This document shows positions 1-43,859 of a stretch of 43,859 nucleotides of DNA, in pieces; positions within the stretch are counted from its first letter, which is position 1, and the number at the start of each line of letters is the position of its first letter. Under the pieces are notes generated by a model. It saw only the letters and a list, made by a program, of their open reading frames with translations. It did not search any database and was not told where the DNA came from. Location of the stretch: the NCBI GenBank assembly GCA_964542215.1, contig CAZITR010000001.1, forward strand, positions 1 through 43,859, in the 5' to 3' direction. Source of the stretch: an uncultured Verrucomicrobiales bacterium. Its GTDB lineage: Bacteria; Verrucomicrobiota; Verrucomicrobiia; Verrucomicrobiales; DEV007. Position numbers and translations under genes: made by a program.

Positions 1-1211
1 CCGGCATGGTCGAAACCGCCTCGCTGTTGGCAATAAAAGCTTTGTCCCGGTGAATCCCGTCCCGCCGCGTCATGGCCACCGAACCCTTCTCCAGATCGCG
101 CGGCCCGATCTCGATCCTCACCGGCACCCCCTTTTTGATCCACTCCCAATTTTTCACTCCACCCCCCAAGTCGCGCTCGTCCACCTCCACCCGGATCCCC
201 TCATCCCAAACCCGCTGGGCACCCAGTTCCTCCGCCAGTTTTCGACAGGCGGCCAATACCTCGTCCCTCACCCCGTCCTTCGGGATGATCGGCAGGATCA
301 CCACCTGGGTCGGAGCCACCCGCGGCGGCACCATCACGCCATCGTCATCCCCATGCGCCATGATCAATGTCCCGATCAAACGGGTGCTCACGCCCCAACT
401 CGTCGTCCAGGCAAACTCCCTTTTGCCCTCGCGCCCCTCGAACTCGATGCCGGCCGCTTTGGAAAAATTCTGGCCGAGGAAGTGGGAGGTGCCCGCTTGG
501 ATCGCCTTGCGGTCCTGCACCATTGCCTCGACCGTGAAGGTATTCAAGGCCCCGGGAAAACGCTCGGCCTCGGTTTTCTCCCCGGCGATCACCGGAATCG
601 CCAGGTGGTCGCGCAGGAACTCCACATACACATCGTGCATCTTGCGGGTTTCCTCCATGGCCTGTTCCGCCGTCTCATGCGCGGTGTGCCCCTCCTGCCA
701 CAGAAATTCCGCCGTGCGCAGGAACAAACGCGGCCGCATTTCCCAACGCATCACATTGGCCCACTGGTTGATCAACAAAGGCAAGTCACGGTAACTCTGC
801 ACCCAGCGCGCAAAAGCCGCCCCGATAATGGTTTCGGAAGTCGGACGGATCACATAGGGCTCGGACAACTCTCCCGCGGGCACCATTTTGCCATCCTTCA
901 GTTCCAGCCGGTGGTGGGTCACCACCGCACACTCTGTCGCGAAACCATCCACATGGGTGGCTTCCTTTTCCAGATAGCTCACCGGAATCAGTAGCGGAAA
1001 ATACGCGTTCTTGTGGCCGGTCGCTTTGAACATCCGGTCCAACTGGCCCTGAATCTGCTCCCACAAGCCGTAACCCCATGGTTTGATCACCATGCAGCCG
1101 CGCACCTCCGAGTTCTCCGCCAAATCAGCCGCCCTCACCACCTGTTGATACCACTCGGGAAAATTTTCGCCCCGGGCCGGACTGATCGCATTCTTCTGTT
1201 GTTTCGCCATA
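1..1211 (-). CDS. proS: Prolyl-tRNA synthetase, archaeal/eukaryote-like class II type. Partial: the C-terminus lies beyond the window edge.
   Basis: The minus-strand frame is open from the window edge to the ATG at 1211-1209. My own translation begins [54 protein letters not shown] and continues ...RPTSETIIG...[16 protein letters not shown]...[11 protein letters not shown], which are ProRS hallmarks. It is absent from the ORF track because it runs off the window. The listed plus-strand ORFs 50..994 and 72..794 are antisense shadows. Confidence 0.9.
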
Positions 1212-1348
1212 AGTCGTCAAAAGGTGGAATCCTAGCCTTTCTTTGAAAAAACGCCAGTCCTGAAAACCCTGGCGCGGGACATTTGCCATTTTCGAAGTCT
1301 TTACGCTGAAAGAGGCTCTTTTAGAATGGCGGGGCGCGTGGTAGGAAC

Positions 1349-1687
1349 ATGCGAACTTTATCTGCGCTACCCTGCATAATTGGTGTCGTTCGGGACTCGT
1401 GGAAGCAAGGCTATTTTTCCGTATATCCTATACGGAAGGATTGGGCAGATTTGCCGACTGAGGACAATCTGCTGCTGAAATGCCCTGAAGGGCTGCACAC
1501 TATCCACCTGAGCGAAAACTGGTCGGAAGCCCTCAAAGCGGGGCTTGTGGGCTCTTCGACCGAAATTTCTGAACTGTCCGGCCTGTCTTCGGGCAGAGTC
1601 CGGCAAATCATCCGCATGAGCAACATGCGGCCTGAAATCGTCTCGCACCTGAAAGGGCTGAACGGCAAAAAAGCCCTGAGAAAATAA
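1349..1687 (+). CDS. Small hypothetical protein with a C-terminal helix-turn-helix resembling sigma-70 region 4 or a ParB-type HTH.
   Basis: 112-aa ORF with an AGGA-like RBS just upstream of the ATG. The C-terminal segment STEISELSGLSSGRVRQIIRMSNM resembles the xxEIAxxLGxSxxRVRQI HTH signature. The N-terminal half is unrecognisable. Confidence 0.35.
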   Translation: MRTLSALPCIIGVVRDSWKQGYFSVYPIRKDWADLPTEDNLLLKCPEGLHTIHLSENWSEALKAGLVGSSTEISELSGLSSGRVRQIIRMSNMRPEIVSHLKGLNGKKALRK

Positions 1688-1836
1688 TCCCAAAGGCAGG
1701 TGCAGGCGATTTCAGCGGCCAAACTCGAAGATCAAGTGAAACTCTTCGAGGAAGTTTTTTCGGTCAAAATCGGCACTTAACTTGTTTCACTTGATTCATC
1801 GACCCTCGGTCGAAGCTCTTTCTCTTGAAAGCAAAA

Positions 1837-1871
1837 GGCTCCCCGCCTCGTGGCGGGGAGCCGATTTTTTT
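1837..1871. terminator. Bidirectional intrinsic terminator between the convergent HTH gene and ardA.
   Basis: Perfect 11-bp GC-rich stem GGCTCCCCGCC (1837-1847) / GGCGGGGAGCC (1852-1862) with loop TCGT. It is followed by T7 on the plus strand (1865-1871) and, on the minus strand, preceded by A-run/stop and followed by TTTTGC. Confidence 0.65.
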
Positions 1872-2409
1872 AGTGGTTCATGAAGATGTGAACCTCGTCG
1901 AAGCGGGTTTGCATGGTGACGATGTCGCCGCTCATGTCCATGTCCCGCCCCATGCGCTCGTAGTCGATGTAGAATTGCAAGTGCTCGGGAATCTCGCTGG
2001 TGCTCTCGGTGATTTCCTGTGCGTAGTCCGCTATGCTGGAATAGCTGCCCATGTAATTTTCAAGGGCGCGTGTGGCGTCTTCGATGTCGCCGCAATAGTG
2101 ATCCAGTGCCAAGGTGCCGACTTCGCCGTGCTCCTCCATAAACTCGGCCAGCTCGTGGACTCGCTCGATACTCTCCCATTCGGAAAGGCGGATGCCTCCG
2201 AAGCCTTCAAAGTCATGAATTGCCCATTCTTCCGCGTGTGGGATTGGTGAGGCTGCCAAGACGTTGCGGATTCGGTTCCATGTTTCGTCGATGTCGTTTT
2301 CAATGTCGATCCATTCGCCGTGGAGGATTCCGCTGTTGTAGGCAGCAAGGCAGGCAACATAGATGCGGGGTTGGTCTTGGGTGGTGGTGATTTCTGCTGT
2401 GAGTGTCAT
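1870..2409 (-). CDS. ardA: ArdA-family antirestriction protein (a DNA mimic that inhibits Type I R-M enzymes).
   Basis: 179 aa. RIYVACLAAYNSGILHGEWI, EEWAIHDFEGFG and LQFYIDYERMGRDMDMSGD correspond closely to the Tn916 ArdA blocks YIANLGKYNEGELVGAWF, EEYAIHDYE and LQNYIDYQAYGRDLDLSG as I recall them. The protein is very acidic. A GGAGA RBS lies 8 nt upstream. Confidence 0.9.
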   Translation of the reverse strand: MTLTAEITTTQDQPRIYVACLAAYNSGILHGEWIDIENDIDETWNRIRNVLAASPIPHAEEWAIHDFEGFGGIRLSEWESIERVHELAEFMEEHGEVGTLALDHYCGDIEDATRALENYMGSYSSIADYAQEITESTSEIPEHLQFYIDYERMGRDMDMSGDIVTMQTRFDEVHIFMNH

Positions 2410-2559
2410 TTTTCTAGTCTCCGTTGGTTACGGCCTTCTTCAGTGAAAGCCTGATTTCCCCTGCCAAGCGGCGAGCGAAGCTAGAGAGTGCCCGAAGCGG
2501 ACGGTGCAGCCGTCCAGTCAAGGTGGAGATTTTTTCGCGCAGCGCGGAAGCGAGGAGCT

Positions 2560-2640
2560 TGTGACGCGGCTGCACAAGTGAGCGCAAAAATACGACCTTT
2601 ACGGGTTCAAGCGGAGGGATGGATAATCCTGTGACGCGGC
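2560..2640. repeat. Two copies of an 11-nt direct repeat, TGTGACGCGGC, spaced 70 bp apart in the ardA upstream untranslated region.
   Basis: Exact copies at 2560-2570 and 2630-2640, each preceded by C[T/C]. No convincing ORF covers them. Confidence 0.6.
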
Positions 2641-2673
2641 AGCGGAAAACAGGCTTGGGGAACCCTGACCTTG

Positions 2674-2719
2674 GGGGCGCGTGCGCCCCGTGACTCAATC
2701 ATCAGGGCAATTGAGTGAC
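2674..2719. other. Two adjacent palindromic hairpin elements downstream of the HD-hydrolase gene and upstream of ardA.
   Basis: GGGGCGCGTGCGCCCC (2674-2689) is a GC palindrome. GTGACTCAAT (2690-2699) and ATTGAGTGAC (2710-2719) form a 9/10 inverted repeat around a 10-nt loop. Neither has a U-tract, so terminator function is uncertain. Confidence 0.5.
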
Positions 2720-2827
2720 AACGTGCCGGAGCTTGCGTAGGCGCGTCGAACTTGTTTGCCCCATCAGCGTGCGGCGGTTTCTGTGCCGAGACTAGCGCAG
2801 CGATGGAGGCTCTGTAACCGACGCGAA

Positions 2828-3253
2828 TCAGCCCATGGAAACCAAGCGTTTCCAGTGTTTGTGATACTTCGCAGTTCGCTTGAGGTCGTTCTCCGTGACG
2901 CGCTCAAGCTGCTTGAGGTTCATGTTGTCCTCAAGGTCTGCGATTTTGACTGCTCTGGCGACAGGGTTCGGAGCCAGACGGTCGATGAAATCCTTATAGG
3001 ATTCGCCGTCTCGGCGGGTCAGGCAATTCAGAGCTTCGATGAGTGCCTCGTCGAAGCCTTCTTTTCTCAAATCCTCAAATGTCCATTCAGTGTCCTCGAC
3101 AACGTCGTGGAGCACTGCCGCCATCTGCTGCAATTCGTCTTCGATCTGAAACATCAGTCGAAGGGGGTGCAGAATGTATGGGCTACCATCAAGCCGCGTC
3201 TGCTCTCTGTGGGCAGTCGATGCGATTTCAATGGCTCTGGCTAGGTTGGACAT
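2828..3253 (-). CDS. Stand-alone HD-domain protein of the RelA/SpoT hydrolase type: a small alarmone hydrolase (SAH) and putative (p)ppGpp/(p)ppApp pyrophosphohydrolase.
   Basis: 141 aa. AIEIASTAHREQTRLDGSPYILHPLRL (the RSH hydrolase N-terminal signature A..AH..Q.R..G.PY..HP), the HD dyad in AAVLHDVVEDT, and KIADLEDNMN (the KLADRLHN-like motif). No synthetase domain is present. Confidence 0.75.
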   Translation of the reverse strand: MSNLARAIEIASTAHREQTRLDGSPYILHPLRLMFQIEDELQQMAAVLHDVVEDTEWTFEDLRKEGFDEALIEALNCLTRRDGESYKDFIDRLAPNPVARAVKIADLEDNMNLKQLERVTENDLKRTAKYHKHWKRLVSMG

Positions 3254-3292
3254 TACTCAACCTTTCTTCCAGAAAACCACCCTCAAAGCGAC

Positions 3293-5419
3293 TCATTTCC
3301 GAGAAGCAACAATTCCATCGTAAAAGTAGCCTAAGATGAATTGATCGAATTCATCCAATGATTCGATGCTGCTTATTTTCTCATGCCCGACATCTGCAAA
3401 TTCTGAGATTACTTGGTGGATACTCTTTTCATCAGATTCCAAGTCGATCAGACTGGAATCCTGTATCTTTCTGGAGATGATCCTCGGAAGGCCATACTCT
3501 TCTAGCTGATAGACTAAAACAGGAAGGAAGGCGTGAGCGGCTTTGGCCGCAAAGGATGAAATATCAATCGTGCTGCCAAAAATTTCACGATTGATTGCAT
3601 TTATATCGTGCAGAAGCGTTGCAAGCTTGAAGGCGACATCCCGCTCAAGTTTGAAGAATTCATCAATTGCGATACCTCGACTCGCAGCTAACCTAATTGT
3701 TGCTGCAAGGCCTCGATTCCACCCCGAAGACATCACTTTTGCCGCTTCAACAATTTTAGTATATTGATGGCCTAAGTGTTTTAAGTGTTGAACCTTATAA
3801 AGAGCACTATCCCATCTGGAGGTGTCCGAGGAGTTGAGGTTTCGTAATTGGTTCCATGAATGTGGTTCTGCTTTGATTGAATTTACGATTTTCTTGGCTA
3901 AATCGTAGTCGGAACTCTGTAGAAATCCGCCCGAAAACAGGGTCTTCATCTGTTCGCTTGTCATCAATTCCTCAAGCTCTTCCTTATAGGCGATAATTAC
4001 CGCTATCTGCTCTTTCGTAAGATGACGCTCTTGTTCTTCCTCATCCATTGAGATCAAAAGACTCTCTGGGATATCGAGGGTGATTTGGGCGTCTTCATCC
4101 ACTGGAGGCTCTGCAAGGATATGCACATGGCCGACGAAGTATCTGAACATTCTCCCACCGCGTCCGGCGAGGTTCTTGTAATCGAATGACGTGAGCTTTG
4201 GCTGACCATTTTTATTATGCCAGACGACGACCCGTTCGGCCGCAGTATTTACACCTTCAATAATGGAGGAGGTGGAAATCAAACCTGCCAAACCTTCCTG
4301 TTCCTCAAAGAGCTTCACCTGTATCTGCGACAAAGACCGATGTAGACTGCCATTATGAATTCCATATTTTCGAGTAACCAAGTCTGCAAGGCTCCAGTCA
4401 GGTGAATAATTCTTACGAATCCATGCGCTAAATTGATCCAGTAAGCGGGTGGCGTGCGGGTCAGCACTTTCGCAAATCAGACTCATTAAGCGGTCAACCT
4501 CGGTGTATGTTCCTGCGTAAATGAGGGTCTTTGTATCCCCATTTTCCCGTCCTTCAACCAATAGCTTTTGGAGCACAACGGATTTCTGCTCAATTTTGGA
4601 ATCCTTTGAACCTTTTATATCAAGATACTCCTCGTAGGTCTTCAGGAACACTGTGGACATCTTGAATTCATGAAAGGTCATCCCTTGAGTAAAGACGCTT
4701 TCGGTAAGCGCAGTAATATTGGGTGCTAGGAAATACCGCTGCTTTGCTTTTTTGCTCAGTTCGAGAATTGCTTTCAGAAGAATAAGCGCACGCTCATCGG
4801 ACTTTCTCTGCGCGAATGCCTCGCTAGCTTTGTAAAACTCATCGACGATTAAGATGTCGATCTCATCTAGTTTGTCCAAATACCCGAATGCTCGCTCTTG
4901 GGGAAAGATGAGTATGTTTCTTTCTGCAAGAGGAACATCAGATGTCGTAATTACCTTATACAGCGATGAGAATTTTTTCGTTAGTCGTCTCCGTGCCTCG
5001 TCCATCAACGCAATTGTAGGCACGATAATGACGACGGTTCTTGGCTGCTTGATAGCTATAAACGAATCAATAACGAAGCTCTTTCCAAAACTGGTAGGAG
5101 CACTGATTGCCATATCCCGCCCTTCGAGCAACATGCGTAGAAGCTGAGATTGGTCTTTATGGAGCGTTTTGGGTTCTTCTTCTCCTGTATCCACCTTGAA
5201 AGCCTCATGGACGAGGCGATCCTCCCAGATTGAGGAGTCTGGGTCGATGTAGTGAAAGAACCCCAATCTTCGGGACAGATGATTCACGAGCTCATCGGGT
5301 TTCGAATTTGCCTTGTGAATTTTGTCCAATACGCGGATAAGCTCCTCACGAGCGTTATCCTCATCACCGGATTCGATGAGGCGATTTATCTGGGCGCATT
5401 CTTCGAAGAACATACTCAT
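3293..5419 (-). CDS. hamB: Superfamily-2 helicase, Hachiman HamB-like.
   Basis: 708 aa. Motif I SAPTSFGKS (K113), Ia IIVPTIALMDE, II LIVDEFYK (D193-E194), V ISTSSIIEGVN, VI NLAGRGGR. The C-terminal ~280 aa are helical with no motif I recognise. The start ATG shares one base (5419) with the stop codon of the upstream nuclease-like gene. Confidence 0.8.
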   Translation of the reverse strand: MSMFFEECAQINRLIESGDEDNAREELIRVLDKIHKANSKPDELVNHLSRRLGFFHYIDPDSSIWEDRLVHEAFKVDTGEEEPKTLHKDQSQLLRMLLEGRDMAISAPTSFGKSFVIDSFIAIKQPRTVVIIVPTIALMDEARRRLTKKFSSLYKVITTSDVPLAERNILIFPQERAFGYLDKLDEIDILIVDEFYKASEAFAQRKSDERALILLKAILELSKKAKQRYFLAPNITALTESVFTQGMTFHEFKMSTVFLKTYEEYLDIKGSKDSKIEQKSVVLQKLLVEGRENGDTKTLIYAGTYTEVDRLMSLICESADPHATRLLDQFSAWIRKNYSPDWSLADLVTRKYGIHNGSLHRSLSQIQVKLFEEQEGLAGLISTSSIIEGVNTAAERVVVWHNKNGQPKLTSFDYKNLAGRGGRMFRYFVGHVHILAEPPVDEDAQITLDIPESLLISMDEEEQERHLTKEQIAVIIAYKEELEELMTSEQMKTLFSGGFLQSSDYDLAKKIVNSIKAEPHSWNQLRNLNSSDTSRWDSALYKVQHLKHLGHQYTKIVEAAKVMSSGWNRGLAATIRLAASRGIAIDEFFKLERDVAFKLATLLHDINAINREIFGSTIDISSFAAKAAHAFLPVLVYQLEEYGLPRIISRKIQDSSLIDLESDEKSIHQVISEFADVGHEKISSIESLDEFDQFILGYFYDGIVASRK

Positions 5420-6348
5420 CAGTGCTCCTTCTCCTCTTTGACTCTAGAAATGTATGCGTCTAAGATTTCTTCTTTCTTCGGAACTGGAAACAGTATCAGC
5501 GTGAAAGAAATCTGGTCATACTTGGTGATGTTCTGGAGCTGCTCGATTTGCTTTTTGAAGAATGCATTCGCTCGCTCTTTGTGATGCTCAATCAGCTCAT
5601 CTCTAAGCGCATCATCGAAATCATTCTTTCCCGCGACGATGTCACACTCATGCAATATAAATATGGGAATATGAAGCTTAGGTTTTAAGCGGTCGGTGGT
5701 GGTATCTTCGTCGAGCAGATGCTTTAGCTCTTCGAGCATGTCAGGATCGCTGATGTATTTACCTAACTGACATACGCCAGTAATGATTGAGTTTTCTTTC
5801 CTGATTTTGTTTGGGTCTAAAGAATTGCCGACTGACTTAATAATTTCAGCAAGGCGCGCATTCTCGATTGAGTTGTAAAATTTGGCTTCGCCATACCAAA
5901 TTTGAAAATCACCGTCCGCCACCGTGATGTGGACGCTATCAGCACCCTTCGCGTTATCTTTGACATTCTGCTTATAGAAAATCTTAGGAACTGCGGGAAT
6001 AGCGCCAAAGTGCTTCCTCATGATTCCATATAAGAAAATCTCTGCCAACTCACTCCCTGCGCCCTTTGTTTCTGCCGTCTCATCTTTCGTAAGACGCATC
6101 CTAGATGCCGCTCGACCTAAAGCTGTGGCATGGTCACCTGCAAGAGCCTCTCGTTCTTCCTCCGAGAGAGCCGTTTCTGCCACATTATCCCAAACAAATC
6201 TGTGGAATGCTTTCGCTCGCCATATTCCTCCCTCATAGTCGTTACAAAAGCTAAGCAAGTTCTTGCGGTCAATAGGTGCCAGAGAAGAATCCTCGCAGAA
6301 ATTTGCGAATGCTTCGTCTATGACGATGTTAAACTTGGTGGAGGACAT
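5419..6348 (-). CDS. hamA: DUF1837-like protein with a PD-(D/E)xK-type motif arrangement, Hachiman HamA-like effector.
   Basis: I place the start at ATG 6348 (MSSTKFNIVIDE), 22 nt after the hsdR stop, giving 309 aa; the track ORF start at 6426 would overlap hsdR. Motifs are GAGSELAEIFLYG (E100), KGADSVHI (D137) and WYGEAKFYNS (E154-x-K156). It is paired with an SF2 helicase, as in Hachiman. Confidence 0.7.
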   Translation of the reverse strand: MSSTKFNIVIDEAFANFCEDSSLAPIDRKNLLSFCNDYEGGIWRAKAFHRFVWDNVAETALSEEEREALAGDHATALGRAASRMRLTKDETAETKGAGSELAEIFLYGIMRKHFGAIPAVPKIFYKQNVKDNAKGADSVHITVADGDFQIWYGEAKFYNSIENARLAEIIKSVGNSLDPNKIRKENSIITGVCQLGKYISDPDMLEELKHLLDEDTTTDRLKPKLHIPIFILHECDIVAGKNDFDDALRDELIEHHKERANAFFKKQIEQLQNITKYDQISFTLILFPVPKKEEILDAYISRVKEEKEH

Positions 6349-6370
6349 TTGATTTCTGGTTTTGGGATAC

Positions 6371-9300
6371 CTATATCTGCCCACCGACGCCCTTAAACTT
6401 CTCCACGAATGTAGAGATTTTCTCAAACACGGTTTGCTTCTTCGTTTTGTATTGCGGGTTGAGCGGACTCATTTTGGGGAGCGCGGCATTGAGTGCAGTG
6501 CCATTTTCAGTCGCGTATTCCCGCTTCAAGGATGCCTTGATGTAGCGCCTCGCCTCTTCTTCATTCAGCCCTTCGGACTGGATCAGTTCAACAGCCTCAC
6601 GCTTTTGTTCCTTCTGAGCGAACTTGAAGAACGTATCAATCACAGTGGCTTTGTCGCCGATGTCGTCGAGGTTCGTCTGATTGATAAAATCGACAATCAA
6701 GCTTTCCTTCGCACGACTCCCAATGCTGGCTCGGATTACACGGCGCACTTCATCGATGAGGTCTTCCTTGTTCTTAGTCTTCTTGTTGTGCTCAAATATC
6801 AGCTCCAGAATGTAGTCGAGGTTGATCTCTTGGGATTTCAACAAGTCCACCTCAAAGACGACATCATCCCAATCCACGGTTGATGGCTCTTTTTGGTCGC
6901 CTTCCTTCTGGCGTCTTAGCCAGTCACGGGTGTCATTGTAGGTTGAGCGGTAGTCTTGAACCAGTCTATCAGATGGCACGTCGATCTTTCGCATCGCCTC
7001 AATGTCGTCATCGTTCAGGTAATGCTTCGCCTTAAATTCTTCGACGGCTTCTTCATCTTCGAGGTCAATGTCCTGCAAGGCATTCAGTCCTGTAAATTCA
7101 TCATAGTTACGCAGAATGTTCTCCACGCGGAGGTATTCTCCGAAGAGCTTTACGAACGCCTTCTTGTCCTGTTCTTTCTCAATCTCGCTCGGCTCCGGAA
7201 AACGTTCCTGCAACTCAGTAACCACATCCACATAACCACGGCACGCCTTTCCGGTGGCAATGTCCGTAAAGCCTTCCATGTATTCTTTGTAGCTCTTCTC
7301 CAGAACCACGTTCTTGGTATTCGCATTCCCGAAGAGCGTAATTGCATTGATCGTGCTCTGTTCCAAATCGCGGAAGGTCACGATGTTGCCGAAGGTCTTG
7401 GTCGCGTCATAGATGCGATTGGTGCGCGAATACGCCTGTAGTAGGCCATGGTAACGCAGGTTCTTGTCTACAAAGAGTGTGTTAAGCGACGGGGCGTCGA
7501 AGCCTGTCAGGAACATGCCTACGACGATAAGTAAGTCCACTTCTTGCTTTTTAACCCGTTGTGCTAGGTCGCGGTAATAGTTCTGGAAGCCCTTACTATC
7601 GACGCCAAAGTTCGTTTTGAAAGTAGCATTGTAGTCACCAATCGCCGCGCTGAGAAATTCCTTTGCGCTGCTGTTCATGGCCGATACTTCGAAACTCTCA
7701 TCAGGAATATCGCCGACAGCGTCCTGCTCTTCATTGGCCGCAAAGGAGAAAATGGTCGCCACGTTGAGGCGTTTTTTGTCCTCCACTCCAGCTTGTAGCT
7801 CACGAAATGCCTCATAGTAGGCTTTCGCTGCATCCACACTGCTGACTGCAAACATGGCATTGAAGCCCTTTGCTCCCATGTGAGCACGGTGCGTCTTATG
7901 TGAGAAATTCTTTAGGACATAGCCGGAAATCTCATGAATTCGATCAGGGTGAAGTAGTGCCTGTTTGTTTTCCGCAGCCGTGAGCTTTTTCTCATCTTGC
8001 TCGGTTTCGATAGCTTGGAACCTAGGGCGCACATCATTGTAATCCACTTTGAACTTGAGCACTTTTTCGTCTCGTATGGCATCCGTTATGACATAGGAAT
8101 GCAACTCACGCCCAAAGACACTGCCCGTAGTCTCGGCACCGGAAGCGTTCTCTGGGAAGATCGGCGTGCCCGTAAATCCGAATTGGTAATACCGATTAAA
8201 CTTCTTTTTGAGGTTTTTCTGCGCTTCCCCGAATTGGCTGCGGTGGCACTCGTCAAAAATAAAGACGACTTGCTTATTGTAGATAGGCAGGTCGCCTTCT
8301 CCCCGCATCAGGTTGTTGAGCTTCTGGATGGTGGTGACGATGATCTTGTTGTCGTCTTTCTCGATATTACGCTTCAGCCCAGCCGTGCTATCAGAGCCAT
8401 TCACGCTGTCGGGCGAGAAGCGTTGATATTCCTTCATCGTCTGGTAATCGAGGTCTTTGCGATCCACCACGAAGAAAACCTTGTCGATAAACTCCAGTTC
8501 GGTGGCCAAACGTGCCGCTTTGAAGCTAGTGAGCGTCTTGCCTGAACCTGTGGTGTGCCAGATGAAGCCACCACTCTCGGCCTTGCTCCAGTTCTTCGCT
8601 TGGAACGCGCTCTTGATCTTCCACAAAATGCGTTCTGTTGCCGCGATCTGGTAGGGGCGCATCACTAGCAGCGTGGCGCTCACATCAAAAACCGAATATT
8701 TCAGAAGCACTTCCAGCAGGGTGTGCTTCTGAAAAAAGGTCGCAGTAAAGTCCTTGAGGTCTTTAATTAGGGTATTGTCCGACTGCGCCCAGTTCATAGT
8801 AAAGTCGAAGCTGTTTTTGTTTCGCTTTACCGTATTCGCGAAGTAACGGCTGTCTGTGCCGTTCGAAATGACAAAAAGCTGTAGATACTTGAAGAGAGAG
8901 TTCTCTGAATTGAAGCTCTCCTTGCTATAGCGGTGCACTTGATTAAAAGCTTCGCGGATCGCAACGCCGCGCTTCTTCAGCTCCACCTGCACCATGGGCA
9001 AGCCATTCACGAGAATGGTTACGTCATAGCGATTGGCATGGCTGCCTGACTGCTCAAACTGCTTGATGACCTGAAGCTTGTTGTTGAGCACATTTTTCTT
9101 ATCGAGCAGGTAAATGTTCTCAATATGCCCATCATCGAAGACAAAATCTTTGATGTAGTTCTCATGCAACTTACGAGCCTTGTCTGTGCTGTTTTCACTG
9201 GCAGGATCGAGGTATTGCTCAACGAAGCGCTTCCACTCATCCTCTGTGAATACCATGTCGTTCAGTTCCTGAAGCTGCGCGCGCACATTAGCCAGCATAG

Positions 9301-9475
9301 CTTCAGGCGTGCGGATTTCCTGCGCATATTCGTAGCCTTGATTGACCAAATCCCCAATAAACTCACGCTCAAGTGCGTCTTCACTCTGGTAATCCTCGCC
9401 GACTACGCTGTCCCGCTCGTAACGATCTAGGACGATGAAGTTCTTGGATTCTGCGATGGTTTTGTAGCTAGTCAT
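6371..9475 (-). CDS. hsdR: Type I restriction enzyme R subunit (Type IC-like).
   Basis: 1034 aa. N-terminal PD-(D/E)xK-like nuclease segment [20 protein letters not shown]2 motor motifs [13 protein letters not shown] and [12 protein letters not shown], and later [14 protein letters not shown]. The start overlaps the stop of the upstream gene (ATGA at 9472-9475). Confidence 0.95.
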
Positions 9476-10740
9476 GTTGCAGTTACTGTCGGTTGGGCAG
9501 GCTGTGCGCCGTCTCGTCTGAAATGAAAGCGGTTCTCCTGATTGATACTATCCGCAAGGAATCGGAGGACGCGCTTGTCTTCCTCATCCAAATCTCGGAT
9601 TTCATCCCCCGCATGCTTGGAATGACTTCCCCAGTTTACGATGCGCTTGGCGTAGGCATCCGTTGTGCCGTCACTTGTTCTGGGCAAAAGCTCTTCCCAG
9701 TTTTTGTAGCCGAGGAAGGTTGAGGTCTTCTCCAAGATGTTCCGCAAGAAATTGAAATGATATTTGTGAATTTGCCCCGCCTCTATCGCTCTATTCAACT
9801 CAGCATTTAGAAAGAGGTGATAAGAGAATGGCGAGTCTGTGGGCTGGTCTTCCAAATCTGCAGTGCCATCCTCGAATTTAACCAGCTTGTGTTTACTGAA
9901 CTGCTTGGCCTTCCATCCAAGCTTCTTATCGTCTCGGCTAAATTCGTTGCACAGAACGTTGTAAAAAAGTGGGTTGTGCGTTGTTACAATGAACTTCAGC
10001 CCCTGAAGGTCATAAAAATGACTACGCTTGATGAGCGTCGCGATGTCCACGGCCAGTCGGATCAAGTGATTGTCATCCAAAGAGCTGACGGGGTCATCAA
10101 TGAAAATATACTTTAGGTCGTTAAACTGGTCGGTGTCGCGTTCATCCACTTCAGTAATATTCAGCGTTTCGACCACCTGATCGATCAAGGTGTAAAACAC
10201 GCTCCAGATGAAATTGCTCTCTTCCCCCTTGGAAAGCTTGATGTTTTCTTCCTGCTGCTGATTTCCTCGCTCAAACGAGAATGTGACCTCGGAGTTTTTA
10301 GGCACTTTTCTGAGAACATTCCCATCCTTGCCCTTGATTTCATATGCTTCGTTGAAGTGCGGCGTGAGCTTGTCGCTAGTATAATATTGGAAGTTACTGA
10401 TTATGTTTTGATCCTGCCCCTGATCGTTCAAAACCCAGCTCGTAAAACCATTCGGCTGTATGATGAGTTTGGGGGCAATATCTTCGGTTAAGTCGTTATC
10501 CCAATAAAACAGGTCTTCTGTGAACGCATTGTAGTATAGGATTTTTGGGAGAACGGTATCCGGTTCTTCATCTTCTGCTTCTTCTATATTCACAGGGGCT
10601 TTGGGCGCGACACGTTCTTTGAATTTCCGAGATAGGCGTGTTTTCCCGCTCCCATTGAAGGCGTATATGAGCTGCACCTTCTTCTCACTTGCCTCAAGTT
10701 GCTGGGCGATGGTTTCTAGTGTCTGGCTCATTTCAAGCAA
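9472..10740 (-). CDS. prrC: PrrC-like protein: an ABC-type ATPase N-domain fused to a putative anticodon-nuclease C-domain, embedded between hsdS and hsdR.
   Basis: 422 aa. Walker [10 protein letters not shown] (30-34), ABC signature-like LSKGEES (169-175), Walker [13 protein letters not shown] (211-222), H-loop VTTHN (252-256). The C-terminal region has R333-x3-E337 (FLRNILEK) and H373 (NWGSHSKH), resembling the Arg/Glu/His triad I recall for E. coli PrrC. The position hsdM-hsdS-X-hsdR is identical to the classical prr locus. Confidence 0.75.
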
Positions 10741-11890
10741 CTACCTCCCTTGGCTCTTCGGGTGTCGGAAAGCTCAACAACAAAGCACGGTAATACTCAT
10801 ATTGCTTCTGCCTCAGCTCGATCTCCCGAGGGAGGCCGTCGCTAATCGAGCTAGTGAGTGTATCAAATTTATCTAAAGTGCCGACAATGAGTTCCTTTCT
10901 CTCAGGCGATGGATTAGGAATTCTGATGCTGTTTAAATTCTTTTTGTTTAGTTTGGGTTGCGCAGCTCCTGATATGTATGGAGTTAGATCAATACCATTC
11001 AGATAATATTCTACGTAACGCCGCTCATGGTATGTTTCGAACCTAAGGACATGGGCATGATTGTTTACCCAACTTTTACCGCTGACGCTAAAAGCAATGG
11101 GAGTTTTTCTTGCTGTCAGGTTAGCACCATCTTCCGAAACTAACAGGAGATCTTCATCAAAGATATAGTCTTTAACGTAATCAACTACGCCTGATGCGCC
11201 GTAATATGGAATATCACCTGTTTCTCTTAGCCCTCCTTTAACAGGCTTTCGCTGAGAGTCCAAGTTTTCCGCAAGTTCGCCCAACGCTTTCCATTCAACG
11301 TCTCCCTCGTCAAAGGTCAGGAGCTTATTACGATAGTAGTTGTATTGCTTTCGTCGCGCTTTAAGCTCGGTCGTAAGCTCGGTCGTAAGCTCGGTGAAAG
11401 TGTCTAAGATGCGGACGATTTCCGCTTGGATGGCCAGCGACTTTTTAGGGTTATCTGGGCATGGGATGGGGATTTGAAGATTTACTATTTCACTTTTTTT
11501 CAAAGCAGGAATTCCTGCTCCATGCTGACAGTTTGTGAGCTTTTCTTGATTGAGCTTTAGGAAATGAAAAACATAGCGGTTATCGACAATCTCGAGCCTT
11601 GGAAGAACCACATAGCAGTGTGCATTTGCGTAGAATTTTGAAGTCACAAAATTGACGAAACCTGCTGAAGCTCCACCTTGACTGATTATCGTAGTGTTCT
11701 CGGAATAATTATAGCTGTCAGTGAAGCCAGAGTATGAAATACCACCGTTGTATGCTGGGAATAACCCCTCCTTAGACAACAACTCTTTATTGAGTTGTTT
11801 GCCTTTCTCTAGATCAACAGCGTCTCCGAGAGGAGACCACGTCACCTTCTCTCCATTGAGCAGCCTGTCTATAAAGATGCTGTTACTCAT
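10733..11890 (-). CDS. hsdS: Type I restriction enzyme specificity subunit.
   Basis: 385 aa. Two target-recognition halves, each followed by a conserved helical segment (…[30 protein letters not shown]… and …[20 protein letters not shown]…). It overlaps hsdM by 4 nt and the prrC-like gene by 8 nt. Confidence 0.9.
11362..11396 (-). repeat. 12-bp tandem repeat (about 2.9 copies) encoding TEL(T/K) x3 in the central spacer helix of HsdS.
   Basis: The plus strand reads taagctcggtcg taagctcggtcg taagctcggtg. The minus-strand translation is [16 protein letters not shown]. Confidence 0.9.
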
Positions 11891-13449
11891 GCCTCGCTCC
11901 CTTCGATTTCAGCAACTATGGCATCGATGTCCTTGCGAAGCCCGTCGATCTTGCTGACGGTTGCCTCAATTTCTTGATTTAGTTCCGTGATATTAACGAC
12001 TTCACGTGTATCCTTGGCTTCCACGTATGTGCTGACCGAGAGGTTGTAGTCGTTTTCTTCCGCAATGGCCTCCATGCGAACAGATTTAGCGACATGCTCC
12101 ACATCCTCCTTGCGGTCGAAGAGCTTCATAATCTCTTCGACATGGTCATCCGTCATCACGTTATTATTGGTCTCTTTCTTGAAAAAGCCCTCGCCGGAGG
12201 CATCGATGAACTGAACCTTGGTGTCAGTCTTGTGCTTGGAGAGCACGAGAATATTCACGGCAATCGTGGTGCCATAGAAGAGATTTGGCGCAAGAGAGAT
12301 GACGGTCTCCACGAAGTTGTTATCCACCAAGTATTGGCGAATTTTTTGCTCTGCGCCACCACGATAGAAGATGCCAGGGAAGCAAACGATGGCAGCTCTG
12401 CCCTTGCTCGAAAGATAGTTGAGCGTATGCAGCACGAAGGCGAAGTCCGCCTTGGACTTGGGAGCCAACACACTAGCCGGAGCAAAGCGGTCGTCATTAA
12501 TGAGTGTCGGATCATCACTGCCGATCCATTTCACCGAGTAAGGTGGATTGGAAACAATCGCATCGAAGGGCTTATCATCGCGAAAGTGCGGATCAGTCAG
12601 CGTATTGCCTAGCTGCATGTTGAACTTATCGTAGTTCACATCGTGCAGAAACATGTTCATCCGCGCGAGGTTGTAAGTCGTGTGGTTGACCTCCTGCCCA
12701 AAGAAGCCTTCTTCAATGAGGTGGTCATCCATGTGCTTTTTCGCCTGTAGGAGAAGTGAACCAGAACCTGCGGCTGGATCGTAAATCTTGTTTACGCTCG
12801 CTTGACCATGGATGGCAAGCTGAGCGATGAGCTTGGAAACATGCTGAGGCGTGAAGAATTCGCCTCCAGATTTTCCGGCATTAGCGGCATATTTGCCGAT
12901 CAGAAACTCATAGGCATCGCCGAAAAGATCGATTTCACTGTCCTCAAAGTGACCAAAGTCGAGTTCATTGACCCCCTTCAAGACTGACGCTAGACGGCTG
13001 TTCTTGTCCTTAACCGTTTTTCCCAAGCGATTGCTGGTGGTGTCGAAGTCATCAAACAATCCCTTGATGTCCTCCTCTGAGTCATAGCCCATGGCTGAGC
13101 TCTCAATGGCGGTGAAAATAGCCTTGAGGTCAGTGTTCAGGTTTTCGTTATCGTTCGCATTCTTGACTACATTGACAAAGAGCTGACTGGGGTAGATGAA
13201 GTAACCCTTGGTCTTGATCGCGTCTTCTTTAATCGCCGCAAGGTCTTCATTGTCATCGGCTATCTCCGCGTAGCGGAAGCTGTCGTCACCGCCTTCGATG
13301 TAGCGAGCAAAGTTCTCGCTAATGAAGCGGTAGAAAAGTGCCCCCAGCACATATTGCTTGAAGTCCCATCCGTCCACTGTTCCTCGCACATCGTTGGCAA
13401 TCTGCCAGATGCGACGTTTGAGTTCCTCGTTTTGTTGTATGCTGGTCAT
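11887..13449 (-). CDS. hsdM: Type I restriction enzyme methyltransferase subunit (N6-adenine).
   Basis: 520 aa. SAM-binding [11 protein letters not shown] and catalytic [11 protein letters not shown] (NPPY). The N-terminal HsdM helical domain begins [23 protein letters not shown]. Confidence 0.95.
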
Positions 13450-13452
13450 ATT

Positions 13453-13629
13453 CTATTTTTCGGAAGATTTCGGTTTCTCCTGATTTTCCGGCTTGGTCTG
13501 TAGCTGGGATTCACGGATTTCAAGGAGGCGAAGTCCCTCACGCACCACTTCGCTCGCTGAGCGATAGCGCCCCTTTTCAACGAGTTCGTTGACAAATTCT
13601 TCCAGCTTATCGGTCAGGGATACATTCAT
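13453..13629 (-). CDS. ParD-family ribbon-helix-helix protein (58 aa). No cognate toxin is present. It is the first gene of the R-M array and a possible transcriptional controller.
   Basis: Not in the ORF track (below 60 aa); this is my own translation: MNVSLTDKLEEFVNELVEKGRYRSASEVVREGLRLLEIRESQLQTKPENQEKPKSSEK. The block L..EFV..L...G.Y.SASEV.REGLRLL matches the ParD/COG3609 RHH N-domain as I recall it. The stop TAG at 13453-13455 lies 3 nt before the hsdM ATG. Confidence 0.7.
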   Translation of the reverse strand: MNVSLTDKLEEFVNELVEKGRYRSASEVVREGLRLLEIRESQLQTKPENQEKPKSSEK

Positions 13630-13637
13630 TCAACCGC

Positions 13638-13665
13638 ATGCTAGAAAACGCCTGAAAAATGTCAA
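13638..13665 (-). promoter_or_regulatory. Candidate sigma-70-type promoter for the RHH-hsdMS-prrC-hsdR(-hamAB) array.
   Basis: The minus strand reads TTGACA (13665-13660), a 16-nt spacer, then TAGCAT (13643-13638). Only 8 nt separate the -10 element from the ATG, so the transcript would be leaderless or nearly so. This is a consensus match only, and the host promoter rules are unknown. Confidence 0.3.
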
Positions 13666-13707
13666 AGACTGTTATCATCGAAATTCGAGGGTCTAACTAG
13701 AAATTCA

Positions 13708-15010
13708 TTGGATGATGACCACCACGCGGTAGCGGCTGCCCAGTCGCTCGCTCAATGGGAGCGGCAACTGACGAAGCAACGCGTCGCCGACAAGATTGCT
13801 GAGCGAAGCAAGCGCGGTTATTGGAATGGCGGGAATCCGCCATTCGGATACGATTACAGCAAGGATGAGAAGCTTCTGCTCCCGAATAAGCAAGAAGCTC
13901 AAATCGTCGCCAATGTCTTTGAACTCGTCGCGCAATACGGCTCTCCGACTGAGATTGCCAAACAACTCAACAAGGACGGCATCAAGACCAAGTCATTCTT
14001 GGCCACCAAGAAAGACGGCAAAACGAAGATGATGGGCGGCAAGCGTTGGGTTGGCCAAAACGTCACTCGGCTCGTTCGCAATGCCATTTACAAGGGTGTC
14101 ATCGTTCACGGAGACAATGAGTATGAGGGACGGCACAAGGCTCTGGTCGATGCCAAGCTCTGGGAGAAAGCGAATAAAAAGCTGGTTGAAAATCAGCCTG
14201 CTCAATCTCCGACGCGGAGGAGCAATCGCCATGAAATGCTCCTGAAGGGCATTCTCAGGTGCGACCATTGCAATCGCTTTCTTGTGCCAAAGCCTGCTGG
14301 CAAGAAAGACAAGGACGGCAACCCATACCTTTATTACACCTGCGGCGACCTGAACAAACACGGCAAGAAAACCGATTGTGTTCTGAGAAATATTCCTGCC
14401 CGTGCGTTTGAAGATTTCATCATCAAGTTACTGGCTGAGCTTGGAAAGCATCCCGACGTGGTCAAAGCAACCGCTGAAGCTGCGAAGCGGGAGCATAAGG
14501 AAGCTGTGAAGCCATTTGAGGCCAAGCTCAGAAAGGTCGCGAAAGAGCTGGATGAAGCATCAAAAGAAGTCGCCTCGCTCATCGACATGGCCAAACGGCC
14601 AGAGATGAAGAATCTGTCGGGTGAATTCATGGCGGAGGCCGATGCGCTCGGGAAGCGAAAGAGTGACTTGCAGGTGGAGCGCCAGAAGCTCCAGATGGAA
14701 ATCGACTATCGGCGTTCGCTGGTGGTCGATGAAACCATCCTCTACAAGAACCTGACCGAGTTTGCTGCTCTCTTTGAAAAGCTTACTTTCGAAGAAAGGG
14801 CGGAGCTGGTGAGCCTGCTTTTCAAAGAGATTCGGGTGTCGCGTTTCGACCCCGAAAAGGACGAACATTCCTGCGATCCAGACGTATTCGTAACCAAAAT
14901 GCGAACTTCATGGTATCGCGTGGATTTGAGAATGTTCTCAAAGTCCTTCAACATGAAGGACTTGCTGGGAAAGTGCGAGCTGGAACCGGAAGTTCGCAAT
15001 AAGAATAAAA
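13708..15010 (+). pseudogene. Large serine recombinase lacking the N-terminal catalytic (resolvase) domain. The recombinase domain, zinc ribbon and coiled-coil are retained.
   Basis: The ORF opens with an alternative TTG, and the first recognisable residues (AAAQSLAQWERQLTKQRVADKIAERSKRGYWNGGNPPFGYDY) correspond to the end of helix E and the start of the recombinase domain. Also present are NAIYKGVIVH, zinc ribbon CDHCNRFL...YYTCGD...C, and a long coiled-coil (KLRKVAKELDEASKEV...). No Ser-nucleophile region exists upstream: an in-frame stop lies at 13642-13644. The 3' end is uncertain because the frame runs on without a stop to 15435. Confidence 0.8.
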
Positions 15011-15030
15011 GTGGCGGAGAGGGTGGGATT
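15010..15030. repeat. Direct repeat of the tRNA-Ser 3' end (an att-type island junction). Its partner copy is at 15194-15214.
   Basis: AGTGGCGGAGAGGGTGGGATT is identical at 15010-15030 and 15194-15214. The second copy includes the CCA end, discriminator base, 3' acceptor strand and part of the T-arm of the tRNA. Confidence 0.85.
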
Positions 15031-15195
15031 GATTTTGTTCCGCAGTCGCGGAACTCCATCTGTGCCGATTGCTCGCTGTGCTCGTATTATATCAGTCCCG
15101 CAGACAGCGGGACGAAGGGCGCTCGAACTGCGTTCTCATCCCACCCTGTATATTCAAAAGCCCTGCCACGCTTCGCTTGTGGCTTGGATTTTGAG

Positions 15196-15283
15196 TGGCG
15201 GAGAGGGTGGGATTCGAACCCACGATGCCTTGCGGCATGCCGGTTTTCAAGACCGGTGCATTCGACCACTCTGCCACCTCTCC
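15196..15283 (-). tRNA. tRNA-Ser (anticodon UGA), type II with a long variable arm and an encoded CCA.
   Basis: The reverse complement GGAGAGGTGGCAGAGTGGTCGAATGCACCGGTCTTGAAAACCGGCATGCCGCAAGGCATCGTGGGTTCGAATCCCACCCTCTCCGCCA folds by hand. Acceptor GGAGAGG/CCTCTCC; anticodon stem CCGGT/ACCGG with loop CTTGAAA; variable stem ATGCC/GGCAT; T-arm GTGGG-TTCGAAT-CCCAC. Confidence 0.95.
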
Positions 15284-15331
15284 GGAAACGTGCCCCTAAC
15301 TTCCCCCGGCTCGGGCAATGCGCAACAAAAA

Positions 15332-18300
15332 CTATTTTTTCGACTCGCTTTCCGCCGCCGCCGGCTCGCCCTCGGGCTGGATCAATACGGGGAGGGCCTT
15401 GTCACCGCCGAGATATTCCTTGGCCAATGCATTGATCTCATCCAGTTGGATCGCCTCGTAGTCCGACACAAAACTACGCGCCCAGTCCAGCCGTTGCGGG
15501 TACTCCTGGCTGCTCTGCATCACGCTATTCATCCAGTAGCGGTTGGTTCTCCGGTACTCCTCGATTTGGTTGATCTGCGGTTTTTTCGCCCTCTCCAATT
15601 CATCCTCCGTGACCGTACCGGCAGCCAAGCCCTCGCCGATTTCCCTCACCACACCCGTCAACATTTGGGCCTGGTCCGGTTTGGATGTTACCGCGGCAAA
15701 AAGGTATCCGTAGCCTTCGAACACATCGCTCGGCAGATTGTGGGCAAAGGGGCTGTAGGCATCCCCCAACTCCTCGCGCACTTTCACCCGCAGGCGGTCG
15801 TCCATCACCAGCGCCAGCACGCTCAGGCGGCGGGTCCGTTTGATGTCCCAGATATCCTCAGTCGGCCAGTACACCAGGGACATGGCTTTCGGAATCGCTG
15901 TCTCCACACCGAAGGTCTGCTCCTTGACATCCCGGGGGAAGGCGACCTGGCGCTGCTTCTCGTAAGAGGGCTTTTTGTCCTCGCGTTTTTCCAGGTTGCC
16001 AAAGGTGGCCAACACTTCGGCGATCATTTTCTCCATCTCAAAATCGCCGACGACCGTGAGCTCCAAATAGGAACTGGCAAGCGGCTCCTGCAACCACTCC
16101 CGGACATCCTTCGCCGTCAGTTTCTCCATCTCCTCCTGTGGGGGGAACCCAAAGCGGGGATCCCCGCTGTGCAAGAACTGACTCACTGCACTTTGCATCA
16201 CCCCTTGGGGAGTCCGCTCGATCTGTCGGTAGATTTGATCCATCCCCCGCCGAAACAAGGCAGCCGCTTCCGGACGGTATCCCGGATCGGTGAAATAAGC
16301 CCGCATCAACAGCAACTGATCGTGCAGGTCATCCGCGTTGGTCTGGCCGCTCATGGCAAAGGCGTCGTCCTCCACACCGAAGCGCACCGAGGCCGTCACC
16401 CCTGCGTAGATGCGTTTGATTTCGTCAATGCTGTGCTCGCCCAAACCCCCGTCGGCAAAAGTGTTGCCGGCAAAAAACGCCAGCCCCGATTTGTCCTTGG
16501 GTTCCACCAGGCGGCCGCCACCAAAACGGGCCTTCACATGGACTGTTTCATCCTCAAAATCAGTCACTTTCAGGTTCACCCTCACACCATTTTCCAACAC
16601 CAACTGGGTCACCCCGAGATCCTCCACCACTTCTTTCTTGGCAACCTTGCCGGGTGCCGGGAGTTCGCTGTAGGCAAAGGCCTGTTCCTCCTGTAAAACC
16701 GGTGGCTCCACTGCAACTGCCTGGCTTGCTTGGTAGGCAGCCAAAATCGTGTCCTCGGCATTCTCAAGCTCCAGATTGCCGGTGATCAACACCAGTTTTT
16801 CCCCGCCCCCATCCCAAGCCTCCTTCAGTAGTGCCTGGCATTCCCCGGCGGTGATTTTTTCCAACTCGGCCTCCACCCGCCGCAAGTCATCCGCCGGACT
16901 GGTGAATACTTTCCTGCTACCAAGGTGGCTGGCGATCGCACTCGACAAATCCCTGGATTTCCGGGTTCCCATCGACTTGGCCTCTTGGCTATACGCTTCC
17001 AAAACATTCGCCTTGGCCTCCTTCAACTCCGAAGCGGTGAATCCAAACTCCAAAGCCTGCCTCAGCTCTTTGTCTGCGGTCTCCAGCGCCTCCCGCCAGT
17101 TCTCCGGACGGCAAGTCACCTCGAGGGAGGCATAGCGGACAAACCCGAGATTGTAGAGGTCATAAATATGGGAGGCACCACTCAAAATCGCCGCCTCTTC
17201 CTTCTTAGCCAGAATTTCCAGTCGCCGGGAGATAATCCGGTTGGCCAGGGCCAGACGCAAGTCCTTGGCACGTCGCTGCAGCGAGTCGCCCCCCTCGTCC
17301 ATCGGTTTCATGGTGTCGATAGAGACCGACACTTCGCCCGCCTCTGGCTCGGGATGGAAATGGGCAGCCAGCCCCCGCGAAGTCAACTTGCCGAGGTCTG
17401 GCTCCGCCGCCTTCCCGCCGGGTTTCAAATCCGAAAACACTTCTTTGATAGAGGTCTCGATCGCCTCCTCATCCACGTCACCCACCACGATCAGAGCCAT
17501 CCGGTCGGGCGTGTACCATTTCTGGTAGAACTCCACAAAGCGTTCCCGCGGGGCATCCTCGATGACCTCTTCCTTCCCGATCGGCAAACGGCTGCTAATC
17601 AACGCGTCCGGCAGGATAAATTTCAATTGCTCCACAAACGTCCGCCAACCCACGGAGTCCCGCGTCCGTTTTTCGCTCAGGATCACGCCACGCTCTTTCT
17701 CGATCGCCTGCTCTTTCAACAACATGCCGTCGGCGTAGTCACGCAACAATTGGAATCCCTGTGACAACAGCTCGGGATCCGAGTCGGGCATCTCCAGTTT
17801 GTAAACCGTCTCCTTGAACCCGGTGTGGGCGTTGGTGTCCGCCCCGAAAGCCATCCCCAGCCGTTGGAAATACTCCACCATCTCACCATCGGGAAAATGT
17901 TTTGACCCGTTGAAAGCCATGTGCTCCAGAAAATGCGCCAACCCCTGCTGGTTGTCCTCCTCCATCAGCGAACCCGCGTCGACAAACAAACGCATGCTGA
18001 CCCGCTTGGGTGGCTCGCTGTTCTTCATGATGGCGTAGCGCATCCCGTTCTCCAACAGTCCCCACTTCACCGCCGGGTCGGGCTTGATGTCGCTACCCTC
18101 CTGTGCCAGGGGGATCGGACTGGTTTCTTGTGAAACCGCCTGTGCCGCCTCCGGCTGCCCAGCAGAGCCTTCCTTGGTCATGTCGGGGGCGCTTGCCTTC
18201 TCGTTGCTGCTCTCCTTGGACAAAGGTTCTTTTTGGGGAGATTCCCGCGGTGCTTCCCGGCAAGCCTGCGCAGAAAACAACAAGGTGAGGGCCAAAGTCA

Positions 18301-18343
18301 ACCGGGGTACTGATTTCAAGATTGGGTTCTGCATATTTTTCAT
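15332..18343 (-). CDS. Secreted M16-family (pitrilysin/insulinase-like) zinc metalloprotease with a duplicated M16 module.
   Basis: 1003 aa. N-terminal signal-like segment, inverted zinc motif HFLEHMAFNGS (HxxEH), and a second inactive-type M16 half. Confidence 0.9.
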   Translation of the reverse strand: MKNMQNPILKSVPRLTLALTLLFSAQACREAPRESPQKEPLSKESSNEKASAPDMTKEGSAGQPEAAQAVSQETSPIPLAQEGSDIKPDPAVKWGLLENGMRYAIMKNSEPPKRVSMRLFVDAGSLMEEDNQQGLAHFLEHMAFNGSKHFPDGEMVEYFQRLGMAFGADTNAHTGFKETVYKLEMPDSDPELLSQGFQLLRDYADGMLLKEQAIEKERGVILSEKRTRDSVGWRTFVEQLKFILPDALISSRLPIGKEEVIEDAPRERFVEFYQKWYTPDRMALIVVGDVDEEAIETSIKEVFSDLKPGGKAAEPDLGKLTSRGLAAHFHPEPEAGEVSVSIDTMKPMDEGGDSLQRRAKDLRLALANRIISRRLEILAKKEEAAILSGASHIYDLYNLGFVRYASLEVTCRPENWREALETADKELRQALEFGFTASELKEAKANVLEAYSQEAKSMGTRKSRDLSSAIASHLGSRKVFTSPADDLRRVEAELEKITAGECQALLKEAWDGGGEKLVLITGNLELENAEDTILAAYQASQAVAVEPPVLQEEQAFAYSELPAPGKVAKKEVVEDLGVTQLVLENGVRVNLKVTDFEDETVHVKARFGGGRLVEPKDKSGLAFFAGNTFADGGLGEHSIDEIKRIYAGVTASVRFGVEDDAFAMSGQTNADDLHDQLLLMRAYFTDPGYRPEAAALFRRGMDQIYRQIERTPQGVMQSAVSQFLHSGDPRFGFPPQEEMEKLTAKDVREWLQEPLASSYLELTVVGDFEMEKMIAEVLATFGNLEKREDKKPSYEKQRQVAFPRDVKEQTFGVETAIPKAMSLVYWPTEDIWDIKRTRRLSVLALVMDDRLRVKVREELGDAYSPFAHNLPSDVFEGYGYLFAAVTSKPDQAQMLTGVVREIGEGLAAGTVTEDELERAKKPQINQIEEYRRTNRYWMNSVMQSSQEYPQRLDWARSFVSDYEAIQLDEINALAKEYLGGDKALPVLIQPEGEPAAAESESKK

Positions 18344-18422
18344 AAATCTGGTTTTTCAAAAATTCACCGGTGACAAGTTCAGGCAACCGATCAACTGCCC
18401 TGCTCGTGTCCGGAAGCATTCT

Positions 18423-19199
18423 CTACGCCCCCTGGTTGCGGCGATTATACTCTACGCAATCCTCGTACTTCACAAGTGATCCTCCGAAAATGTCGAGCGC
18501 GCTGCCCACCGTCACATCCACCCTGCCGCGGCTCAGACGGTCCACCGTTTCCAGATCCCGAAAACTCCGGACTCCCCCCGCATAGGTCACCGGACAGCCC
18601 CCCCAAGCCCCCAACATTTCCACCAAATCTTCATCGATGCCCTCGCAGCGCCCCTCCACATCCGCGGCGTGGACCAAAAACTCCGCACAACTCGCGGCGA
18701 GTTCCGCCAATGTCTCCACCGTCACCCACAGGTCGGTCTTGGTCTGCCAACGATCCATCGCCACCACCCAGGCATCTGCTTCCCGGCGGCAACTGAGATC
18801 CAGCACCAGCCGTTCTCGGCCCACCTCGTCCACCAGGCGGTCCAGGGAATTTTTCTGAAAATGGCCCTGCCGATCAAAAAGGCACGAGGTCGCGATCACA
18901 TGGCTCGCCCCCGCCTCCAACCAGCTGCCCGCGTTTTCCGCCGAGATCCCCCCGCCGAGCTGCAAGCCCCCCGGAAAGGTCGACAGCGCCTCCCGGGCCG
19001 CCTGTTCATTGCCCGGCCCCAGCATGATCACATGCCCCCCGTGCAAAGAATCGCGGCGATAGAGCCCGGCAAAATAGGCCGCCGACTGCTCGCTGACAAA
19101 ATTCGTCCGCAGGGACTCCCCCGCAGCGTCCAGAGTGCCCCCGACGATTTGTTTCACCTTGCCCTCGTGCAGATCAATACATGGCCGGAATTTTGTCAT
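18423..19199 (-). CDS. hisA: ProFAR isomerase (HisA), eukaryote His6-like type.
   Basis: From the internal ATG at 19199: MTKFRPCIDLHEGKVKQIVGGTL..., later LQLGGGI and VTYAGGV. The track ORF start at 19250 adds an implausible leader. Confidence 0.85.
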   Translation of the reverse strand: MTKFRPCIDLHEGKVKQIVGGTLDAAGESLRTNFVSEQSAAYFAGLYRRDSLHGGHVIMLGPGNEQAAREALSTFPGGLQLGGGISAENAGSWLEAGASHVIATSCLFDRQGHFQKNSLDRLVDEVGRERLVLDLSCRREADAWVVAMDRWQTKTDLWVTVETLAELAASCAEFLVHAADVEGRCEGIDEDLVEMLGAWGGCPVTYAGGVRSFRDLETVDRLSRGRVDVTVGSALDIFGGSLVKYEDCVEYNRRNQGA

Positions 19200-19341
19200 T
19201 ACACACCCATAAGCGACACCGACCCGATTCCCAACCTCCAAATTCCCCACTCTCCCTCTGCGCCTCTTGAACGCCCAAGTCTCGACCTAGGAGATCTGCA
19301 AGATCCCTCTTCACTTTTCACTCCCCCTTCCCTACCCGCCG

Positions 19342-20367
19342 TCACGCCACGCAGAAAAAATCCTTCCCCTCGACAAAACCCGCTGCCCGCGCCACCGTCC
19401 TGATCCTCTCCCTCGCACCCGGTACCCCCACGCCACCGATGAGCACCGTCCCCTTGGCATCATCCATGCAGCTTCCGTCTAACACGGGAATCCCCCCGAT
19501 CTTCTCACCGATCCGCCGTTCGTTCACTTCAAAAAAACAACGCACCCGGATCCCCGAAGCCTGCAACCACCGGGCGGTTTTTTTCCCGATCCTGCCCGCC
19601 CCGGCGATCGACACCCCATTCTCGCGCACCGCCGGTTCCCGAGCCAGGTAGAACGCCTTGGCCTGGAGGAAATTGTCCTGGCTGTAGCGATTGGAAGTCC
19701 GGGTCACCCGGGTGGAACTGTCGTACCAGTCGAGCAACACCCGCTCTACTTTGCCGATTTTCTCCCCCGCCCGCAGCATCCTCAACCACAGGTCGTAGTC
19801 CTCCGCCCACTCCACCTCCCCGTAGCCGCCCATGCGCTGCATCGCCTCCCGGCGGATCATCGCCGTCGGATTGGCGATCGGACTGTCGATAAAGCGTTCG
19901 TTCGCGATGGCTGCGGGTGTCACGAGTCCGTTCAACCACTTTTCGTACTCCCGGTATCCCTGCAAAGGTTCCGTCCCACTCAAATCATTCTGGCGCAACC
20001 GGATCCTGACCAGGGTTCCACAGGCGGCCAGTTGCGGGTGCTCGGCCATGTATTTAGCCTGGCACTGCAGGCGGTCGGCATAGGAAAAATCGTCCGCGTC
20101 CATCCTCACCAGCAAATCCCCCCGCGACTCCCGGGTGCAGAAATTGAGTGCCTCGACAAAAGTGGAACCCCCGGGGGCACGTGCGACCCGCACCCGGGAA
20201 TCCCGCCGCACATACTTTTTCATAATCGAGAACGTCTGGTCGCTCGACCCGTGGTCGACCAATACCAGTTCGAAATCCGGCAGGGTCTGCGCCAGGCAAC
20301 TCTCGATCGCCATCGGCAGGGTTTGCGCCGCATTGCGCGCAGGCATCAAGATCGAGATCGAAGACAT
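19342..20367 (-). CDS. Family 2 glycosyltransferase with a C-terminal Rossmann-like extension.
   Basis: From the ATG at 20367: MSSISILMPARNAAQTLPMAIESCLAQTLPDFELVLVDHGSSDQT, and the DxD-like motif RMDADD. The C-terminal GAGRIGKK resembles a dinucleotide-binding loop. The longer track ORF overlaps pilD. Confidence 0.8.
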   Translation of the reverse strand: MSSISILMPARNAAQTLPMAIESCLAQTLPDFELVLVDHGSSDQTFSIMKKYVRRDSRVRVARAPGGSTFVEALNFCTRESRGDLLVRMDADDFSYADRLQCQAKYMAEHPQLAACGTLVRIRLRQNDLSGTEPLQGYREYEKWLNGLVTPAAIANERFIDSPIANPTAMIRREAMQRMGGYGEVEWAEDYDLWLRMLRAGEKIGKVERVLLDWYDSSTRVTRTSNRYSQDNFLQAKAFYLAREPAVRENGVSIAGAGRIGKKTARWLQASGIRVRCFFEVNERRIGEKIGGIPVLDGSCMDDAKGTVLIGGVGVPGARERIRTVARAAGFVEGKDFFCVA

Positions 20368-20377
20368 CGGCTTGCCA

Positions 20378-21556
20378 CTAGTAAATTCCGCCTCCCATCC
20401 CCATCCCGCCGAGATACCAAGCCACCATGGCCTTGCCATAGAACATCCAGACAAAGGCGCCGACCGCCAGATAGGGTCCGAAAGGCAGGGGCTGCAGCCA
20501 CGAATCCCGCAACACCAGTTTTTGGAACAACCCCAGCACCGCACCCAGGATCGACGCCACGAACACCGTCACCAACACCGCCTGCCAGCCCAGGAAAGCC
20601 CCGATCATAGCGATAAACTTTACATCGCCGAAACCCATCGCCTCCCGCGGGATCACCACTTTGAGACATTTCCCCTCCACTTGCTCCACTTCCTCCAGGG
20701 CAAACTCTTGGTCGCCCGCGACAAAACGGTCGTGCCAGACCTCCAACTGGTCCACATCGTGGTTTTTCCCATTGATCCGCAACTCAGTTACATCGACCAC
20801 CATCCGGTCGCTGGGCCGGTAAAAAACATCCGTCCACGGCTGCACCTGCCCATCGATATCGATCATGGGCTCATCGGCATCCCGCTCCTGGCCGATGCTC
20901 CATCTGACCGGCTCGTCAAACTCCTGGCATGTGCGGCCGAAAGCGGCCTTGCCAAACTGCACCACCGCCCACAGCAAACCATAGCCGGCAGCCGCCCCCA
21001 CCATCGACAACCACAGTGCCTGCAGGCGGGAACCCTCCCCCATCAGTTCCGGCACGATCAATACCGCCAGCCAGGCCACCACCAACCCTCCCAAGGTGAT
21101 CGAATCGGGAATGATAAAATGGTCGATATCGATGAAAACCGCCGCGACCAACAATCCTGCCAGCACCCAATAGGCGATCGCCACCCCCACCCCCGACGCA
21201 AACCCAGGTCCAGGATCGGGGACAAACACCTGCCAAATCACAAAAAAAAGGATTGCCGTCATCAACTCGACGGCAAAGTAGCGGAAGGCAATTGGTTGCC
21301 CGCAAGAGGCACAACGCCCACGCAGCCACAACCAGCTGATCATCGGGAGATTCTGGCACCAAGGGATCGCATACTTGCAGGAGGGACAAAACGAGCGCTT
21401 GGGTTCATTGACGCTCAGGCTGATCGGTAAACGGTAGATCACCACATTCAGGAAAGAACCCACGCACGATCCAACGCAGAAGGCCACGGCGGGCAAAATG
21501 AACTGATAAAAAATCTCCAATGGCAACATGGTGTATACTTGGTTTCCTGCGGGCAT
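20378..21556 (-). CDS. pilD: Type IV prepilin peptidase (A24 family) with a ~100-aa insertion before the second catalytic Asp motif.
   Basis: GSFLNVVIYRLP, CPSC...CASC zinc-type cysteines, first Asp motif FIDIDHFIIPD, second motif MGFGDVKFIAMIGAFLGW. Confidence 0.85.
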   Translation of the reverse strand: MPAGNQVYTMLPLEIFYQFILPAVAFCVGSCVGSFLNVVIYRLPISLSVNEPKRSFCPSCKYAIPWCQNLPMISWLWLRGRCASCGQPIAFRYFAVELMTAILFFVIWQVFVPDPGPGFASGVGVAIAYWVLAGLLVAAVFIDIDHFIIPDSITLGGLVVAWLAVLIVPELMGEGSRLQALWLSMVGAAAGYGLLWAVVQFGKAAFGRTCQEFDEPVRWSIGQERDADEPMIDIDGQVQPWTDVFYRPSDRMVVDVTELRINGKNHDVDQLEVWHDRFVAGDQEFALEEVEQVEGKCLKVVIPREAMGFGDVKFIAMIGAFLGWQAVLVTVFVASILGAVLGLFQKLVLRDSWLQPLPFGPYLAVGAFVWMFYGKAMVAWYLGGMGMGGGIY

Positions 21557-21618
21557 CGCTTGCGGGAGCGGGGATCATCGCCCAAACTACGGCAAAGTCT
21601 ATACCAAGCGCTGCAACC

Positions 21619-22404
21619 ATGTCCAAGGCATTTGTCCAGTATCCTATTTTGTGCCCAGAATTCCAAAGCTTGCCCCGCTGCATCCTGCGCGGACTGCCGC
21701 TCATCATCACGTGGCTCGCCATGGCCTTTGCCCCGGACTCCCTGCAGGCCAGGGATCTTTACCCCAGCCCGCAGAATACCGGGGTCCTGAACAAATCCGT
21801 CACCATGGGGCTCCTGCCCGTCCAGGGCCATATCCCGGACATCGTGATCGACCTGAGGTACGCCACGCCCCACAATGTCACCAAGCGCGCCCTCTACCCG
21901 CCGGACATGCCTTGCCTGCTCCACCACATGACCCTCGCCCGCCTGAAGCGTGCCCAGAAAACACTGCGGCGCAAAGGCCTGCGCTTGAAAATATGGGATG
22001 CCTACCGCCCGCCGCAAGCCCACCGGGCATTGTGGCGGGCCACCCAGGCACCGGGCTATGTCGTGCCTCCGGAGAAAGGGCTCTCCCTGCATTGTTACGG
22101 GGTGGCCGTCGATGTCACCTTGGTCGACAGACAAGGGCGGCAACTCTTGATGCCGACCGACCACGACGAATTTTCGCCCGCCGCCGCCTCCGATTATACC
22201 GGGGACAACCCCGTGATCCACCGCAATCTCCAAATCCTGCAAAAAGCCATGAAAAAGGCTGGATTCAGCACTATAGAAAGTGAGTGGTGGCATTTCATCA
22301 ATCTGGAACCACAGGGGGCGAGGGCCATCGACGCCCACCAACTGGGGATCCAACTACCAGCAACGACGAGCCTGCGGGCCAGACCCATTGAACCCACTGA
22401 TTGA
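21619..22404 (+). CDS. ddpX: D-alanyl-D-alanine dipeptidase (VanX/DdpX, M15D), probably exported.
   Basis: From the ATG at 21619, with a signal-like LPLIITWLAMAFA. Motifs IDLRYATPHN, KIWDAYRP, SLHCYGVAVDVTL, EWWHF. Confidence 0.8.
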   Translation: MSKAFVQYPILCPEFQSLPRCILRGLPLIITWLAMAFAPDSLQARDLYPSPQNTGVLNKSVTMGLLPVQGHIPDIVIDLRYATPHNVTKRALYPPDMPCLLHHMTLARLKRAQKTLRRKGLRLKIWDAYRPPQAHRALWRATQAPGYVVPPEKGLSLHCYGVAVDVTLVDRQGRQLLMPTDHDEFSPAAASDYTGDNPVIHRNLQILQKAMKKAGFSTIESEWWHFINLEPQGARAIDAHQLGIQLPATTSLRARPIEPTD

Positions 22405-22411
22405 TCCAACC

Positions 22412-23743
22412 ATGAAAAAACGTGCCGCAGACATCATCCAACGACTGAGGGAAAATGGCTTCGAAGCCTATTTCGCCGGTGGTTGTGTGCGCGACCACCT
22501 GCGCGGCATGGATCCCAAGGATTTCGATATCGCCACCAGCGCCCGGCCAGACGACATCCTGCGCCTGTATCCAGACGGCAACACGGTGGGTGCCCACTTC
22601 GGGGTGATCCTGGTGCGGCTCCACCAATGGGATTTCGAAATCGCCACTTTCCGCTCCGACATCGGGGGCAGCGATGGACGGCACCCGGAGCGGGTCGCAT
22701 TCACCAATGCAAAGGAGGACGCGCAGCGGCGCGACTTCACGATCAACGGCATGTTCTACGATCCGGTAGAGGAGAAAATCATCGACTATGTCGGTGGCCG
22801 GAAAGACCTGGAAAAGGGGATCATCCGGGCGATCGGGAATCCACAGAAACGCTTCCAGGAGGATTACCTGCGGATGATGCGCGCCCTGCGTTTTTCCACC
22901 GTTCTGGGGTTTGAAATCGAACCCGACACCTGGAGCGCCATCCAAAAACAAGCCCACCAAATCACCAAGATCAGCCCCGAGCGGATCCGGGATGAACTCG
23001 ACCGGATCTGGCTCTCCCCGGCGCGGGTCAAAGGGTTTGACCTGCTCGTCGACAGCGGACTGATGCAGGCGATCTTCCCCGAGATCATGGATCTCCAGGG
23101 TTGCGAGCAACCCCCGCAATTCCATCCCGAGGGCGATGTCTTTGTCCACACACGACTGATGTTGGAACTGCTCGACAAAGACGCGGATTCCCTACCCTTG
23201 ATCCTGTCTGTATTATTCCACGACATCGCCAAACCGGCGACCCAGACATTTGATGAAGCCGACCAGCGCATCCGCTTCAACGGCCACGACCGCATCGGTG
23301 CCGAGATGGCCGCCTCGATATTGCGTCGGCTCCGCTACAAAAACGAAATCATCGATGACACCGTCACCGCGGTCAAACACCACATGGTTTTCAAGGATGT
23401 GCAGGAGATGCGCACCGCGAAACTCAAACGCATGATGGCGCGCCATACCTTTGCCGACGAACTCGAACTGCACCGGGTCGATTGCCTCAGTAGCAACGGC
23501 TTGGTGGACAACTACGAATTTATGAAGGCCAAGGCGGCGGAGTTCGCCGCGGAACCACTGATCCCGCCGCGCTTGGTCAATGGCCGGGATCTCATCGAGC
23601 TGGGTTGGAAACCGGGCCCCGACCTGGGCGCGGCACTGGAGCGAATCCAGGATCTGCAACTCGAGTCCGTTCTGACCTCCCGCGAACAAGCCCTGGACTG
23701 GGTGAAGGAAAATCTGGCCCCGCCCTGTGAATCACCAAGTTGA
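22412..23743 (+). CDS. cca: CCA-adding tRNA nucleotidyltransferase / poly(A) polymerase family enzyme with an HD domain.
   Basis: From the ATG at 22412: MKKRAADIIQRL...YFAGGCVRDHLRG..KDFDIAT, RRDFTINGMFYD, RALRF, HD motif LFHDIAKP. Confidence 0.85.
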   Translation: MKKRAADIIQRLRENGFEAYFAGGCVRDHLRGMDPKDFDIATSARPDDILRLYPDGNTVGAHFGVILVRLHQWDFEIATFRSDIGGSDGRHPERVAFTNAKEDAQRRDFTINGMFYDPVEEKIIDYVGGRKDLEKGIIRAIGNPQKRFQEDYLRMMRALRFSTVLGFEIEPDTWSAIQKQAHQITKISPERIRDELDRIWLSPARVKGFDLLVDSGLMQAIFPEIMDLQGCEQPPQFHPEGDVFVHTRLMLELLDKDADSLPLILSVLFHDIAKPATQTFDEADQRIRFNGHDRIGAEMAASILRRLRYKNEIIDDTVTAVKHHMVFKDVQEMRTAKLKRMMARHTFADELELHRVDCLSSNGLVDNYEFMKAKAAEFAAEPLIPPRLVNGRDLIELGWKPGPDLGAALERIQDLQLESVLTSREQALDWVKENLAPPCESPS

Positions 23744-23752
23744 TGCCCTCCG

Positions 23753-24694
23753 ATGCCATTTTCCCGACTCCTACCGCCATTGCTTTTCCGCCCGGGCACC
23801 GCACTGTTGACATTGACGACCGGGTTGAGTCTTTCCTGTCAGCCGGGGCAGGAAGGAAACGTTGAACCCACCACGGAGGAAGCTGTCATTTTCGCCTCGG
23901 TCCCCCCGCAGGCTTATTTACTCAACTCCATCGCCGGGTCGGAATTTGACGTTCGCACCCTGATCGAACCCGGCCAAAACCCCCATCATTGGCTGCCCAG
24001 CCCCAAACAAACCCTCGCCCTCCACCAGGCGGTCGCCTGGTTTCCCTCGGGCCTGCCATTTGAAAAAAAAATCCGGGAGGGGTTCCAGGACAAAAAAAAC
24101 CGTCTACAGGTTTTTCCTCCGCTTGCCCCCGACCCGGCTGAAATCCAACCTGAGGGGAAAGCGAGTGCTGACCACCATCATCACCATGACCCCCACACCT
24201 GGCTGTCCCCGCCCTGGCTGATCGGACAAGCGCAGGCCACCGCCAAGGCACTCAGCCAGCTCGACCCGGAGAATGCCGCGCTCTACCAGGATCGGGCGAC
24301 CAGGCTAGTGGACAAGATCAGCGCTTTGGACGAGCGGCTCAGGCGACAACTCAAGCCCTACCACGGGCGGTCCTTCTTGATCCTACACCCCGCACTGGGG
24401 CATTTTGCCCACGCTTATGGACTCGAGCAAAAGGTGATCCAATCCGGTGACGCCCCGCCTACCCCCAAACACCTGCGGGAACTCATCCAACAGGCCCGGC
24501 AAGACAACACGGCAACCGTGTTCACCCAACCCCAGTTCGATGACCAGAGCGCCCGCATGGCGGCCGAAGCTATCGGTGGCCGGGTGGTGACCATCGACCC
24601 GCTTGCGGAAGATGTGCTTGCCAACCTAAAAAACATTGGCGACACATTGAGCGATGCCTTTTCCCTATCAACCCGGTCTACGCAGGAGCAATGA
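23753..24694 (+). CDS. znuA: Metal (zinc/manganese) ABC transporter substrate-binding lipoprotein.
   Basis: Lipobox-like LSLSC, His-rich loop ADHHHHHDPHTW, HPALGHFAHAYGL. Confidence 0.85.
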   Translation: MPFSRLLPPLLFRPGTALLTLTTGLSLSCQPGQEGNVEPTTEEAVIFASVPPQAYLLNSIAGSEFDVRTLIEPGQNPHHWLPSPKQTLALHQAVAWFPSGLPFEKKIREGFQDKKNRLQVFPPLAPDPAEIQPEGKASADHHHHHDPHTWLSPPWLIGQAQATAKALSQLDPENAALYQDRATRLVDKISALDERLRRQLKPYHGRSFLILHPALGHFAHAYGLEQKVIQSGDAPPTPKHLRELIQQARQDNTATVFTQPQFDDQSARMAAEAIGGRVVTIDPLAEDVLANLKNIGDTLSDAFSLSTRSTQEQ

Positions 24695-24746
24695 AATCCG
24701 TGGTTAAACCATTCTTTGCCATGTAGTGTGGTATCCCAATAAACAC

Positions 24747-25520
24747 ATGGCAGAAACACCCGCAGTCGAGTTCGAAAATGTTTCCCGAAGCTTCAGCATC
24801 GGGCCGGTATTGGAGGATGTTTCATTTGCAATCGGCGCTGGCGAATCCACCTGCCTGATCGGGCCGAACGGCGGCGGGAAGACCACTTTGCTGCGCCTGA
24901 TGCTGGGACTGGTCAAGCCGAGCAGTGGATCCGTCCGCATCTTTGGCAAACGCCCTTCCAAAATGCGCCGCCGCATGGCCTATGTTCCCCAGCACATCCG
25001 CTTCGACCCACTCTTCCCTGTCAATGCCCTGGACATCGTCCTGATGGGGCGTCTCGACCACTTGCGCTTTGGGCGCTATTGTGATGATTGCAAAGCCACG
25101 GCCTACGAGGCTCTCGACACCCTCGGCCTCATGGACGCGGCCCACCAGCCCTTTGCCGATCTCTCGGGTGGCCAGCGCCAACGAACCCTGATCGCCCGTG
25201 CCCTGGCTTGCAAACCTGATCTGCTGCTGCTCGATGAACCCACCGCCAATATCGATCTATCGGTGGAGGCCCGCTTTCTCAGAACCCTCGCGGAACTCCG
25301 TGAACGCATGGGCATCATCATGGTGTCACATGACCACGACCTCATTTCCCACATCACCAGTGATAATGTGCTGTGTGTCAACCACCACGTCCATCGCCAC
25401 ACCGTCGCCGAACTCTCCGGCGATGTCATACGGGAAATCTACAGCGGTAGACACAGGATGGAACACGAACAAAAAACCCTCCACCGGCAGGGGGACCACA
25501 GCCACTGCGATCACTCCTGA
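24747..25520 (+). CDS. znuC: Metal ABC transporter ATP-binding protein.
   Basis: From the ATG at 24747. Walker A GPNGGGKTT, signature LSGGQRQR, Walker B LLLLDEP, H-loop VSHD. Confidence 0.85.
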   Translation: MAETPAVEFENVSRSFSIGPVLEDVSFAIGAGESTCLIGPNGGGKTTLLRLMLGLVKPSSGSVRIFGKRPSKMRRRMAYVPQHIRFDPLFPVNALDIVLMGRLDHLRFGRYCDDCKATAYEALDTLGLMDAAHQPFADLSGGQRQRTLIARALACKPDLLLLDEPTANIDLSVEARFLRTLAELRERMGIIMVSHDHDLISHITSDNVLCVNHHVHRHTVAELSGDVIREIYSGRHRMEHEQKTLHRQGDHSHCDHS

Positions 25521-25540
25521 ACCCTCGCGGAAACCAAGCG

Positions 25541-26395
25541 ATGCTCGATTTTTTCACAGCCCTCTTCGACCCCGCCGTCGGTTTCCTGCGCTACGCGCTG
25601 TTGGCGGGTTTGATCGCATCGGTGACCTTCGGCATCGTCGGCAGTTATGTCGTCGCCCGGCGCATCAGCTACATCGCCGCGGCGATCGCCCACAGCGTGC
25701 TCGGCGGCATCGGTGCCGCACTCTATTTCCAGCGCAGCCACGGCTTGGACTGGCTCACCCCCACCATCGGTGCCCTGGCAGCCGCCCTGCTCTCGGCCTT
25801 GGTCATCGGTATCGTCAGCCTGACGGCCAAAGAAAGGGAGGACACCATCATCAGCGCCATCTGGGCGGGCGGTATGGCGACGGGCCTGCTTTTCCTCCAT
25901 TTCACCCCGCCCCCGGCAGTCGCCCTCGAGAGCTACATTTTCGGCAACATCCTGTTCACCACCCGCTCCGACCTCATCATCGCGACCATACTGGGCGCTG
26001 TGGCAGTGGGAATCAGCCTTCTGTTTTTCAATAAACTGCTGGCGGTCTGTTTTGATGAGGAATTCGCCCGCCTGCGGGGGGTGAACGCCTCCTTTTATTA
26101 TCTCCTGCTGCTTTGTCTGGTGGGGATTTGCGTGGTCTTGTTGGTTCAACTCGCCGGGATCATCCTCGCTATCGCCCTCATCGTCCTGCCGGCCGCCACC
26201 GCCGGTCGCCTGACAAAACGACTGGCGAATACCATGCTTTTCGCCGTTGTCCTGTCGATGCTCTGCACTACGGGGGGACTGCTCTTGAGCTACACCACCG
26301 AGACCCCGACCGGCCCCGTCATCGTCCTGATCGCCACTGTTTTGTACCTCCTCAGTCTACCGTTCACTTTCCGCCGGCACCGCAAACGATCCTAG
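25541..26395 (+). CDS. znuB: Metal ABC transporter permease (ABC-3 family).
   Basis: 284 aa, polytopic and hydrophobic throughout, immediately downstream of znuA and znuC. Confidence 0.85.
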   Translation: MLDFFTALFDPAVGFLRYALLAGLIASVTFGIVGSYVVARRISYIAAAIAHSVLGGIGAALYFQRSHGLDWLTPTIGALAAALLSALVIGIVSLTAKEREDTIISAIWAGGMATGLLFLHFTPPPAVALESYIFGNILFTTRSDLIIATILGAVAVGISLLFFNKLLAVCFDEEFARLRGVNASFYYLLLLCLVGICVVLLVQLAGIILAIALIVLPAATAGRLTKRLANTMLFAVVLSMLCTTGGLLLSYTTETPTGPVIVLIATVLYLLSLPFTFRRHRKRS

Positions 26396-26403
26396 TTATT
26401 GGG

Positions 26404-27750
26404 TTATTTCCCCTCCACCCCCTCCCGCCAGCGCATGAGTTCGCGCGTCAGCCCTGGTTCGACGGTTTTGCCCACCGGTTCATTGATGATGTTCTCCATC
26501 TCGTGGGGATCCCGCTCGAGGTCAAACAATTGACGCTCCCCGGTGACCAGGTGCTGGACCAATTTGTAGCGATCGGTCCGGACCATCCGTGTCACGGTAT
26601 CGCGGCGGGGGTCATCGTAGGAACAAAACAACCTCTTGCGCGCCTTGCCGCTACCCTCGTAGAGACCGAGCAGGCTTTGCCCCTCGACATTTGCCGGAAT
26701 GGCAATGCCTGCGGTTTCGCAAAGAGTCGGGAAGATATCGATCGTGCTCACCAGTGACGAGTTGACCTTGGCCGCCGGGCGCAGAGTTGGATGCCGCACG
26801 ATCAAAGTACTGCGAACCCCTTCCTCATACATCGTCTGTTTGCCGATGATACCGTGCGAGCCCATCGACAAACCCTTCACACTGGCGAAGATCACCAAGG
26901 TGTTATGATCGAGCTTTTTCCGCTTGAGCGCCGCCAGCAGCCGCCCGATCTGGTCGTCCATGTGCTCGAACATCGCATAGTACTCCGCCGTCGCCCTACG
27001 GATGGACGCCTCGGTCCGCGGGAAGGGAATCACCGTCTCGTCACGGATCTTCGGATTGAACTGTTGGAACGGTGGCCGGGGCATGTAGTTTGGCGGCAAA
27101 GGGATTTCATTGGCGGCGTATTTTCTCCCGTACCCGGGCGGTGCCAGGAAGACATCGTGCCCAACCGTATAGGCCACCACCATGCAGAAGGGCCGCTCGT
27201 GCTCGCCTTCGATGTACTCCACCGCGTCATCGGTGAACACGGTCGTCGAATAGTCGTCGGCAGTTTCCCGGTCCTCCGCGCTTCCACCAAAGGGAGTCAA
27301 GGCCAGTTCGAAGTGGTCAAACTTGCCCCCGGCCCAGCACCGCCCGCCGGTGGTGAAACCGCGGGTCCAGGGTTTGCCGTCACTGTGCCATTTGCCGGAA
27401 AAATAGGTTTCGTAGCCATTCACCGCCATCACACTGGGGAAAAAAGGGGAACTCCACCTGACCTTTTTGCCGTTGAACGTCACCCCGTTGGTCCAACTGT
27501 CCTGCCCCGTATAAATGCAGGCCCGGGCGGCCATGCAAATCGGGTTGGGTGAAAAACAACGGTTGAAATAAACCCCCTCGGCAGCCAGCTGGTCGAGATT
27601 GGGCGTCCGTATCGCCCCGTTGCCCGAGGCACCGAGCGCCCGGTAGTTGTGGTCGTCACTGAGGATCAGCAAAACATTCGGCCGTTGGTCTGCAAAACCT
27701 ATCGCCGTGACAAGTGCGGAAAATAGGAAAAAGGCAAAAAGGGGTTTCAT
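26404..27750 (-). CDS. Secreted Cys-type sulfatase.
   Basis: From the ATG at 27750: MKPLFAFFLFSALVTAIGFA signal, then NVLLILSDDH. The formylglycine motif variant is C-M-A-A-R in PICMAARACIYTGQ. Confidence 0.85.
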   Translation of the reverse strand: MKPLFAFFLFSALVTAIGFADQRPNVLLILSDDHNYRALGASGNGAIRTPNLDQLAAEGVYFNRCFSPNPICMAARACIYTGQDSWTNGVTFNGKKVRWSSPFFPSVMAVNGYETYFSGKWHSDGKPWTRGFTTGGRCWAGGKFDHFELALTPFGGSAEDRETADDYSTTVFTDDAVEYIEGEHERPFCMVVAYTVGHDVFLAPPGYGRKYAANEIPLPPNYMPRPPFQQFNPKIRDETVIPFPRTEASIRRATAEYYAMFEHMDDQIGRLLAALKRKKLDHNTLVIFASVKGLSMGSHGIIGKQTMYEEGVRSTLIVRHPTLRPAAKVNSSLVSTIDIFPTLCETAGIAIPANVEGQSLLGLYEGSGKARKRLFCSYDDPRRDTVTRMVRTDRYKLVQHLVTGERQLFDLERDPHEMENIINEPVGKTVEPGLTRELMRWREGVEGK

Positions 27751-27900
27751 GGGGATGGGAGTTGCGGATTTTCCAAAACCTATCGTCAGGCTCCAACCAG
27801 ACGTCGCCCGTGTCAAACGGCAGGGAATCTGTCCGTCAGTTCGATGCCACCCGCGATCCACTCTCGATCGCCACGGGTCCACCTTTCATCAACACCAACC

Positions 27901-29364
27901 TCACTGCGTTCCCAAATCCAGGTCGTTCGTCCGGACTTCCTTCAACTTGGCGGCCATCTTCACTTTGAACTCCCCCACCACATCCTGGTATTCCGGTTTC
28001 TCGGCGAGATTGGTGAATTGCTTGGGATCCTCCTCCATATCGAACAGCTCGATCCCCTTGCCTGCGTCCTCCCCGTACTGGATGTAGGACCATTGCTGCT
28101 CGCGCAGCAGGAAACCCTTGCGCGACGGGGCCACACTGAAGGCCGCCTCGCGGACTTTGTGGCTCGGGTCATCCAGCATCTTGGCGATATTCTTGCCCTG
28201 CAGACGGTCGGGAACCTCCAAGCCACAGAGGCTGGCGATCGTCGGGTACAAATCCAATAACTCGACAAAGGAATCACACACCGCCGGCTCTTTCCCCGGC
28301 ACGCTGATGATCAAGGGCACCCCCGAGGACTCGTCGCGCAGGCTGACTTTCTCCCAGAACCCGTGCTCGCCCAGATGGTAACCATGGTCGGAGGTGAAAA
28401 TCACGATGGTCTTGTCCTCCAGGCCCGCTTTTTTCAACGCGGCCATCACCTTGCCCACCTGGGCATCCATAAAGGCTACCGAGGCGTAATACGCTCCCAA
28501 AGCCTTTTTCTGGCGGCGGACGTCGAGTTGCATATTGACGTTGTTCTTGTAGTTGATCCCGGCCTTGGGAATGTCGTCCCAGTCGCCCTCCACCTGCTCG
28601 GGTAAAACCATTTTGCTGTAGGGCAGATACGGTTCATAATAGGGCTTTGGCGCCACAAAGGGCACATGGGGACGCACAAAGCCGACCCCGAGCCAAAACG
28701 GCCTGTCCTTGTGTTGTTCGATCAGTTCCGCCGCCTTGGCCGCGGTCTTGCCGTCGGAATGCACCAGATCATCGCCCTCGGCCTCGACCACCACCATCGT
28801 GTTCTGCCCCATCAGGGGTTTGGTCCCGTCGGGGTTATTCTCCAGGTTCTCGCCTTTCCCCTCGGCCATCCATTCCGGTCCCGGACTGTTGAACCGCTCC
28901 GTCCAGGACAACTCGTCATCGGCACCGTTGTAGTGGTTGGTCTTTTCGGGATCGGCACCGTATTCGATCCCCCCCGGCACCCCCATGTGGTAGATCTTGC
29001 TGACCCGCGCTGTGTAGTAGCCGCTGTTTTTGAAATGCTGCGGCCAGGTGGCGCGTTCACCGATCTGTGGCCGCGGGCTCTTGTACCCCATCACCCCGGT
29101 GGCGTGCGGGTAATACCCCGACAGGAAGGAGGCCCGCGACGGCCCGCAGTAGGTCGCCTGGCAGTAGGCCTGGGTGAAGCGCGTGCCGCGTGCGGCGAGG
29201 GCATCGATGTTGGGGGTCTCACAGACCGTGTTGCCGTAGCAGGAGAGAGCGGTCGCGGTGAGGTCATCGGAGATGATGAACAACACATTGTATTTTTCCT
29301 CCTGGGAGGAAAGTGTCGCACAAAAGGCCAGCAAGCTGAGGGTGGTGAGGAGAAATGTTTTCAT
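27901..29364 (-). CDS. Secreted Cys-type sulfatase (iduronate-2-sulfatase-like).
   Basis: From the ATG at 29364: MKTFLLTTLSLLAFCATLSS signal, NVLFIISDDL, formylglycine motif CGPSRASFLSG, SDHGYHLGEH. Confidence 0.85.
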   Translation of the reverse strand: MKTFLLTTLSLLAFCATLSSQEEKYNVLFIISDDLTATALSCYGNTVCETPNIDALAARGTRFTQAYCQATYCGPSRASFLSGYYPHATGVMGYKSPRPQIGERATWPQHFKNSGYYTARVSKIYHMGVPGGIEYGADPEKTNHYNGADDELSWTERFNSPGPEWMAEGKGENLENNPDGTKPLMGQNTMVVVEAEGDDLVHSDGKTAAKAAELIEQHKDRPFWLGVGFVRPHVPFVAPKPYYEPYLPYSKMVLPEQVEGDWDDIPKAGINYKNNVNMQLDVRRQKKALGAYYASVAFMDAQVGKVMAALKKAGLEDKTIVIFTSDHGYHLGEHGFWEKVSLRDESSGVPLIISVPGKEPAVCDSFVELLDLYPTIASLCGLEVPDRLQGKNIAKMLDDPSHKVREAAFSVAPSRKGFLLREQQWSYIQYGEDAGKGIELFDMEEDPKQFTNLAEKPEYQDVVGEFKVKMAAKLKEVRTNDLDLGTQ

Positions 29365-29461
29365 AGTGCTCTGAAGGAAGGGAAAGATAACCACGGATTC
29401 CACAGATTTACACAAAGAAAATCCGGCGGATTTTGAGTGCATCCTGCCTTGGATGCTTGCT

Positions 29462-29896
29462 TCATTTGGGACGTAACTCCGACGAGCCCCCCTTCCTGCT
29501 GTTGCAAGTTAAACGAAAAGAGAAAACCGCGATCCAAACAGCCATTGTGTCGAGAACCATCCAGACTGGAAATATCGCGACTATCATTTTTCCTCCGAAG
29601 CCACTGGCAAACGATGGAAACAAGCTCATCTGCTCTCGAAAACTCGGTGCAATGTAACCTATTCCAAACGTCTTGGGCTGATACCCCCTTTCGGCAAAGG
29701 CTTCCCACCAATGGAAAAAACCTCCAGGGGCTTTTGAAAAATTGATATTTTCCCCAGAAGTCGAAATACCAAAATCAACCCCAAACAAGGTAAGCCATAC
29801 TGTGCCAGTGTCAGCATAGGCCGCCACAACAAAAAGTGTAACCCCAATTGCCAAGGACGCCAAAACTGCGGTTCTCCCTTTCATCATCCTAGCCAA
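29462..29896 (-). CDS. Hypothetical small membrane protein.
   Basis: 144-aa ORF with N- and C-terminal hydrophobic segments. I recognise no family. Coding status is uncertain. Confidence 0.3.
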   Translation of the reverse strand: MARMMKGRTAVLASLAIGVTLFVVAAYADTGTVWLTLFGVDFGISTSGENINFSKAPGGFFHWWEAFAERGYQPKTFGIGYIAPSFREQMSLFPSFASGFGGKMIVAIFPVWMVLDTMAVWIAVFSFRLTCNSRKGGSSELRPK

Positions 29897-30152
29897 ATCC
29901 TATCCATTCCCCCATAAACCCGTCAAGCTTGCTACTAATCGCCGAAGGTACGTCCTTGCCCATTTTCCTCCTATCCCTGTCGATCCGAGCCCATCCGTGG
30001 TTCCATTTCTTCCACCTATCCGTATTCACCCGTGGTCCCATTTATTTTTTCAGGCTGGGCGCGGCGCCCCCCTGGGGACGGATTTTCCTGCCCTCCCGTG
30101 TTTTTGAAGCTTGCGACGGCGGCCATTCGGATTGAGGTAGGGTCTGTCAATA

Positions 30153-31940
30153 ATGGAAACTTGGTTAGTCTTTCTCACCGCATTGGTCGCCATAGGCATT
30201 TTTGCCCAATGGGTCGCCTGGCGTTTCCGGATTCCCTCCATCCTGGTGCTGCTGGCTTTTGGATTCATAGCCGGCCAGTACTACGACCAAAAGGCGCTGC
30301 TGGAGAATGAGGCGCTGTTTGCCCTGGTATCACTGTCTGTGGCCATCATCATGCTCGAAGGTGGCCTGACCCTGCGGTTCAAGGAATTGAAAGAAGCCGG
30401 CACTCCCCTGTTTCGTTTGACCAGTCTCGGGGCGGCCATCACCTGGGTATTGGGCTCTGTCTTAATCTGGTTGCTGGGTGGGTTCTCGGTCAGGGTTTCC
30501 ATTCTGGTGGGTGCCATCCTGGTGGTGACTGGCCCCACGGTCATCGGCCCCTTGCTGCAGAGTATCAGGCCGCGGCGCAGGTTACAGAATATCCTCAAAT
30601 GGGAGGGGATTGTCATTGATCCGATCGGCGCGATCCTGAGTGTCCTGGTCTACAGTGCCCTATTTGGCTATGACTACGATGCCGCCTCCTGGACAGAAGT
30701 CGTCGCCAATCTCGGCATCACTTTGTTGATCGGGTTTGGCATGGGCTGGGTGGCGGCCCGCGGCCTGGTCTTTATGTTGCAGCGCCATTGGATCCCCGAC
30801 TTTCTCCAAAGTGTGGTCACCCTGGCCACTGCGCTCACCTTGTTCACCCTGTCGAATTTTTTCCAGCACGAAAGCGGCTTGTTGACGGTGACCGTCCTGG
30901 GAATTTGCCTGACCAACCAGGCACAGGCCAAGATCCGGCACATTATCGAGTTCAAAGAGAACCTTAGGATCTTCCTGATCTCCTGTTTGTTCATCGTCCT
31001 GGGGGGGAGGGTCGCGTGGCCCGACTTGCTCGCGGTGTGGAAAGAAACCGCCATCCTGCTACTGGCCTTCATCCTGGTGGTGAGGCCAGCGGCAGTTTTT
31101 CTAAGCTTGATGGGTAGCGAAGTATCGACCAAGGAAAAAACATTTCTCGCTTTGCTAGCCCCGCGCGGGATTGTGGCGGCGGCGGTCTCGGCGATTTTCG
31201 CCCTGGAGCTGGGGAAACACGGGGGGCTGTGGCAAGCCGAGGCGGACAAAATCGTCCCGCTGGTGTTTGGCATGATCTTTGGCACCGTGACCTTTTACGG
31301 TTTGCTGGCCGCGCCGCTGGCCAAAAAACTGGATCTGGCGACTCCGAATCCCCAGGGGATTCTATTTGCCGGGGTGAGCCCTTGGTCCGTCCAGGCGGGG
31401 GTGGTCCTGAAGGAGGCGGGGTTCCGGGTGGTGATGATCGACTCCAACTACCAGGCATCCAAGACGGCTCGGATGGCGGGGTTGGAAACGGTGACCGCCA
31501 ATGTATTGTCGGACTTCGCCGTGGAGGATATCGACCTGTCCGGAATCGGGCGCTTCCTGGCAGTGACCCCCAATGACGATGTCAACTCCCTGGCCTGTAT
31601 CGGGTTTGCCCATGCATTGGGACGTTCCAATGTCTACCAACTGCCACCCAGTGCTGCCGAAGAAAGTGATCGCAAGGGAGTTTCCGGAGAACTCTCCGGC
31701 AGGTATTTGCTTGCCGAACCAACCAATTCCAGTTCACTATACCATTTGGCAGAGGGAGAATTTGTGATCAAATCGACTCGCATCACCGAAGAGTTCGCCA
31801 TGGCGGATTTTTTCCAAACCCACGGTGAGAGTGCCGTGCCGCTGTTCATTATCCGCCAGAACGGGAACTTGGACGTGATGACCTCTGAAACTCCCGAGGC
31901 CAGGGAAGGCGATACTTTGCTGGGTCTGGTTCCGCTTTGA
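30153..31940 (+). CDS. Cation:proton antiporter (CPA1/NhaP-like) with a C-terminal soluble regulatory region.
   Basis: 595 aa. About 400 aa of polytopic membrane domain typical of Na+/H+ exchangers, then a soluble domain (GILFAGVSPWSVQAGVVLKEAGFRVVMID) resembling an RCK/TrkA-N fold. Confidence 0.8.
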   Translation: METWLVFLTALVAIGIFAQWVAWRFRIPSILVLLAFGFIAGQYYDQKALLENEALFALVSLSVAIIMLEGGLTLRFKELKEAGTPLFRLTSLGAAITWVLGSVLIWLLGGFSVRVSILVGAILVVTGPTVIGPLLQSIRPRRRLQNILKWEGIVIDPIGAILSVLVYSALFGYDYDAASWTEVVANLGITLLIGFGMGWVAARGLVFMLQRHWIPDFLQSVVTLATALTLFTLSNFFQHESGLLTVTVLGICLTNQAQAKIRHIIEFKENLRIFLISCLFIVLGGRVAWPDLLAVWKETAILLLAFILVVRPAAVFLSLMGSEVSTKEKTFLALLAPRGIVAAAVSAIFALELGKHGGLWQAEADKIVPLVFGMIFGTVTFYGLLAAPLAKKLDLATPNPQGILFAGVSPWSVQAGVVLKEAGFRVVMIDSNYQASKTARMAGLETVTANVLSDFAVEDIDLSGIGRFLAVTPNDDVNSLACIGFAHALGRSNVYQLPPSAAEESDRKGVSGELSGRYLLAEPTNSSSLYHLAEGEFVIKSTRITEEFAMADFFQTHGESAVPLFIIRQNGNLDVMTSETPEAREGDTLLGLVPL

Positions 31941-31948
31941 CCTTTCCA

Positions 31949-32737
31949 ATGATGATCTGGGACCTCCATTGTCATATCAACCTCCGTCTCGATGGCTCCC
32001 CCGCCGAAAAGGCGGCCCGTCTGATCGAAGTCGGCGACCGCCACGGCATCGAACGCTATTGCATTTTTTTGGGAACCGGGAAACGGGAACCCGATCCCAG
32101 CCCCGACGAGCTAAAAAATCACAACAACGATATCCTCGGGGCACTTGCGGCCCATCCCGACCGTCTGTTGGGTTTTGTCTACCTGAATCCCAACCATGTG
32201 CAGGGAAGCCTCGACGAACTGGAGCGCTGTGTCGCCGACGGCCCGATGACCGGGGTCAAACTTCTGGCCGCGCGCAAATGCTCCGATCCGCGGATCGATC
32301 CCATCATCCAGCGTGCCGCCGAGCTGGGCGCGGTCATTTTCCAGCACACCTGGGACAAGGCCGGCGGCAATCTGCCCGCCGAGTCGACTCCCACGGACAT
32401 GGCGGTCCTGGCCGCACGCTTTCCGGAGGTGCCGCTCATCTGTGGACATAGCGGCGGCAACTGGGAACGCGGTATCGCCGCCGTGCGGGACAGCCCCAAC
32501 GTGTCGCTCGGTTTCGGAGGGTTCGACCCCACCGCCGGGGCGACGGAAATGGCAGTCCATGAGCTAGGCGCAGAACGGGTGCTCTACGGCAGCGACGTTC
32601 CGGGGCGTTCCTTTGCCTCCCAGCTTGCCAAAATCCTGGATGCCCGGATCTCCCCGCGAGAAAAAAAACTCATCCTCGGCCAGAACCTCAAACAAATGAT
32701 GGCCCCCATTTTATGGGCCAAGGGGATCGGGGTCTAG
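31949..32737 (+). CDS. Metal-dependent amidohydrolase-fold (TIM barrel) hydrolase.
   Basis: From the ATG at 31949: MMIWDLHCHIN (HxH metal motif), FQHTWD, GHSGG, YGSDVP. The substrate is unknown. Confidence 0.65.
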   Translation: MMIWDLHCHINLRLDGSPAEKAARLIEVGDRHGIERYCIFLGTGKREPDPSPDELKNHNNDILGALAAHPDRLLGFVYLNPNHVQGSLDELERCVADGPMTGVKLLAARKCSDPRIDPIIQRAAELGAVIFQHTWDKAGGNLPAESTPTDMAVLAARFPEVPLICGHSGGNWERGIAAVRDSPNVSLGFGGFDPTAGATEMAVHELGAERVLYGSDVPGRSFASQLAKILDARISPREKKLILGQNLKQMMAPILWAKGIGV

Positions 32738-32853
32738 GCTTTTGGCAATCAGTCCAGCTGCCTATTTGCCCCCTTCATCCCTTCCAGGGACCATGAAAAA
32801 CATTTCGATTTTTCTTTTCAATAGCTTTGTTATACGGCTATCGTCATCCATAG

Positions 32854-34248
32854 ATGAAGCAAGTGGCAACATTTTGGACACTGGTGGTAATCATTACTGC
32901 CGGGGCCATGGGTTTCCCCGCCGCCGCGGAAGAGAGCGGAAAGAGAGAATTTTCCCTTGCGGTGAAGCTGGAAGTACAGCCTCTCCTACTTGCTTATCTC
33001 AAAGCCCGCCAGGCGCAGACCAAGGAGCTTGCCAGCAAATATGCCCGGGTGCTGGAGGCGCGGCTCGCCAAAGCGGCTGACGCCGGGGATTTGAACACCG
33101 CCGCCGCATTCCAGGGCGAGAAAAAGAAGCTCGACGGGCTTGGGAAAGTTTTCGCCGGGGAGTTGGAAAACCCGGCACTGGCGGCAAGGGCGGGCGCCGC
33201 CTTGCCCGACTTGGAGGCCGGCACGCCCGGGGGACTGGTGGCTTTGCGACAAATTTGGACGAATGAATGGCTGAAAATCCGGGCCAAGCTGGACAGGGAA
33301 CTCCAACAATCGTTGAAAAAACTTGAAACCGATTTGACCAAGGCGCGCGATTTTGAACACGCAAAGGAGATTCTCGCCTACCGCGAATCGCTGTTGTCCA
33401 ACTCACCAGCCGCCAGCGCCGCAGCCGCAGCCAAAAATCCGCAAGGGACTGCTTCGCCTGCTAGCGGGATGAAAAACGGGGCAACCGCCTCCGCGACCAT
33501 GGAGAGTCCGTTTGAAAACAGCCTGGGGATGCGTTTTGTGCCGGTCCCGATCGCCGGCGGCCCGACCAATGGACATCGGGTGTTGTTCAGTATCTGGGAA
33601 ACCAGAGTCAAGGACTACGCCGTTTTTGTCAGGAAAAACCGCGACATCGATTGGCCGGATCCCCCCTTCCCCCAGAAGAGCAATCATCCGGCGGTGAATG
33701 TGAGCTGGAACGAGGCGGTGGCATTTTGTGCCTGGTTGACCGATCTCGACCGGGAGGAGGGTCTGCTGGGGAGAGAGGAAGCTTACCGCCTGCCCACCGA
33801 TCATGAATGGAGTTGTGCGGTGGGGATCGGGGCGAGGGAAAACGCCGCGGCCAGCCCTATTTCAAAAAGCCGGAAGAACGAGGGCGTGTTCCCCTGGGGT
33901 GCTGGATTCCCGCCGCCCAGTGGGTCGGGGAACTACAACGGGGAAGAGGCCGATGGGGATCCCCAGGTTCCGTTAAGCCCCATTGCCGGGTACGACGATG
34001 GCTTTGTCCACACCTCGCCGGTGGGGAGTTTTCAGCCGAACCGATTCGGACTCTACGACTTGGGCGGCAATGTGTGGGAATGGTGCCAGGATTGGCAAAT
34101 CCCCAACGAGAAAAGAATCCTACGAGGTGCCGCCTTCATCTGGAACTCCCCCATCGCCCTGCTTTCTTCCAACCGGGGCGGGCAGCTGGCGGACAAACAA
34201 CTCCATTCAGCCGGGTTCCGGGTTGTCATCGCCCCGATCCAAAAATAA
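32854..34248 (+). CDS. Secreted protein with an N-terminal helical region and a C-terminal SUMF1/FGE (formylglycine-generating-enzyme-like) domain.
   Basis: Signal-like N-terminus. FENSLGMRFVPVP, PAVNVSWNEAVAFCAWL, YRLPTDHEW, FGLYDLGGNVWEWCQD and ILRGAAF are typical of the FGE-sulfatase domain family. Confidence 0.8.
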   Translation: MKQVATFWTLVVIITAGAMGFPAAAEESGKREFSLAVKLEVQPLLLAYLKARQAQTKELASKYARVLEARLAKAADAGDLNTAAAFQGEKKKLDGLGKVFAGELENPALAARAGAALPDLEAGTPGGLVALRQIWTNEWLKIRAKLDRELQQSLKKLETDLTKARDFEHAKEILAYRESLLSNSPAASAAAAAKNPQGTASPASGMKNGATASATMESPFENSLGMRFVPVPIAGGPTNGHRVLFSIWETRVKDYAVFVRKNRDIDWPDPPFPQKSNHPAVNVSWNEAVAFCAWLTDLDREEGLLGREEAYRLPTDHEWSCAVGIGARENAAASPISKSRKNEGVFPWGAGFPPPSGSGNYNGEEADGDPQVPLSPIAGYDDGFVHTSPVGSFQPNRFGLYDLGGNVWEWCQDWQIPNEKRILRGAAFIWNSPIALLSSNRGGQLADKQLHSAGFRVVIAPIQK

Positions 34249-34422
34249 ACAGTTGGAGCAGATTCACAGGATGGACCAAGGGACCACGCGCCAGGCCGCT
34301 GAGTAGCCTGTTTGGCCACCACAGGCGAACCTCCCCCATTGAGCGAGTACCCATTCGTCGTCCAGAATTGCCGCCACTACCCTGACTACTGTGCGAACCT
34401 CCAACAAACTGTTTCCCCCCGG

Positions 34423-35799
34423 TCAAACAAACTTGCCCGGGTTGAGGATGCCTTTGGGGTCAAGGCTATGTTTCAACCCCTGGTGTACCTGGCGGCCCAC
34501 CTCGGAAACCGCTTCTGGATACCATCTCTTCTTCGCCAGGCCGATGCCGTGCTCGCCGGAGATCGCGCCCTTGTTGGCCAACACCCATTTGAACAATCGG
34601 TCCACGGCGGCATCGGCCTTTTCCCGCACCGCGGGCTGGTCGTAGTCCGCCACCATCAGGTTGGTGTGGATGTTGCCATCGCCCGCGTGGCCAAAACAGG
34701 CGACGGCGATACCGCTTTCCTCCTGCAGTTGGCGGGCGAAGTCGACGAGATCGACGAGTTTTGAACGCGGTACGACGATGTCCTCGTTCAACTTGGTCAG
34801 GCCGGTGGCCCGCAGGGAATAGGAAAAATCGCGCCGCAACTGCCAAATCGCCTCGCAACTTTCGGGATCCGCCGCCTCCTGGATCTCCAGCGCGGCGAGG
34901 GTACGCAAAAAATCCCGCAACTCCGCGATCTCGCGGCCCACGGACCCCTTGCGTCCGTCGAGTTCGACGATGAGGTGGGCATTGCCTTCCGGCAGGGCAT
35001 CCGCCCCGAGGTAGTCGCGGGCGGCGCGCAGGGTGAAGCCGTCGGTGATCTCCAGGGCAGAGGGCAACCAGCGCGAGCCGAGGATTGCCTGGACCGCCGC
35101 CGCCGCCTCGGGGAAGGTGGCGAAAGTGGTGGTCAGCATCGCCCGGGACTCCGGGTGCGGAATGATGCGCAGGGTGGCTTCAGTGACCACCCCCAGCAAA
35201 CCCTCCGAGCCGACAAACATGCCAATCAAATCAAAACCGGTCTTGTTTTTGTGGCAACGCCCCCCCGTCCGCAGGACTTCCCCGCTGGCCAGCACGACTT
35301 CCAATCCCATCACGTAGGTCCGGGTGACGCCATATTTCAAACACCTCGGGCCACCGGCGTTGCTGGCGATGTTGCCGCCGATCGAGCATTCCCTGAGACT
35401 GGCCGGGTCGGGAGGATAATACCAGCCGAGCTGCGCCGCCGCATCCTGCAAGTCACCGGTGATCACCCCGGGCTCGACCACCGCGACACCGTCCTCCGGA
35501 TTGAGTTCCTTGATCCGGGTCATCCGCGCCAGGGACAGCACAATACCGCCCTCCACCGGCACGCAACCACCCACGTACCCAACTCCAGCCCCCCTTGTGG
35601 TAACCGGTATGTTATGCTCGTCAGCATAGCGCATCGTGGTGACGACGTCTTGCGTGGATTCCGCAAAGACCACTACGTCGGGCGGATTCGAAGCGTACCA
35701 TTTGTCGATCGCGTGTTCATTCAAGACACTTTCGACCATCGAGACTTTGTCCCCACCCAGGAGGACAGTGAGATCGGTTTTCAGCTTGGATTCAGACAT
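34423..35799 (-). CDS. FAD-linked oxidase (GlcD / D-lactate dehydrogenase family).
   Basis: From the ATG at 35799: MSESKLKTDL...; RGAGVGYVGGCVP (FAD-binding PCMH domain); C-terminal FGHAGDGNIH and GEHGIGLAK. Confidence 0.85.
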   Translation of the reverse strand: MSESKLKTDLTVLLGGDKVSMVESVLNEHAIDKWYASNPPDVVVFAESTQDVVTTMRYADEHNIPVTTRGAGVGYVGGCVPVEGGIVLSLARMTRIKELNPEDGVAVVEPGVITGDLQDAAAQLGWYYPPDPASLRECSIGGNIASNAGGPRCLKYGVTRTYVMGLEVVLASGEVLRTGGRCHKNKTGFDLIGMFVGSEGLLGVVTEATLRIIPHPESRAMLTTTFATFPEAAAAVQAILGSRWLPSALEITDGFTLRAARDYLGADALPEGNAHLIVELDGRKGSVGREIAELRDFLRTLAALEIQEAADPESCEAIWQLRRDFSYSLRATGLTKLNEDIVVPRSKLVDLVDFARQLQEESGIAVACFGHAGDGNIHTNLMVADYDQPAVREKADAAVDRLFKWVLANKGAISGEHGIGLAKKRWYPEAVSEVGRQVHQGLKHSLDPKGILNPGKFV

Positions 35800-35880
35800 G
35801 TCCACGATCAAAAATATGGGCAGGAGGGAAAGGGTTTCGACCCTCGAAAGGAAAATCCCAACTCCCAACCCCTACCTCCC

Positions 35881-37065
35881 TCAAACAATCACTTCCCGCA
35901 CGGGATTGGTCTCGGCATCATAGTCCACTCCATCGAGACCAAATCCAAACAGCTTGAGAAAATCATCCTGGTATCCGGCAAAATCGGAAATGGTCTCGAG
36001 GTTTTCAGTGTTCACCTGCTGCCAAAGCTCGAATACCGTTTTCTGGATTTCATCCTGCATCTCCAGGTCATCGATCCGGATCCGTCCGCGCTCGTCGGTC
36101 TGAGGCTCGCCACCTCCATAAAGGCGGTCGGCAAACAGTCGGTGGATTTGTTCGGTGCAGCCTTCATGGGTGCCCGCCTCCTTCATCACCTTGAACAACA
36201 GGGAAATGTAGAGCGGCACCACCGGGATCGCCGAACTCGCCTGGGTGACCACCGCTTTGTTCACCGAGACATGGGCGGAACCGATGCCGGGCAATTGTTG
36301 GATCCTGGCACAGCATTCCTCGAGATTGGTTTTTGCCCTGCCGATGGTGCCGTCCCAGTAGATCGGCCAGGTCAGTTCCGGCCCGATGTAGGAATAGGCG
36401 ACCGTGCGGCATCCATCGGCGAGCACCCCGGCATCGCCGAGGGCCTTCATCCACAATTCCCAGTCCTCCCCGCCCATCACTTTGATGGTCCCGCGGATCT
36501 CCTCGTCGGTCGCAGGTTCAATAGTGATATCATAGACCTCCCTCTGGTCGGTGTTGACGGTTTTGTTGGTATAAGTTTCGCCGATCGGCTTCAACACCGA
36601 ACGGTAGACCTCGCCCGTCTCCGGATCCTGCCGCCGAGGCGAGGCGAGGCTGTAGACCACCATGTCCACCTCGCCGAGGTCATCCCTGATCCGTTGGATG
36701 GCCTGCTCCTTGATCTCATTGGAAAAGGCGTCCCCGTTCAGGCTCGATGCGTAGAGGCCGGCTTCCCTTGCCTCTTTCTCGAAAGCGGCACTGTTGTACC
36801 AACCGGCGCTGCCGCTTTTCTTTTCCGTCCCGGGTTTTTCAAAAAAGACTCCCAGGGTATCGGCCCCACCGGCGAAAGCGGGCACAATCCGGGAGGACAA
36901 GCCATACCCTGTGGAGGAGCCGATCACCAGCACCTTCTTGGGGGCCTTGTCCCCCAGTGGCGGCTGGCTCTTCACAAATTCAATCTGTTCACGGACGTTG
37001 GCCGCGCAGCCGTCGGGATGGGCAGTGGTGCAAATGAAACCCCGGATTTTTGGTTTGATTATCAT
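35881..37065 (-). CDS. fabV: Enoyl-[acyl-carrier-protein] reductase FabV (trans-2-enoyl-CoA reductase family).
   Basis: 394 aa from the ATG at 37065: MIIKPKIRGFICTTAHPDGC, VLVIGSSTGYGLSSRI, YSYIGPELT. The 675-aa track ORF is an upstream read-through artefact. Confidence 0.9.
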   Translation of the reverse strand: MIIKPKIRGFICTTAHPDGCAANVREQIEFVKSQPPLGDKAPKKVLVIGSSTGYGLSSRIVPAFAGGADTLGVFFEKPGTEKKSGSAGWYNSAAFEKEAREAGLYASSLNGDAFSNEIKEQAIQRIRDDLGEVDMVVYSLASPRRQDPETGEVYRSVLKPIGETYTNKTVNTDQREVYDITIEPATDEEIRGTIKVMGGEDWELWMKALGDAGVLADGCRTVAYSYIGPELTWPIYWDGTIGRAKTNLEECCARIQQLPGIGSAHVSVNKAVVTQASSAIPVVPLYISLLFKVMKEAGTHEGCTEQIHRLFADRLYGGGEPQTDERGRIRIDDLEMQDEIQKTVFELWQQVNTENLETISDFAGYQDDFLKLFGFGLDGVDYDAETNPVREVIV

Positions 37066-37290
37066 AACTCGATTTTCTGGAAAACAGGAATCGCCTGTTC
37101 TGAGGGGCGACTCTAGACCGAAATCCCCACAGCGGCAACTGTCAGCCTGGCAAATCCCGGGAAAAGAAAGGCCGTCGATTTTTGTCAGCTGCCTGATCGA
37201 AAGGACTTGTGCCTGTCTCCCCCAGCGGAATACCCCAGCGGCCAATGACCAGATTTTCCTTCTAGCATTGACGGGGAATGTAGGTTTAGA

Positions 37291-38127
37291 TTGTCTCCAA
37301 TGAGTGACTGGGTATTTGAGATCCTGACCGTGGCGGGCCTGCTGGTGGCGGCTTTCGCATTGAAGACTTTTATGCAGCCCGCAGTGAGGAAGTTCGCGGT
37401 GGTATTGATTCTCGTCGCCAGTTTTTTGGCGGGGTTTTTCCTGACGGACAGCTATCTCGGCGGGGTGGCGGGTCTGCTCTTGTGGTTTGTGCTTCCGCTG
37501 GTCCCTCTGCTGACCCGTGTCCGGCGGCTGCGTTTGCCTATGGAAAAATCGCTGGAAAGCCGGCCACCGCCCACGGTGAACCAATTCCCGATGCTCAACG
37601 ACTTCACCGACGAGATCGAGGCTCAGGACTTTGAATATGTTTCCGACAAGGGCTGGGAGTGGGATGACAGTCGGCAGTATTTCCGGATTTTCTACCATGA
37701 GCGAGAGCGGCAACAGGCGGTGATCTGCCTGAACGAACAGGAGGATGTTTCCTTCGCCTTTGTCAGTATCGTCTGCCGGACTAAATACGGGCAAACCTAC
37801 CGGACCTGGAACTACCCATTCTCCCACACCATGAAAACCTCTCCGGGCGTACTGATGAATACGGTGTCCAAGGCGAATTCCTTTGCCGATCTGCTCGAGG
37901 CCCATCACAATTTCCTAGAGTCGAACGAGGTGGATCCAGAGGAAATCCTGGTCGAGGATGAAAAGAGCTTTGAACAGGCCATGGAGGAGGAAATCCGCCT
38001 CCAAGTCAGACACAACCTCGATCGCGGCCTGATCGCGCTGGCAGGCGAGGGAACTTTCCGCTACTCCTGGCGCGGACTGTTTTTCCTGTGGGGACAATTT
38101 GTCAAAGACATGGTGCGCTTGAGTTAG
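37291..38127 (+). CDS. Hypothetical protein with an N-terminal triple-TM region and a soluble C-domain.
   Basis: 278-aa ORF with coding-like composition. I recognise no family. Confidence 0.45.
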   Translation: MSPMSDWVFEILTVAGLLVAAFALKTFMQPAVRKFAVVLILVASFLAGFFLTDSYLGGVAGLLLWFVLPLVPLLTRVRRLRLPMEKSLESRPPPTVNQFPMLNDFTDEIEAQDFEYVSDKGWEWDDSRQYFRIFYHERERQQAVICLNEQEDVSFAFVSIVCRTKYGQTYRTWNYPFSHTMKTSPGVLMNTVSKANSFADLLEAHHNFLESNEVDPEEILVEDEKSFEQAMEEEIRLQVRHNLDRGLIALAGEGTFRYSWRGLFFLWGQFVKDMVRLS

Positions 38128-38160
38128 GGCGGTTCCCAACAGCCTCTGCGCAACACCAGG

Positions 38161-39978
38161 TCAAAACGGCCACAGCCAGGGAATGAGGAAGGTGGCTGCG
38201 ATCCATAGAGTTAGGTTGAGCGGCACCCCGACTTTGGGAAAGTCGTTGAACTTGTAACCACCGGCGCCGTAGACATAGGTATTGGTCTGGTAGCCGATCG
38301 GCGTGGCAAAACTCGCGCTGCACCCGAACATCAGGGCGACGATGAAGGGGCGGGCATCCACCTCCAAGGAGGCGGCTATACCGATGATGACTGGTGTGAG
38401 CAATGCCGCGACGGCATTGTTGCTGATGAGTTCGGTCAGGATCGACGCCAGCAGGTAAATGACGCTGAGGATCACGATCGGACTGTACCCGCCGACGGCC
38501 CACATCACCCCGTCGACCATGCGGCTGGCGGCCCCGCTTTGGTCCATCGCCAGGCCGAGGGCCAACATGCCGAAAATCAGGAAGATGATGTTCCATTGCA
38601 CCGCCTCGTATGCCTGTTGTGGTGTCAGGCACTTAGTCAGGATCATGCCGATGGCGGCGAGGATGGCCACCGCGGGAATGGGCAGCACGGGCAGGTGCAG
38701 GGCGGCACCGAGAACGAAGGCGGCGGTGACGCCCACCCCCGTCCAGAGTTTTGCCGGGCGGATGGTGATCTCCGGCGCATTGGTGATCGTGACAAAGTCG
38801 TTGGATTGTTGGATCCGGTGGATGGCCTGGGCCGGCCCTTCCATCAGCAAAGTATCGCCAAACTGGAGGCGGACTTTGTCAAAATCTCGGTTGAGATTCT
38901 CGCCCTGGCGATGGATGGCGAGCACGTGGATCCGGTGGCGGCGGCGAAAGCCGATCTGGCGCAGGGTCTTGCCGACAAAAGAAGAGCGCGGGCCGACTAT
39001 GCCCTCGATGAGCTGCAGTTCGCGGGTCTCCAGCTCCTTCAGGTTGAGGCTTTTTTGCTCGGCGAAACGGATGCCCTGTTCCTCGTGCAGTTCCTTGAAG
39101 CTTGAGCCATGCAAGGTCACCAGCAATCGGTCGCCACGGCGGATCTCCAGCTCGTCCAACGGGATGTCGAGGGTCTTGCCCCGTCTCCTCACCTCGAGGA
39201 TCTGGGCACTGGGGATTTTTTTCAACAAGGTGTCGATCAGGTTTTTTCCAATCAACGGCGAATCCTTCTCAACCGAGAACTGGGTGAGGAAACTGCGGGT
39301 TTCCACCGGTTCGATCAGCTCGGCCAGCGAGGAACGCTTGGGCAGGAGTTTTCGCCCGAGGAAAACCAAATACACAAACCCGACCACCGCATAGATGAGC
39401 CCGAGTTTGCTGACTTCGAACATCGAGAAGGGACTCTGCCCGTAGTCCTGGGCCACACCGTCGATGATGAGGTTGGTCGAGGTCCCCGTCAGGGTGCAAG
39501 TGCCGCCGAGGATCGAGGCGAAGGACAGGGGAATGAGCAGGCGGGACGCCTTCAGCCCGGTGGCCCGCGCATGGGAGAGAACGATGGGCAGGAACACCAC
39601 CACCACCGGCGTGTTGTTGACAAAGGCCGACAGCACCGCGGCCATCAGCATCAGGATGAGCATCACCCGCAATTCGCCCTTGCCCGCGACTTTGGTGAAA
39701 AAACGCCCCATCACGTCGATGGAGCCAGTCCGGTCCAGCCCGGCGCTGAGCACGAACATACAGGCGATCGTGATCGGGGCCCCGTTGGAGAACACACTGA
39801 GCAAACCGCGCTTGGTGAGGAGGCGGACGGGCTCGCCATCGACGGTGTGGCGTTCGACCACATCCGTCAGCGGCAGCAAACCGAGGGCCAGGATCGCGGC
39901 GAGCGCGGCCAGGGCGACGACCTCGGGGGCAGCCCATTCGCGGAAAAAACCCGAGGACGACAAAAAACAACAGCACAC
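38161..39978 (-). CDS. SLC13/DASS-type anion permease with central TrkA-C domains. Its likely true N-terminus (ATG at 40036) lies in another reading frame.
   Basis: 605 aa, polytopic, with two soluble TrkA-C-like inserts (…ILEVRRRGKTLDIPLDELEIRRGDRLLV… and …VLAIHRQGENLNRDFDKVRLQFGDTLLMEG…). The track start is a GTG. See the frameshift finding. Confidence 0.8.
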   Translation of the reverse strand: MCCCFLSSSGFFREWAAPEVVALAALAAILALGLLPLTDVVERHTVDGEPVRLLTKRGLLSVFSNGAPITIACMFVLSAGLDRTGSIDVMGRFFTKVAGKGELRVMLILMLMAAVLSAFVNNTPVVVVFLPIVLSHARATGLKASRLLIPLSFASILGGTCTLTGTSTNLIIDGVAQDYGQSPFSMFEVSKLGLIYAVVGFVYLVFLGRKLLPKRSSLAELIEPVETRSFLTQFSVEKDSPLIGKNLIDTLLKKIPSAQILEVRRRGKTLDIPLDELEIRRGDRLLVTLHGSSFKELHEEQGIRFAEQKSLNLKELETRELQLIEGIVGPRSSFVGKTLRQIGFRRRHRIHVLAIHRQGENLNRDFDKVRLQFGDTLLMEGPAQAIHRIQQSNDFVTITNAPEITIRPAKLWTGVGVTAAFVLGAALHLPVLPIPAVAILAAIGMILTKCLTPQQAYEAVQWNIIFLIFGMLALGLAMDQSGAASRMVDGVMWAVGGYSPIVILSVIYLLASILTELISNNAVAALLTPVIIGIAASLEVDARPFIVALMFGCSASFATPIGYQTNTYVYGAGGYKFNDFPKVGVPLNLTLWIAATFLIPWLWPF

Positions 39979-40103
39979 ACACCGCGATAACGGGGAGATC
40001 GAGGCTCGGGAACAAGGGCTGGAGAAAATCGAGCATGTTTAAGGTTGGTGGCAGCGTGGGTTTATCCTATTCTTTTCTCAAAGCGAACACTTACACTGCG
40101 ACC

Positions 40104-40430
40104 ATGAAAAATCGAGAACCTACCGAATTTGAGCAGCGTGTCTATGCGGCGACACGGCGAATCCCCCGGGGACAGGTGACGACCTACCAAAATCTGGCCA
40201 GGGAAATCGGCTGTGGCTCGAACCAGGCGGTGGGGCAGGCTCTGAAGCGCAATCCCTTTGCCCCGGAGGTGCCCTGCCACCGGGTGGTGCGGACGGACCT
40301 GACCCTCGGCGGGTTCGCCGGCCAGACCCAGGGAGAGGAGATCGCCAGGAAAACCAGGATGCTGCGTGAAGAGGGGGTGCCCCTGGATCACGCGGGGCGG
40401 GTGCCCGTCGGCCAGGTGTTTGACTATTGA
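40104..40430 (+). CDS. ogt: Methylated-DNA-protein-cysteine methyltransferase (single MGMT domain).
   Basis: From the ATG at 40104: TEFEQRVYAATRRIPRGQVTTYQNLA...NPFAPEVPCHRVV (PCHR active site). Confidence 0.8.
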   Translation: MKNREPTEFEQRVYAATRRIPRGQVTTYQNLAREIGCGSNQAVGQALKRNPFAPEVPCHRVVRTDLTLGGFAGQTQGEEIARKTRMLREEGVPLDHAGRVPVGQVFDY

Positions 40431-40465
40431 GAGCCTGGGGCATTTTTTCACCCTTGCCAGCGGAC

Positions 40466-40783
40466 ATGGAGAACCCCGAGGACATTTTCCGACGCGAGCT
40501 GGCTGGCAATCTGGCGGATCTGAAGCGCTTCCGCATGCCCTTTGGCAAGTACGGTCCGGACCACTGCCCCCCCAAGGGCATGCCGCTCTACGATTTGCCC
40601 TTGGAATACCTGCTGTGGTTCCAACAACGCGGGGGCTTCCCCGCCGGACGCCTGGGGGAGTTGATGGAGTTTGTCTGCCAGGTGAAAGGCGCCGGTGCGG
40701 GGGAGGTGTTCGCCCCACTGCGCGAGGCAGCGGGTGGCCGGCAAACGAGCAGACGACCGCGCAAACGGAACTTTGAGTTTTGA
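40466..40783 (+). CDS. DUF3820-like small protein.
   Basis: From the ATG at 40466. MPFGKYGP...PLYDLPLEYLLWFQQRGGFPAGRLGELM matches my recollection of the DUF3820 signature (FGKY..G..L.DLP..YL.WF...GFP.G.LG). Confidence 0.6.
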   Translation: MENPEDIFRRELAGNLADLKRFRMPFGKYGPDHCPPKGMPLYDLPLEYLLWFQQRGGFPAGRLGELMEFVCQVKGAGAGEVFAPLREAAGGRQTSRRPRKRNFEF

Positions 40784-40832
40784 AAGGAGAATTGCTTGAG
40801 GAACAGCCAGTGCTGATCAACATTCTCCATCA

Positions 40833-42218
40833 ATGACCACACAACGATCCATGGTGAAATCACTGCTGGGTGCCACCGAACCCAGTCCGGCAGTGCGGGT
40901 GCAGGGCTGGGTGCGGACCAAGCGCGACTCCAAGGCTTTTTCCTTTGTGGAGATCAACGACGGCTCCTGCCTGGCGAATATCCAGGTGGTCGTGGACGCC
41001 ACCGTGCCCGGTTACGAGGCCTCCATCCCGGATCTCCGGACCGGGGCGGCAATCGAGGTGGAGGGCGAATTGGTGGCGTCACAGGGCAAGGGCCAGCAGT
41101 GGGAAATCGTCGCGAAATCAGTCATTGTCCACGGCAATGCGGATGAGGATTACCCGCTACAAAAAAAGGGTCACACCCCCGAATTCCTGCGCTCCATTGC
41201 CCATCTACGCCCGCGGTCCAATCTGTTCGGCTGCGTGTTCCGGGTACGCAGTCGGCTGGCTTACGCCGTGCACCGGTTTTTCCAACACAGGGATTTCATC
41301 CATGTCCATACCCCGATCATCACCGCCAGCGACTGCGAGGGCGCCGGCGAGATGTTCCAGGTGAAAACCCTGTCCGGCGAGGCAGGTGGGGACACTGGGG
41401 ACGGCGGGAGCGCGGAATTTTTCGGCAAGCCGGCCTTTCTAACGGTGAGCGGTCAACTGGAGGGCGAAACCTTCGCCTCTGCGCTGTCCAACATCTACAC
41501 CTTCGGCCCCACCTTCCGGGCAGAAAACTCCCACACCACCCGCCACGCCAGCGAGTTCTGGATGATCGAGCCGGAAATGGCCTTCTGCGATCTCGAGGGC
41601 GACATGGATCTCGCCGAGCAGATGGTGAAATACCTGGTCAGCGATATCCTGGAAAACTGTGGCGAGGACCTGCAGTTGTTCGCCAAGTTTGTCGACAAAG
41701 GCTTGATGGAACGCCTAGAGTTTGTCCGCGACCGCCCCTTTGAACGGGTGAGCTACGACGACGCGGTCGAGTTGTTGAAACAATCGGGGCAGGACTTTGA
41801 ATTTGCGGTGGAACAGGGGGTCAATCTACAGTCCGAACATGAGCGTTATTTGACCGAACAACACTTCAAATGCCCGGTGACCGTCTACAACTATCCAAAG
41901 GACATCAAGCCCTTCTACATGCGGCTGAACGACGACGGAAAAACGGTCGCCGCCATGGATTTGCTAGTGCCGGGAATCGGCGAGATCGTCGGCGGCAGCC
42001 AGCGGGAGGAACGGCTGGATGTCTTGCGGGCAAACATGGCGCGGGCGGGTCTGGACGAAAGGGAATACTGGTGGTACGTCGATCTGCGCCGCTATGGCAC
42101 CGTGCCACACGCCGGGTTTGGCCTGGGGTTTGAGCGCATGTTGATGTTCGTCACCGGAGTGGCCAATATCCGCGATGTGATCCCCTTCCCCAGGGTGCCC
42201 GGATGGGCTGAATTTTGA
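40833..42218 (+). CDS. asnS: Asparaginyl-tRNA synthetase.
   Basis: 461 aa. N-terminal OB fold (VRVQGWVRTKRDSKAFSFVEINDGS). Class II motifs FRAENSHTTRHASEFWMIEPEMAF and GFGLGFERM. Confidence 0.95.
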   Translation: MTTQRSMVKSLLGATEPSPAVRVQGWVRTKRDSKAFSFVEINDGSCLANIQVVVDATVPGYEASIPDLRTGAAIEVEGELVASQGKGQQWEIVAKSVIVHGNADEDYPLQKKGHTPEFLRSIAHLRPRSNLFGCVFRVRSRLAYAVHRFFQHRDFIHVHTPIITASDCEGAGEMFQVKTLSGEAGGDTGDGGSAEFFGKPAFLTVSGQLEGETFASALSNIYTFGPTFRAENSHTTRHASEFWMIEPEMAFCDLEGDMDLAEQMVKYLVSDILENCGEDLQLFAKFVDKGLMERLEFVRDRPFERVSYDDAVELLKQSGQDFEFAVEQGVNLQSEHERYLTEQHFKCPVTVYNYPKDIKPFYMRLNDDGKTVAAMDLLVPGIGEIVGGSQREERLDVLRANMARAGLDEREYWWYVDLRRYGTVPHAGFGLGFERMLMFVTGVANIRDVIPFPRVPGWAEF

Positions 42219-42256
42219 ACAGGGCACCCGGCCATTCTCCCAATCAATAGCCAAGG

Positions 42257-43837
42257 ATGAACAACCAAATTCTCCCCCCATCGGTAATCCGGCACTCCCT
42301 GTTTTGCGCTCTGGCCTTGACGCTCGCTTGGCTCCCGGACGGGACAGCGGGGGAACTCCGCCTTCCCTCCGTGATTGGCGACCACATGGTCTTGCAGCGT
42401 GAAACGGAAAACCCGATCTGGGGCTGGGCCGAACCTGGCCGGAAAATCACGGTCGGGTTTGCCGGCCACACCCTACACGCAAAAGCGAATGCCGGGGGAC
42501 GCTGGCAAGTGGCATTGCCAAAATTGAAAGCCAGCGCCGAAGGACGCGAGATGAGCCTGCGCAGCGACGACGGCACAACGCTCGCGGTACGCGATGTGTT
42601 GGTCGGAGAGGTGTGGTTCTTTAGCGGCCCCTCGAATATCTACTGGCCAGTGGAACGCTGCGCCAATGCCAAACAGGAAATCGCCGCAGCCAACTACCCG
42701 GCGATCCGCTTCTTTGCCACCCCGAAAAAACTGGCCGACGAGCCACAGGATGATTGCGGCGGGCAATGGGCACCGTGCAGCCCGGAGACCATCGGCAGCG
42801 CCTCGGGGGTGGCCTATTTCTTCAGCCGCCGCCTGCACCGCGCACTGGACGTCCCCATCGGCGCTTTGCAGAGTTTTTGGGGCGGCACCCGGGTGGAGGG
42901 CTGGACCAGTGCGGAAGCCGTCGCCGCCGAGCCCTCGCTCGCACCGGTGGTCGATTGGTGGGACCAGGCCATTGCCGGGTACGACCTCGAAGCTGAGCGC
43001 AAAAACCACCGCCGGGCCATGGAACAGTGGAGGCGTGAGGCAAATGCGGCACAGAGCCGGGGTGCCAAAGCCCCACCACAGCCGCGCATGCCGGTGAATC
43101 CAGCAAAATCCTTCCACCGCCCGGGACGTTTGTTCAACGGCATGGTCGCCCCTCTCATCCCCTTCGGCATCCGTGGCGCGGTCACTTACCAGGGTCTGGG
43201 CAACCTCTACTGGGCGGAATACGGAGAGACGCTCATGGCAACCATGTTTCGCGACTGGCGCAAACGCTGGGGCCGTGGGGATTTCCCCATCGGCATGATC
43301 CAACCCGCCCCCTTTCCTACCGACGGCTGGAAAAAACAGCTCCCCGAAGCCTACCTGCTCCAACGCGAAGCCCAACTGCAACTGCTCAAAACCCTGCCAA
43401 ACATGGGCCTGGCCCCCACTTTGGACATCGTCAATCTACGCAATGTCCACTTTCCGCAAAAACAACCCGTCGCCAAGCGTATGGCACAGTGGGCCCTGGC
43501 GGAGGTGTACGGTCGCCCCGTCGGATACGGCGGCCCGGTCTACCGATCCATGGCGGTCGAGGGAAATGCCATCCGCATCCATTTCGAAAATACCCGGGGC
43601 GGTTTGAAAACGAGTGATGGCAAAGCACCGACCGGATTCACCATCGCCGGCGACGATGGCAAGTTTGTCCCGGCCGATGCCGTCATCGACGGCGATAGTG
43701 TACTGGTCAGCAGTGGCGAAGTGCCGCAACCAGTGGCAGTCCAATTTGCCTGGAGCGACACCGCGACCTCGAACCTGAGGGATGGGGACGGCCTACCCGC
43801 AACCCTGTTCCGCAGCGACCGGAACGAGGATCCATAG
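42257..43837 (+). CDS. Secreted sialate O-acetylesterase-like carbohydrate esterase.
   Basis: 526 aa with a signal peptide. LRLPSVIGDHMVLQRE..PIWGWA, GEVWFFSGPSN, GAVTYQGLGN and a C-terminal beta-sandwich-like region are typical of the 9-O-acetylesterase (DUF303) family. Confidence 0.75.
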   Translation: MNNQILPPSVIRHSLFCALALTLAWLPDGTAGELRLPSVIGDHMVLQRETENPIWGWAEPGRKITVGFAGHTLHAKANAGGRWQVALPKLKASAEGREMSLRSDDGTTLAVRDVLVGEVWFFSGPSNIYWPVERCANAKQEIAAANYPAIRFFATPKKLADEPQDDCGGQWAPCSPETIGSASGVAYFFSRRLHRALDVPIGALQSFWGGTRVEGWTSAEAVAAEPSLAPVVDWWDQAIAGYDLEAERKNHRRAMEQWRREANAAQSRGAKAPPQPRMPVNPAKSFHRPGRLFNGMVAPLIPFGIRGAVTYQGLGNLYWAEYGETLMATMFRDWRKRWGRGDFPIGMIQPAPFPTDGWKKQLPEAYLLQREAQLQLLKTLPNMGLAPTLDIVNLRNVHFPQKQPVAKRMAQWALAEVYGRPVGYGGPVYRSMAVEGNAIRIHFENTRGGLKTSDGKAPTGFTIAGDDGKFVPADAVIDGDSVLVSSGEVPQPVAVQFAWSDTATSNLRDGDGLPATLFRSDRNEDP

Positions 43838-43859
43838 GGTAGGGCACCAGGATCAAAAC

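What the first reader, a model, noticed from the sequence alone, without database searches (positions are those of the whole stretch)
3293..6348. Nuclease-like + SF2 helicase two-gene module (Hachiman-like): main candidate defence system
Seen in sequence:
- Two genes are coupled so tightly that the stop TGA of the first and the ATG of the second share base 5419.
- Gene 1 (309 aa from ATG 6348) has a PD-(D/E)xK-style arrangement: E100 in GSELAE, D137 in GADSVH, and E154-x-K156 in GEAKFY.
- Gene 2 (708 aa) carries SF2 helicase motifs: APTSFGKS, VPTIALMDE, LIVDEFY, STSSIIEGVN, AGRGGR.
- Gene 2 also has a ~280-aa helical C-terminal region that I cannot assign.

Established knowledge: a DUF1837 protein (HamA) followed by a helicase (HamB) is the Hachiman anti-phage system. 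There the helicase senses aberrant DNA and licenses the nuclease.

Inference: this pair is a Hachiman-type module. My DUF1837 assignment is from memory of its motif pattern, not from a search. If it fails, the pair would be an unclassified nuclease-helicase defence module.

Context supports a defence role. The pair lies in an AT-rich cassette, directly (22 nt) behind a Type I restriction gene, on a tRNA-linked island.
Basis: partly seen in the sequence, partly recalled or inferred. Interest (0 to 1): 0.8.

Follow-up and report, generated by a model that had tools for sequence, protein, structure and literature searches.

The report
Hachiman anti-phage nuclease-helicase gene pair
The two overlapping genes are an intact member of the known Hachiman (HamA nuclease plus HamB helicase) anti-phage system, unusual only in sitting at the tail of a Type I restriction-modification/PrrC operon on a genomic island.

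Summary
ORF 5419..6348(-) (309 aa) matches Pfam HamA/DUF1837 (E 8.4e-55) and a PADLOC HamA model end to end (E 1.8e-122). ORF 3293..5419(-) (708 aa) matches PADLOC HamB models end to end (E 3e-207). The TGATG overlap at base 5419, the 22-nt gap after hsdR, every quoted motif and the low G+C are all as described.

Predicted structures have the solved Hachiman chains as best PDB matches: 8zue_A and 8vx9_A for HamA, 8zue_B for HamB. E100, E103, D137, E154 and K156 in HamA, and helicase motifs I, II, V and VI in HamB, are invariant in relatives. dN/dS is 0.03-0.09. The hamA-hamB pair is adjacent in every related locus long enough to show both genes, across several phyla and in varied contexts.

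The unassigned C-terminal region is most likely the winged-helix/ratchet part of a Ski2/Hel308-type helicase. No OB fold is predicted.

The pair is therefore a new member of a known kind: a stand-alone, apparently active HamA with a short, AbpB-like HamB.

One mildly new point: this close subclade lies directly behind unrelated Type I R-M operons in 4 of 6 distinct contexts, against 4 of 74 in the wider family. This suggests co-transcription or co-selection, which is untested.

The parts
5419..6348 (-). hamA: 309-aa DUF1837/HamA PD-(D/E)xK-type nuclease effector. Putative catalytic residues are E100, E103, D137, E154 and K156.
   Evidence: Pfam PF08878 E 8.4e-55. PADLOC HamA1 PDLC00158 E 1.8e-122, residues 3-308 on profile 3-306/307. 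AF2 model pLDDT 79.5 with helix-strand-strand-strand-helix core. Fold matches 8zue_A E 4.6e-8 and 8vx9_A E 2.7e-5. Catalytic residues invariant.
3293..5419 (-). hamB: 708-aa SF2 Ski2/Hel308-like helicase (sensor/ATPase). It has an N-terminal helical bundle (about residues 1-75), two RecA domains (about 85-440) and an all-helical C-terminal region (about 450-705).
   Evidence: PADLOC HamB2 PDLC00201 E 3.2e-207 (residues 3-704 on 19-719/721) and HamB1 PDLC00180 E 4.1e-199. Pfam DEAD 6.5e-12. PDB 8zue_B E 1.3e-47 with the single sequence and 3.2e-77 with the profile. AF2 model pLDDT 83.8. Foldseek 8zue_B E 9.2e-22, TM 0.67/0.73; then PolQ helicase, Hel308 and Hjm.
5417..5430 (-). hamA/hamB junction: AAGGAG Shine-Dalgarno-like sequence, then TGATG in which stop and start share base 5419 (translational coupling).
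   Evidence: Sequence read. In relatives with both genes intact, gaps between hamA and hamB run from -17 to +7 nt.
6349..6370 (-). 22-nt spacer between the hsdR stop and the hamA start. No terminator-like or promoter-like site was found here, which is consistent with read-through from the R-M operon.
   Evidence: The scan uses sigma-70 and intrinsic-terminator consensus patterns only, so it is weak evidence.
6371..13449 (-). Context, not part of Hachiman: hsdM (11887..13449), hsdS (10733..11890), prrC-like anticodon-nuclease gene (9472..10740) and hsdR (6371..9475). Coding regions overlap one another. Together they form a Type I R-M plus PrrC locus directly upstream of hamAB and co-directional with it.
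   Evidence: Pfam N6_Mtase 1.8e-115, Methylase_S 1.1e-45, AAA_13 4.1e-19, HSDR_N/SWI2_SNF2/EcoR124_C. PADLOC PrrC 2.6e-136, REase_I E 0.

Best explanation
The pair is a two-gene Hachiman (HamAB) anti-phage system.

Shown here:
- HamA is a DUF1837 protein with the fold of solved HamA chains and a complete, invariant acidic-helix / D / E-x-K motif set.
- HamB is a Ski2/Hel308-like SF2 helicase with intact ATPase motifs.
- The genes are translationally coupled, always adjacent in relatives, under strong purifying selection, and located in a low-G+C island among other defence genes.

Inferred by homology to characterised systems (ECOR31 HamAB, DEC14B HamAB, S. thermophilus HamAB, K-12 AbpAB):
- HamA and HamB form a 1:1 complex through the N-terminal helical bundle of HamB, which keeps the nuclease in check.
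- When HamB engages abnormal DNA produced during infection (free ssDNA ends, damage or replication intermediates), it binds and hydrolyses ATP. This licenses HamA to degrade DNA non-specifically, phage and host alike, which aborts the infection.

HamB here is the short, AbpB-like form with no predicted OB fold. The activating DNA species (ssDNA 3' ends as in ECOR31, or dsDNA/SSB/damage as reported for AbpAB) is therefore the least certain step.

The pair is probably transcribed with the upstream hsdM-hsdS-prrC-hsdR genes, giving three layers in one operon-like array: restriction, a tRNA-cleaving backup, and DNA-integrity-triggered abortive infection.
For: - Family membership: (Pfam and PADLOC, full length).
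- Fold: HamA to 8zue_A and 8vx9_A; HamB to 8zue_B, PolQ helicase, Hel308.
- Sequence link to a solved Hachiman helicase.
- HamA catalytic residues: E100, E103, D137, E154, K156 are invariant. They have the same order and nearly the same spacing as residues shown essential in S. thermophilus HamA (D90, E93, D127, E147, K149; PMC13064477). They correspond in motif to ECOR31 E138/K140 (PMC12278908) and DEC14B E150/K152 (PMC11914072).
- HamB motifs: I (K113), II (D193/E194), V and VI are invariant.
- Synteny: hamA-hamB are adjacent in all 37 genome loci and in every further contig long enough to show both genes.
- Selection: dN/dS 0.03-0.09.
- Island context: G+C 0.45 against 0.60; PrrC, Type I R-M and ArdA as neighbours; bounded by a class II aminoacyl-tRNA synthetase gene and tRNA-Ser.
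- Mechanism taken from the literature.
Against: - No experiment exists on this protein pair or, as far as I found, on any member of this exact subfamily.
- Neither the single HamA sequence nor a narrow subfamily profile reaches any solved HamA by sequence. The link rests on Pfam/PADLOC HMMs and on predicted fold, with modest scores (TMq 0.61 to 8zue_A, 0.41 to 8vx9_A).
- The closest solved HamA domain (AbpA) is the catalytically dead kind, and HamB barely matches ECOR31 HamB by sequence (E 2e-3). Transfer of the ECOR31 activation model is therefore indirect.
- The heterodimer was not modelled.
- No promoter was identified, so co-transcription with hsdR is unproven.
Confidence: 0.9

Rival explanations
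1. The pair is not an autonomous system. It is a functional extension of the Type I R-M/PrrC operon, co-transcribed and mechanistically coupled with it. For example, HsdR-made breaks or translocation intermediates on phage DNA could load HamB, or HamAB could act as a backup when restriction is inhibited. This is compatible with HamAB identity; it differs only on autonomy.
For: - The spacer is 22 nt, with no terminator or promoter consensus between hsdR and hamA.
- All six genes are co-directional, and within the R-M block coding regions overlap.
- The same hamAB subclade (81-93% aa identity) lies 5-263 nt behind Type I R-M genes in 4 of 6 distinct contexts. Three of these involve mutually unrelated R-M families (HsdR 22-25%, HsdM about 28% identity).
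- The rate in the wider family is 4 of 74 (Fisher p = 6e-4, or 4e-3 if the two related R-M contexts are merged).
- There is a precedent for an upstream system controlling Hachiman expression in one operon: pezAT-hamAB, 18-bp spacer (PMC13064477).
Against: - The same subclade also occurs without an upstream R-M gene: a T5orf172 gene lies upstream in L040 and L047/L048.
- About 95% of the wider family has no R-M gene nearby.
- HamAB systems characterised elsewhere work alone.
- Defence genes cluster for reasons unrelated to mechanism.
- The sample is small and the contexts are not fully independent.
Confidence: 0.15
2. The pair is an AbpAB-type (Hachiman 'type I-B') system, in which the DUF1837 domain is only a scaffold and another nuclease does the cutting.
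For: The best solved matches for both proteins are the AbpA and AbpB chains of 8zue.
Against: - HamA is 309 aa with only the HamA domain and no N-terminal Cap4-like nuclease domain.
- It aligns only to the C-terminal part of the long AbpA-like PADLOC profiles (267-515/542).
- The D/E-x-K residues that AbpA lacks are present and invariant here (PMC11914072).
- No other nuclease gene is consistently adjacent.
Confidence: 0.03
3. The pair is a housekeeping or repair helicase-nuclease (Hel308/PolQ-like), or a decaying remnant, with no defence function.
For: HamB resembles Hel308 and PolQ helicases in fold.
Against: - Distribution is patchy across Verrucomicrobiota, Proteobacteria, Bacteroidota and CPR, with different neighbours.
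- The G+C content is foreign to the flanks.
- The neighbours are defence genes.
- ORFs are intact, motifs are invariant and dN/dS is 0.03-0.09.
Confidence: 0.02

Closest known systems
Hachiman 'type I-A' as defined by Cui et al. 2025 (HamA = DUF1837 only, active site conserved), e.g. E. coli DEC14B HamAB (PMC11914072)
   Same: Two genes, hamA then hamB. HamA consists of the DUF1837 domain alone with conserved D...E-x-K. HamB is an SF2 helicase with a Walker A lysine. By homology, the complex should show ATP-dependent, non-specific DNase activity.
   Different: HamB here is much shorter before the helicase core: Walker A K113, against G272/K273/T274 in DEC14B. The sequences are too distant for direct alignment with the tools used.
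E. coli ECOR31 HamAB (PDB 8VX9/8VXA/8VXC/8VXY; Tuck et al. 2024, PMC12278908)
   Same: HamA fold (Foldseek probability 1.00, E 2.7e-5). E-x-K catalytic motif. N-terminal helical bundle in HamB. Ski2/Hel308-like core.
   Different: The ECOR31 HamB chain is 1174 residues and has a C-terminal OB-like barrel. The window HamB is 708 aa with an all-helical C-terminus. It matches 8vx9_B only at E 2e-3 over about 50 residues. Motif II is DEFY here and DEGH in ECOR31.
E. coli K-12 AbpAB (YfjL/YfjK; Hachiman 'type I-B'; PDB 8ZUE)
   Same: This is the closest solved relative of both proteins. HamB scores 3.2e-77 with the profile (profile positions 7-522) and TM 0.67/0.73 over the whole length. The lengths are similar (708 and 729 aa) and both have motif II DEFY. 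The HamA model best matches the DUF1837 part of AbpA.
   Different: AbpA carries an N-terminal Cap4-like nuclease domain and a catalytically dead DUF1837 domain. The window HamA has no extra domain and keeps all catalytic residues.
S. thermophilus PezAT-HamAB (Tian et al. 2025, PMC13064477)
   Same: hamAB is appended about 20 bp behind another system in one operon. The HamA essential residue pattern D90/E93 ... D127 ... E147-x-K149 parallels E100/E103 ... D137 ... E154-x-K156 here.
   Different: The upstream partner is a toxin-antitoxin pair, not a Type I R-M/PrrC locus. It belongs to a different Hachiman clade (III-B).
E. coli prr locus (EcoprrI hsdM-hsdS-prrC-hsdR with the PrrC anticodon nuclease)
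   Same: The gene order hsdM-hsdS-prrC-hsdR is the same. The PADLOC PrrC model matches at 2.6e-136, and HsdR has the EcoR124-type C-terminal domain.
   Different: To my knowledge the classical locus has no Hachiman pair behind hsdR. This rests on memory; a literature search found nothing on the combination.

Membership tests
Hachiman (HamAB) | HamA contains a DUF1837 / PF08878 domain | tested here: met
   Pfam HamA E 8.4e-55, 186.6 bits against cut-off 25, profile 2-230/230. 23 PADLOC HamA models hit, best 1.8e-122.
Hachiman (HamAB) | HamA adopts the restriction-endonuclease-like fold of solved HamA | tested here: met
   In the AF2 model (pLDDT 79.5, pTM 0.84), the only PDB matches with E <= 1e-3 are 8zue_A and 8vx9_A. 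TM scores are modest (0.61 and 0.41 on query length).
Hachiman (HamAB) | Conserved catalytic D ... E-x-K (plus upstream acidic helix) in stand-alone HamA | tested here: met
   E100, E103, D137, E154 and K156 are invariant in 18 and 35 relatives. The order and spacing match experimentally essential residues in S. thermophilus HamA. Spatial clustering in the model was not measured.
Hachiman (HamAB) | HamB is an SF2 (Ski2/Hel308-like) helicase with intact ATPase motifs | tested here: met
   PADLOC HamB 3.2e-207, full length. Pfam DEAD. PDB 8zue_B, PolQ, Hel308. Motifs I, II, V and VI invariant.
Hachiman (HamAB) | hamA immediately upstream of hamB on one strand, conserved as a pair | tested here: met
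   1-nt overlap here. Adjacent in 37/37 genome loci, with gaps of -17 to +7 nt where both genes are intact. Also adjacent in every metagenome contig long enough to show both genes.
Hachiman (HamAB) | HamA and HamB form a heterodimer through the HamB N-terminal helical bundle | not tested
   The HamB model has four N-terminal helices (residues 5-73), consistent with such a bundle.
Hachiman (HamAB) | Protects against phage; ATP-dependent DNA degradation | not testable with these tools
   Needs plaque assays and biochemistry.
Hachiman type II (PADLOC: HamA2-HamB2-HamC) | A third gene, hamC, next to the pair | tested here: not met
   The flanking genes (141-aa HD protein, ArdA, HsdR, PrrC) give no HamC hit in PADLOC. 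HamB scores slightly higher on a HamB2 model than on a HamB1 model (688 against 662 bits), and HamA slightly higher on HamA1 than on HamA2. The models therefore do not discriminate the types here.
AbpAB / Hachiman type I-B | HamA homolog with an N-terminal Cap4-like nuclease domain and a DUF1837 domain lacking the (D/E)xK residues | tested here: not met
   The protein is 309 aa with only the HamA domain. It aligns to positions 267-515/542 of the long PADLOC model. The catalytic residues are present and invariant.
ECOR31-type Hachiman (III-A of Tian et al.) | Long HamB with a C-terminal OB-like barrel | tested here: not met
   The DSSP assignment of the HamB model shows only helices after residue 452. 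The profile match to 8vx9_B is E 2e-3 over about 50 residues.
Type I R-M with embedded PrrC (prr-type locus), context only | hsdM-hsdS-prrC-hsdR order with a PrrC-family ATPase/anticodon nuclease | tested here: met
   (PrrC PDLC02360 E 2.6e-136; AAA_13; HsdR with EcoR124_C). PrrC catalytic residues were not checked.

The most novel reading that the evidence does not exclude
This hamAB subclade is a cassette that is preferentially recruited to the 3' end of Type I R-M operons. It is found behind three mutually unrelated Type I R-M families, with 5-263-nt spacers. It would be co-transcribed and functionally coupled with restriction, for example by using HsdR-generated DNA ends or stalled translocation complexes as the HamB trigger, or by acting as a backup when restriction is inhibited, as PrrC does. 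It would also be an experimentally unstudied Hachiman form: a stand-alone active HamA with a short AbpB-like HamB lacking an OB fold. Its activating ligand may differ from that of ECOR31 HamAB.
Probability: 0.15. Interest if true: 0.5.

Novelty: new member of a known kind. Interest (0 to 1): 0.22.

Why it matters
As a Hachiman system it adds little. PADLOC-type tools would call it automatically, and thousands of relatives of about 50% identity are already annotated as DUF1837/HamA proteins and DEAD/DEAH helicases.

Two points have modest value:
1. It documents a six-gene, single-strand array that stacks three defence logics: restriction, a PrrC anticodon-nuclease backup, and DNA-integrity-triggered abortive infection. 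It also gives comparative evidence that the hamAB cassette has moved between unrelated Type I R-M operons. This makes a testable case for transcriptional or mechanistic coupling between restriction and Hachiman.
2. It represents a subfamily I found no experiments on: an active stand-alone HamA with a short AbpB-like HamB. This subfamily bridges the two structurally studied forms and could show which features of HamB set the activating DNA signal.

Tried and rejected
- phmmer of HamA against PDB sequences gave no hit. A narrow 18-sequence subfamily profile gave only chance-level hits. Residue-by-residue mapping onto solved HamA was therefore not possible, and I relied on fold search and on published motif patterns.
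- NCBIfam has no model matching HamA, and gives only sub-threshold helicase hits for HamB.
- The promoter/terminator consensus scan of 2700-7000 found nothing above shuffled expectation and nothing informative at the hsdR-hamA junction. The host is probably not an organism with typical sigma-70 promoters, so this neither supports nor excludes an internal promoter.
- I looked for a HamC or other third component; none was found. The 141-aa HD protein 39 nt downstream is conserved only in the near-identical MAG locus L001, so it was rejected as part of the system.
- I looked for the second copy of the tRNA-Ser 3' repeat to define the island's far end. The only copies are 15010-15030 and 15194-15214, so the left boundary (about 1220-1330) rests on G+C, gene content and the end of homology with L001.
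- The phage collection has no HamA relative. The plasmid collection has seven distant records, at most 49% identity.
- A literature search for Hachiman together with Type I restriction/hsdR found no paper on the linkage.
- Rfam finds only the tRNA in 1-16000.
- The + strand ORFs inside the region (74-110 aa) were not pursued. They lie antisense to genes under strong purifying selection.
Full report
**1. Observation.**
The ORF scan shows 3293..5419(-) at 708 aa. It also shows 5419..6426(-), which is 335 aa from a TTG and 309 aa from ATG 6348.
- On the minus strand the junction reads GAGCAC-TGA-TG. Stop (5421-5419) and start (5419-5417) share base 5419, and an AAGGAG lies 5 nt upstream.
- hsdR ends with TAG at 6373-6371, 22 nt before ATG 6348.
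- PADLOC HamA profiles align from residue 2-3 of the 309-aa form, and relatives start at the equivalent position. ATG 6348 is therefore the likely start.
- All quoted motifs are present at the quoted residue numbers.
- G+C is 0.45-0.46 across the pair, against 0.58-0.61 in the flanks.

**2. Identity.**
- HamA matches Pfam PF08878 (HamA/DUF1837) at E 8.4e-55 over the whole profile. It matches PADLOC HamA1 PDLC00158 at 1.8e-122, end to end.
- HamB matches PADLOC HamB2 PDLC00201 at 3.2e-207 and HamB1 PDLC00180 at 4.1e-199. Pfam sees only the DEAD/ResIII core.
- NCBIfam has no specific model.
- No HamC-like gene is adjacent, so this is the two-gene form.

**3. Structure.**
An AlphaFold2 model of HamA built on 35 sequences has pLDDT 79.5 and pTM 0.84. 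Its core runs helix 99-114, strands 139-144, 147-152 and 154-158, then helix 163-176. This places E100/E103 on the helix, D137 just before the first strand and E154-x-K156 on the third strand, which is the classical PD-(D/E)xK layout.

Against the PDB, the only matches with E <= 1e-3 are the two solved HamA chains: 8zue_A (E 4.6e-8, TMq 0.61) and 8vx9_A (E 2.7e-5).

The HamB model has pLDDT 83.8. It best matches 8zue_B, the K-12 AbpB/HamB chain (E 9.2e-22, TM 0.67/0.73 over 729 columns). Next come the PolQ helicase domain, Hel308 and Hjm over essentially full length (TM 0.55-0.61).

I therefore infer that residues about 450-705 correspond to the winged-helix/ratchet/helical region typical of Ski2/Hel308-like helicases. 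DSSP shows only helices there, so no OB barrel is predicted.

By sequence, a HamB subfamily profile hits 8zue_B at 3.2e-77 but ECOR31 HamB (8vx9_B) only at 2e-3. HamA reaches no solved chain by sequence.

**4. Conservation and selection.**
- In 18 genome-derived and 35 database-derived relatives, HamA residues E100, E103, D137, E154 and K156 are invariant.
- HamB motifs I (A107-S114, including K113), Ia, II (D193-E194-F-Y), V (T383...N391) and VI (G419-R420...R423) are invariant.
- The HamA pattern has the order and spacing of the residues shown essential in S. thermophilus HamA (D90, E93, D127, E147, K149). It also fits the E-x-K pairs mutated in ECOR31 (E138/K140) and DEC14B (E150/K152).
- Against relatives of 81-93% amino-acid identity, dN/dS is 0.03-0.09 for both genes.

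**5. Distribution.**
- A scan of one genome per species found 37 loci, all with hamA directly followed by hamB. They come from Proteobacteria, Bacteroidota, a CPR bacterium and one Opitutales MAG. That MAG (L001) carries the same island at 98.1% nucleotide identity over window 1327-13754.
- The protein database holds about 2,800 relatives of each protein. Those that carry a source name are called 'DUF1837 domain-containing' or 'HamA C-terminal domain-containing' protein, and 'DEAD/DEAH box helicase'.
- Neighbours differ between loci.
- Seven plasmid records and no phage record carry relatives.

**6. Mechanism (inferred).**
Published work on ECOR31 HamAB, DEC14B and K-12 systems and S. thermophilus HamAB agrees on these points:
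- HamA is inactive or insoluble alone.
- It forms a 1:1 complex with HamB.
- The complex degrades DNA non-specifically in an ATP-dependent manner.
- Both active sites are required for defence.

In ECOR31, entry of a 3' ssDNA end into HamB triggers ATP hydrolysis and activation of HamA, and DNA damage alone can trigger it. For AbpAB, dsDNA stimulates the ATPase. The title and abstract of PMC10732053, seen, report activation by phage SSB or host DNA damage.

The window's HamB is AbpB-like in length, motif II (DEFY) and lack of an OB fold, whereas its HamA is the active stand-alone kind. I take the general mechanism as very likely and the exact trigger as open.

**7. Context.**
All genes from 13449 down to 1870 are on the minus strand:
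- hsdM (11887..13449)
- hsdS (10733..11890)
- a PrrC-family gene (9472..10740; PADLOC PrrC 2.6e-136)
- hsdR (6371..9475; EcoR124-type C-terminal domain)
- hamA and hamB
- a 141-aa HD-domain gene (2828..3253)
- ardA (1870..2409)

The island is bounded on the left by a class II aminoacyl-tRNA synthetase gene (1216 to 2, minus strand). On the right lie a serine-recombinase gene that lacks its catalytic N-terminal domain (from 13708), a 21-nt duplicate of the tRNA 3' end (15010-15030 and 15194-15214) and tRNA-Ser.

The 'tRNA-linked island' statement is therefore reasonable, but the island's far attachment repeat was not found.

**8. The one non-routine finding.**
Within the close subclade (HamA 81-99% identical), hamAB lies directly behind Type I R-M genes in four distinct contexts:
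- The window, L001 and L049 (hsdR, 22 nt).
- L038/L039. HsdM and HsdR are 90% identical to the window's, but hsdS and the accessory genes differ. The 263-nt spacer contains a remnant of an hsdR 3' end.
- L045 (HsdR only 22% identical; 21-nt spacer).
- L043/L044 (gene order hsdR-hsdM-hsdS, then a 57-aa ORF, then a 5-nt spacer; HsdR 25% identical).

Nucleotide homology to the window stops within a few bases of the hamA start (6337-6355) and shortly after the hamB stop.

Other subclade members have a T5orf172 gene upstream (L040, L047/L048) or an unidentified gene (L046).

In the wider family only 4 of 74 loci with at least 1 kb of upstream sequence have R-M-like genes within 5 kb (Fisher p = 6e-4, or 4e-3 if the two related R-M contexts are merged). 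The sample is small and the contexts are not fully independent.

This suggests cassette exchange at the 3' end of Type I R-M operons, and possibly co-transcription. It does not show functional coupling. An operon fusion of Hachiman behind another system, with regulatory consequences, has a precedent in pezAT-hamAB. A literature search found nothing on Hachiman linked to Type I R-M.

**9. Verdict.**
The pair is a genuine, intact Hachiman system.

It is a new member of a known kind, in a subfamily that annotation tools already recognise. No experiment on this subfamily turned up in the papers I read. Interest is low to modest. The residual novelty lies in the R-M-operon association and in the combination of an active HamA with a short AbpB-like HamB.

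Noticed in passing
window 9472..10740 (-): A 422-aa PrrC-family ATPase/anticodon-nuclease gene sits between hsdS and hsdR, as in the classical E. coli prr locus (PADLOC PrrC E 2.6e-136; Pfam AAA_13). Its coding region overlaps both neighbours. Catalytic residues were not checked.
   Followed up: partly
L038 8017-11081; L045 9066-12121; L043 9072-12124; window 3293-6348: The same hamAB subclade (81-93% aa identity) lies directly behind mutually unrelated Type I R-M operons (HsdR 22-25% identity) in 4 of 6 distinct contexts. The rate in the wider family is 4 of 74 (Fisher p = 6e-4). Nucleotide homology ends at the hamA start and just after the hamB stop.
   Followed up: partly
L038 7765-7989 (spacer between hsdR and hamA); window 6371-6547: The 263-nt hsdR-hamA spacer of L038 contains a remnant of an hsdR 3' end. 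Window 3268-6547 (hamB, hamA and the last ~60 hsdR codons) aligns to it as one 87% block, whereas the rest of hsdR aligns at 82% to the real L038 hsdR. This suggests the cassette was exchanged by recombination within the hsdR 3' end.
   Followed up: partly
L038 2026-3036 and 4228-4611; L045 3750-4754: The accessory slots inside related Type I R-M operons are filled by different genes: RhuM and PDDEXK_3 in L038, RhuM in L045, PrrC in the window. HsdM and HsdR stay 90% identical between the window and L038.
   Followed up: no
window 2828..3253 (-): A 141-aa HD-domain protein (Pfam HD_4 E 1e-5, just below the gathering score; RelA/SpoT-hydrolase-like by eye) starts 39 nt after hamB on the same strand. 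It is conserved only in L001 and has no PADLOC hit. Its function is unknown.
   Followed up: partly
window 1870..2409 (-): An ArdA anti-restriction gene (Pfam ArdA E 7.2e-44), whose family inhibits Type I R-M enzymes, lies on the same island and strand as a Type I R-M operon. This is typical of conjugative or integrative elements, but it raises the question of how the resident R-M enzyme escapes inhibition.
   Followed up: no
window 13708..15435 (+), 15010-15030 and 15194-15214: A large serine-recombinase ORF lacks the N-terminal resolvase catalytic domain (Pfam hits start at residue 62 with the Recombinase domain). Homology with the Opitutales MAG island stops at 13754, near the start of this ORF. 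A perfect 21-nt repeat of the tRNA-Ser 3' end lies 184 nt from the tRNA. Together these look like the scar of an older integrative element into which, or next to which, the defence island was placed.
   Followed up: partly
L001 187-2645: In the Opitutales MAG, the sequence upstream of hsdM is different from the window. It encodes a PP2C_2 phosphatase (E 1.9e-36) and a protein-kinase-domain protein (E 3.7e-10) instead of the recombinase and tRNA. The same 12.4-kb block therefore sits in two different surroundings.
   Followed up: partly
L040 618-1817; L047 3-263; L048 1-56: In three subclade contigs the gene immediately upstream of hamA is a T5orf172/MUG113 (GIY-YIG-like) protein, 81% identical between L040 and L047. 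This is a second recurrent upstream partner.
   Followed up: no
L003 1572-2409; L004 10927-11274; L006 10927-11389: In three genome loci (MAGs), hamB appears 5'-truncated or split: the gap after hamA is 346-836 nt and the ORFs are 421-585 aa. These may be pseudogenes or assembly errors.
   Followed up: no
L041 4360-5307 (-): An EcoRII-C-domain restriction enzyme gene (E 2.3e-62) lies convergent with and downstream of hamAB in one subclade contig, another defence neighbour.
   Followed up: no

Follow-up and report, generated by a model that had tools for sequence, protein, structure and literature searches.

A putative horizontally acquired defence operon joining type I restriction, PrrC and Hachiman behind a portable ParD-like regulator head

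Do a restriction system, an anticodon-nuclease guard and a Hachiman module that lie packed on one strand of DNA form one unit, in inheritance and in expression? The window analysed here, a stretch of 43,859 nucleotides from an uncultured Verrucomicrobiales bacterium (GCA_964542215.1 CAZITR010000001.1:1-43859), raises this question through a cassette that had been predicted, from the sequence alone, to be a single co-directional unit acquired separately from its surroundings. What we find is a block of ~10.4 kb that looks like one operon, composed of a regulator, a type I restriction–modification (R-M) system with PrrC, and a Hachiman pair. Its most interesting part is the head, a regulator with its promoter that is portable ahead of varied defence cargo.

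Results

Seven packed genes on one strand

ORF coordinates together with Pfam and PADLOC searches reproduced the predicted run of seven co-directional minus-strand genes, from 13629 to 3293, all of them intact. At the upstream end lies a ribbon-helix-helix (RHH) gene of 58 aa (13453..13629), ParD-like by both Pfam (ParD_antitoxin) and NCBIfam (TIGR02606). There follow hsdM, the type I methyltransferase gene (11887..13449; Pfam N6_Mtase 1.8e-115 and HsdM_N; PADLOC MTase_I 1.6e-114); hsdS, encoding a specificity subunit with two target-recognition domains (10733..11890; two stretches matching Pfam Methylase_S); prrC, for an anticodon-nuclease-type guard (9472..10731; PADLOC PrrC 2.6e-136); hsdR, for a type IC restriction subunit (6371..9475; Pfam HSDR_N, SWI2_SNF2, T1R_D3-like and EcoR124_C, the last at 4.2e-74; PADLOC REase_I, E=0); hamA, for the Hachiman nuclease (DUF1837; 5419..6348; Pfam HamA 8.4e-55; PADLOC HamA 1.8e-122); and hamB, for the Hachiman SF2 helicase (3293..5419; PADLOC HamB 3e-207). 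The six junctions, too, took exactly the values predicted: a 3-nt gap between RHH and hsdM, with no small ORF between the two; a 4-nt overlap of hsdM with hsdS; an 8-nt overlap of hsdS with prrC, if prrC starts at the alternative TTG at 10740; a 4-nt overlap of prrC with hsdR; a 22-nt gap (6349..6370) between hsdR and hamA; and a 1-nt overlap of hamA with hamB. The more likely start of prrC is the ATG at 10731, which leaves a 1-nt gap after hsdS, because homologues align from there and plasmid pKON1 shows the same 1-nt gap.

All three R-M genes are intact, with full-length Pfam and PADLOC matches, and the EcoR124-type C-terminal domain of HsdR and the M-S-R order on one strand are family IC-like. 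Amino acid identity of hsdR with its counterparts in PrrC-type loci is 71-89%; hsdS, in keeping with a variable subunit, shows only 26-56% identity in most relatives and has been exchanged in run X6. Coupling of R-M to PrrC is classical knowledge, and here prrC is flanked by hsdS and hsdR in a type IC locus, an order (hsdM-hsdS-prrC-hsdR) found in 80/80 related PrrC loci. The NTPase residues of PrrC, K30/T31 of Walker A, D212/D213 and H252, show conservation of 97% or more across 80 homologues and are the counterparts of Lys46, Thr47, Asp215, Asp216 and His251, which are essential in EcoPrrC (PMC3025547). Its conserved nuclease residues, H305, H325, R330, N331, E334, R363 and H370, match EcoPrrC His295/His315/Arg320/Asn321/Glu324/Arg349/His356 with spacings of 20, 5, 1, 3 and 7; one insertion, of 4 residues, lies between the counterparts of Glu324 and Arg349. 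Of the EcoPrrC lysine-anticodon peptide, KYGDSNKSFSY-H, the window's version (TDSPFSYH) keeps the FSY-H end alone.

Hachiman is mildly toxic and in need of control. Residues D137 and E154-x-K156 of the HamA in the window, conserved across 119 homologues, fit the nuclease motif D-E(X)K described for Hachiman (PMC12278908). HamA found no sequence match among solved structures, being too diverged; the GKS and DEF motifs of HamB align with the solved HamB chain 8zue_B (1.3e-47). The junction between hsdR and hamA appears to be old, because a relic of it survives before hamA in loci L121 and L122. There, downstream of a different, intact hsdR, lie ~220 nt of hsdR sequence with the same 3' end, the same TAG and a ~21-nt spacer to the hamA ATG.

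A promoter–RHH head shared by unrelated cargoes

The promoter predicted at the upstream end, the sigma-70-type TTGACA-16-TAGCAT (13638..13665, minus strand), proved to be the top promoter match, and the sole 10/12 match, within 16 kb. Only 8 nt lie between the end of its -10 element and the RHH ATG, and the operon transcript would therefore probably be leaderless. The -35 hexamer is contained in a head motif, TAACAGTCTTTGACATTT (13657..13674, minus strand), which has one copy in the window and none in 100 shuffles. In all RHH-bearing loci whose upstream DNA reaches far enough (31/31), this motif stands as a single copy ~45 nt ahead of the RHH start; it was not found in 127 loci other than RHH-bearing ones. 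Across eight diverged loci the geometry of the head is constant, with the same -35, a 16-nt spacer, a -10 of the form nAnnnT and 8 nt to the ATG (9 nt in one of them), while the spacer sequences themselves have diverged.

The protein encoded in this head matches Pfam ParD_antitoxin (PF03693) at 2.3e-12 and 47.6 bits (cut-off 21) over profile positions 7-49 of 81, and NCBIfam TIGR02606 at 67 bits (cut-off 46.2) over positions 2-45 of 70. It comprises the DNA-binding half only, ParD's N-terminal RHH domain, followed by a low-complexity tail of basic character: among 121 cluster representatives most of residues 1-40 reach 90% conservation or more and the tails vary, and the C-terminal toxin-binding region of ParD is absent, its place taken by these 14-18 final residues. 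No ParE/RelE toxin gene stands beside it; hsdM begins directly past its stop.

With a context census of six look-ups among 231 RHH homologues, the promoter–RHH head is seen to front six or more mutually unrelated defence cargoes on contigs of Verrucomicrobiota type: R-M with PrrC and Hachiman, R-M with Hachiman, Hachiman alone, type I R-M with a CBASS cyclase, SspBCD-F, and an AAA ATPase with type III R-M. The gene after RHH encodes SspB, HsdM, HamA or the AAA ATPase, and in each context 3-12 nt separate the RHH stop from the start of the cargo. In Rubritalea the RHH gene precedes a 69-aa ORF only, which looks more like a toxin–antitoxin pair. The RHH gene of L121 has decayed (start ATG to ATT, plus a frameshift) and is therefore dispensable at least there. 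The block appears to belong to a family of RHH-headed defence operons in Verrucomicrobiota-type contigs, and we propose that the 58-aa protein may act as autorepressor of the operon; no RHH operator was identified.

A foreign block with separable modules

All seven spot GC values behind the prediction of a separate acquisition were exactly as quoted. In a windowed profile the block lay at 44-50%, the stretches at 1.2-3.3 kb and 13.7-15 kb at 52-56%, and the host at 58-62%. Overall GC rises from 47% (cassette) through 51-55% (carrier backbone) to 59% (host); GC3 within the cassette is uneven (hsdS 0.45, hamAB 0.48-0.50, prrC 0.57, hsdM and hsdR 0.62-0.63). The sister cassette L121 is ~80-87% identical to the block and has unrelated flanks, its homology running from the promoter/RHH start (~13631-13675) to ~25 nt past the hamB stop (3268). 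This confinement and the GC contrast bear out acquisition of the block separately from its carrier, and six or more independent assemblies or runs contain the same block. We take it, from composition and boundaries, to be a discrete, foreign, horizontally acquired composite defence operon.

Its carrier appears to be a tRNA-Ser-integrating mobilizable element, of which the operon would be cargo. The element ends at a 21-nt copy of the tRNA-Ser 3' end (15010..15030), a perfect direct repeat whose second copy lies within tRNA-Ser(tga) (15196-15283); in runs X3/X4 similarity stops at 15030 and a different tRNA follows. Inward of this end lie a serine recombinase remnant without the catalytic resolvase domain (13744..15009, plus strand; Recombinase and Zn_ribbon_recom domains only, by Pfam) and the last 49 nt of a Ser/Thr kinase gene (13705..13754, minus strand). 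Homology to L130-L134 and runs X3/X4 ends at 13754, which maps within the 3' end of the Pkinase gene in L130, and the 11-nt repeat TCGCTCGCTCA (13744-13754) marks the deletion junction; in run X4 the recombinase frame would continue upstream, from SLAQWERQL back into TGELFLNLLL. One deletion seems to have removed the relaxase, the coupling protein, the replication gene and the recombinase catalytic domain from the element in the window. Beyond hamB, outside the cassette, are an HD gene, RelA/SpoT hydrolase-like (2828..3253, minus strand; TIGR00691 N-terminal region 6e-16; GC 53%), missing from a divergent variant in runs X6/X7 and reduced to a remnant in L123, and the co-directional ardA, an anti-restriction gene of the carrier element (1870..2409, minus strand; Pfam ArdA 7.2e-44).

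That the three layers travel as a unit holds in part: the block is discrete and recurs, but the association is not obligatory, and the modules are found apart in relatives. Hachiman occurs in 0/36 informative PrrC-type R-M loci, neither Hachiman nor RHH stands beside hsdM-hsdS-prrC-hsdR in any of 80 PrrC loci, and a relative of this R-M occurs in 0/36 distant Hachiman loci, L033 having only a weak HsdM-like match of 24% identity. A T5orf172 gene precedes Hachiman in the closer relatives L123 and L127; in L129, a single observation on one 2.1-kb metagenomic scaffold with no Ns, RHH is followed directly by hamAB. L121 combines R-M and Hachiman without PrrC, its swapped R-M carrying PDC-S05/RhuM and PDDEXK_3 in PrrC's stead. 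Head, R-M/PrrC core and Hachiman tail therefore appear to be separable modules that recombine; relative to the RHH-hamAB arrangement, the R-M core may either have been inserted between RHH and hamA or been deleted in the relative.

Transcription signals

A single upstream promoter is plausible for the cassette, because the geometry of the head is conserved in every RHH locus and the gaps between genes are too short to hold further signals, and we infer that the seven genes are expressed as a single transcript. The predicted lack of an internal terminator hairpin stands for the gaps, which are too small to hold one, but six weak hairpin-plus-T matches lie in coding sequence on the minus strand, at about the chance rate. 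Promoter-like matches are not enriched across the region (10 observed against 12.9 expected), and RNA runs yielded one 225-nt contig only, inside hsdR. The co-directional run extends past hamB, to the HD gene 39 nt downstream and then ArdA, and the first strong terminator downstream of the promoter is a bidirectional one at 1837..1862, with an 11-bp stem of which 10 pairs are G-C.

Discussion

As a whole, the locus is in our judgement probably best explained as an imported, RHH-headed composite defence operon with co-regulated, separable layers. The promoter, so close to the first ATG, would yield a probably leaderless mRNA and drive the ParD-like RHH protein, which would repress that same promoter; the transcript would go on to carry the type IC hsdM, hsdS, prrC and hsdR and then hamA-hamB, and the observed overlaps or gaps of 1-22 nt may couple their translation. 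By homology with studied relatives, the R-M system would cut unmodified DNA; PrrC would remain inactive while bound to the R-M complex until a phage blocks restriction, and would then cut a tRNA anticodon loop; and HamAB would independently sense damaged or free DNA ends, degrade DNA and abort the infection. The layers would be co-regulated, not mechanistically fused.

It seems to us rather unlikely, though worth weighing, that the seven packed genes form a gene cluster transcribed from several promoters, with that of Hachiman perhaps in the hsdR 3' end. In classical type I systems hsdR has a separate promoter, the 263-nt spacer between hsdR and hamA in L121 (the hsdR relic) could hold another, and in L123, L124, L127 and L128 hamAB is expressed in a different upstream setting; consensus scans say little for or against, and promoters within coding sequence are possible. 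In the window, however, no gap exceeds 22 nt, no promoter-like match lies upstream of hsdR or hamA (the internal minus-strand matches, at 7656 and 6048 only, are both in genes), and the single strong promoter stays conserved alongside the head in every relative. A stronger reading of the original prediction, a functionally coupled three-layer machine in which, for example, type I cleavage products or R-M inhibition trigger HamAB, has little claim on our belief, and no sign of functional coupling between Hachiman and restriction emerged. Every module occurs alone or with other partners, and the post-hsdR position holds varied abortive systems, which favours a permissive docking site over a specific partnership, even if the ~21-22-nt hsdR-hamA junction is old enough to be common to the L121 lineage, DNA damage and 3' ssDNA ends switch Hachiman on, and in another RHH-headed type I R-M a CBASS cyclase lies right against hsdR.

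Just as improbable, in our estimate, is a role for RHH as a true ParD-type antitoxin that neutralises PrrC or HamAB by protein contact, instead of as a transcriptional regulator. Its scores do exceed the curated ParD family cut-offs, and the Rubritalea pair has a toxin–antitoxin-like layout; against this, the match is limited to the N-terminal DNA-binding half, the tail is short, basic and variable, a ParE/RelE gene is not adjacent, nearly identical RHH proteins front unrelated cargo, and in L121 RHH has decayed while HamAB is intact. The window probably stems from a metagenome-derived genome, but that the arrangement is an assembly chimera is scarcely credible and is refuted by independent assemblies: a separate MAG contig has the identical gene order, Logan contigs that cross the junctions come from soil, marine and single-organism runs, and the ENA/JGI contigs L131-L135 confirm the junction between head and hsdM.

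Comparison with known systems

A regulator-headed restriction/PrrC/Hachiman layout, read as such an operon, is already of a known kind. Its closest published analogue is the RptR-type I R-M-DarTG-M48 (RRDM) island of EPEC, ordered RptR-hsdM-hsdS-DarT-DarG-hsdR-M48, in which RptR represses the seven-ORF type I R-M/DarTG island (PMC12255303). In both, a single promoter precedes the regulator, a small DNA-binding protein encoded by the first of seven ORFs; hsdS and hsdR of a type I R-M flank a system of abortive type, and at least one more gene comes after hsdR (PMC12255303). The promoter in the window, too, would be subject to repression. The window differs in having an RHH (ParD-like) regulator where RptR is all-alpha, in embedding PrrC where the island has DarTG2, and in appending a complete second defence system, HamAB. 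RHH is probably not an RptR homologue, by the indirect argument that Pfam and NCBIfam give a ParD RHH fold, whereas RptR, which binds TAGCTA repeats, is described as an alpha-helical, bZIP-like dimer (PMC12255303).

With the E. coli prr locus (EcoprrI) the window shares the hsdM-hsdS-prrC-hsdR order, an EcoR124/IC-type R subunit, and in PrrC the ABC-type NTPase motifs, the Arg-Glu-His triad and other essential His, Arg and Asn residues; unlike that locus, it keeps only FSY and the following His of KYGDSNKSFSY, has an RHH gene before hsdM and Hachiman after hsdR, and comes from a host of Opitutales type. Hachiman type I (HamAB of E. coli ECOR31; 8zue_B) likewise has a DUF1837 nuclease with D-E(X)K, an SF2 helicase and overlapping genes, but the hamA of the window lacks a promoter region of its own, lying 22 nt from hsdR. 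In Pez-Ham of Streptococcus thermophilus, PezAT represses Hachiman (PMC13064477), again a toxin–antitoxin-derived DNA-binding module upstream of Hachiman (compare L129, with RHH directly before hamAB); there the module is of the epsilon/zeta TA family, whereas the window has a lone ParD-like RHH without a toxin partner. BrxR/CapW (WYL) and the C proteins of type II R-M are also small regulators heading diverse defence systems, but their fold differs, and what distinguishes the head described here is that RHH and promoter form one portable unit whose DNA is conserved in front of unrelated cargo.

A discrete, compositionally foreign block of defence genes

The original prediction described seven minus-strand genes, from 13629 to 3293, as one defence super-operon that travels, and is probably expressed, as a unit. 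An ORF listing reproduces all seven genes and all six junctions: a ParD-type RHH gene (13629-13453; Pfam/PADLOC) is followed after a 3-nt gap by hsdM (13449-11887; N6_Mtase/HsdM_N), which overlaps hsdS (11890-10733; Methylase_S) by 4 nt; prrC, which ends at 9472 and matches PrrC at 2.6e-136, overlaps hsdS by 8 nt if it starts at TTG 10740, and overlaps hsdR (9475-6371; a type I R subunit with an EcoR124_C domain) by 4 nt; hamA (6348-5419; HamA, DUF1837) then follows after 22 nt and overlaps hamB (5419-3293; HamB by Pfam/PADLOC) by 1 nt. The prrC start is more likely ATG 10731, with a 1-nt gap after hsdS, because homologue alignments begin there and the plasmid pKON1 has identical spacing. The predicted promoter (TTGACA-16-TAGCAT, 13665-13638) is the top single match within 16 kb; promoter-like matches as a class show no enrichment (10 observed against 12.9 expected). 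The seven spot GC values are exact on recount. The observation is confirmed. Internal terminator-like hairpins had been reported absent; six weak hairpin-plus-T matches do occur, but in coding sequence and at about the chance rate.

A uniform composition over 1-16 kb is ruled out by GC and tetranucleotide profiles, which show the block to be a compositional mosaic. Host ORFs in the window (n=19) have a GC content of 59.4 ± 1.8% and a GC3 of 0.70 ± 0.06, the block genes overall 44-50% GC, and the carrier element's own genes 51-55%. Within the block, GC3 is 0.45 in hsdS, 0.48-0.50 in hamA and hamB, 0.57 in prrC and 0.62-0.63 in hsdM and hsdR; the HD gene downstream and the recombinase remnant upstream lie close to the last two (0.63-0.64). 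Tetranucleotide profiles of block segments correlate with those of the host at 0.44-0.53, as against 0.92-0.94 for host segments among themselves.

Judged by retained motifs, the block's proteins look functional. In its ABC-type NTPase part PrrC has the Walker A Lys-Thr, an Asp-Asp pair and a His, and in its C-domain H305, H325, R330, N331, E334, R363 and H370, spaced like the essential EcoPrrC residues His295, His315, Arg320, Asn321, Glu324, Arg349 and His356 (PMC3025547) save that 4 residues are inserted between the equivalents of Glu324 and Arg349. We assert no tRNA target for it, because it keeps only the end of the EcoPrrC lysine-anticodon recognition peptide. HamA retains the D...E-x-K motif (D137, E154, K156) described as catalytic (PMC12278908), and HamB aligns with the solved HamB chain 8zue_B at 1.3e-47, ATP-binding motifs included; a sequence search of solved structures returned no match for PrrC or HamA.

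The minus-strand run extends beyond hamB, with an HD gene 39 nt downstream and then ardA. These two candidate anti-defence genes (1870-3253), the HD gene encoding a 141-aa RelA/SpoT-hydrolase-like protein, are co-directional with the type I R-M system upstream, and the first strong terminator on this strand stands past both, at 1862-1837; read-through from the block's promoter would co-express an anti-restriction protein with a restriction system possibly inhibited by it. The ~420 nt between them (2410-2830, ORF94) have no Pfam match, and a candidate ssDNA promoter of a conjugative leading region there, upstream of ardA, was rejected at an unconvincing DNA fold z-score of only -1.86. Compared over 2604-4288, contigs of the sequencing runs X6 and X7 carry a hamB variant (~80% identical) whose 3' end is joined to sequence past the HD gene, omitting 2820-3311, and in the relative locus L123 the HD gene is reduced to ~100 nt of its start; next to Hachiman, this gene is thus polymorphic in its presence or absence.

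Modular distribution of the block's parts

Recurrence of the block as a unit, as predicted, holds within a narrow clade but does not extend more widely, to PrrC or HamA loci. An exact search with the RHH protein led to a contig of an Opitutales metagenome-assembled genome (L130, the same contig as L001) with the same gene order, which also recurs in runs of soil, marine, microbial-mat and single-organism origin and in short contigs from ENA/JGI. Searches of E. coli and plasmid DNA gave no relative of the whole block, only hsdR matching (72-76% identity); PrrC is absent from the E. coli locus inspected. Scans of viral contigs with HamA, the RHH 5' DNA and the head motif found nothing.

A sister block (L121/L122), 80-87% identical in DNA (HamA 93%, HsdM and HsdR 90%), bears out the predicted boundaries almost exactly: homology spans the promoter/RHH start to ~25 nt past the hamB stop, with unrelated flanks. 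It lacks PrrC; its hsdM and hsdS are separated by a PDC-S05/RhuM gene, and its hsdS and hsdR by a PDDEXK_3 gene. The intact hsdR is followed, ahead of hamA, by a degenerate ~220-nt relic of a second hsdR 3' end (L121 7765-7994, L122 1833-2062), homologous to that of the window's hsdR down to the TAG and the ~21 nt that separate it from the hamA ATG. The junction of hsdR with hamA therefore predates the divergence of the two lineages, and this recombination scar means that the R-M system upstream of Hachiman has been exchanged at least once. The sister RHH gene (L121 289-460) has decayed (ATG to ATT, a frameshift and an early stop) beneath an intact promoter motif.

Relatives of PrrC (54-79% identity) at 80 metagenomic loci are all arranged hsdM-hsdS-prrC-hsdR, and the closest plasmid relatives carry the same four-gene module, flanked on pKON1 by IS6 copies. 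Hachiman follows hsdR in none of the 36 PrrC loci that reach at least 1.2 kb beyond it. A few PrrC loci have other genes tightly appended there, and this position looks like a docking site; across relatives its occupants also include CBASS. The proteins encoded there (L073, L087, L088, L060, L077) are an unannotated one of 326-341 aa (11 nt away or overlapping), one of 313 aa (21 nt) and one of 360 aa (31 nt), the last RhuM-like by eye.

Conversely, a relative of this R-M system precedes HamA relatives of 43-52% identity at 0 of 36 genome loci, L033 having only a weak, 24%-identity HsdM-like match. Closer HamA relatives (81-90%) stand behind a T5orf172 gene (L123, L127) or other genes (L124, L128). 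At L129 (HamA 84%), an RHH gene 91% identical to the window's and sharing its promoter stands 11 nt from hamA-hamB, with no R-M genes between them. The promoter-RHH head and the Hachiman tail can therefore join directly, making the R-M/PrrC core a separable middle; insertion of the core between RHH and hamA and its deletion from L129 are equally parsimonious accounts of this layout. No RHH gene was found upstream of distant Hachiman or PrrC loci, some PrrC-type loci having XRE or excisionase-type HTH genes there instead. At proteobacterial Hachiman loci (L003-L007; Formivibrio, Nitrosomonas, Burkholderiales), an ORF of conserved length (101-116 aa) ends 12 nt before hamA and may be another accessory or regulator gene.

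A conserved promoter-RHH head before diverse cargoes

The most informative part of the block is its head. The RHH protein matches ParD in its N-terminal DNA-binding half only, and no ParE-like gene follows it in the ORF listing. It has 231 homologues at E ≤ 1e-8, mostly of 55-60 aa, with named sources in Rubritalea, Luteolibacter, Ruficoccus and Opitutales; among 121 cluster representatives, conservation is 90% or higher at most of residues 1-40, and the tails that follow are short, basic and variable. Six look-ups among the 231 homologues sampled their contexts. An RHH gene 93% identical to the window's precedes SspB-SspC-SspD-SspF (L136); one 84% identical precedes a type I R-M system whose hsdR abuts a CBASS cyclase gene (L137-L144); one 76% identical precedes an AAA_15/21 ATPase and type III Mod and Res (L149-L158); and one 89% identical, in Rubritalea (L145-L148), precedes a 69-aa ORF, with a Tn3-family transposon alongside. 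The gap from the RHH stop to the following gene is 3-12 nt in all sampled contexts.

Upstream DNA is shared as well. Its alignment (A5) reads TAAC-N4-TTTGACATTT, a 16-nt spacer of free sequence, a -10 element nAnnnT, then 8 nt (9 nt in the Rubritalea locus) and ATGAATGT. The motif is present in a single copy at all 31 RHH loci whose upstream DNA extends far enough, and in 0 of 127 other loci; the window has one copy, as against zero in shuffles. With only 8 nt from the end of the -10 element to the ATG, transcription probably yields a leaderless mRNA. The picture that emerges is of a very conserved, putatively leaderless promoter-RHH unit set before at least six unrelated defence cargoes. Two of the loci, L137 (88-1374) and L149 (3108-4382), also share an upstream protein of 424-428 aa, 99% identical between them, with no Pfam match and, judged from its sequence only, probably a tyrosine recombinase; different cargo follows their heads, type I R-M with CBASS in the former and the AAA ATPase with type III R-M in the latter, which looks like cargo swapping within one element family.

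The carrier element and its deletion

The island that carries the block runs from ~1325 to 15030, bounded by proS and tRNA-Ser(tga). Two perfect 21-nt repeats of the tRNA-Ser 3' end, spaced 184 nt apart, are at 15010-15030 and, inside the tRNA, at 15194-15214; the intervening 163 nt (15031-15193) may be left over from a further integrated element. A third copy, at 1325-1345, is degenerate (14/21) and weak by itself, in that its score was reached in 114 of 2000 shuffles; it coincides with the left end of similarity to the marine run X3. Near this end lies a plus-strand 112-aa ORF (1349-1687) with no family match, its C-terminal half helix-turn-helix-like by eye.

Upstream of the block, a serine recombinase gene (13708-15435) lacks its resolvase domain. 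Truncation by insertion of the block is rejected, since homology with L130-L134 and runs X3/X4 shows a deletion between 11-nt repeats. Similarity of the window to these sequences ends at 13754, 49 nt inside a kinase 3' end, and similarity to the recombinase restarts at 13744; the window therefore has a deletion between two copies of TCGCTCGCTCA, with the repeat at 13744-13754 as junction. This deletion joined the terminal 49 nt of a Ser/Thr kinase gene (13705-13754) to the middle of the recombinase gene, whose catalytic domain was lost together with the genes for mobilization and replication. L130-L134 and X3/X4 have extra DNA at the site: upstream of RHH in L130 it holds a RepC-like gene, a T4SS coupling protein, NikA, a relaxase, a PP2C phosphatase and the Ser/Thr kinase, and downstream of the block follow HD, ORF94 and ardA as in the window. 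In X4 the recombinase frame runs on upstream (TGELFLNLLL followed by SLAQWERQL), so that the gene is probably intact there. The X3/X4 element, ~97-98% identical to the window's, adjoins a different tRNA sequence beyond 15030, and the whole element has therefore occupied more than one genomic background.

The phosphatase-kinase pair (L130 7597-9926), co-directional with the RHH head and 74 nt upstream of it in the undeleted element, may be another defence module; its kinase weakly matches the MADS kinase MAD6 (6e-05).

Proposed mechanism and comparison with known systems

The block is discrete and foreign, as the original prediction held, but separable parts in relatives reveal a modular assembly rather than an indivisible three-layer unit. 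Gene content, intact motifs, tight spacing, conserved promoter geometry and the modular distribution of the three parts are plain from the comparisons, and the block is probably one regulated operon. We infer a single leaderless, polycistronic transcript, repressed by RHH, whose genes would be translationally coupled; the two metatranscriptome runs that share words with hsdR yielded only one 225-nt contig on the block, too little to bear on this. R-M would act as the first line of defence, and PrrC would lie latent on the R-M complex until released by phage anti-restriction, following the prr paradigm. HamAB would independently sense damaged DNA and free DNA ends and clear DNA; no evidence was found of a mechanistic tie between Hachiman and restriction.

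A broader and rather doubtful possibility is that the ~230-bp head is a portable adapter through which defence systems on Verrucomicrobiota mobile elements are expressed and recombined. Its near-invariant DNA, the promoter motif and RHH codons 1-40, might act as a homology arm, whole cargoes swapping just downstream, within or after the variable RHH tail, while the RHH protein would hold costly multi-layer cargo repressed until infection. The window's operon could then represent a complete R-M/PrrC module captured between the head and a resident Hachiman pair.

A super-operon of this kind is to be expected, since its components are textbook or recently solved defence systems and the literature already has type I R-M islands that open with a regulator and enclose an abortive system. 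RptR represses a seven-ORF RptR-hsdM-hsdS-DarTG-hsdR-M48 island, whose authors regard the hsdS-hsdR gap as a likely recombination hotspot (PMC12255303); TgvAB sits embedded in a Vibrio type I locus; and PezAT represses Hachiman, limiting its cost (PMC13064477). By analogy with RptR and PezAT, repression of the block by RHH is plausible. What is new is the combination, a complete Hachiman joined to hsdR by ~21-22 nt at a junction whose age shows in the scar that persists in a sister element, together with evidence that the three layers are interchangeable modules and a conserved promoter-RHH unit, putatively leaderless, that recurs before at least six unrelated cargoes. If RHH is confirmed as a repressor, it would make new defence cargo simple to look for in a phylum that has been little studied, and add a family to the short list of defence-island regulators, beside C proteins, BrxR/CapW, CapH and RptR.

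Follow-up and report, generated by a model that had tools for sequence, protein, structure and literature searches.

The stretch of DNA analysed here (43,859 nucleotides, hereafter the window) carries on its minus strand a gene of the PrrC family, located between hsdS and hsdR of a Type IC restriction-modification (R-M) operon. The gene product is very probably a bona fide PrrC anticodon nuclease, and the operon hsdM-hsdS-prrC-hsdR is, with the same high probability, orthologous to the prr locus of E. coli. A preceding sequence-only reading had described a 422-aa ORF within an R-M operon, between hsdS and hsdR, and the ORF list and the Pfam matches of the neighbouring genes showed this ORF to be present and intact. 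Furthermore, every NTPase motif and C-terminal motif quoted in that reading was recovered at its residues, and the nucleotide coordinates were verified by translation.

Table 1 Coordinates of the prrC operon and of the motifs of its anticodon nuclease in the window
Feature	Position	Strand	Description
prrC, anticodon nuclease	9472..10731	minus	419 aa from ATG at 10731; N-terminal ABC/Rad50-type NTPase and C-terminal HEPN-type RNase domain
Walker A / P-loop GSGKT, residues 30-34	10639..10653	minus	EcoPrrC Lys46/Thr47 are K33/T34 here
PrrC box, 15 residues, 69-83	10492..10536	minus	sequence matches authentic EcoPrrC residues 82-96
ABC signature / C-loop LSKGEES, residues 169-175	10216..10236	minus	EcoPrrC Lys168/Lys171 are K168/K171 here
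Walker B and D-loop, residues 212-222	10075..10107	minus	D215, D216 and D222 have the same numbers in EcoPrrC
H-loop / switch TTHN, residues 253-256	9973..9984	minus	EcoPrrC Thr250/His251 are T254/H255 here
LARP (Lys-anticodon-recognising peptide) equivalent QPTDS--PFSY	9820..9846	minus	EcoPrrC reads KYGDSNKSFSY; 2 residues shorter here; Asp, Ser, Phe and Tyr kept
RNILE (R333-x3-E337)	9730..9744	minus	R333, N334 and E337 correspond to EcoPrrC Arg320, Asn321 and Glu324 (catalytic)
HEPN R-x6-H motif RIVNWGSH	9622..9645	minus	R366, N369 and H373 correspond to EcoPrrC Arg349, Asn352 and His356
hsdR, Type IC restriction subunit	6371..9475	minus	1034 aa; HSDR_N, SWI2_SNF2/ResIII, T1R_D3-like and EcoR124_C; DECH intact; 76% identical to EcoprrI HsdR
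hsdS, specificity subunit	10733..11890	minus	385 aa; two Methylase_S (target-recognition) domains; central TELT repeat region
hsdM, Type IC methylase subunit	11887..13449	minus	Pfam HsdM_N and N6_Mtase; NPPY intact; 80% identical to E. coli prr-locus HsdM
Best sigma-70-like promoter match TTGACA-16-TAGCAT	13638..13665	minus	~190 nt upstream of hsdM

Profile searches place the protein in the PrrC family. The PADLOC PrrC model (PDLC02360) aligns with residues 3-409 over profile positions 17-350 of 372 (E = 2.6e-136, 452.5 bits), and the next-best PADLOC family, PDC-S06, stays at or below 60 bits. The other AAA_13 defence systems tried as candidates (PDC-S06 and AriA) are ruled out by these scores, at most 60 bits against 452. 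Of the two profile searches that the sequence-only reading had proposed, the one against Pfam AAA_13 gave a match well above the gathering cutoff (69 bits against 36, E = 4e-19); the other, against NCBIfam anticodon-nuclease models, came back empty, with no NCBIfam family matching at E ≤ 0.1. The name 'anticodon nuclease' borne in NCBI by a 98%-identical homologue must therefore rest on other evidence. At least 8,000 matches were obtained in a large protein collection, the best being that homologue, 'anticodon nuclease [Opitutae bacterium]', from a metagenome-assembled genome (MAG). Many enterobacterial proteins of 396-400 aa with ~62% identity are found among the matches listed, and several of these are also named 'anticodon nuclease'. 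The gene is thus of an already known kind, as PADLOC detects it and a 98%-identical protein is already named in NCBI.

The conservation of functional residues was assessed against the E. coli enzyme. The 396-aa 'anticodon nuclease' from the prr locus of E. coli strain B1 served as the reference and is the authentic EcoPrrC, because the published LARP peptide KYGDSNKSFSY lies at its residues 284-294. The two proteins are 49% identical (BLASTP, E = 3e-127) and have in common an ABC-type NTPase joined to a HEPN nuclease, the PrrC box, the Arg/Glu/His triad and the R-x6-H motif. The essential residues of EcoPrrC were taken from Meineke et al. 2010 (PMC3025547), the catalytic ones from Blanga-Kanfi et al. 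2006 (PMC1484252), and mapped residue by residue. Lys46, Thr47, the essential PrrC-box residues Glu88, Trp93, Asp94 and Asn95, Lys168, Lys171, Asp215 and Asp216 are all kept. Further kept residues are Lys245, Thr250, His251, Asn257, Glu262, Phe292 and Tyr294, the essential His295 and His315 (H308 and H328 here), and Arg320, Asn321, Glu324, Arg349, Asn352 and His356. The sole differences among the mapped essential residues are His297 and Lys299, essential in E. coli and replaced here by Phe and Asn; both positions are variable even in the toxic PrrC of S. mutans (Meineke et al. 2010, PMC3025547).

Arg320, Glu324 and His356 have been implicated in EcoPrrC catalysis (Blanga-Kanfi et al. 2006, PMC1484252), and the sequence-only reading had proposed R333, E337 and H373 as their counterparts. 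Alignment with the authentic E. coli protein bears this out, since the three residues share columns with Arg320, Glu324 and His356, and these columns are invariant in 37 homologues. The HEPN R-x4-6-H motif has been assigned to both PrrC and RloC and corresponds to Arg349-x6-His356 in EcoPrrC (Anantharaman et al. 2013, PMC3710099). The polar residue within this motif is Asn352 in EcoPrrC and N369 here.

An AlphaFold2 model built from the 37 homologues has a mean pLDDT of 77, and its C-terminal domain reaches only moderate confidence. The modelled N-terminal domain matches Rad50/SMC-type ABC heads and the ABC ATPases of defence systems (PtuA and a retron ATPase) in Foldseek at E ~1e-5, and the C-terminal third is predicted to be all-helical, as expected for HEPN. 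The Foldseek matches of the model were to ABC heads only, the HEPN fold of the C-terminal domain finding no structural match. A sequence search of the PDB gave only marginal Rad50 matches (E ~0.4) and found no solved structure of PrrC or RloC. As no PrrC structure has been solved, the protein could serve structural work, and as a PrrC diverged from the prototype (49% identity) it may also be of use in the comparative biochemistry of substrate choice.

The sequence-only reading had likened the gene order to that of the E. coli prr locus, and the order hsdM-hsdS-prrC-hsdR is indeed the same, with an R-M enzyme that is a close homologue of EcoprrI (Type IC). HsdR ends in the Pfam domain PF12008, EcoR124_C, which is typical of Type IC and was matched at E = 4e-74. 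HsdS is 37% identical to the HsdS of the E. coli prr locus; conserved stretches in the centre and at the C-terminus can be aligned, and the target-recognition domains are dissimilar. Central four-residue repeats of the TAEL kind in HsdS are the defining trait of Type IC. In the HsdS of the window, an 11-residue central TELT repeat stretch occupies the TAEL-repeat position, where the E. coli protein reads TALT-AELT-AEL. Judged by its sequence, the partner of PrrC is an apparently functional Type IC orthologue of EcoprrI.

The junctions of prrC with its neighbours also resemble those in E. coli. In the six-frame ORF list, the 422-aa ORF spans 9472..10740 on the minus strand with an intact reading frame and a TTG start at 10740. 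All PrrC homologues have their first residue at the position of M4 (MSQTL/MSKTL), so the gene probably starts at ATG 10731 and encodes 419 aa. The hsdS/prrC junction then reads GCT TGA A ATG, with 1 nt separating the hsdS stop from the prrC start, and the prr locus of E. coli B1 has the same 1-nt spacing (hsdS end at 6900 and prrC start at 6902 in the numbering of the retrieved locus). The TTG start at 10740 is less likely than ATG 10731, given the homologue N-termini and the identity of this junction with that of E. coli. At the other end, the prrC/hsdR junction ACATGAC contains a 4-nt ATGA overlap between the prrC stop and hsdR. Two overlaps had been claimed from the sequence; the 4-nt overlap with hsdR stands, and the 8-nt overlap with hsdS exists only with the less likely TTG start. 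The best promoter match (Table 1) is possibly the promoter of the operon, a weak assignment. In a promoter and terminator scan of the region, promoter-like sites were no more numerous than expected from shuffled sequence; the reading as a single operon draws on gene spacing only.

The arrangement is widespread. We scanned one genome per species with the alignment of homologues as the query and obtained at least 591 confirmed relatives; at the best 80 of these loci, the neighbouring genes were located by tblastn with the proteins of the window. These best 80 come from Bacteroidota, Alpha-, Beta-, Gamma- and Deltaproteobacteria, Firmicutes, Chloroflexi, Spirochaetes and Calditrichaeota, and also include Verrucomicrobiota (Methylacidiphilum and Terrimicrobiaceae) and Planctomycetota (Fuerstiella). 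Every one of them has hsdR downstream in the same orientation (80/80), and 78/80 have hsdS upstream, the other two contigs ending there; hsdM was found at 69/80, and contig ends truncate the remainder. Across phyla, these 80 loci show 72-89% identity in HsdM and HsdR, two matches truncated by the end of a contig excepted, and 53-73% in PrrC. Linkage of prrC to an EcoprrI homologue is described in the literature as invariable (PMC1484252), and the survey of 80 loci agrees. The gene had earlier been described as 'inserted' between hsdS and hsdR, as if specially placed; this is instead the universal position of prrC, the rule and no anomaly, and a host of the PVC group adds no new range to the family. 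As another confirmed case of the 'second-strike' defence by PrrC and Type IC R-M, here in a Verrucomicrobiota genome of marine type, the locus illustrates the strong conservation of the hsdS-prrC-hsdR arrangement across phyla. Its importance is limited, and it opens no new question.

Compared with the prr locus of E. coli, gene order, the spacing of hsdS and prrC and the high identity of HsdM and HsdR are shared, whereas PrrC itself differs in several places. The 16-residue N-terminal insert of EcoPrrC is missing here, the LARP loop is 2 residues shorter, small inserts follow the Walker B region and precede the C-terminal domain, and a ~12-residue C-terminal tail, predicted to be disordered (pLDDT <50), is added; the host, a member of the Verrucomicrobiota, differs as well. 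Closer to the present protein are the majority-type PrrCs, for example those of Salmonella, Enterobacter, Klebsiella, Photorhabdus and Flavobacteriales (named 'anticodon nuclease' or 'AAA family ATPase'), with 60-75% identity over the full length. They have the same DSPFSYH loop and the same operon position, and nothing substantive differs in the gene.

The shortened loop bears on the choice of substrate. The LARP motif KYGDSNKSFSY (EcoPrrC 284-294) specifies tRNA-Lys and marks the tRNA-Lys subset only. As the recognition loop of the present protein is 2 residues shorter, tRNA-Lys is only a plausible target, proposed by analogy with the E. coli enzyme. A competent PrrC that cuts one or more tRNAs other than tRNA-Lys, through its differing anticodon-recognition loop, is the alternative that survives best, and we regard it as a real though lesser possibility. 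The replacement of K284, Y285 and G286 speaks for it together with the shorter loop, and Kaufmann's group has argued that the specificity of homologues differs where the LARP region differs (PMC1484252). Yet Asp287, Ser288, Phe292 and Tyr294, which genetic evidence links to the recognition of tRNA-Lys, are kept without exception, and the short DSPFSYH form is invariant across the 37 diverse homologues and hence the majority form, which makes the EcoPrrC loop the outlier. A change of substrate refines the explanation as a bona fide PrrC and does not replace it.

By homology with E. coli, a bona fide PrrC at this locus would be synthesised alongside the R-M subunits and stay latent while associated with the Type I enzyme. 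The trigger would be a phage-encoded anti-restriction factor that puts the Type IC enzyme out of action, the counterpart of T4 Stp in E. coli, and nucleotide sensing by the ABC-type N-terminal domain would contribute to the release. Stp is specific to T4-like phages. In E. coli, hydrolysis of GTP and binding of dTTP at the N-terminal domain assist the action of Stp. The C-terminal HEPN-type RNase (R333/E337/R366/H373), once released, may cut the anticodon loop of a tRNA and leave 2',3'-cyclic phosphate and 5'-OH ends; translation would stop and the infection would be aborted. PARIS (AriA/AriB), Ronin (RonA with HsdMS) and EcoR22I follow the same logic, in which an abortive effector is freed when an anti-restriction protein targets the R-M enzyme or a decoy. 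Their effectors are unrelated to PrrC, and the PADLOC match to AriA is no better than E = 0.002 and covers the generic ATPase core.

The surroundings of the operon are, mildly, more interesting than prrC itself: a mobile block of low GC content carries Hachiman, an HD-domain protein and ArdA. The block from ~3000 to 15000 has a GC content of 45-50%, compared with 58-61% in the flanks of the window, and a truncated recombinase gene adjoins it. Over positions 1327-13754, the window has 98.1% nucleotide identity with an NCBI MAG contig, in which the cassette is preceded by NikA-like and relaxase genes and by PP2C, protein kinase and ParD genes; this setting indicates that the cassette rides on a mobilisable element. 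A 21-nt repeat of a tRNA-Ser 3' end is present in two copies 184 nt apart; the search for a distal copy that would delimit the island found only these two, and an Rfam scan matched tRNA only.

On the same strand, the prrC operon continues into Hachiman (hamAB), the HD-domain protein gene and the ardA anti-restriction gene (1870-2409), a continuation seen at none of the 80 other PrrC loci surveyed (the best 80 of at least 591). As a DNA mimic, ArdA acts as an inhibitor of Type I enzymes, and its presence in cis with a PrrC guard might reflect trigger discrimination, in which case PrrC would not fire on inhibition of the ArdA type, or element exclusion, in which case ArdA from an incoming copy of the element would trip the resident PrrC; the short DSPFSYH loop might, separately, direct the enzyme to a non-Lys tRNA. 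We consider this set of ideas unlikely to hold.

The mobile setting also suggests another reading, in which the gene is a silenced or non-functional PrrC relic, passively carried on the island. Its position on a horizontally acquired low-GC block beside a truncated recombinase agrees with such an origin. Some PrrC homologues with an intact triad, those of Neisseria and Xanthomonas, are non-toxic in the heterologous yeast test (Meineke et al. 2010, PMC3025547), so conserved residues are no guarantee of activity. However, the reading frame is intact, the essential residues are present and prrC is still coupled translationally to both hsdS and hsdR. The comparison with the copy in the MAG contig, diverged by a dS of 0.02-0.09, further argues against decay, as the first 405 codons of prrC contain no amino-acid change and all 8 amino-acid differences fall within the last 14 residues, in the disordered tail. 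Along the operon, dS against this contig is 0.004-0.02 in hsdM, hsdS and the body of prrC and 0.08-0.24 from hsdR through ardA. This step in dS and the confinement of the differences to the tail point to a recombination joint near the prrC 3' end and not to gene decay. A relic is thus very improbable.

The weakest alternative concerns RloC, which the sequence-only reading had left side by side with PrrC by speaking of a PrrC/RloC-family module. RloC, distantly homologous to PrrC, likewise combines an ABC ATPase with a HEPN anticodon nuclease and shares the triad and the AAA_13 family. At ~800 aa, RloC proteins are about twice as long, contain a Rad50-like coiled coil with a zinc hook, inserted between Walker A and Walker B, and are rarely R-M linked. 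A defence ATPase of the RloC type, or another of the AAA_13/ABC-HEPN kind, working independently of R-M (for example in sensing DNA breaks) and merely adjoining the hsd genes, would account for the label 'wobble nucleotide-excising tRNase', the COG name of RloC, which JGI gives to several homologues, and for Pfam finding only the shared AAA_13 family, but it is extremely improbable here: the protein has 419 aa, no coiled-coil insert and a single Cys, hence no CxxC zinc hook, it carries the PrrC-specific box, its PADLOC score for PrrC is 452 bits against at most 60 for other AAA_13 systems, and its coupling to R-M is strict (hsdR downstream in 80/80 of the best 80 of at least 591 loci), whereas RloC is described as rarely R-M linked (PMC3710099). 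An RloC identity is effectively refuted by the length, the absent coiled coil and zinc hook and the strict R-M linkage, with none of the RloC features present, and the PrrC half of the earlier designation stands on the PADLOC score and the PrrC box.

The sequence-only reading had also guessed a host of the PVC group, which fits. The closest relatives of the asparagine-tRNA ligase encoded in the flank (40833-42218) are proteins of Verrucomicrobiota/Verrucomicrobiales MAGs, at 88% and then 74-76% identity. The 98%-identical PrrC belongs to a MAG of the Opitutae, and the neighbourhood in the window is rich in sulfatases.

A 12.4-kb block of the window extending from hsdM through ardA (1327-13754) was found at 98.1% identity in the NCBI MAG contig JAAVJM010645443.1 (L003, 6979-19404). 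The upstream neighbors of the cassette differ between the two contigs: L003 carries NikA-like and relaxase genes, a PP2C phosphatase, a Ser/Thr kinase and ParD, whereas the window carries a recombinase remnant and a tRNA gene. Divergence within the shared block is a mosaic, with dS values of 0.004-0.02 in hsdM, hsdS and prrC versus 0.08-0.24 from hsdR through ardA, and the switch falls near the 3' end of prrC.

The recombinase remnant in the window lies in the interval 13708-15283, which also takes in the repeats and the tRNA gene, and is a large serine recombinase on the plus strand with a truncated N-terminus. Of its domains, Recombinase and Zn_ribbon_recom alone remain, and the one for resolvase catalysis is absent. 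It ends near 15010, the start of the first copy of an exact 21-nt direct repeat, and its mechanically called reading frame continues to 15435, crossing the tRNA gene. The second copy forms the 3' end of this tRNA gene, and no third copy is present within the window. The repeat pair at the tRNA looks like the att-site scar of a tRNA-targeted integration. Further along, the host flank (26404-34248) encodes two sulfatases, one FGE-sulfatase-domain protein and one Na+/H+ exchanger, a gene set characteristic of marine Verrucomicrobiota or Planctomycetota that degrade polysaccharides; it has no connection to the prrC finding.

A complete Hachiman defense system (3293-6348, minus strand) lies directly 3' of hsdR on the same strand. 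HamA starts 22 nt past the hsdR stop, and because no convincing terminator was found in this interval, the six genes hsdM-hsdS-prrC-hsdR-hamA-hamB may form one operon. Of the 80 other PrrC loci surveyed, which are the best 80 of at least 591 relatives, none carries Hachiman within 6 kb. Beyond hamB, a small HD-domain protein whose HD motif resembles that of RelA/SpoT hydrolases is also kept in the 98%-identical contig L003. The anti-restriction gene ardA closes the same-strand block that bears the Type IC R-M genes and the guarding PrrC; it is curious to find ArdA, an inhibitor of Type I enzymes, encoded in cis with a protein that guards such an enzyme.

Features flanking the R-M/PrrC genes in the window
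Feature	Position	Strand	Remarks
Hairpin	1837-1862		11-bp, GC-rich, with T-run; after ardA
ArdA	1870-2409	-	Pfam ArdA, E 7e-44
HD-domain protein	2828-3253	-	141 aa; weak Pfam matches (HD_4/HD); flanked by hamB and ardA
HamB	3293-5419	-	Overlaps end of HamA; PADLOC E 3e-207
HamA	5419-6348	-	Start is ATG at M27 of ORF 5419-6426; PADLOC E 2e-122
Direct repeat, 21 nt	15010-15030 and 15194-15214		AGTGGCGGAGAGGGTGGGATT
tRNA-Ser(UGA)	15196-15283	-	3' end is second repeat copy

Across phyla, the prrC-linked Type IC HsdM and HsdR of these best 80 loci (of at least 591) show striking conservation, sharing 72-89% identity with the proteins of the window, a range that leaves out two matches cut off by contig ends and that includes the identity of 76-80% between Verrucomicrobiota and E. 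coli. PrrC itself is less conserved, at 53-73% identity to the PrrC of the window over the same loci. The higher conservation of HsdM and HsdR fits a picture in which the entire cassette undergoes rampant horizontal transfer and the guard evolves faster. At another locus, L006 (6894-9999, on a 506-kb contig), which encodes an 80%-identical PrrC, hsdM is truncated beside IS elements (Y1_Tnp, rve) and PhdYeFM/YoeB-ParE toxin-antitoxin pairs follow hsdR. A RhuM-family gene lies between hsdM and hsdS, an association of PrrC loci that has already been noted (Anantharaman et al. 2013, PMC3710099).
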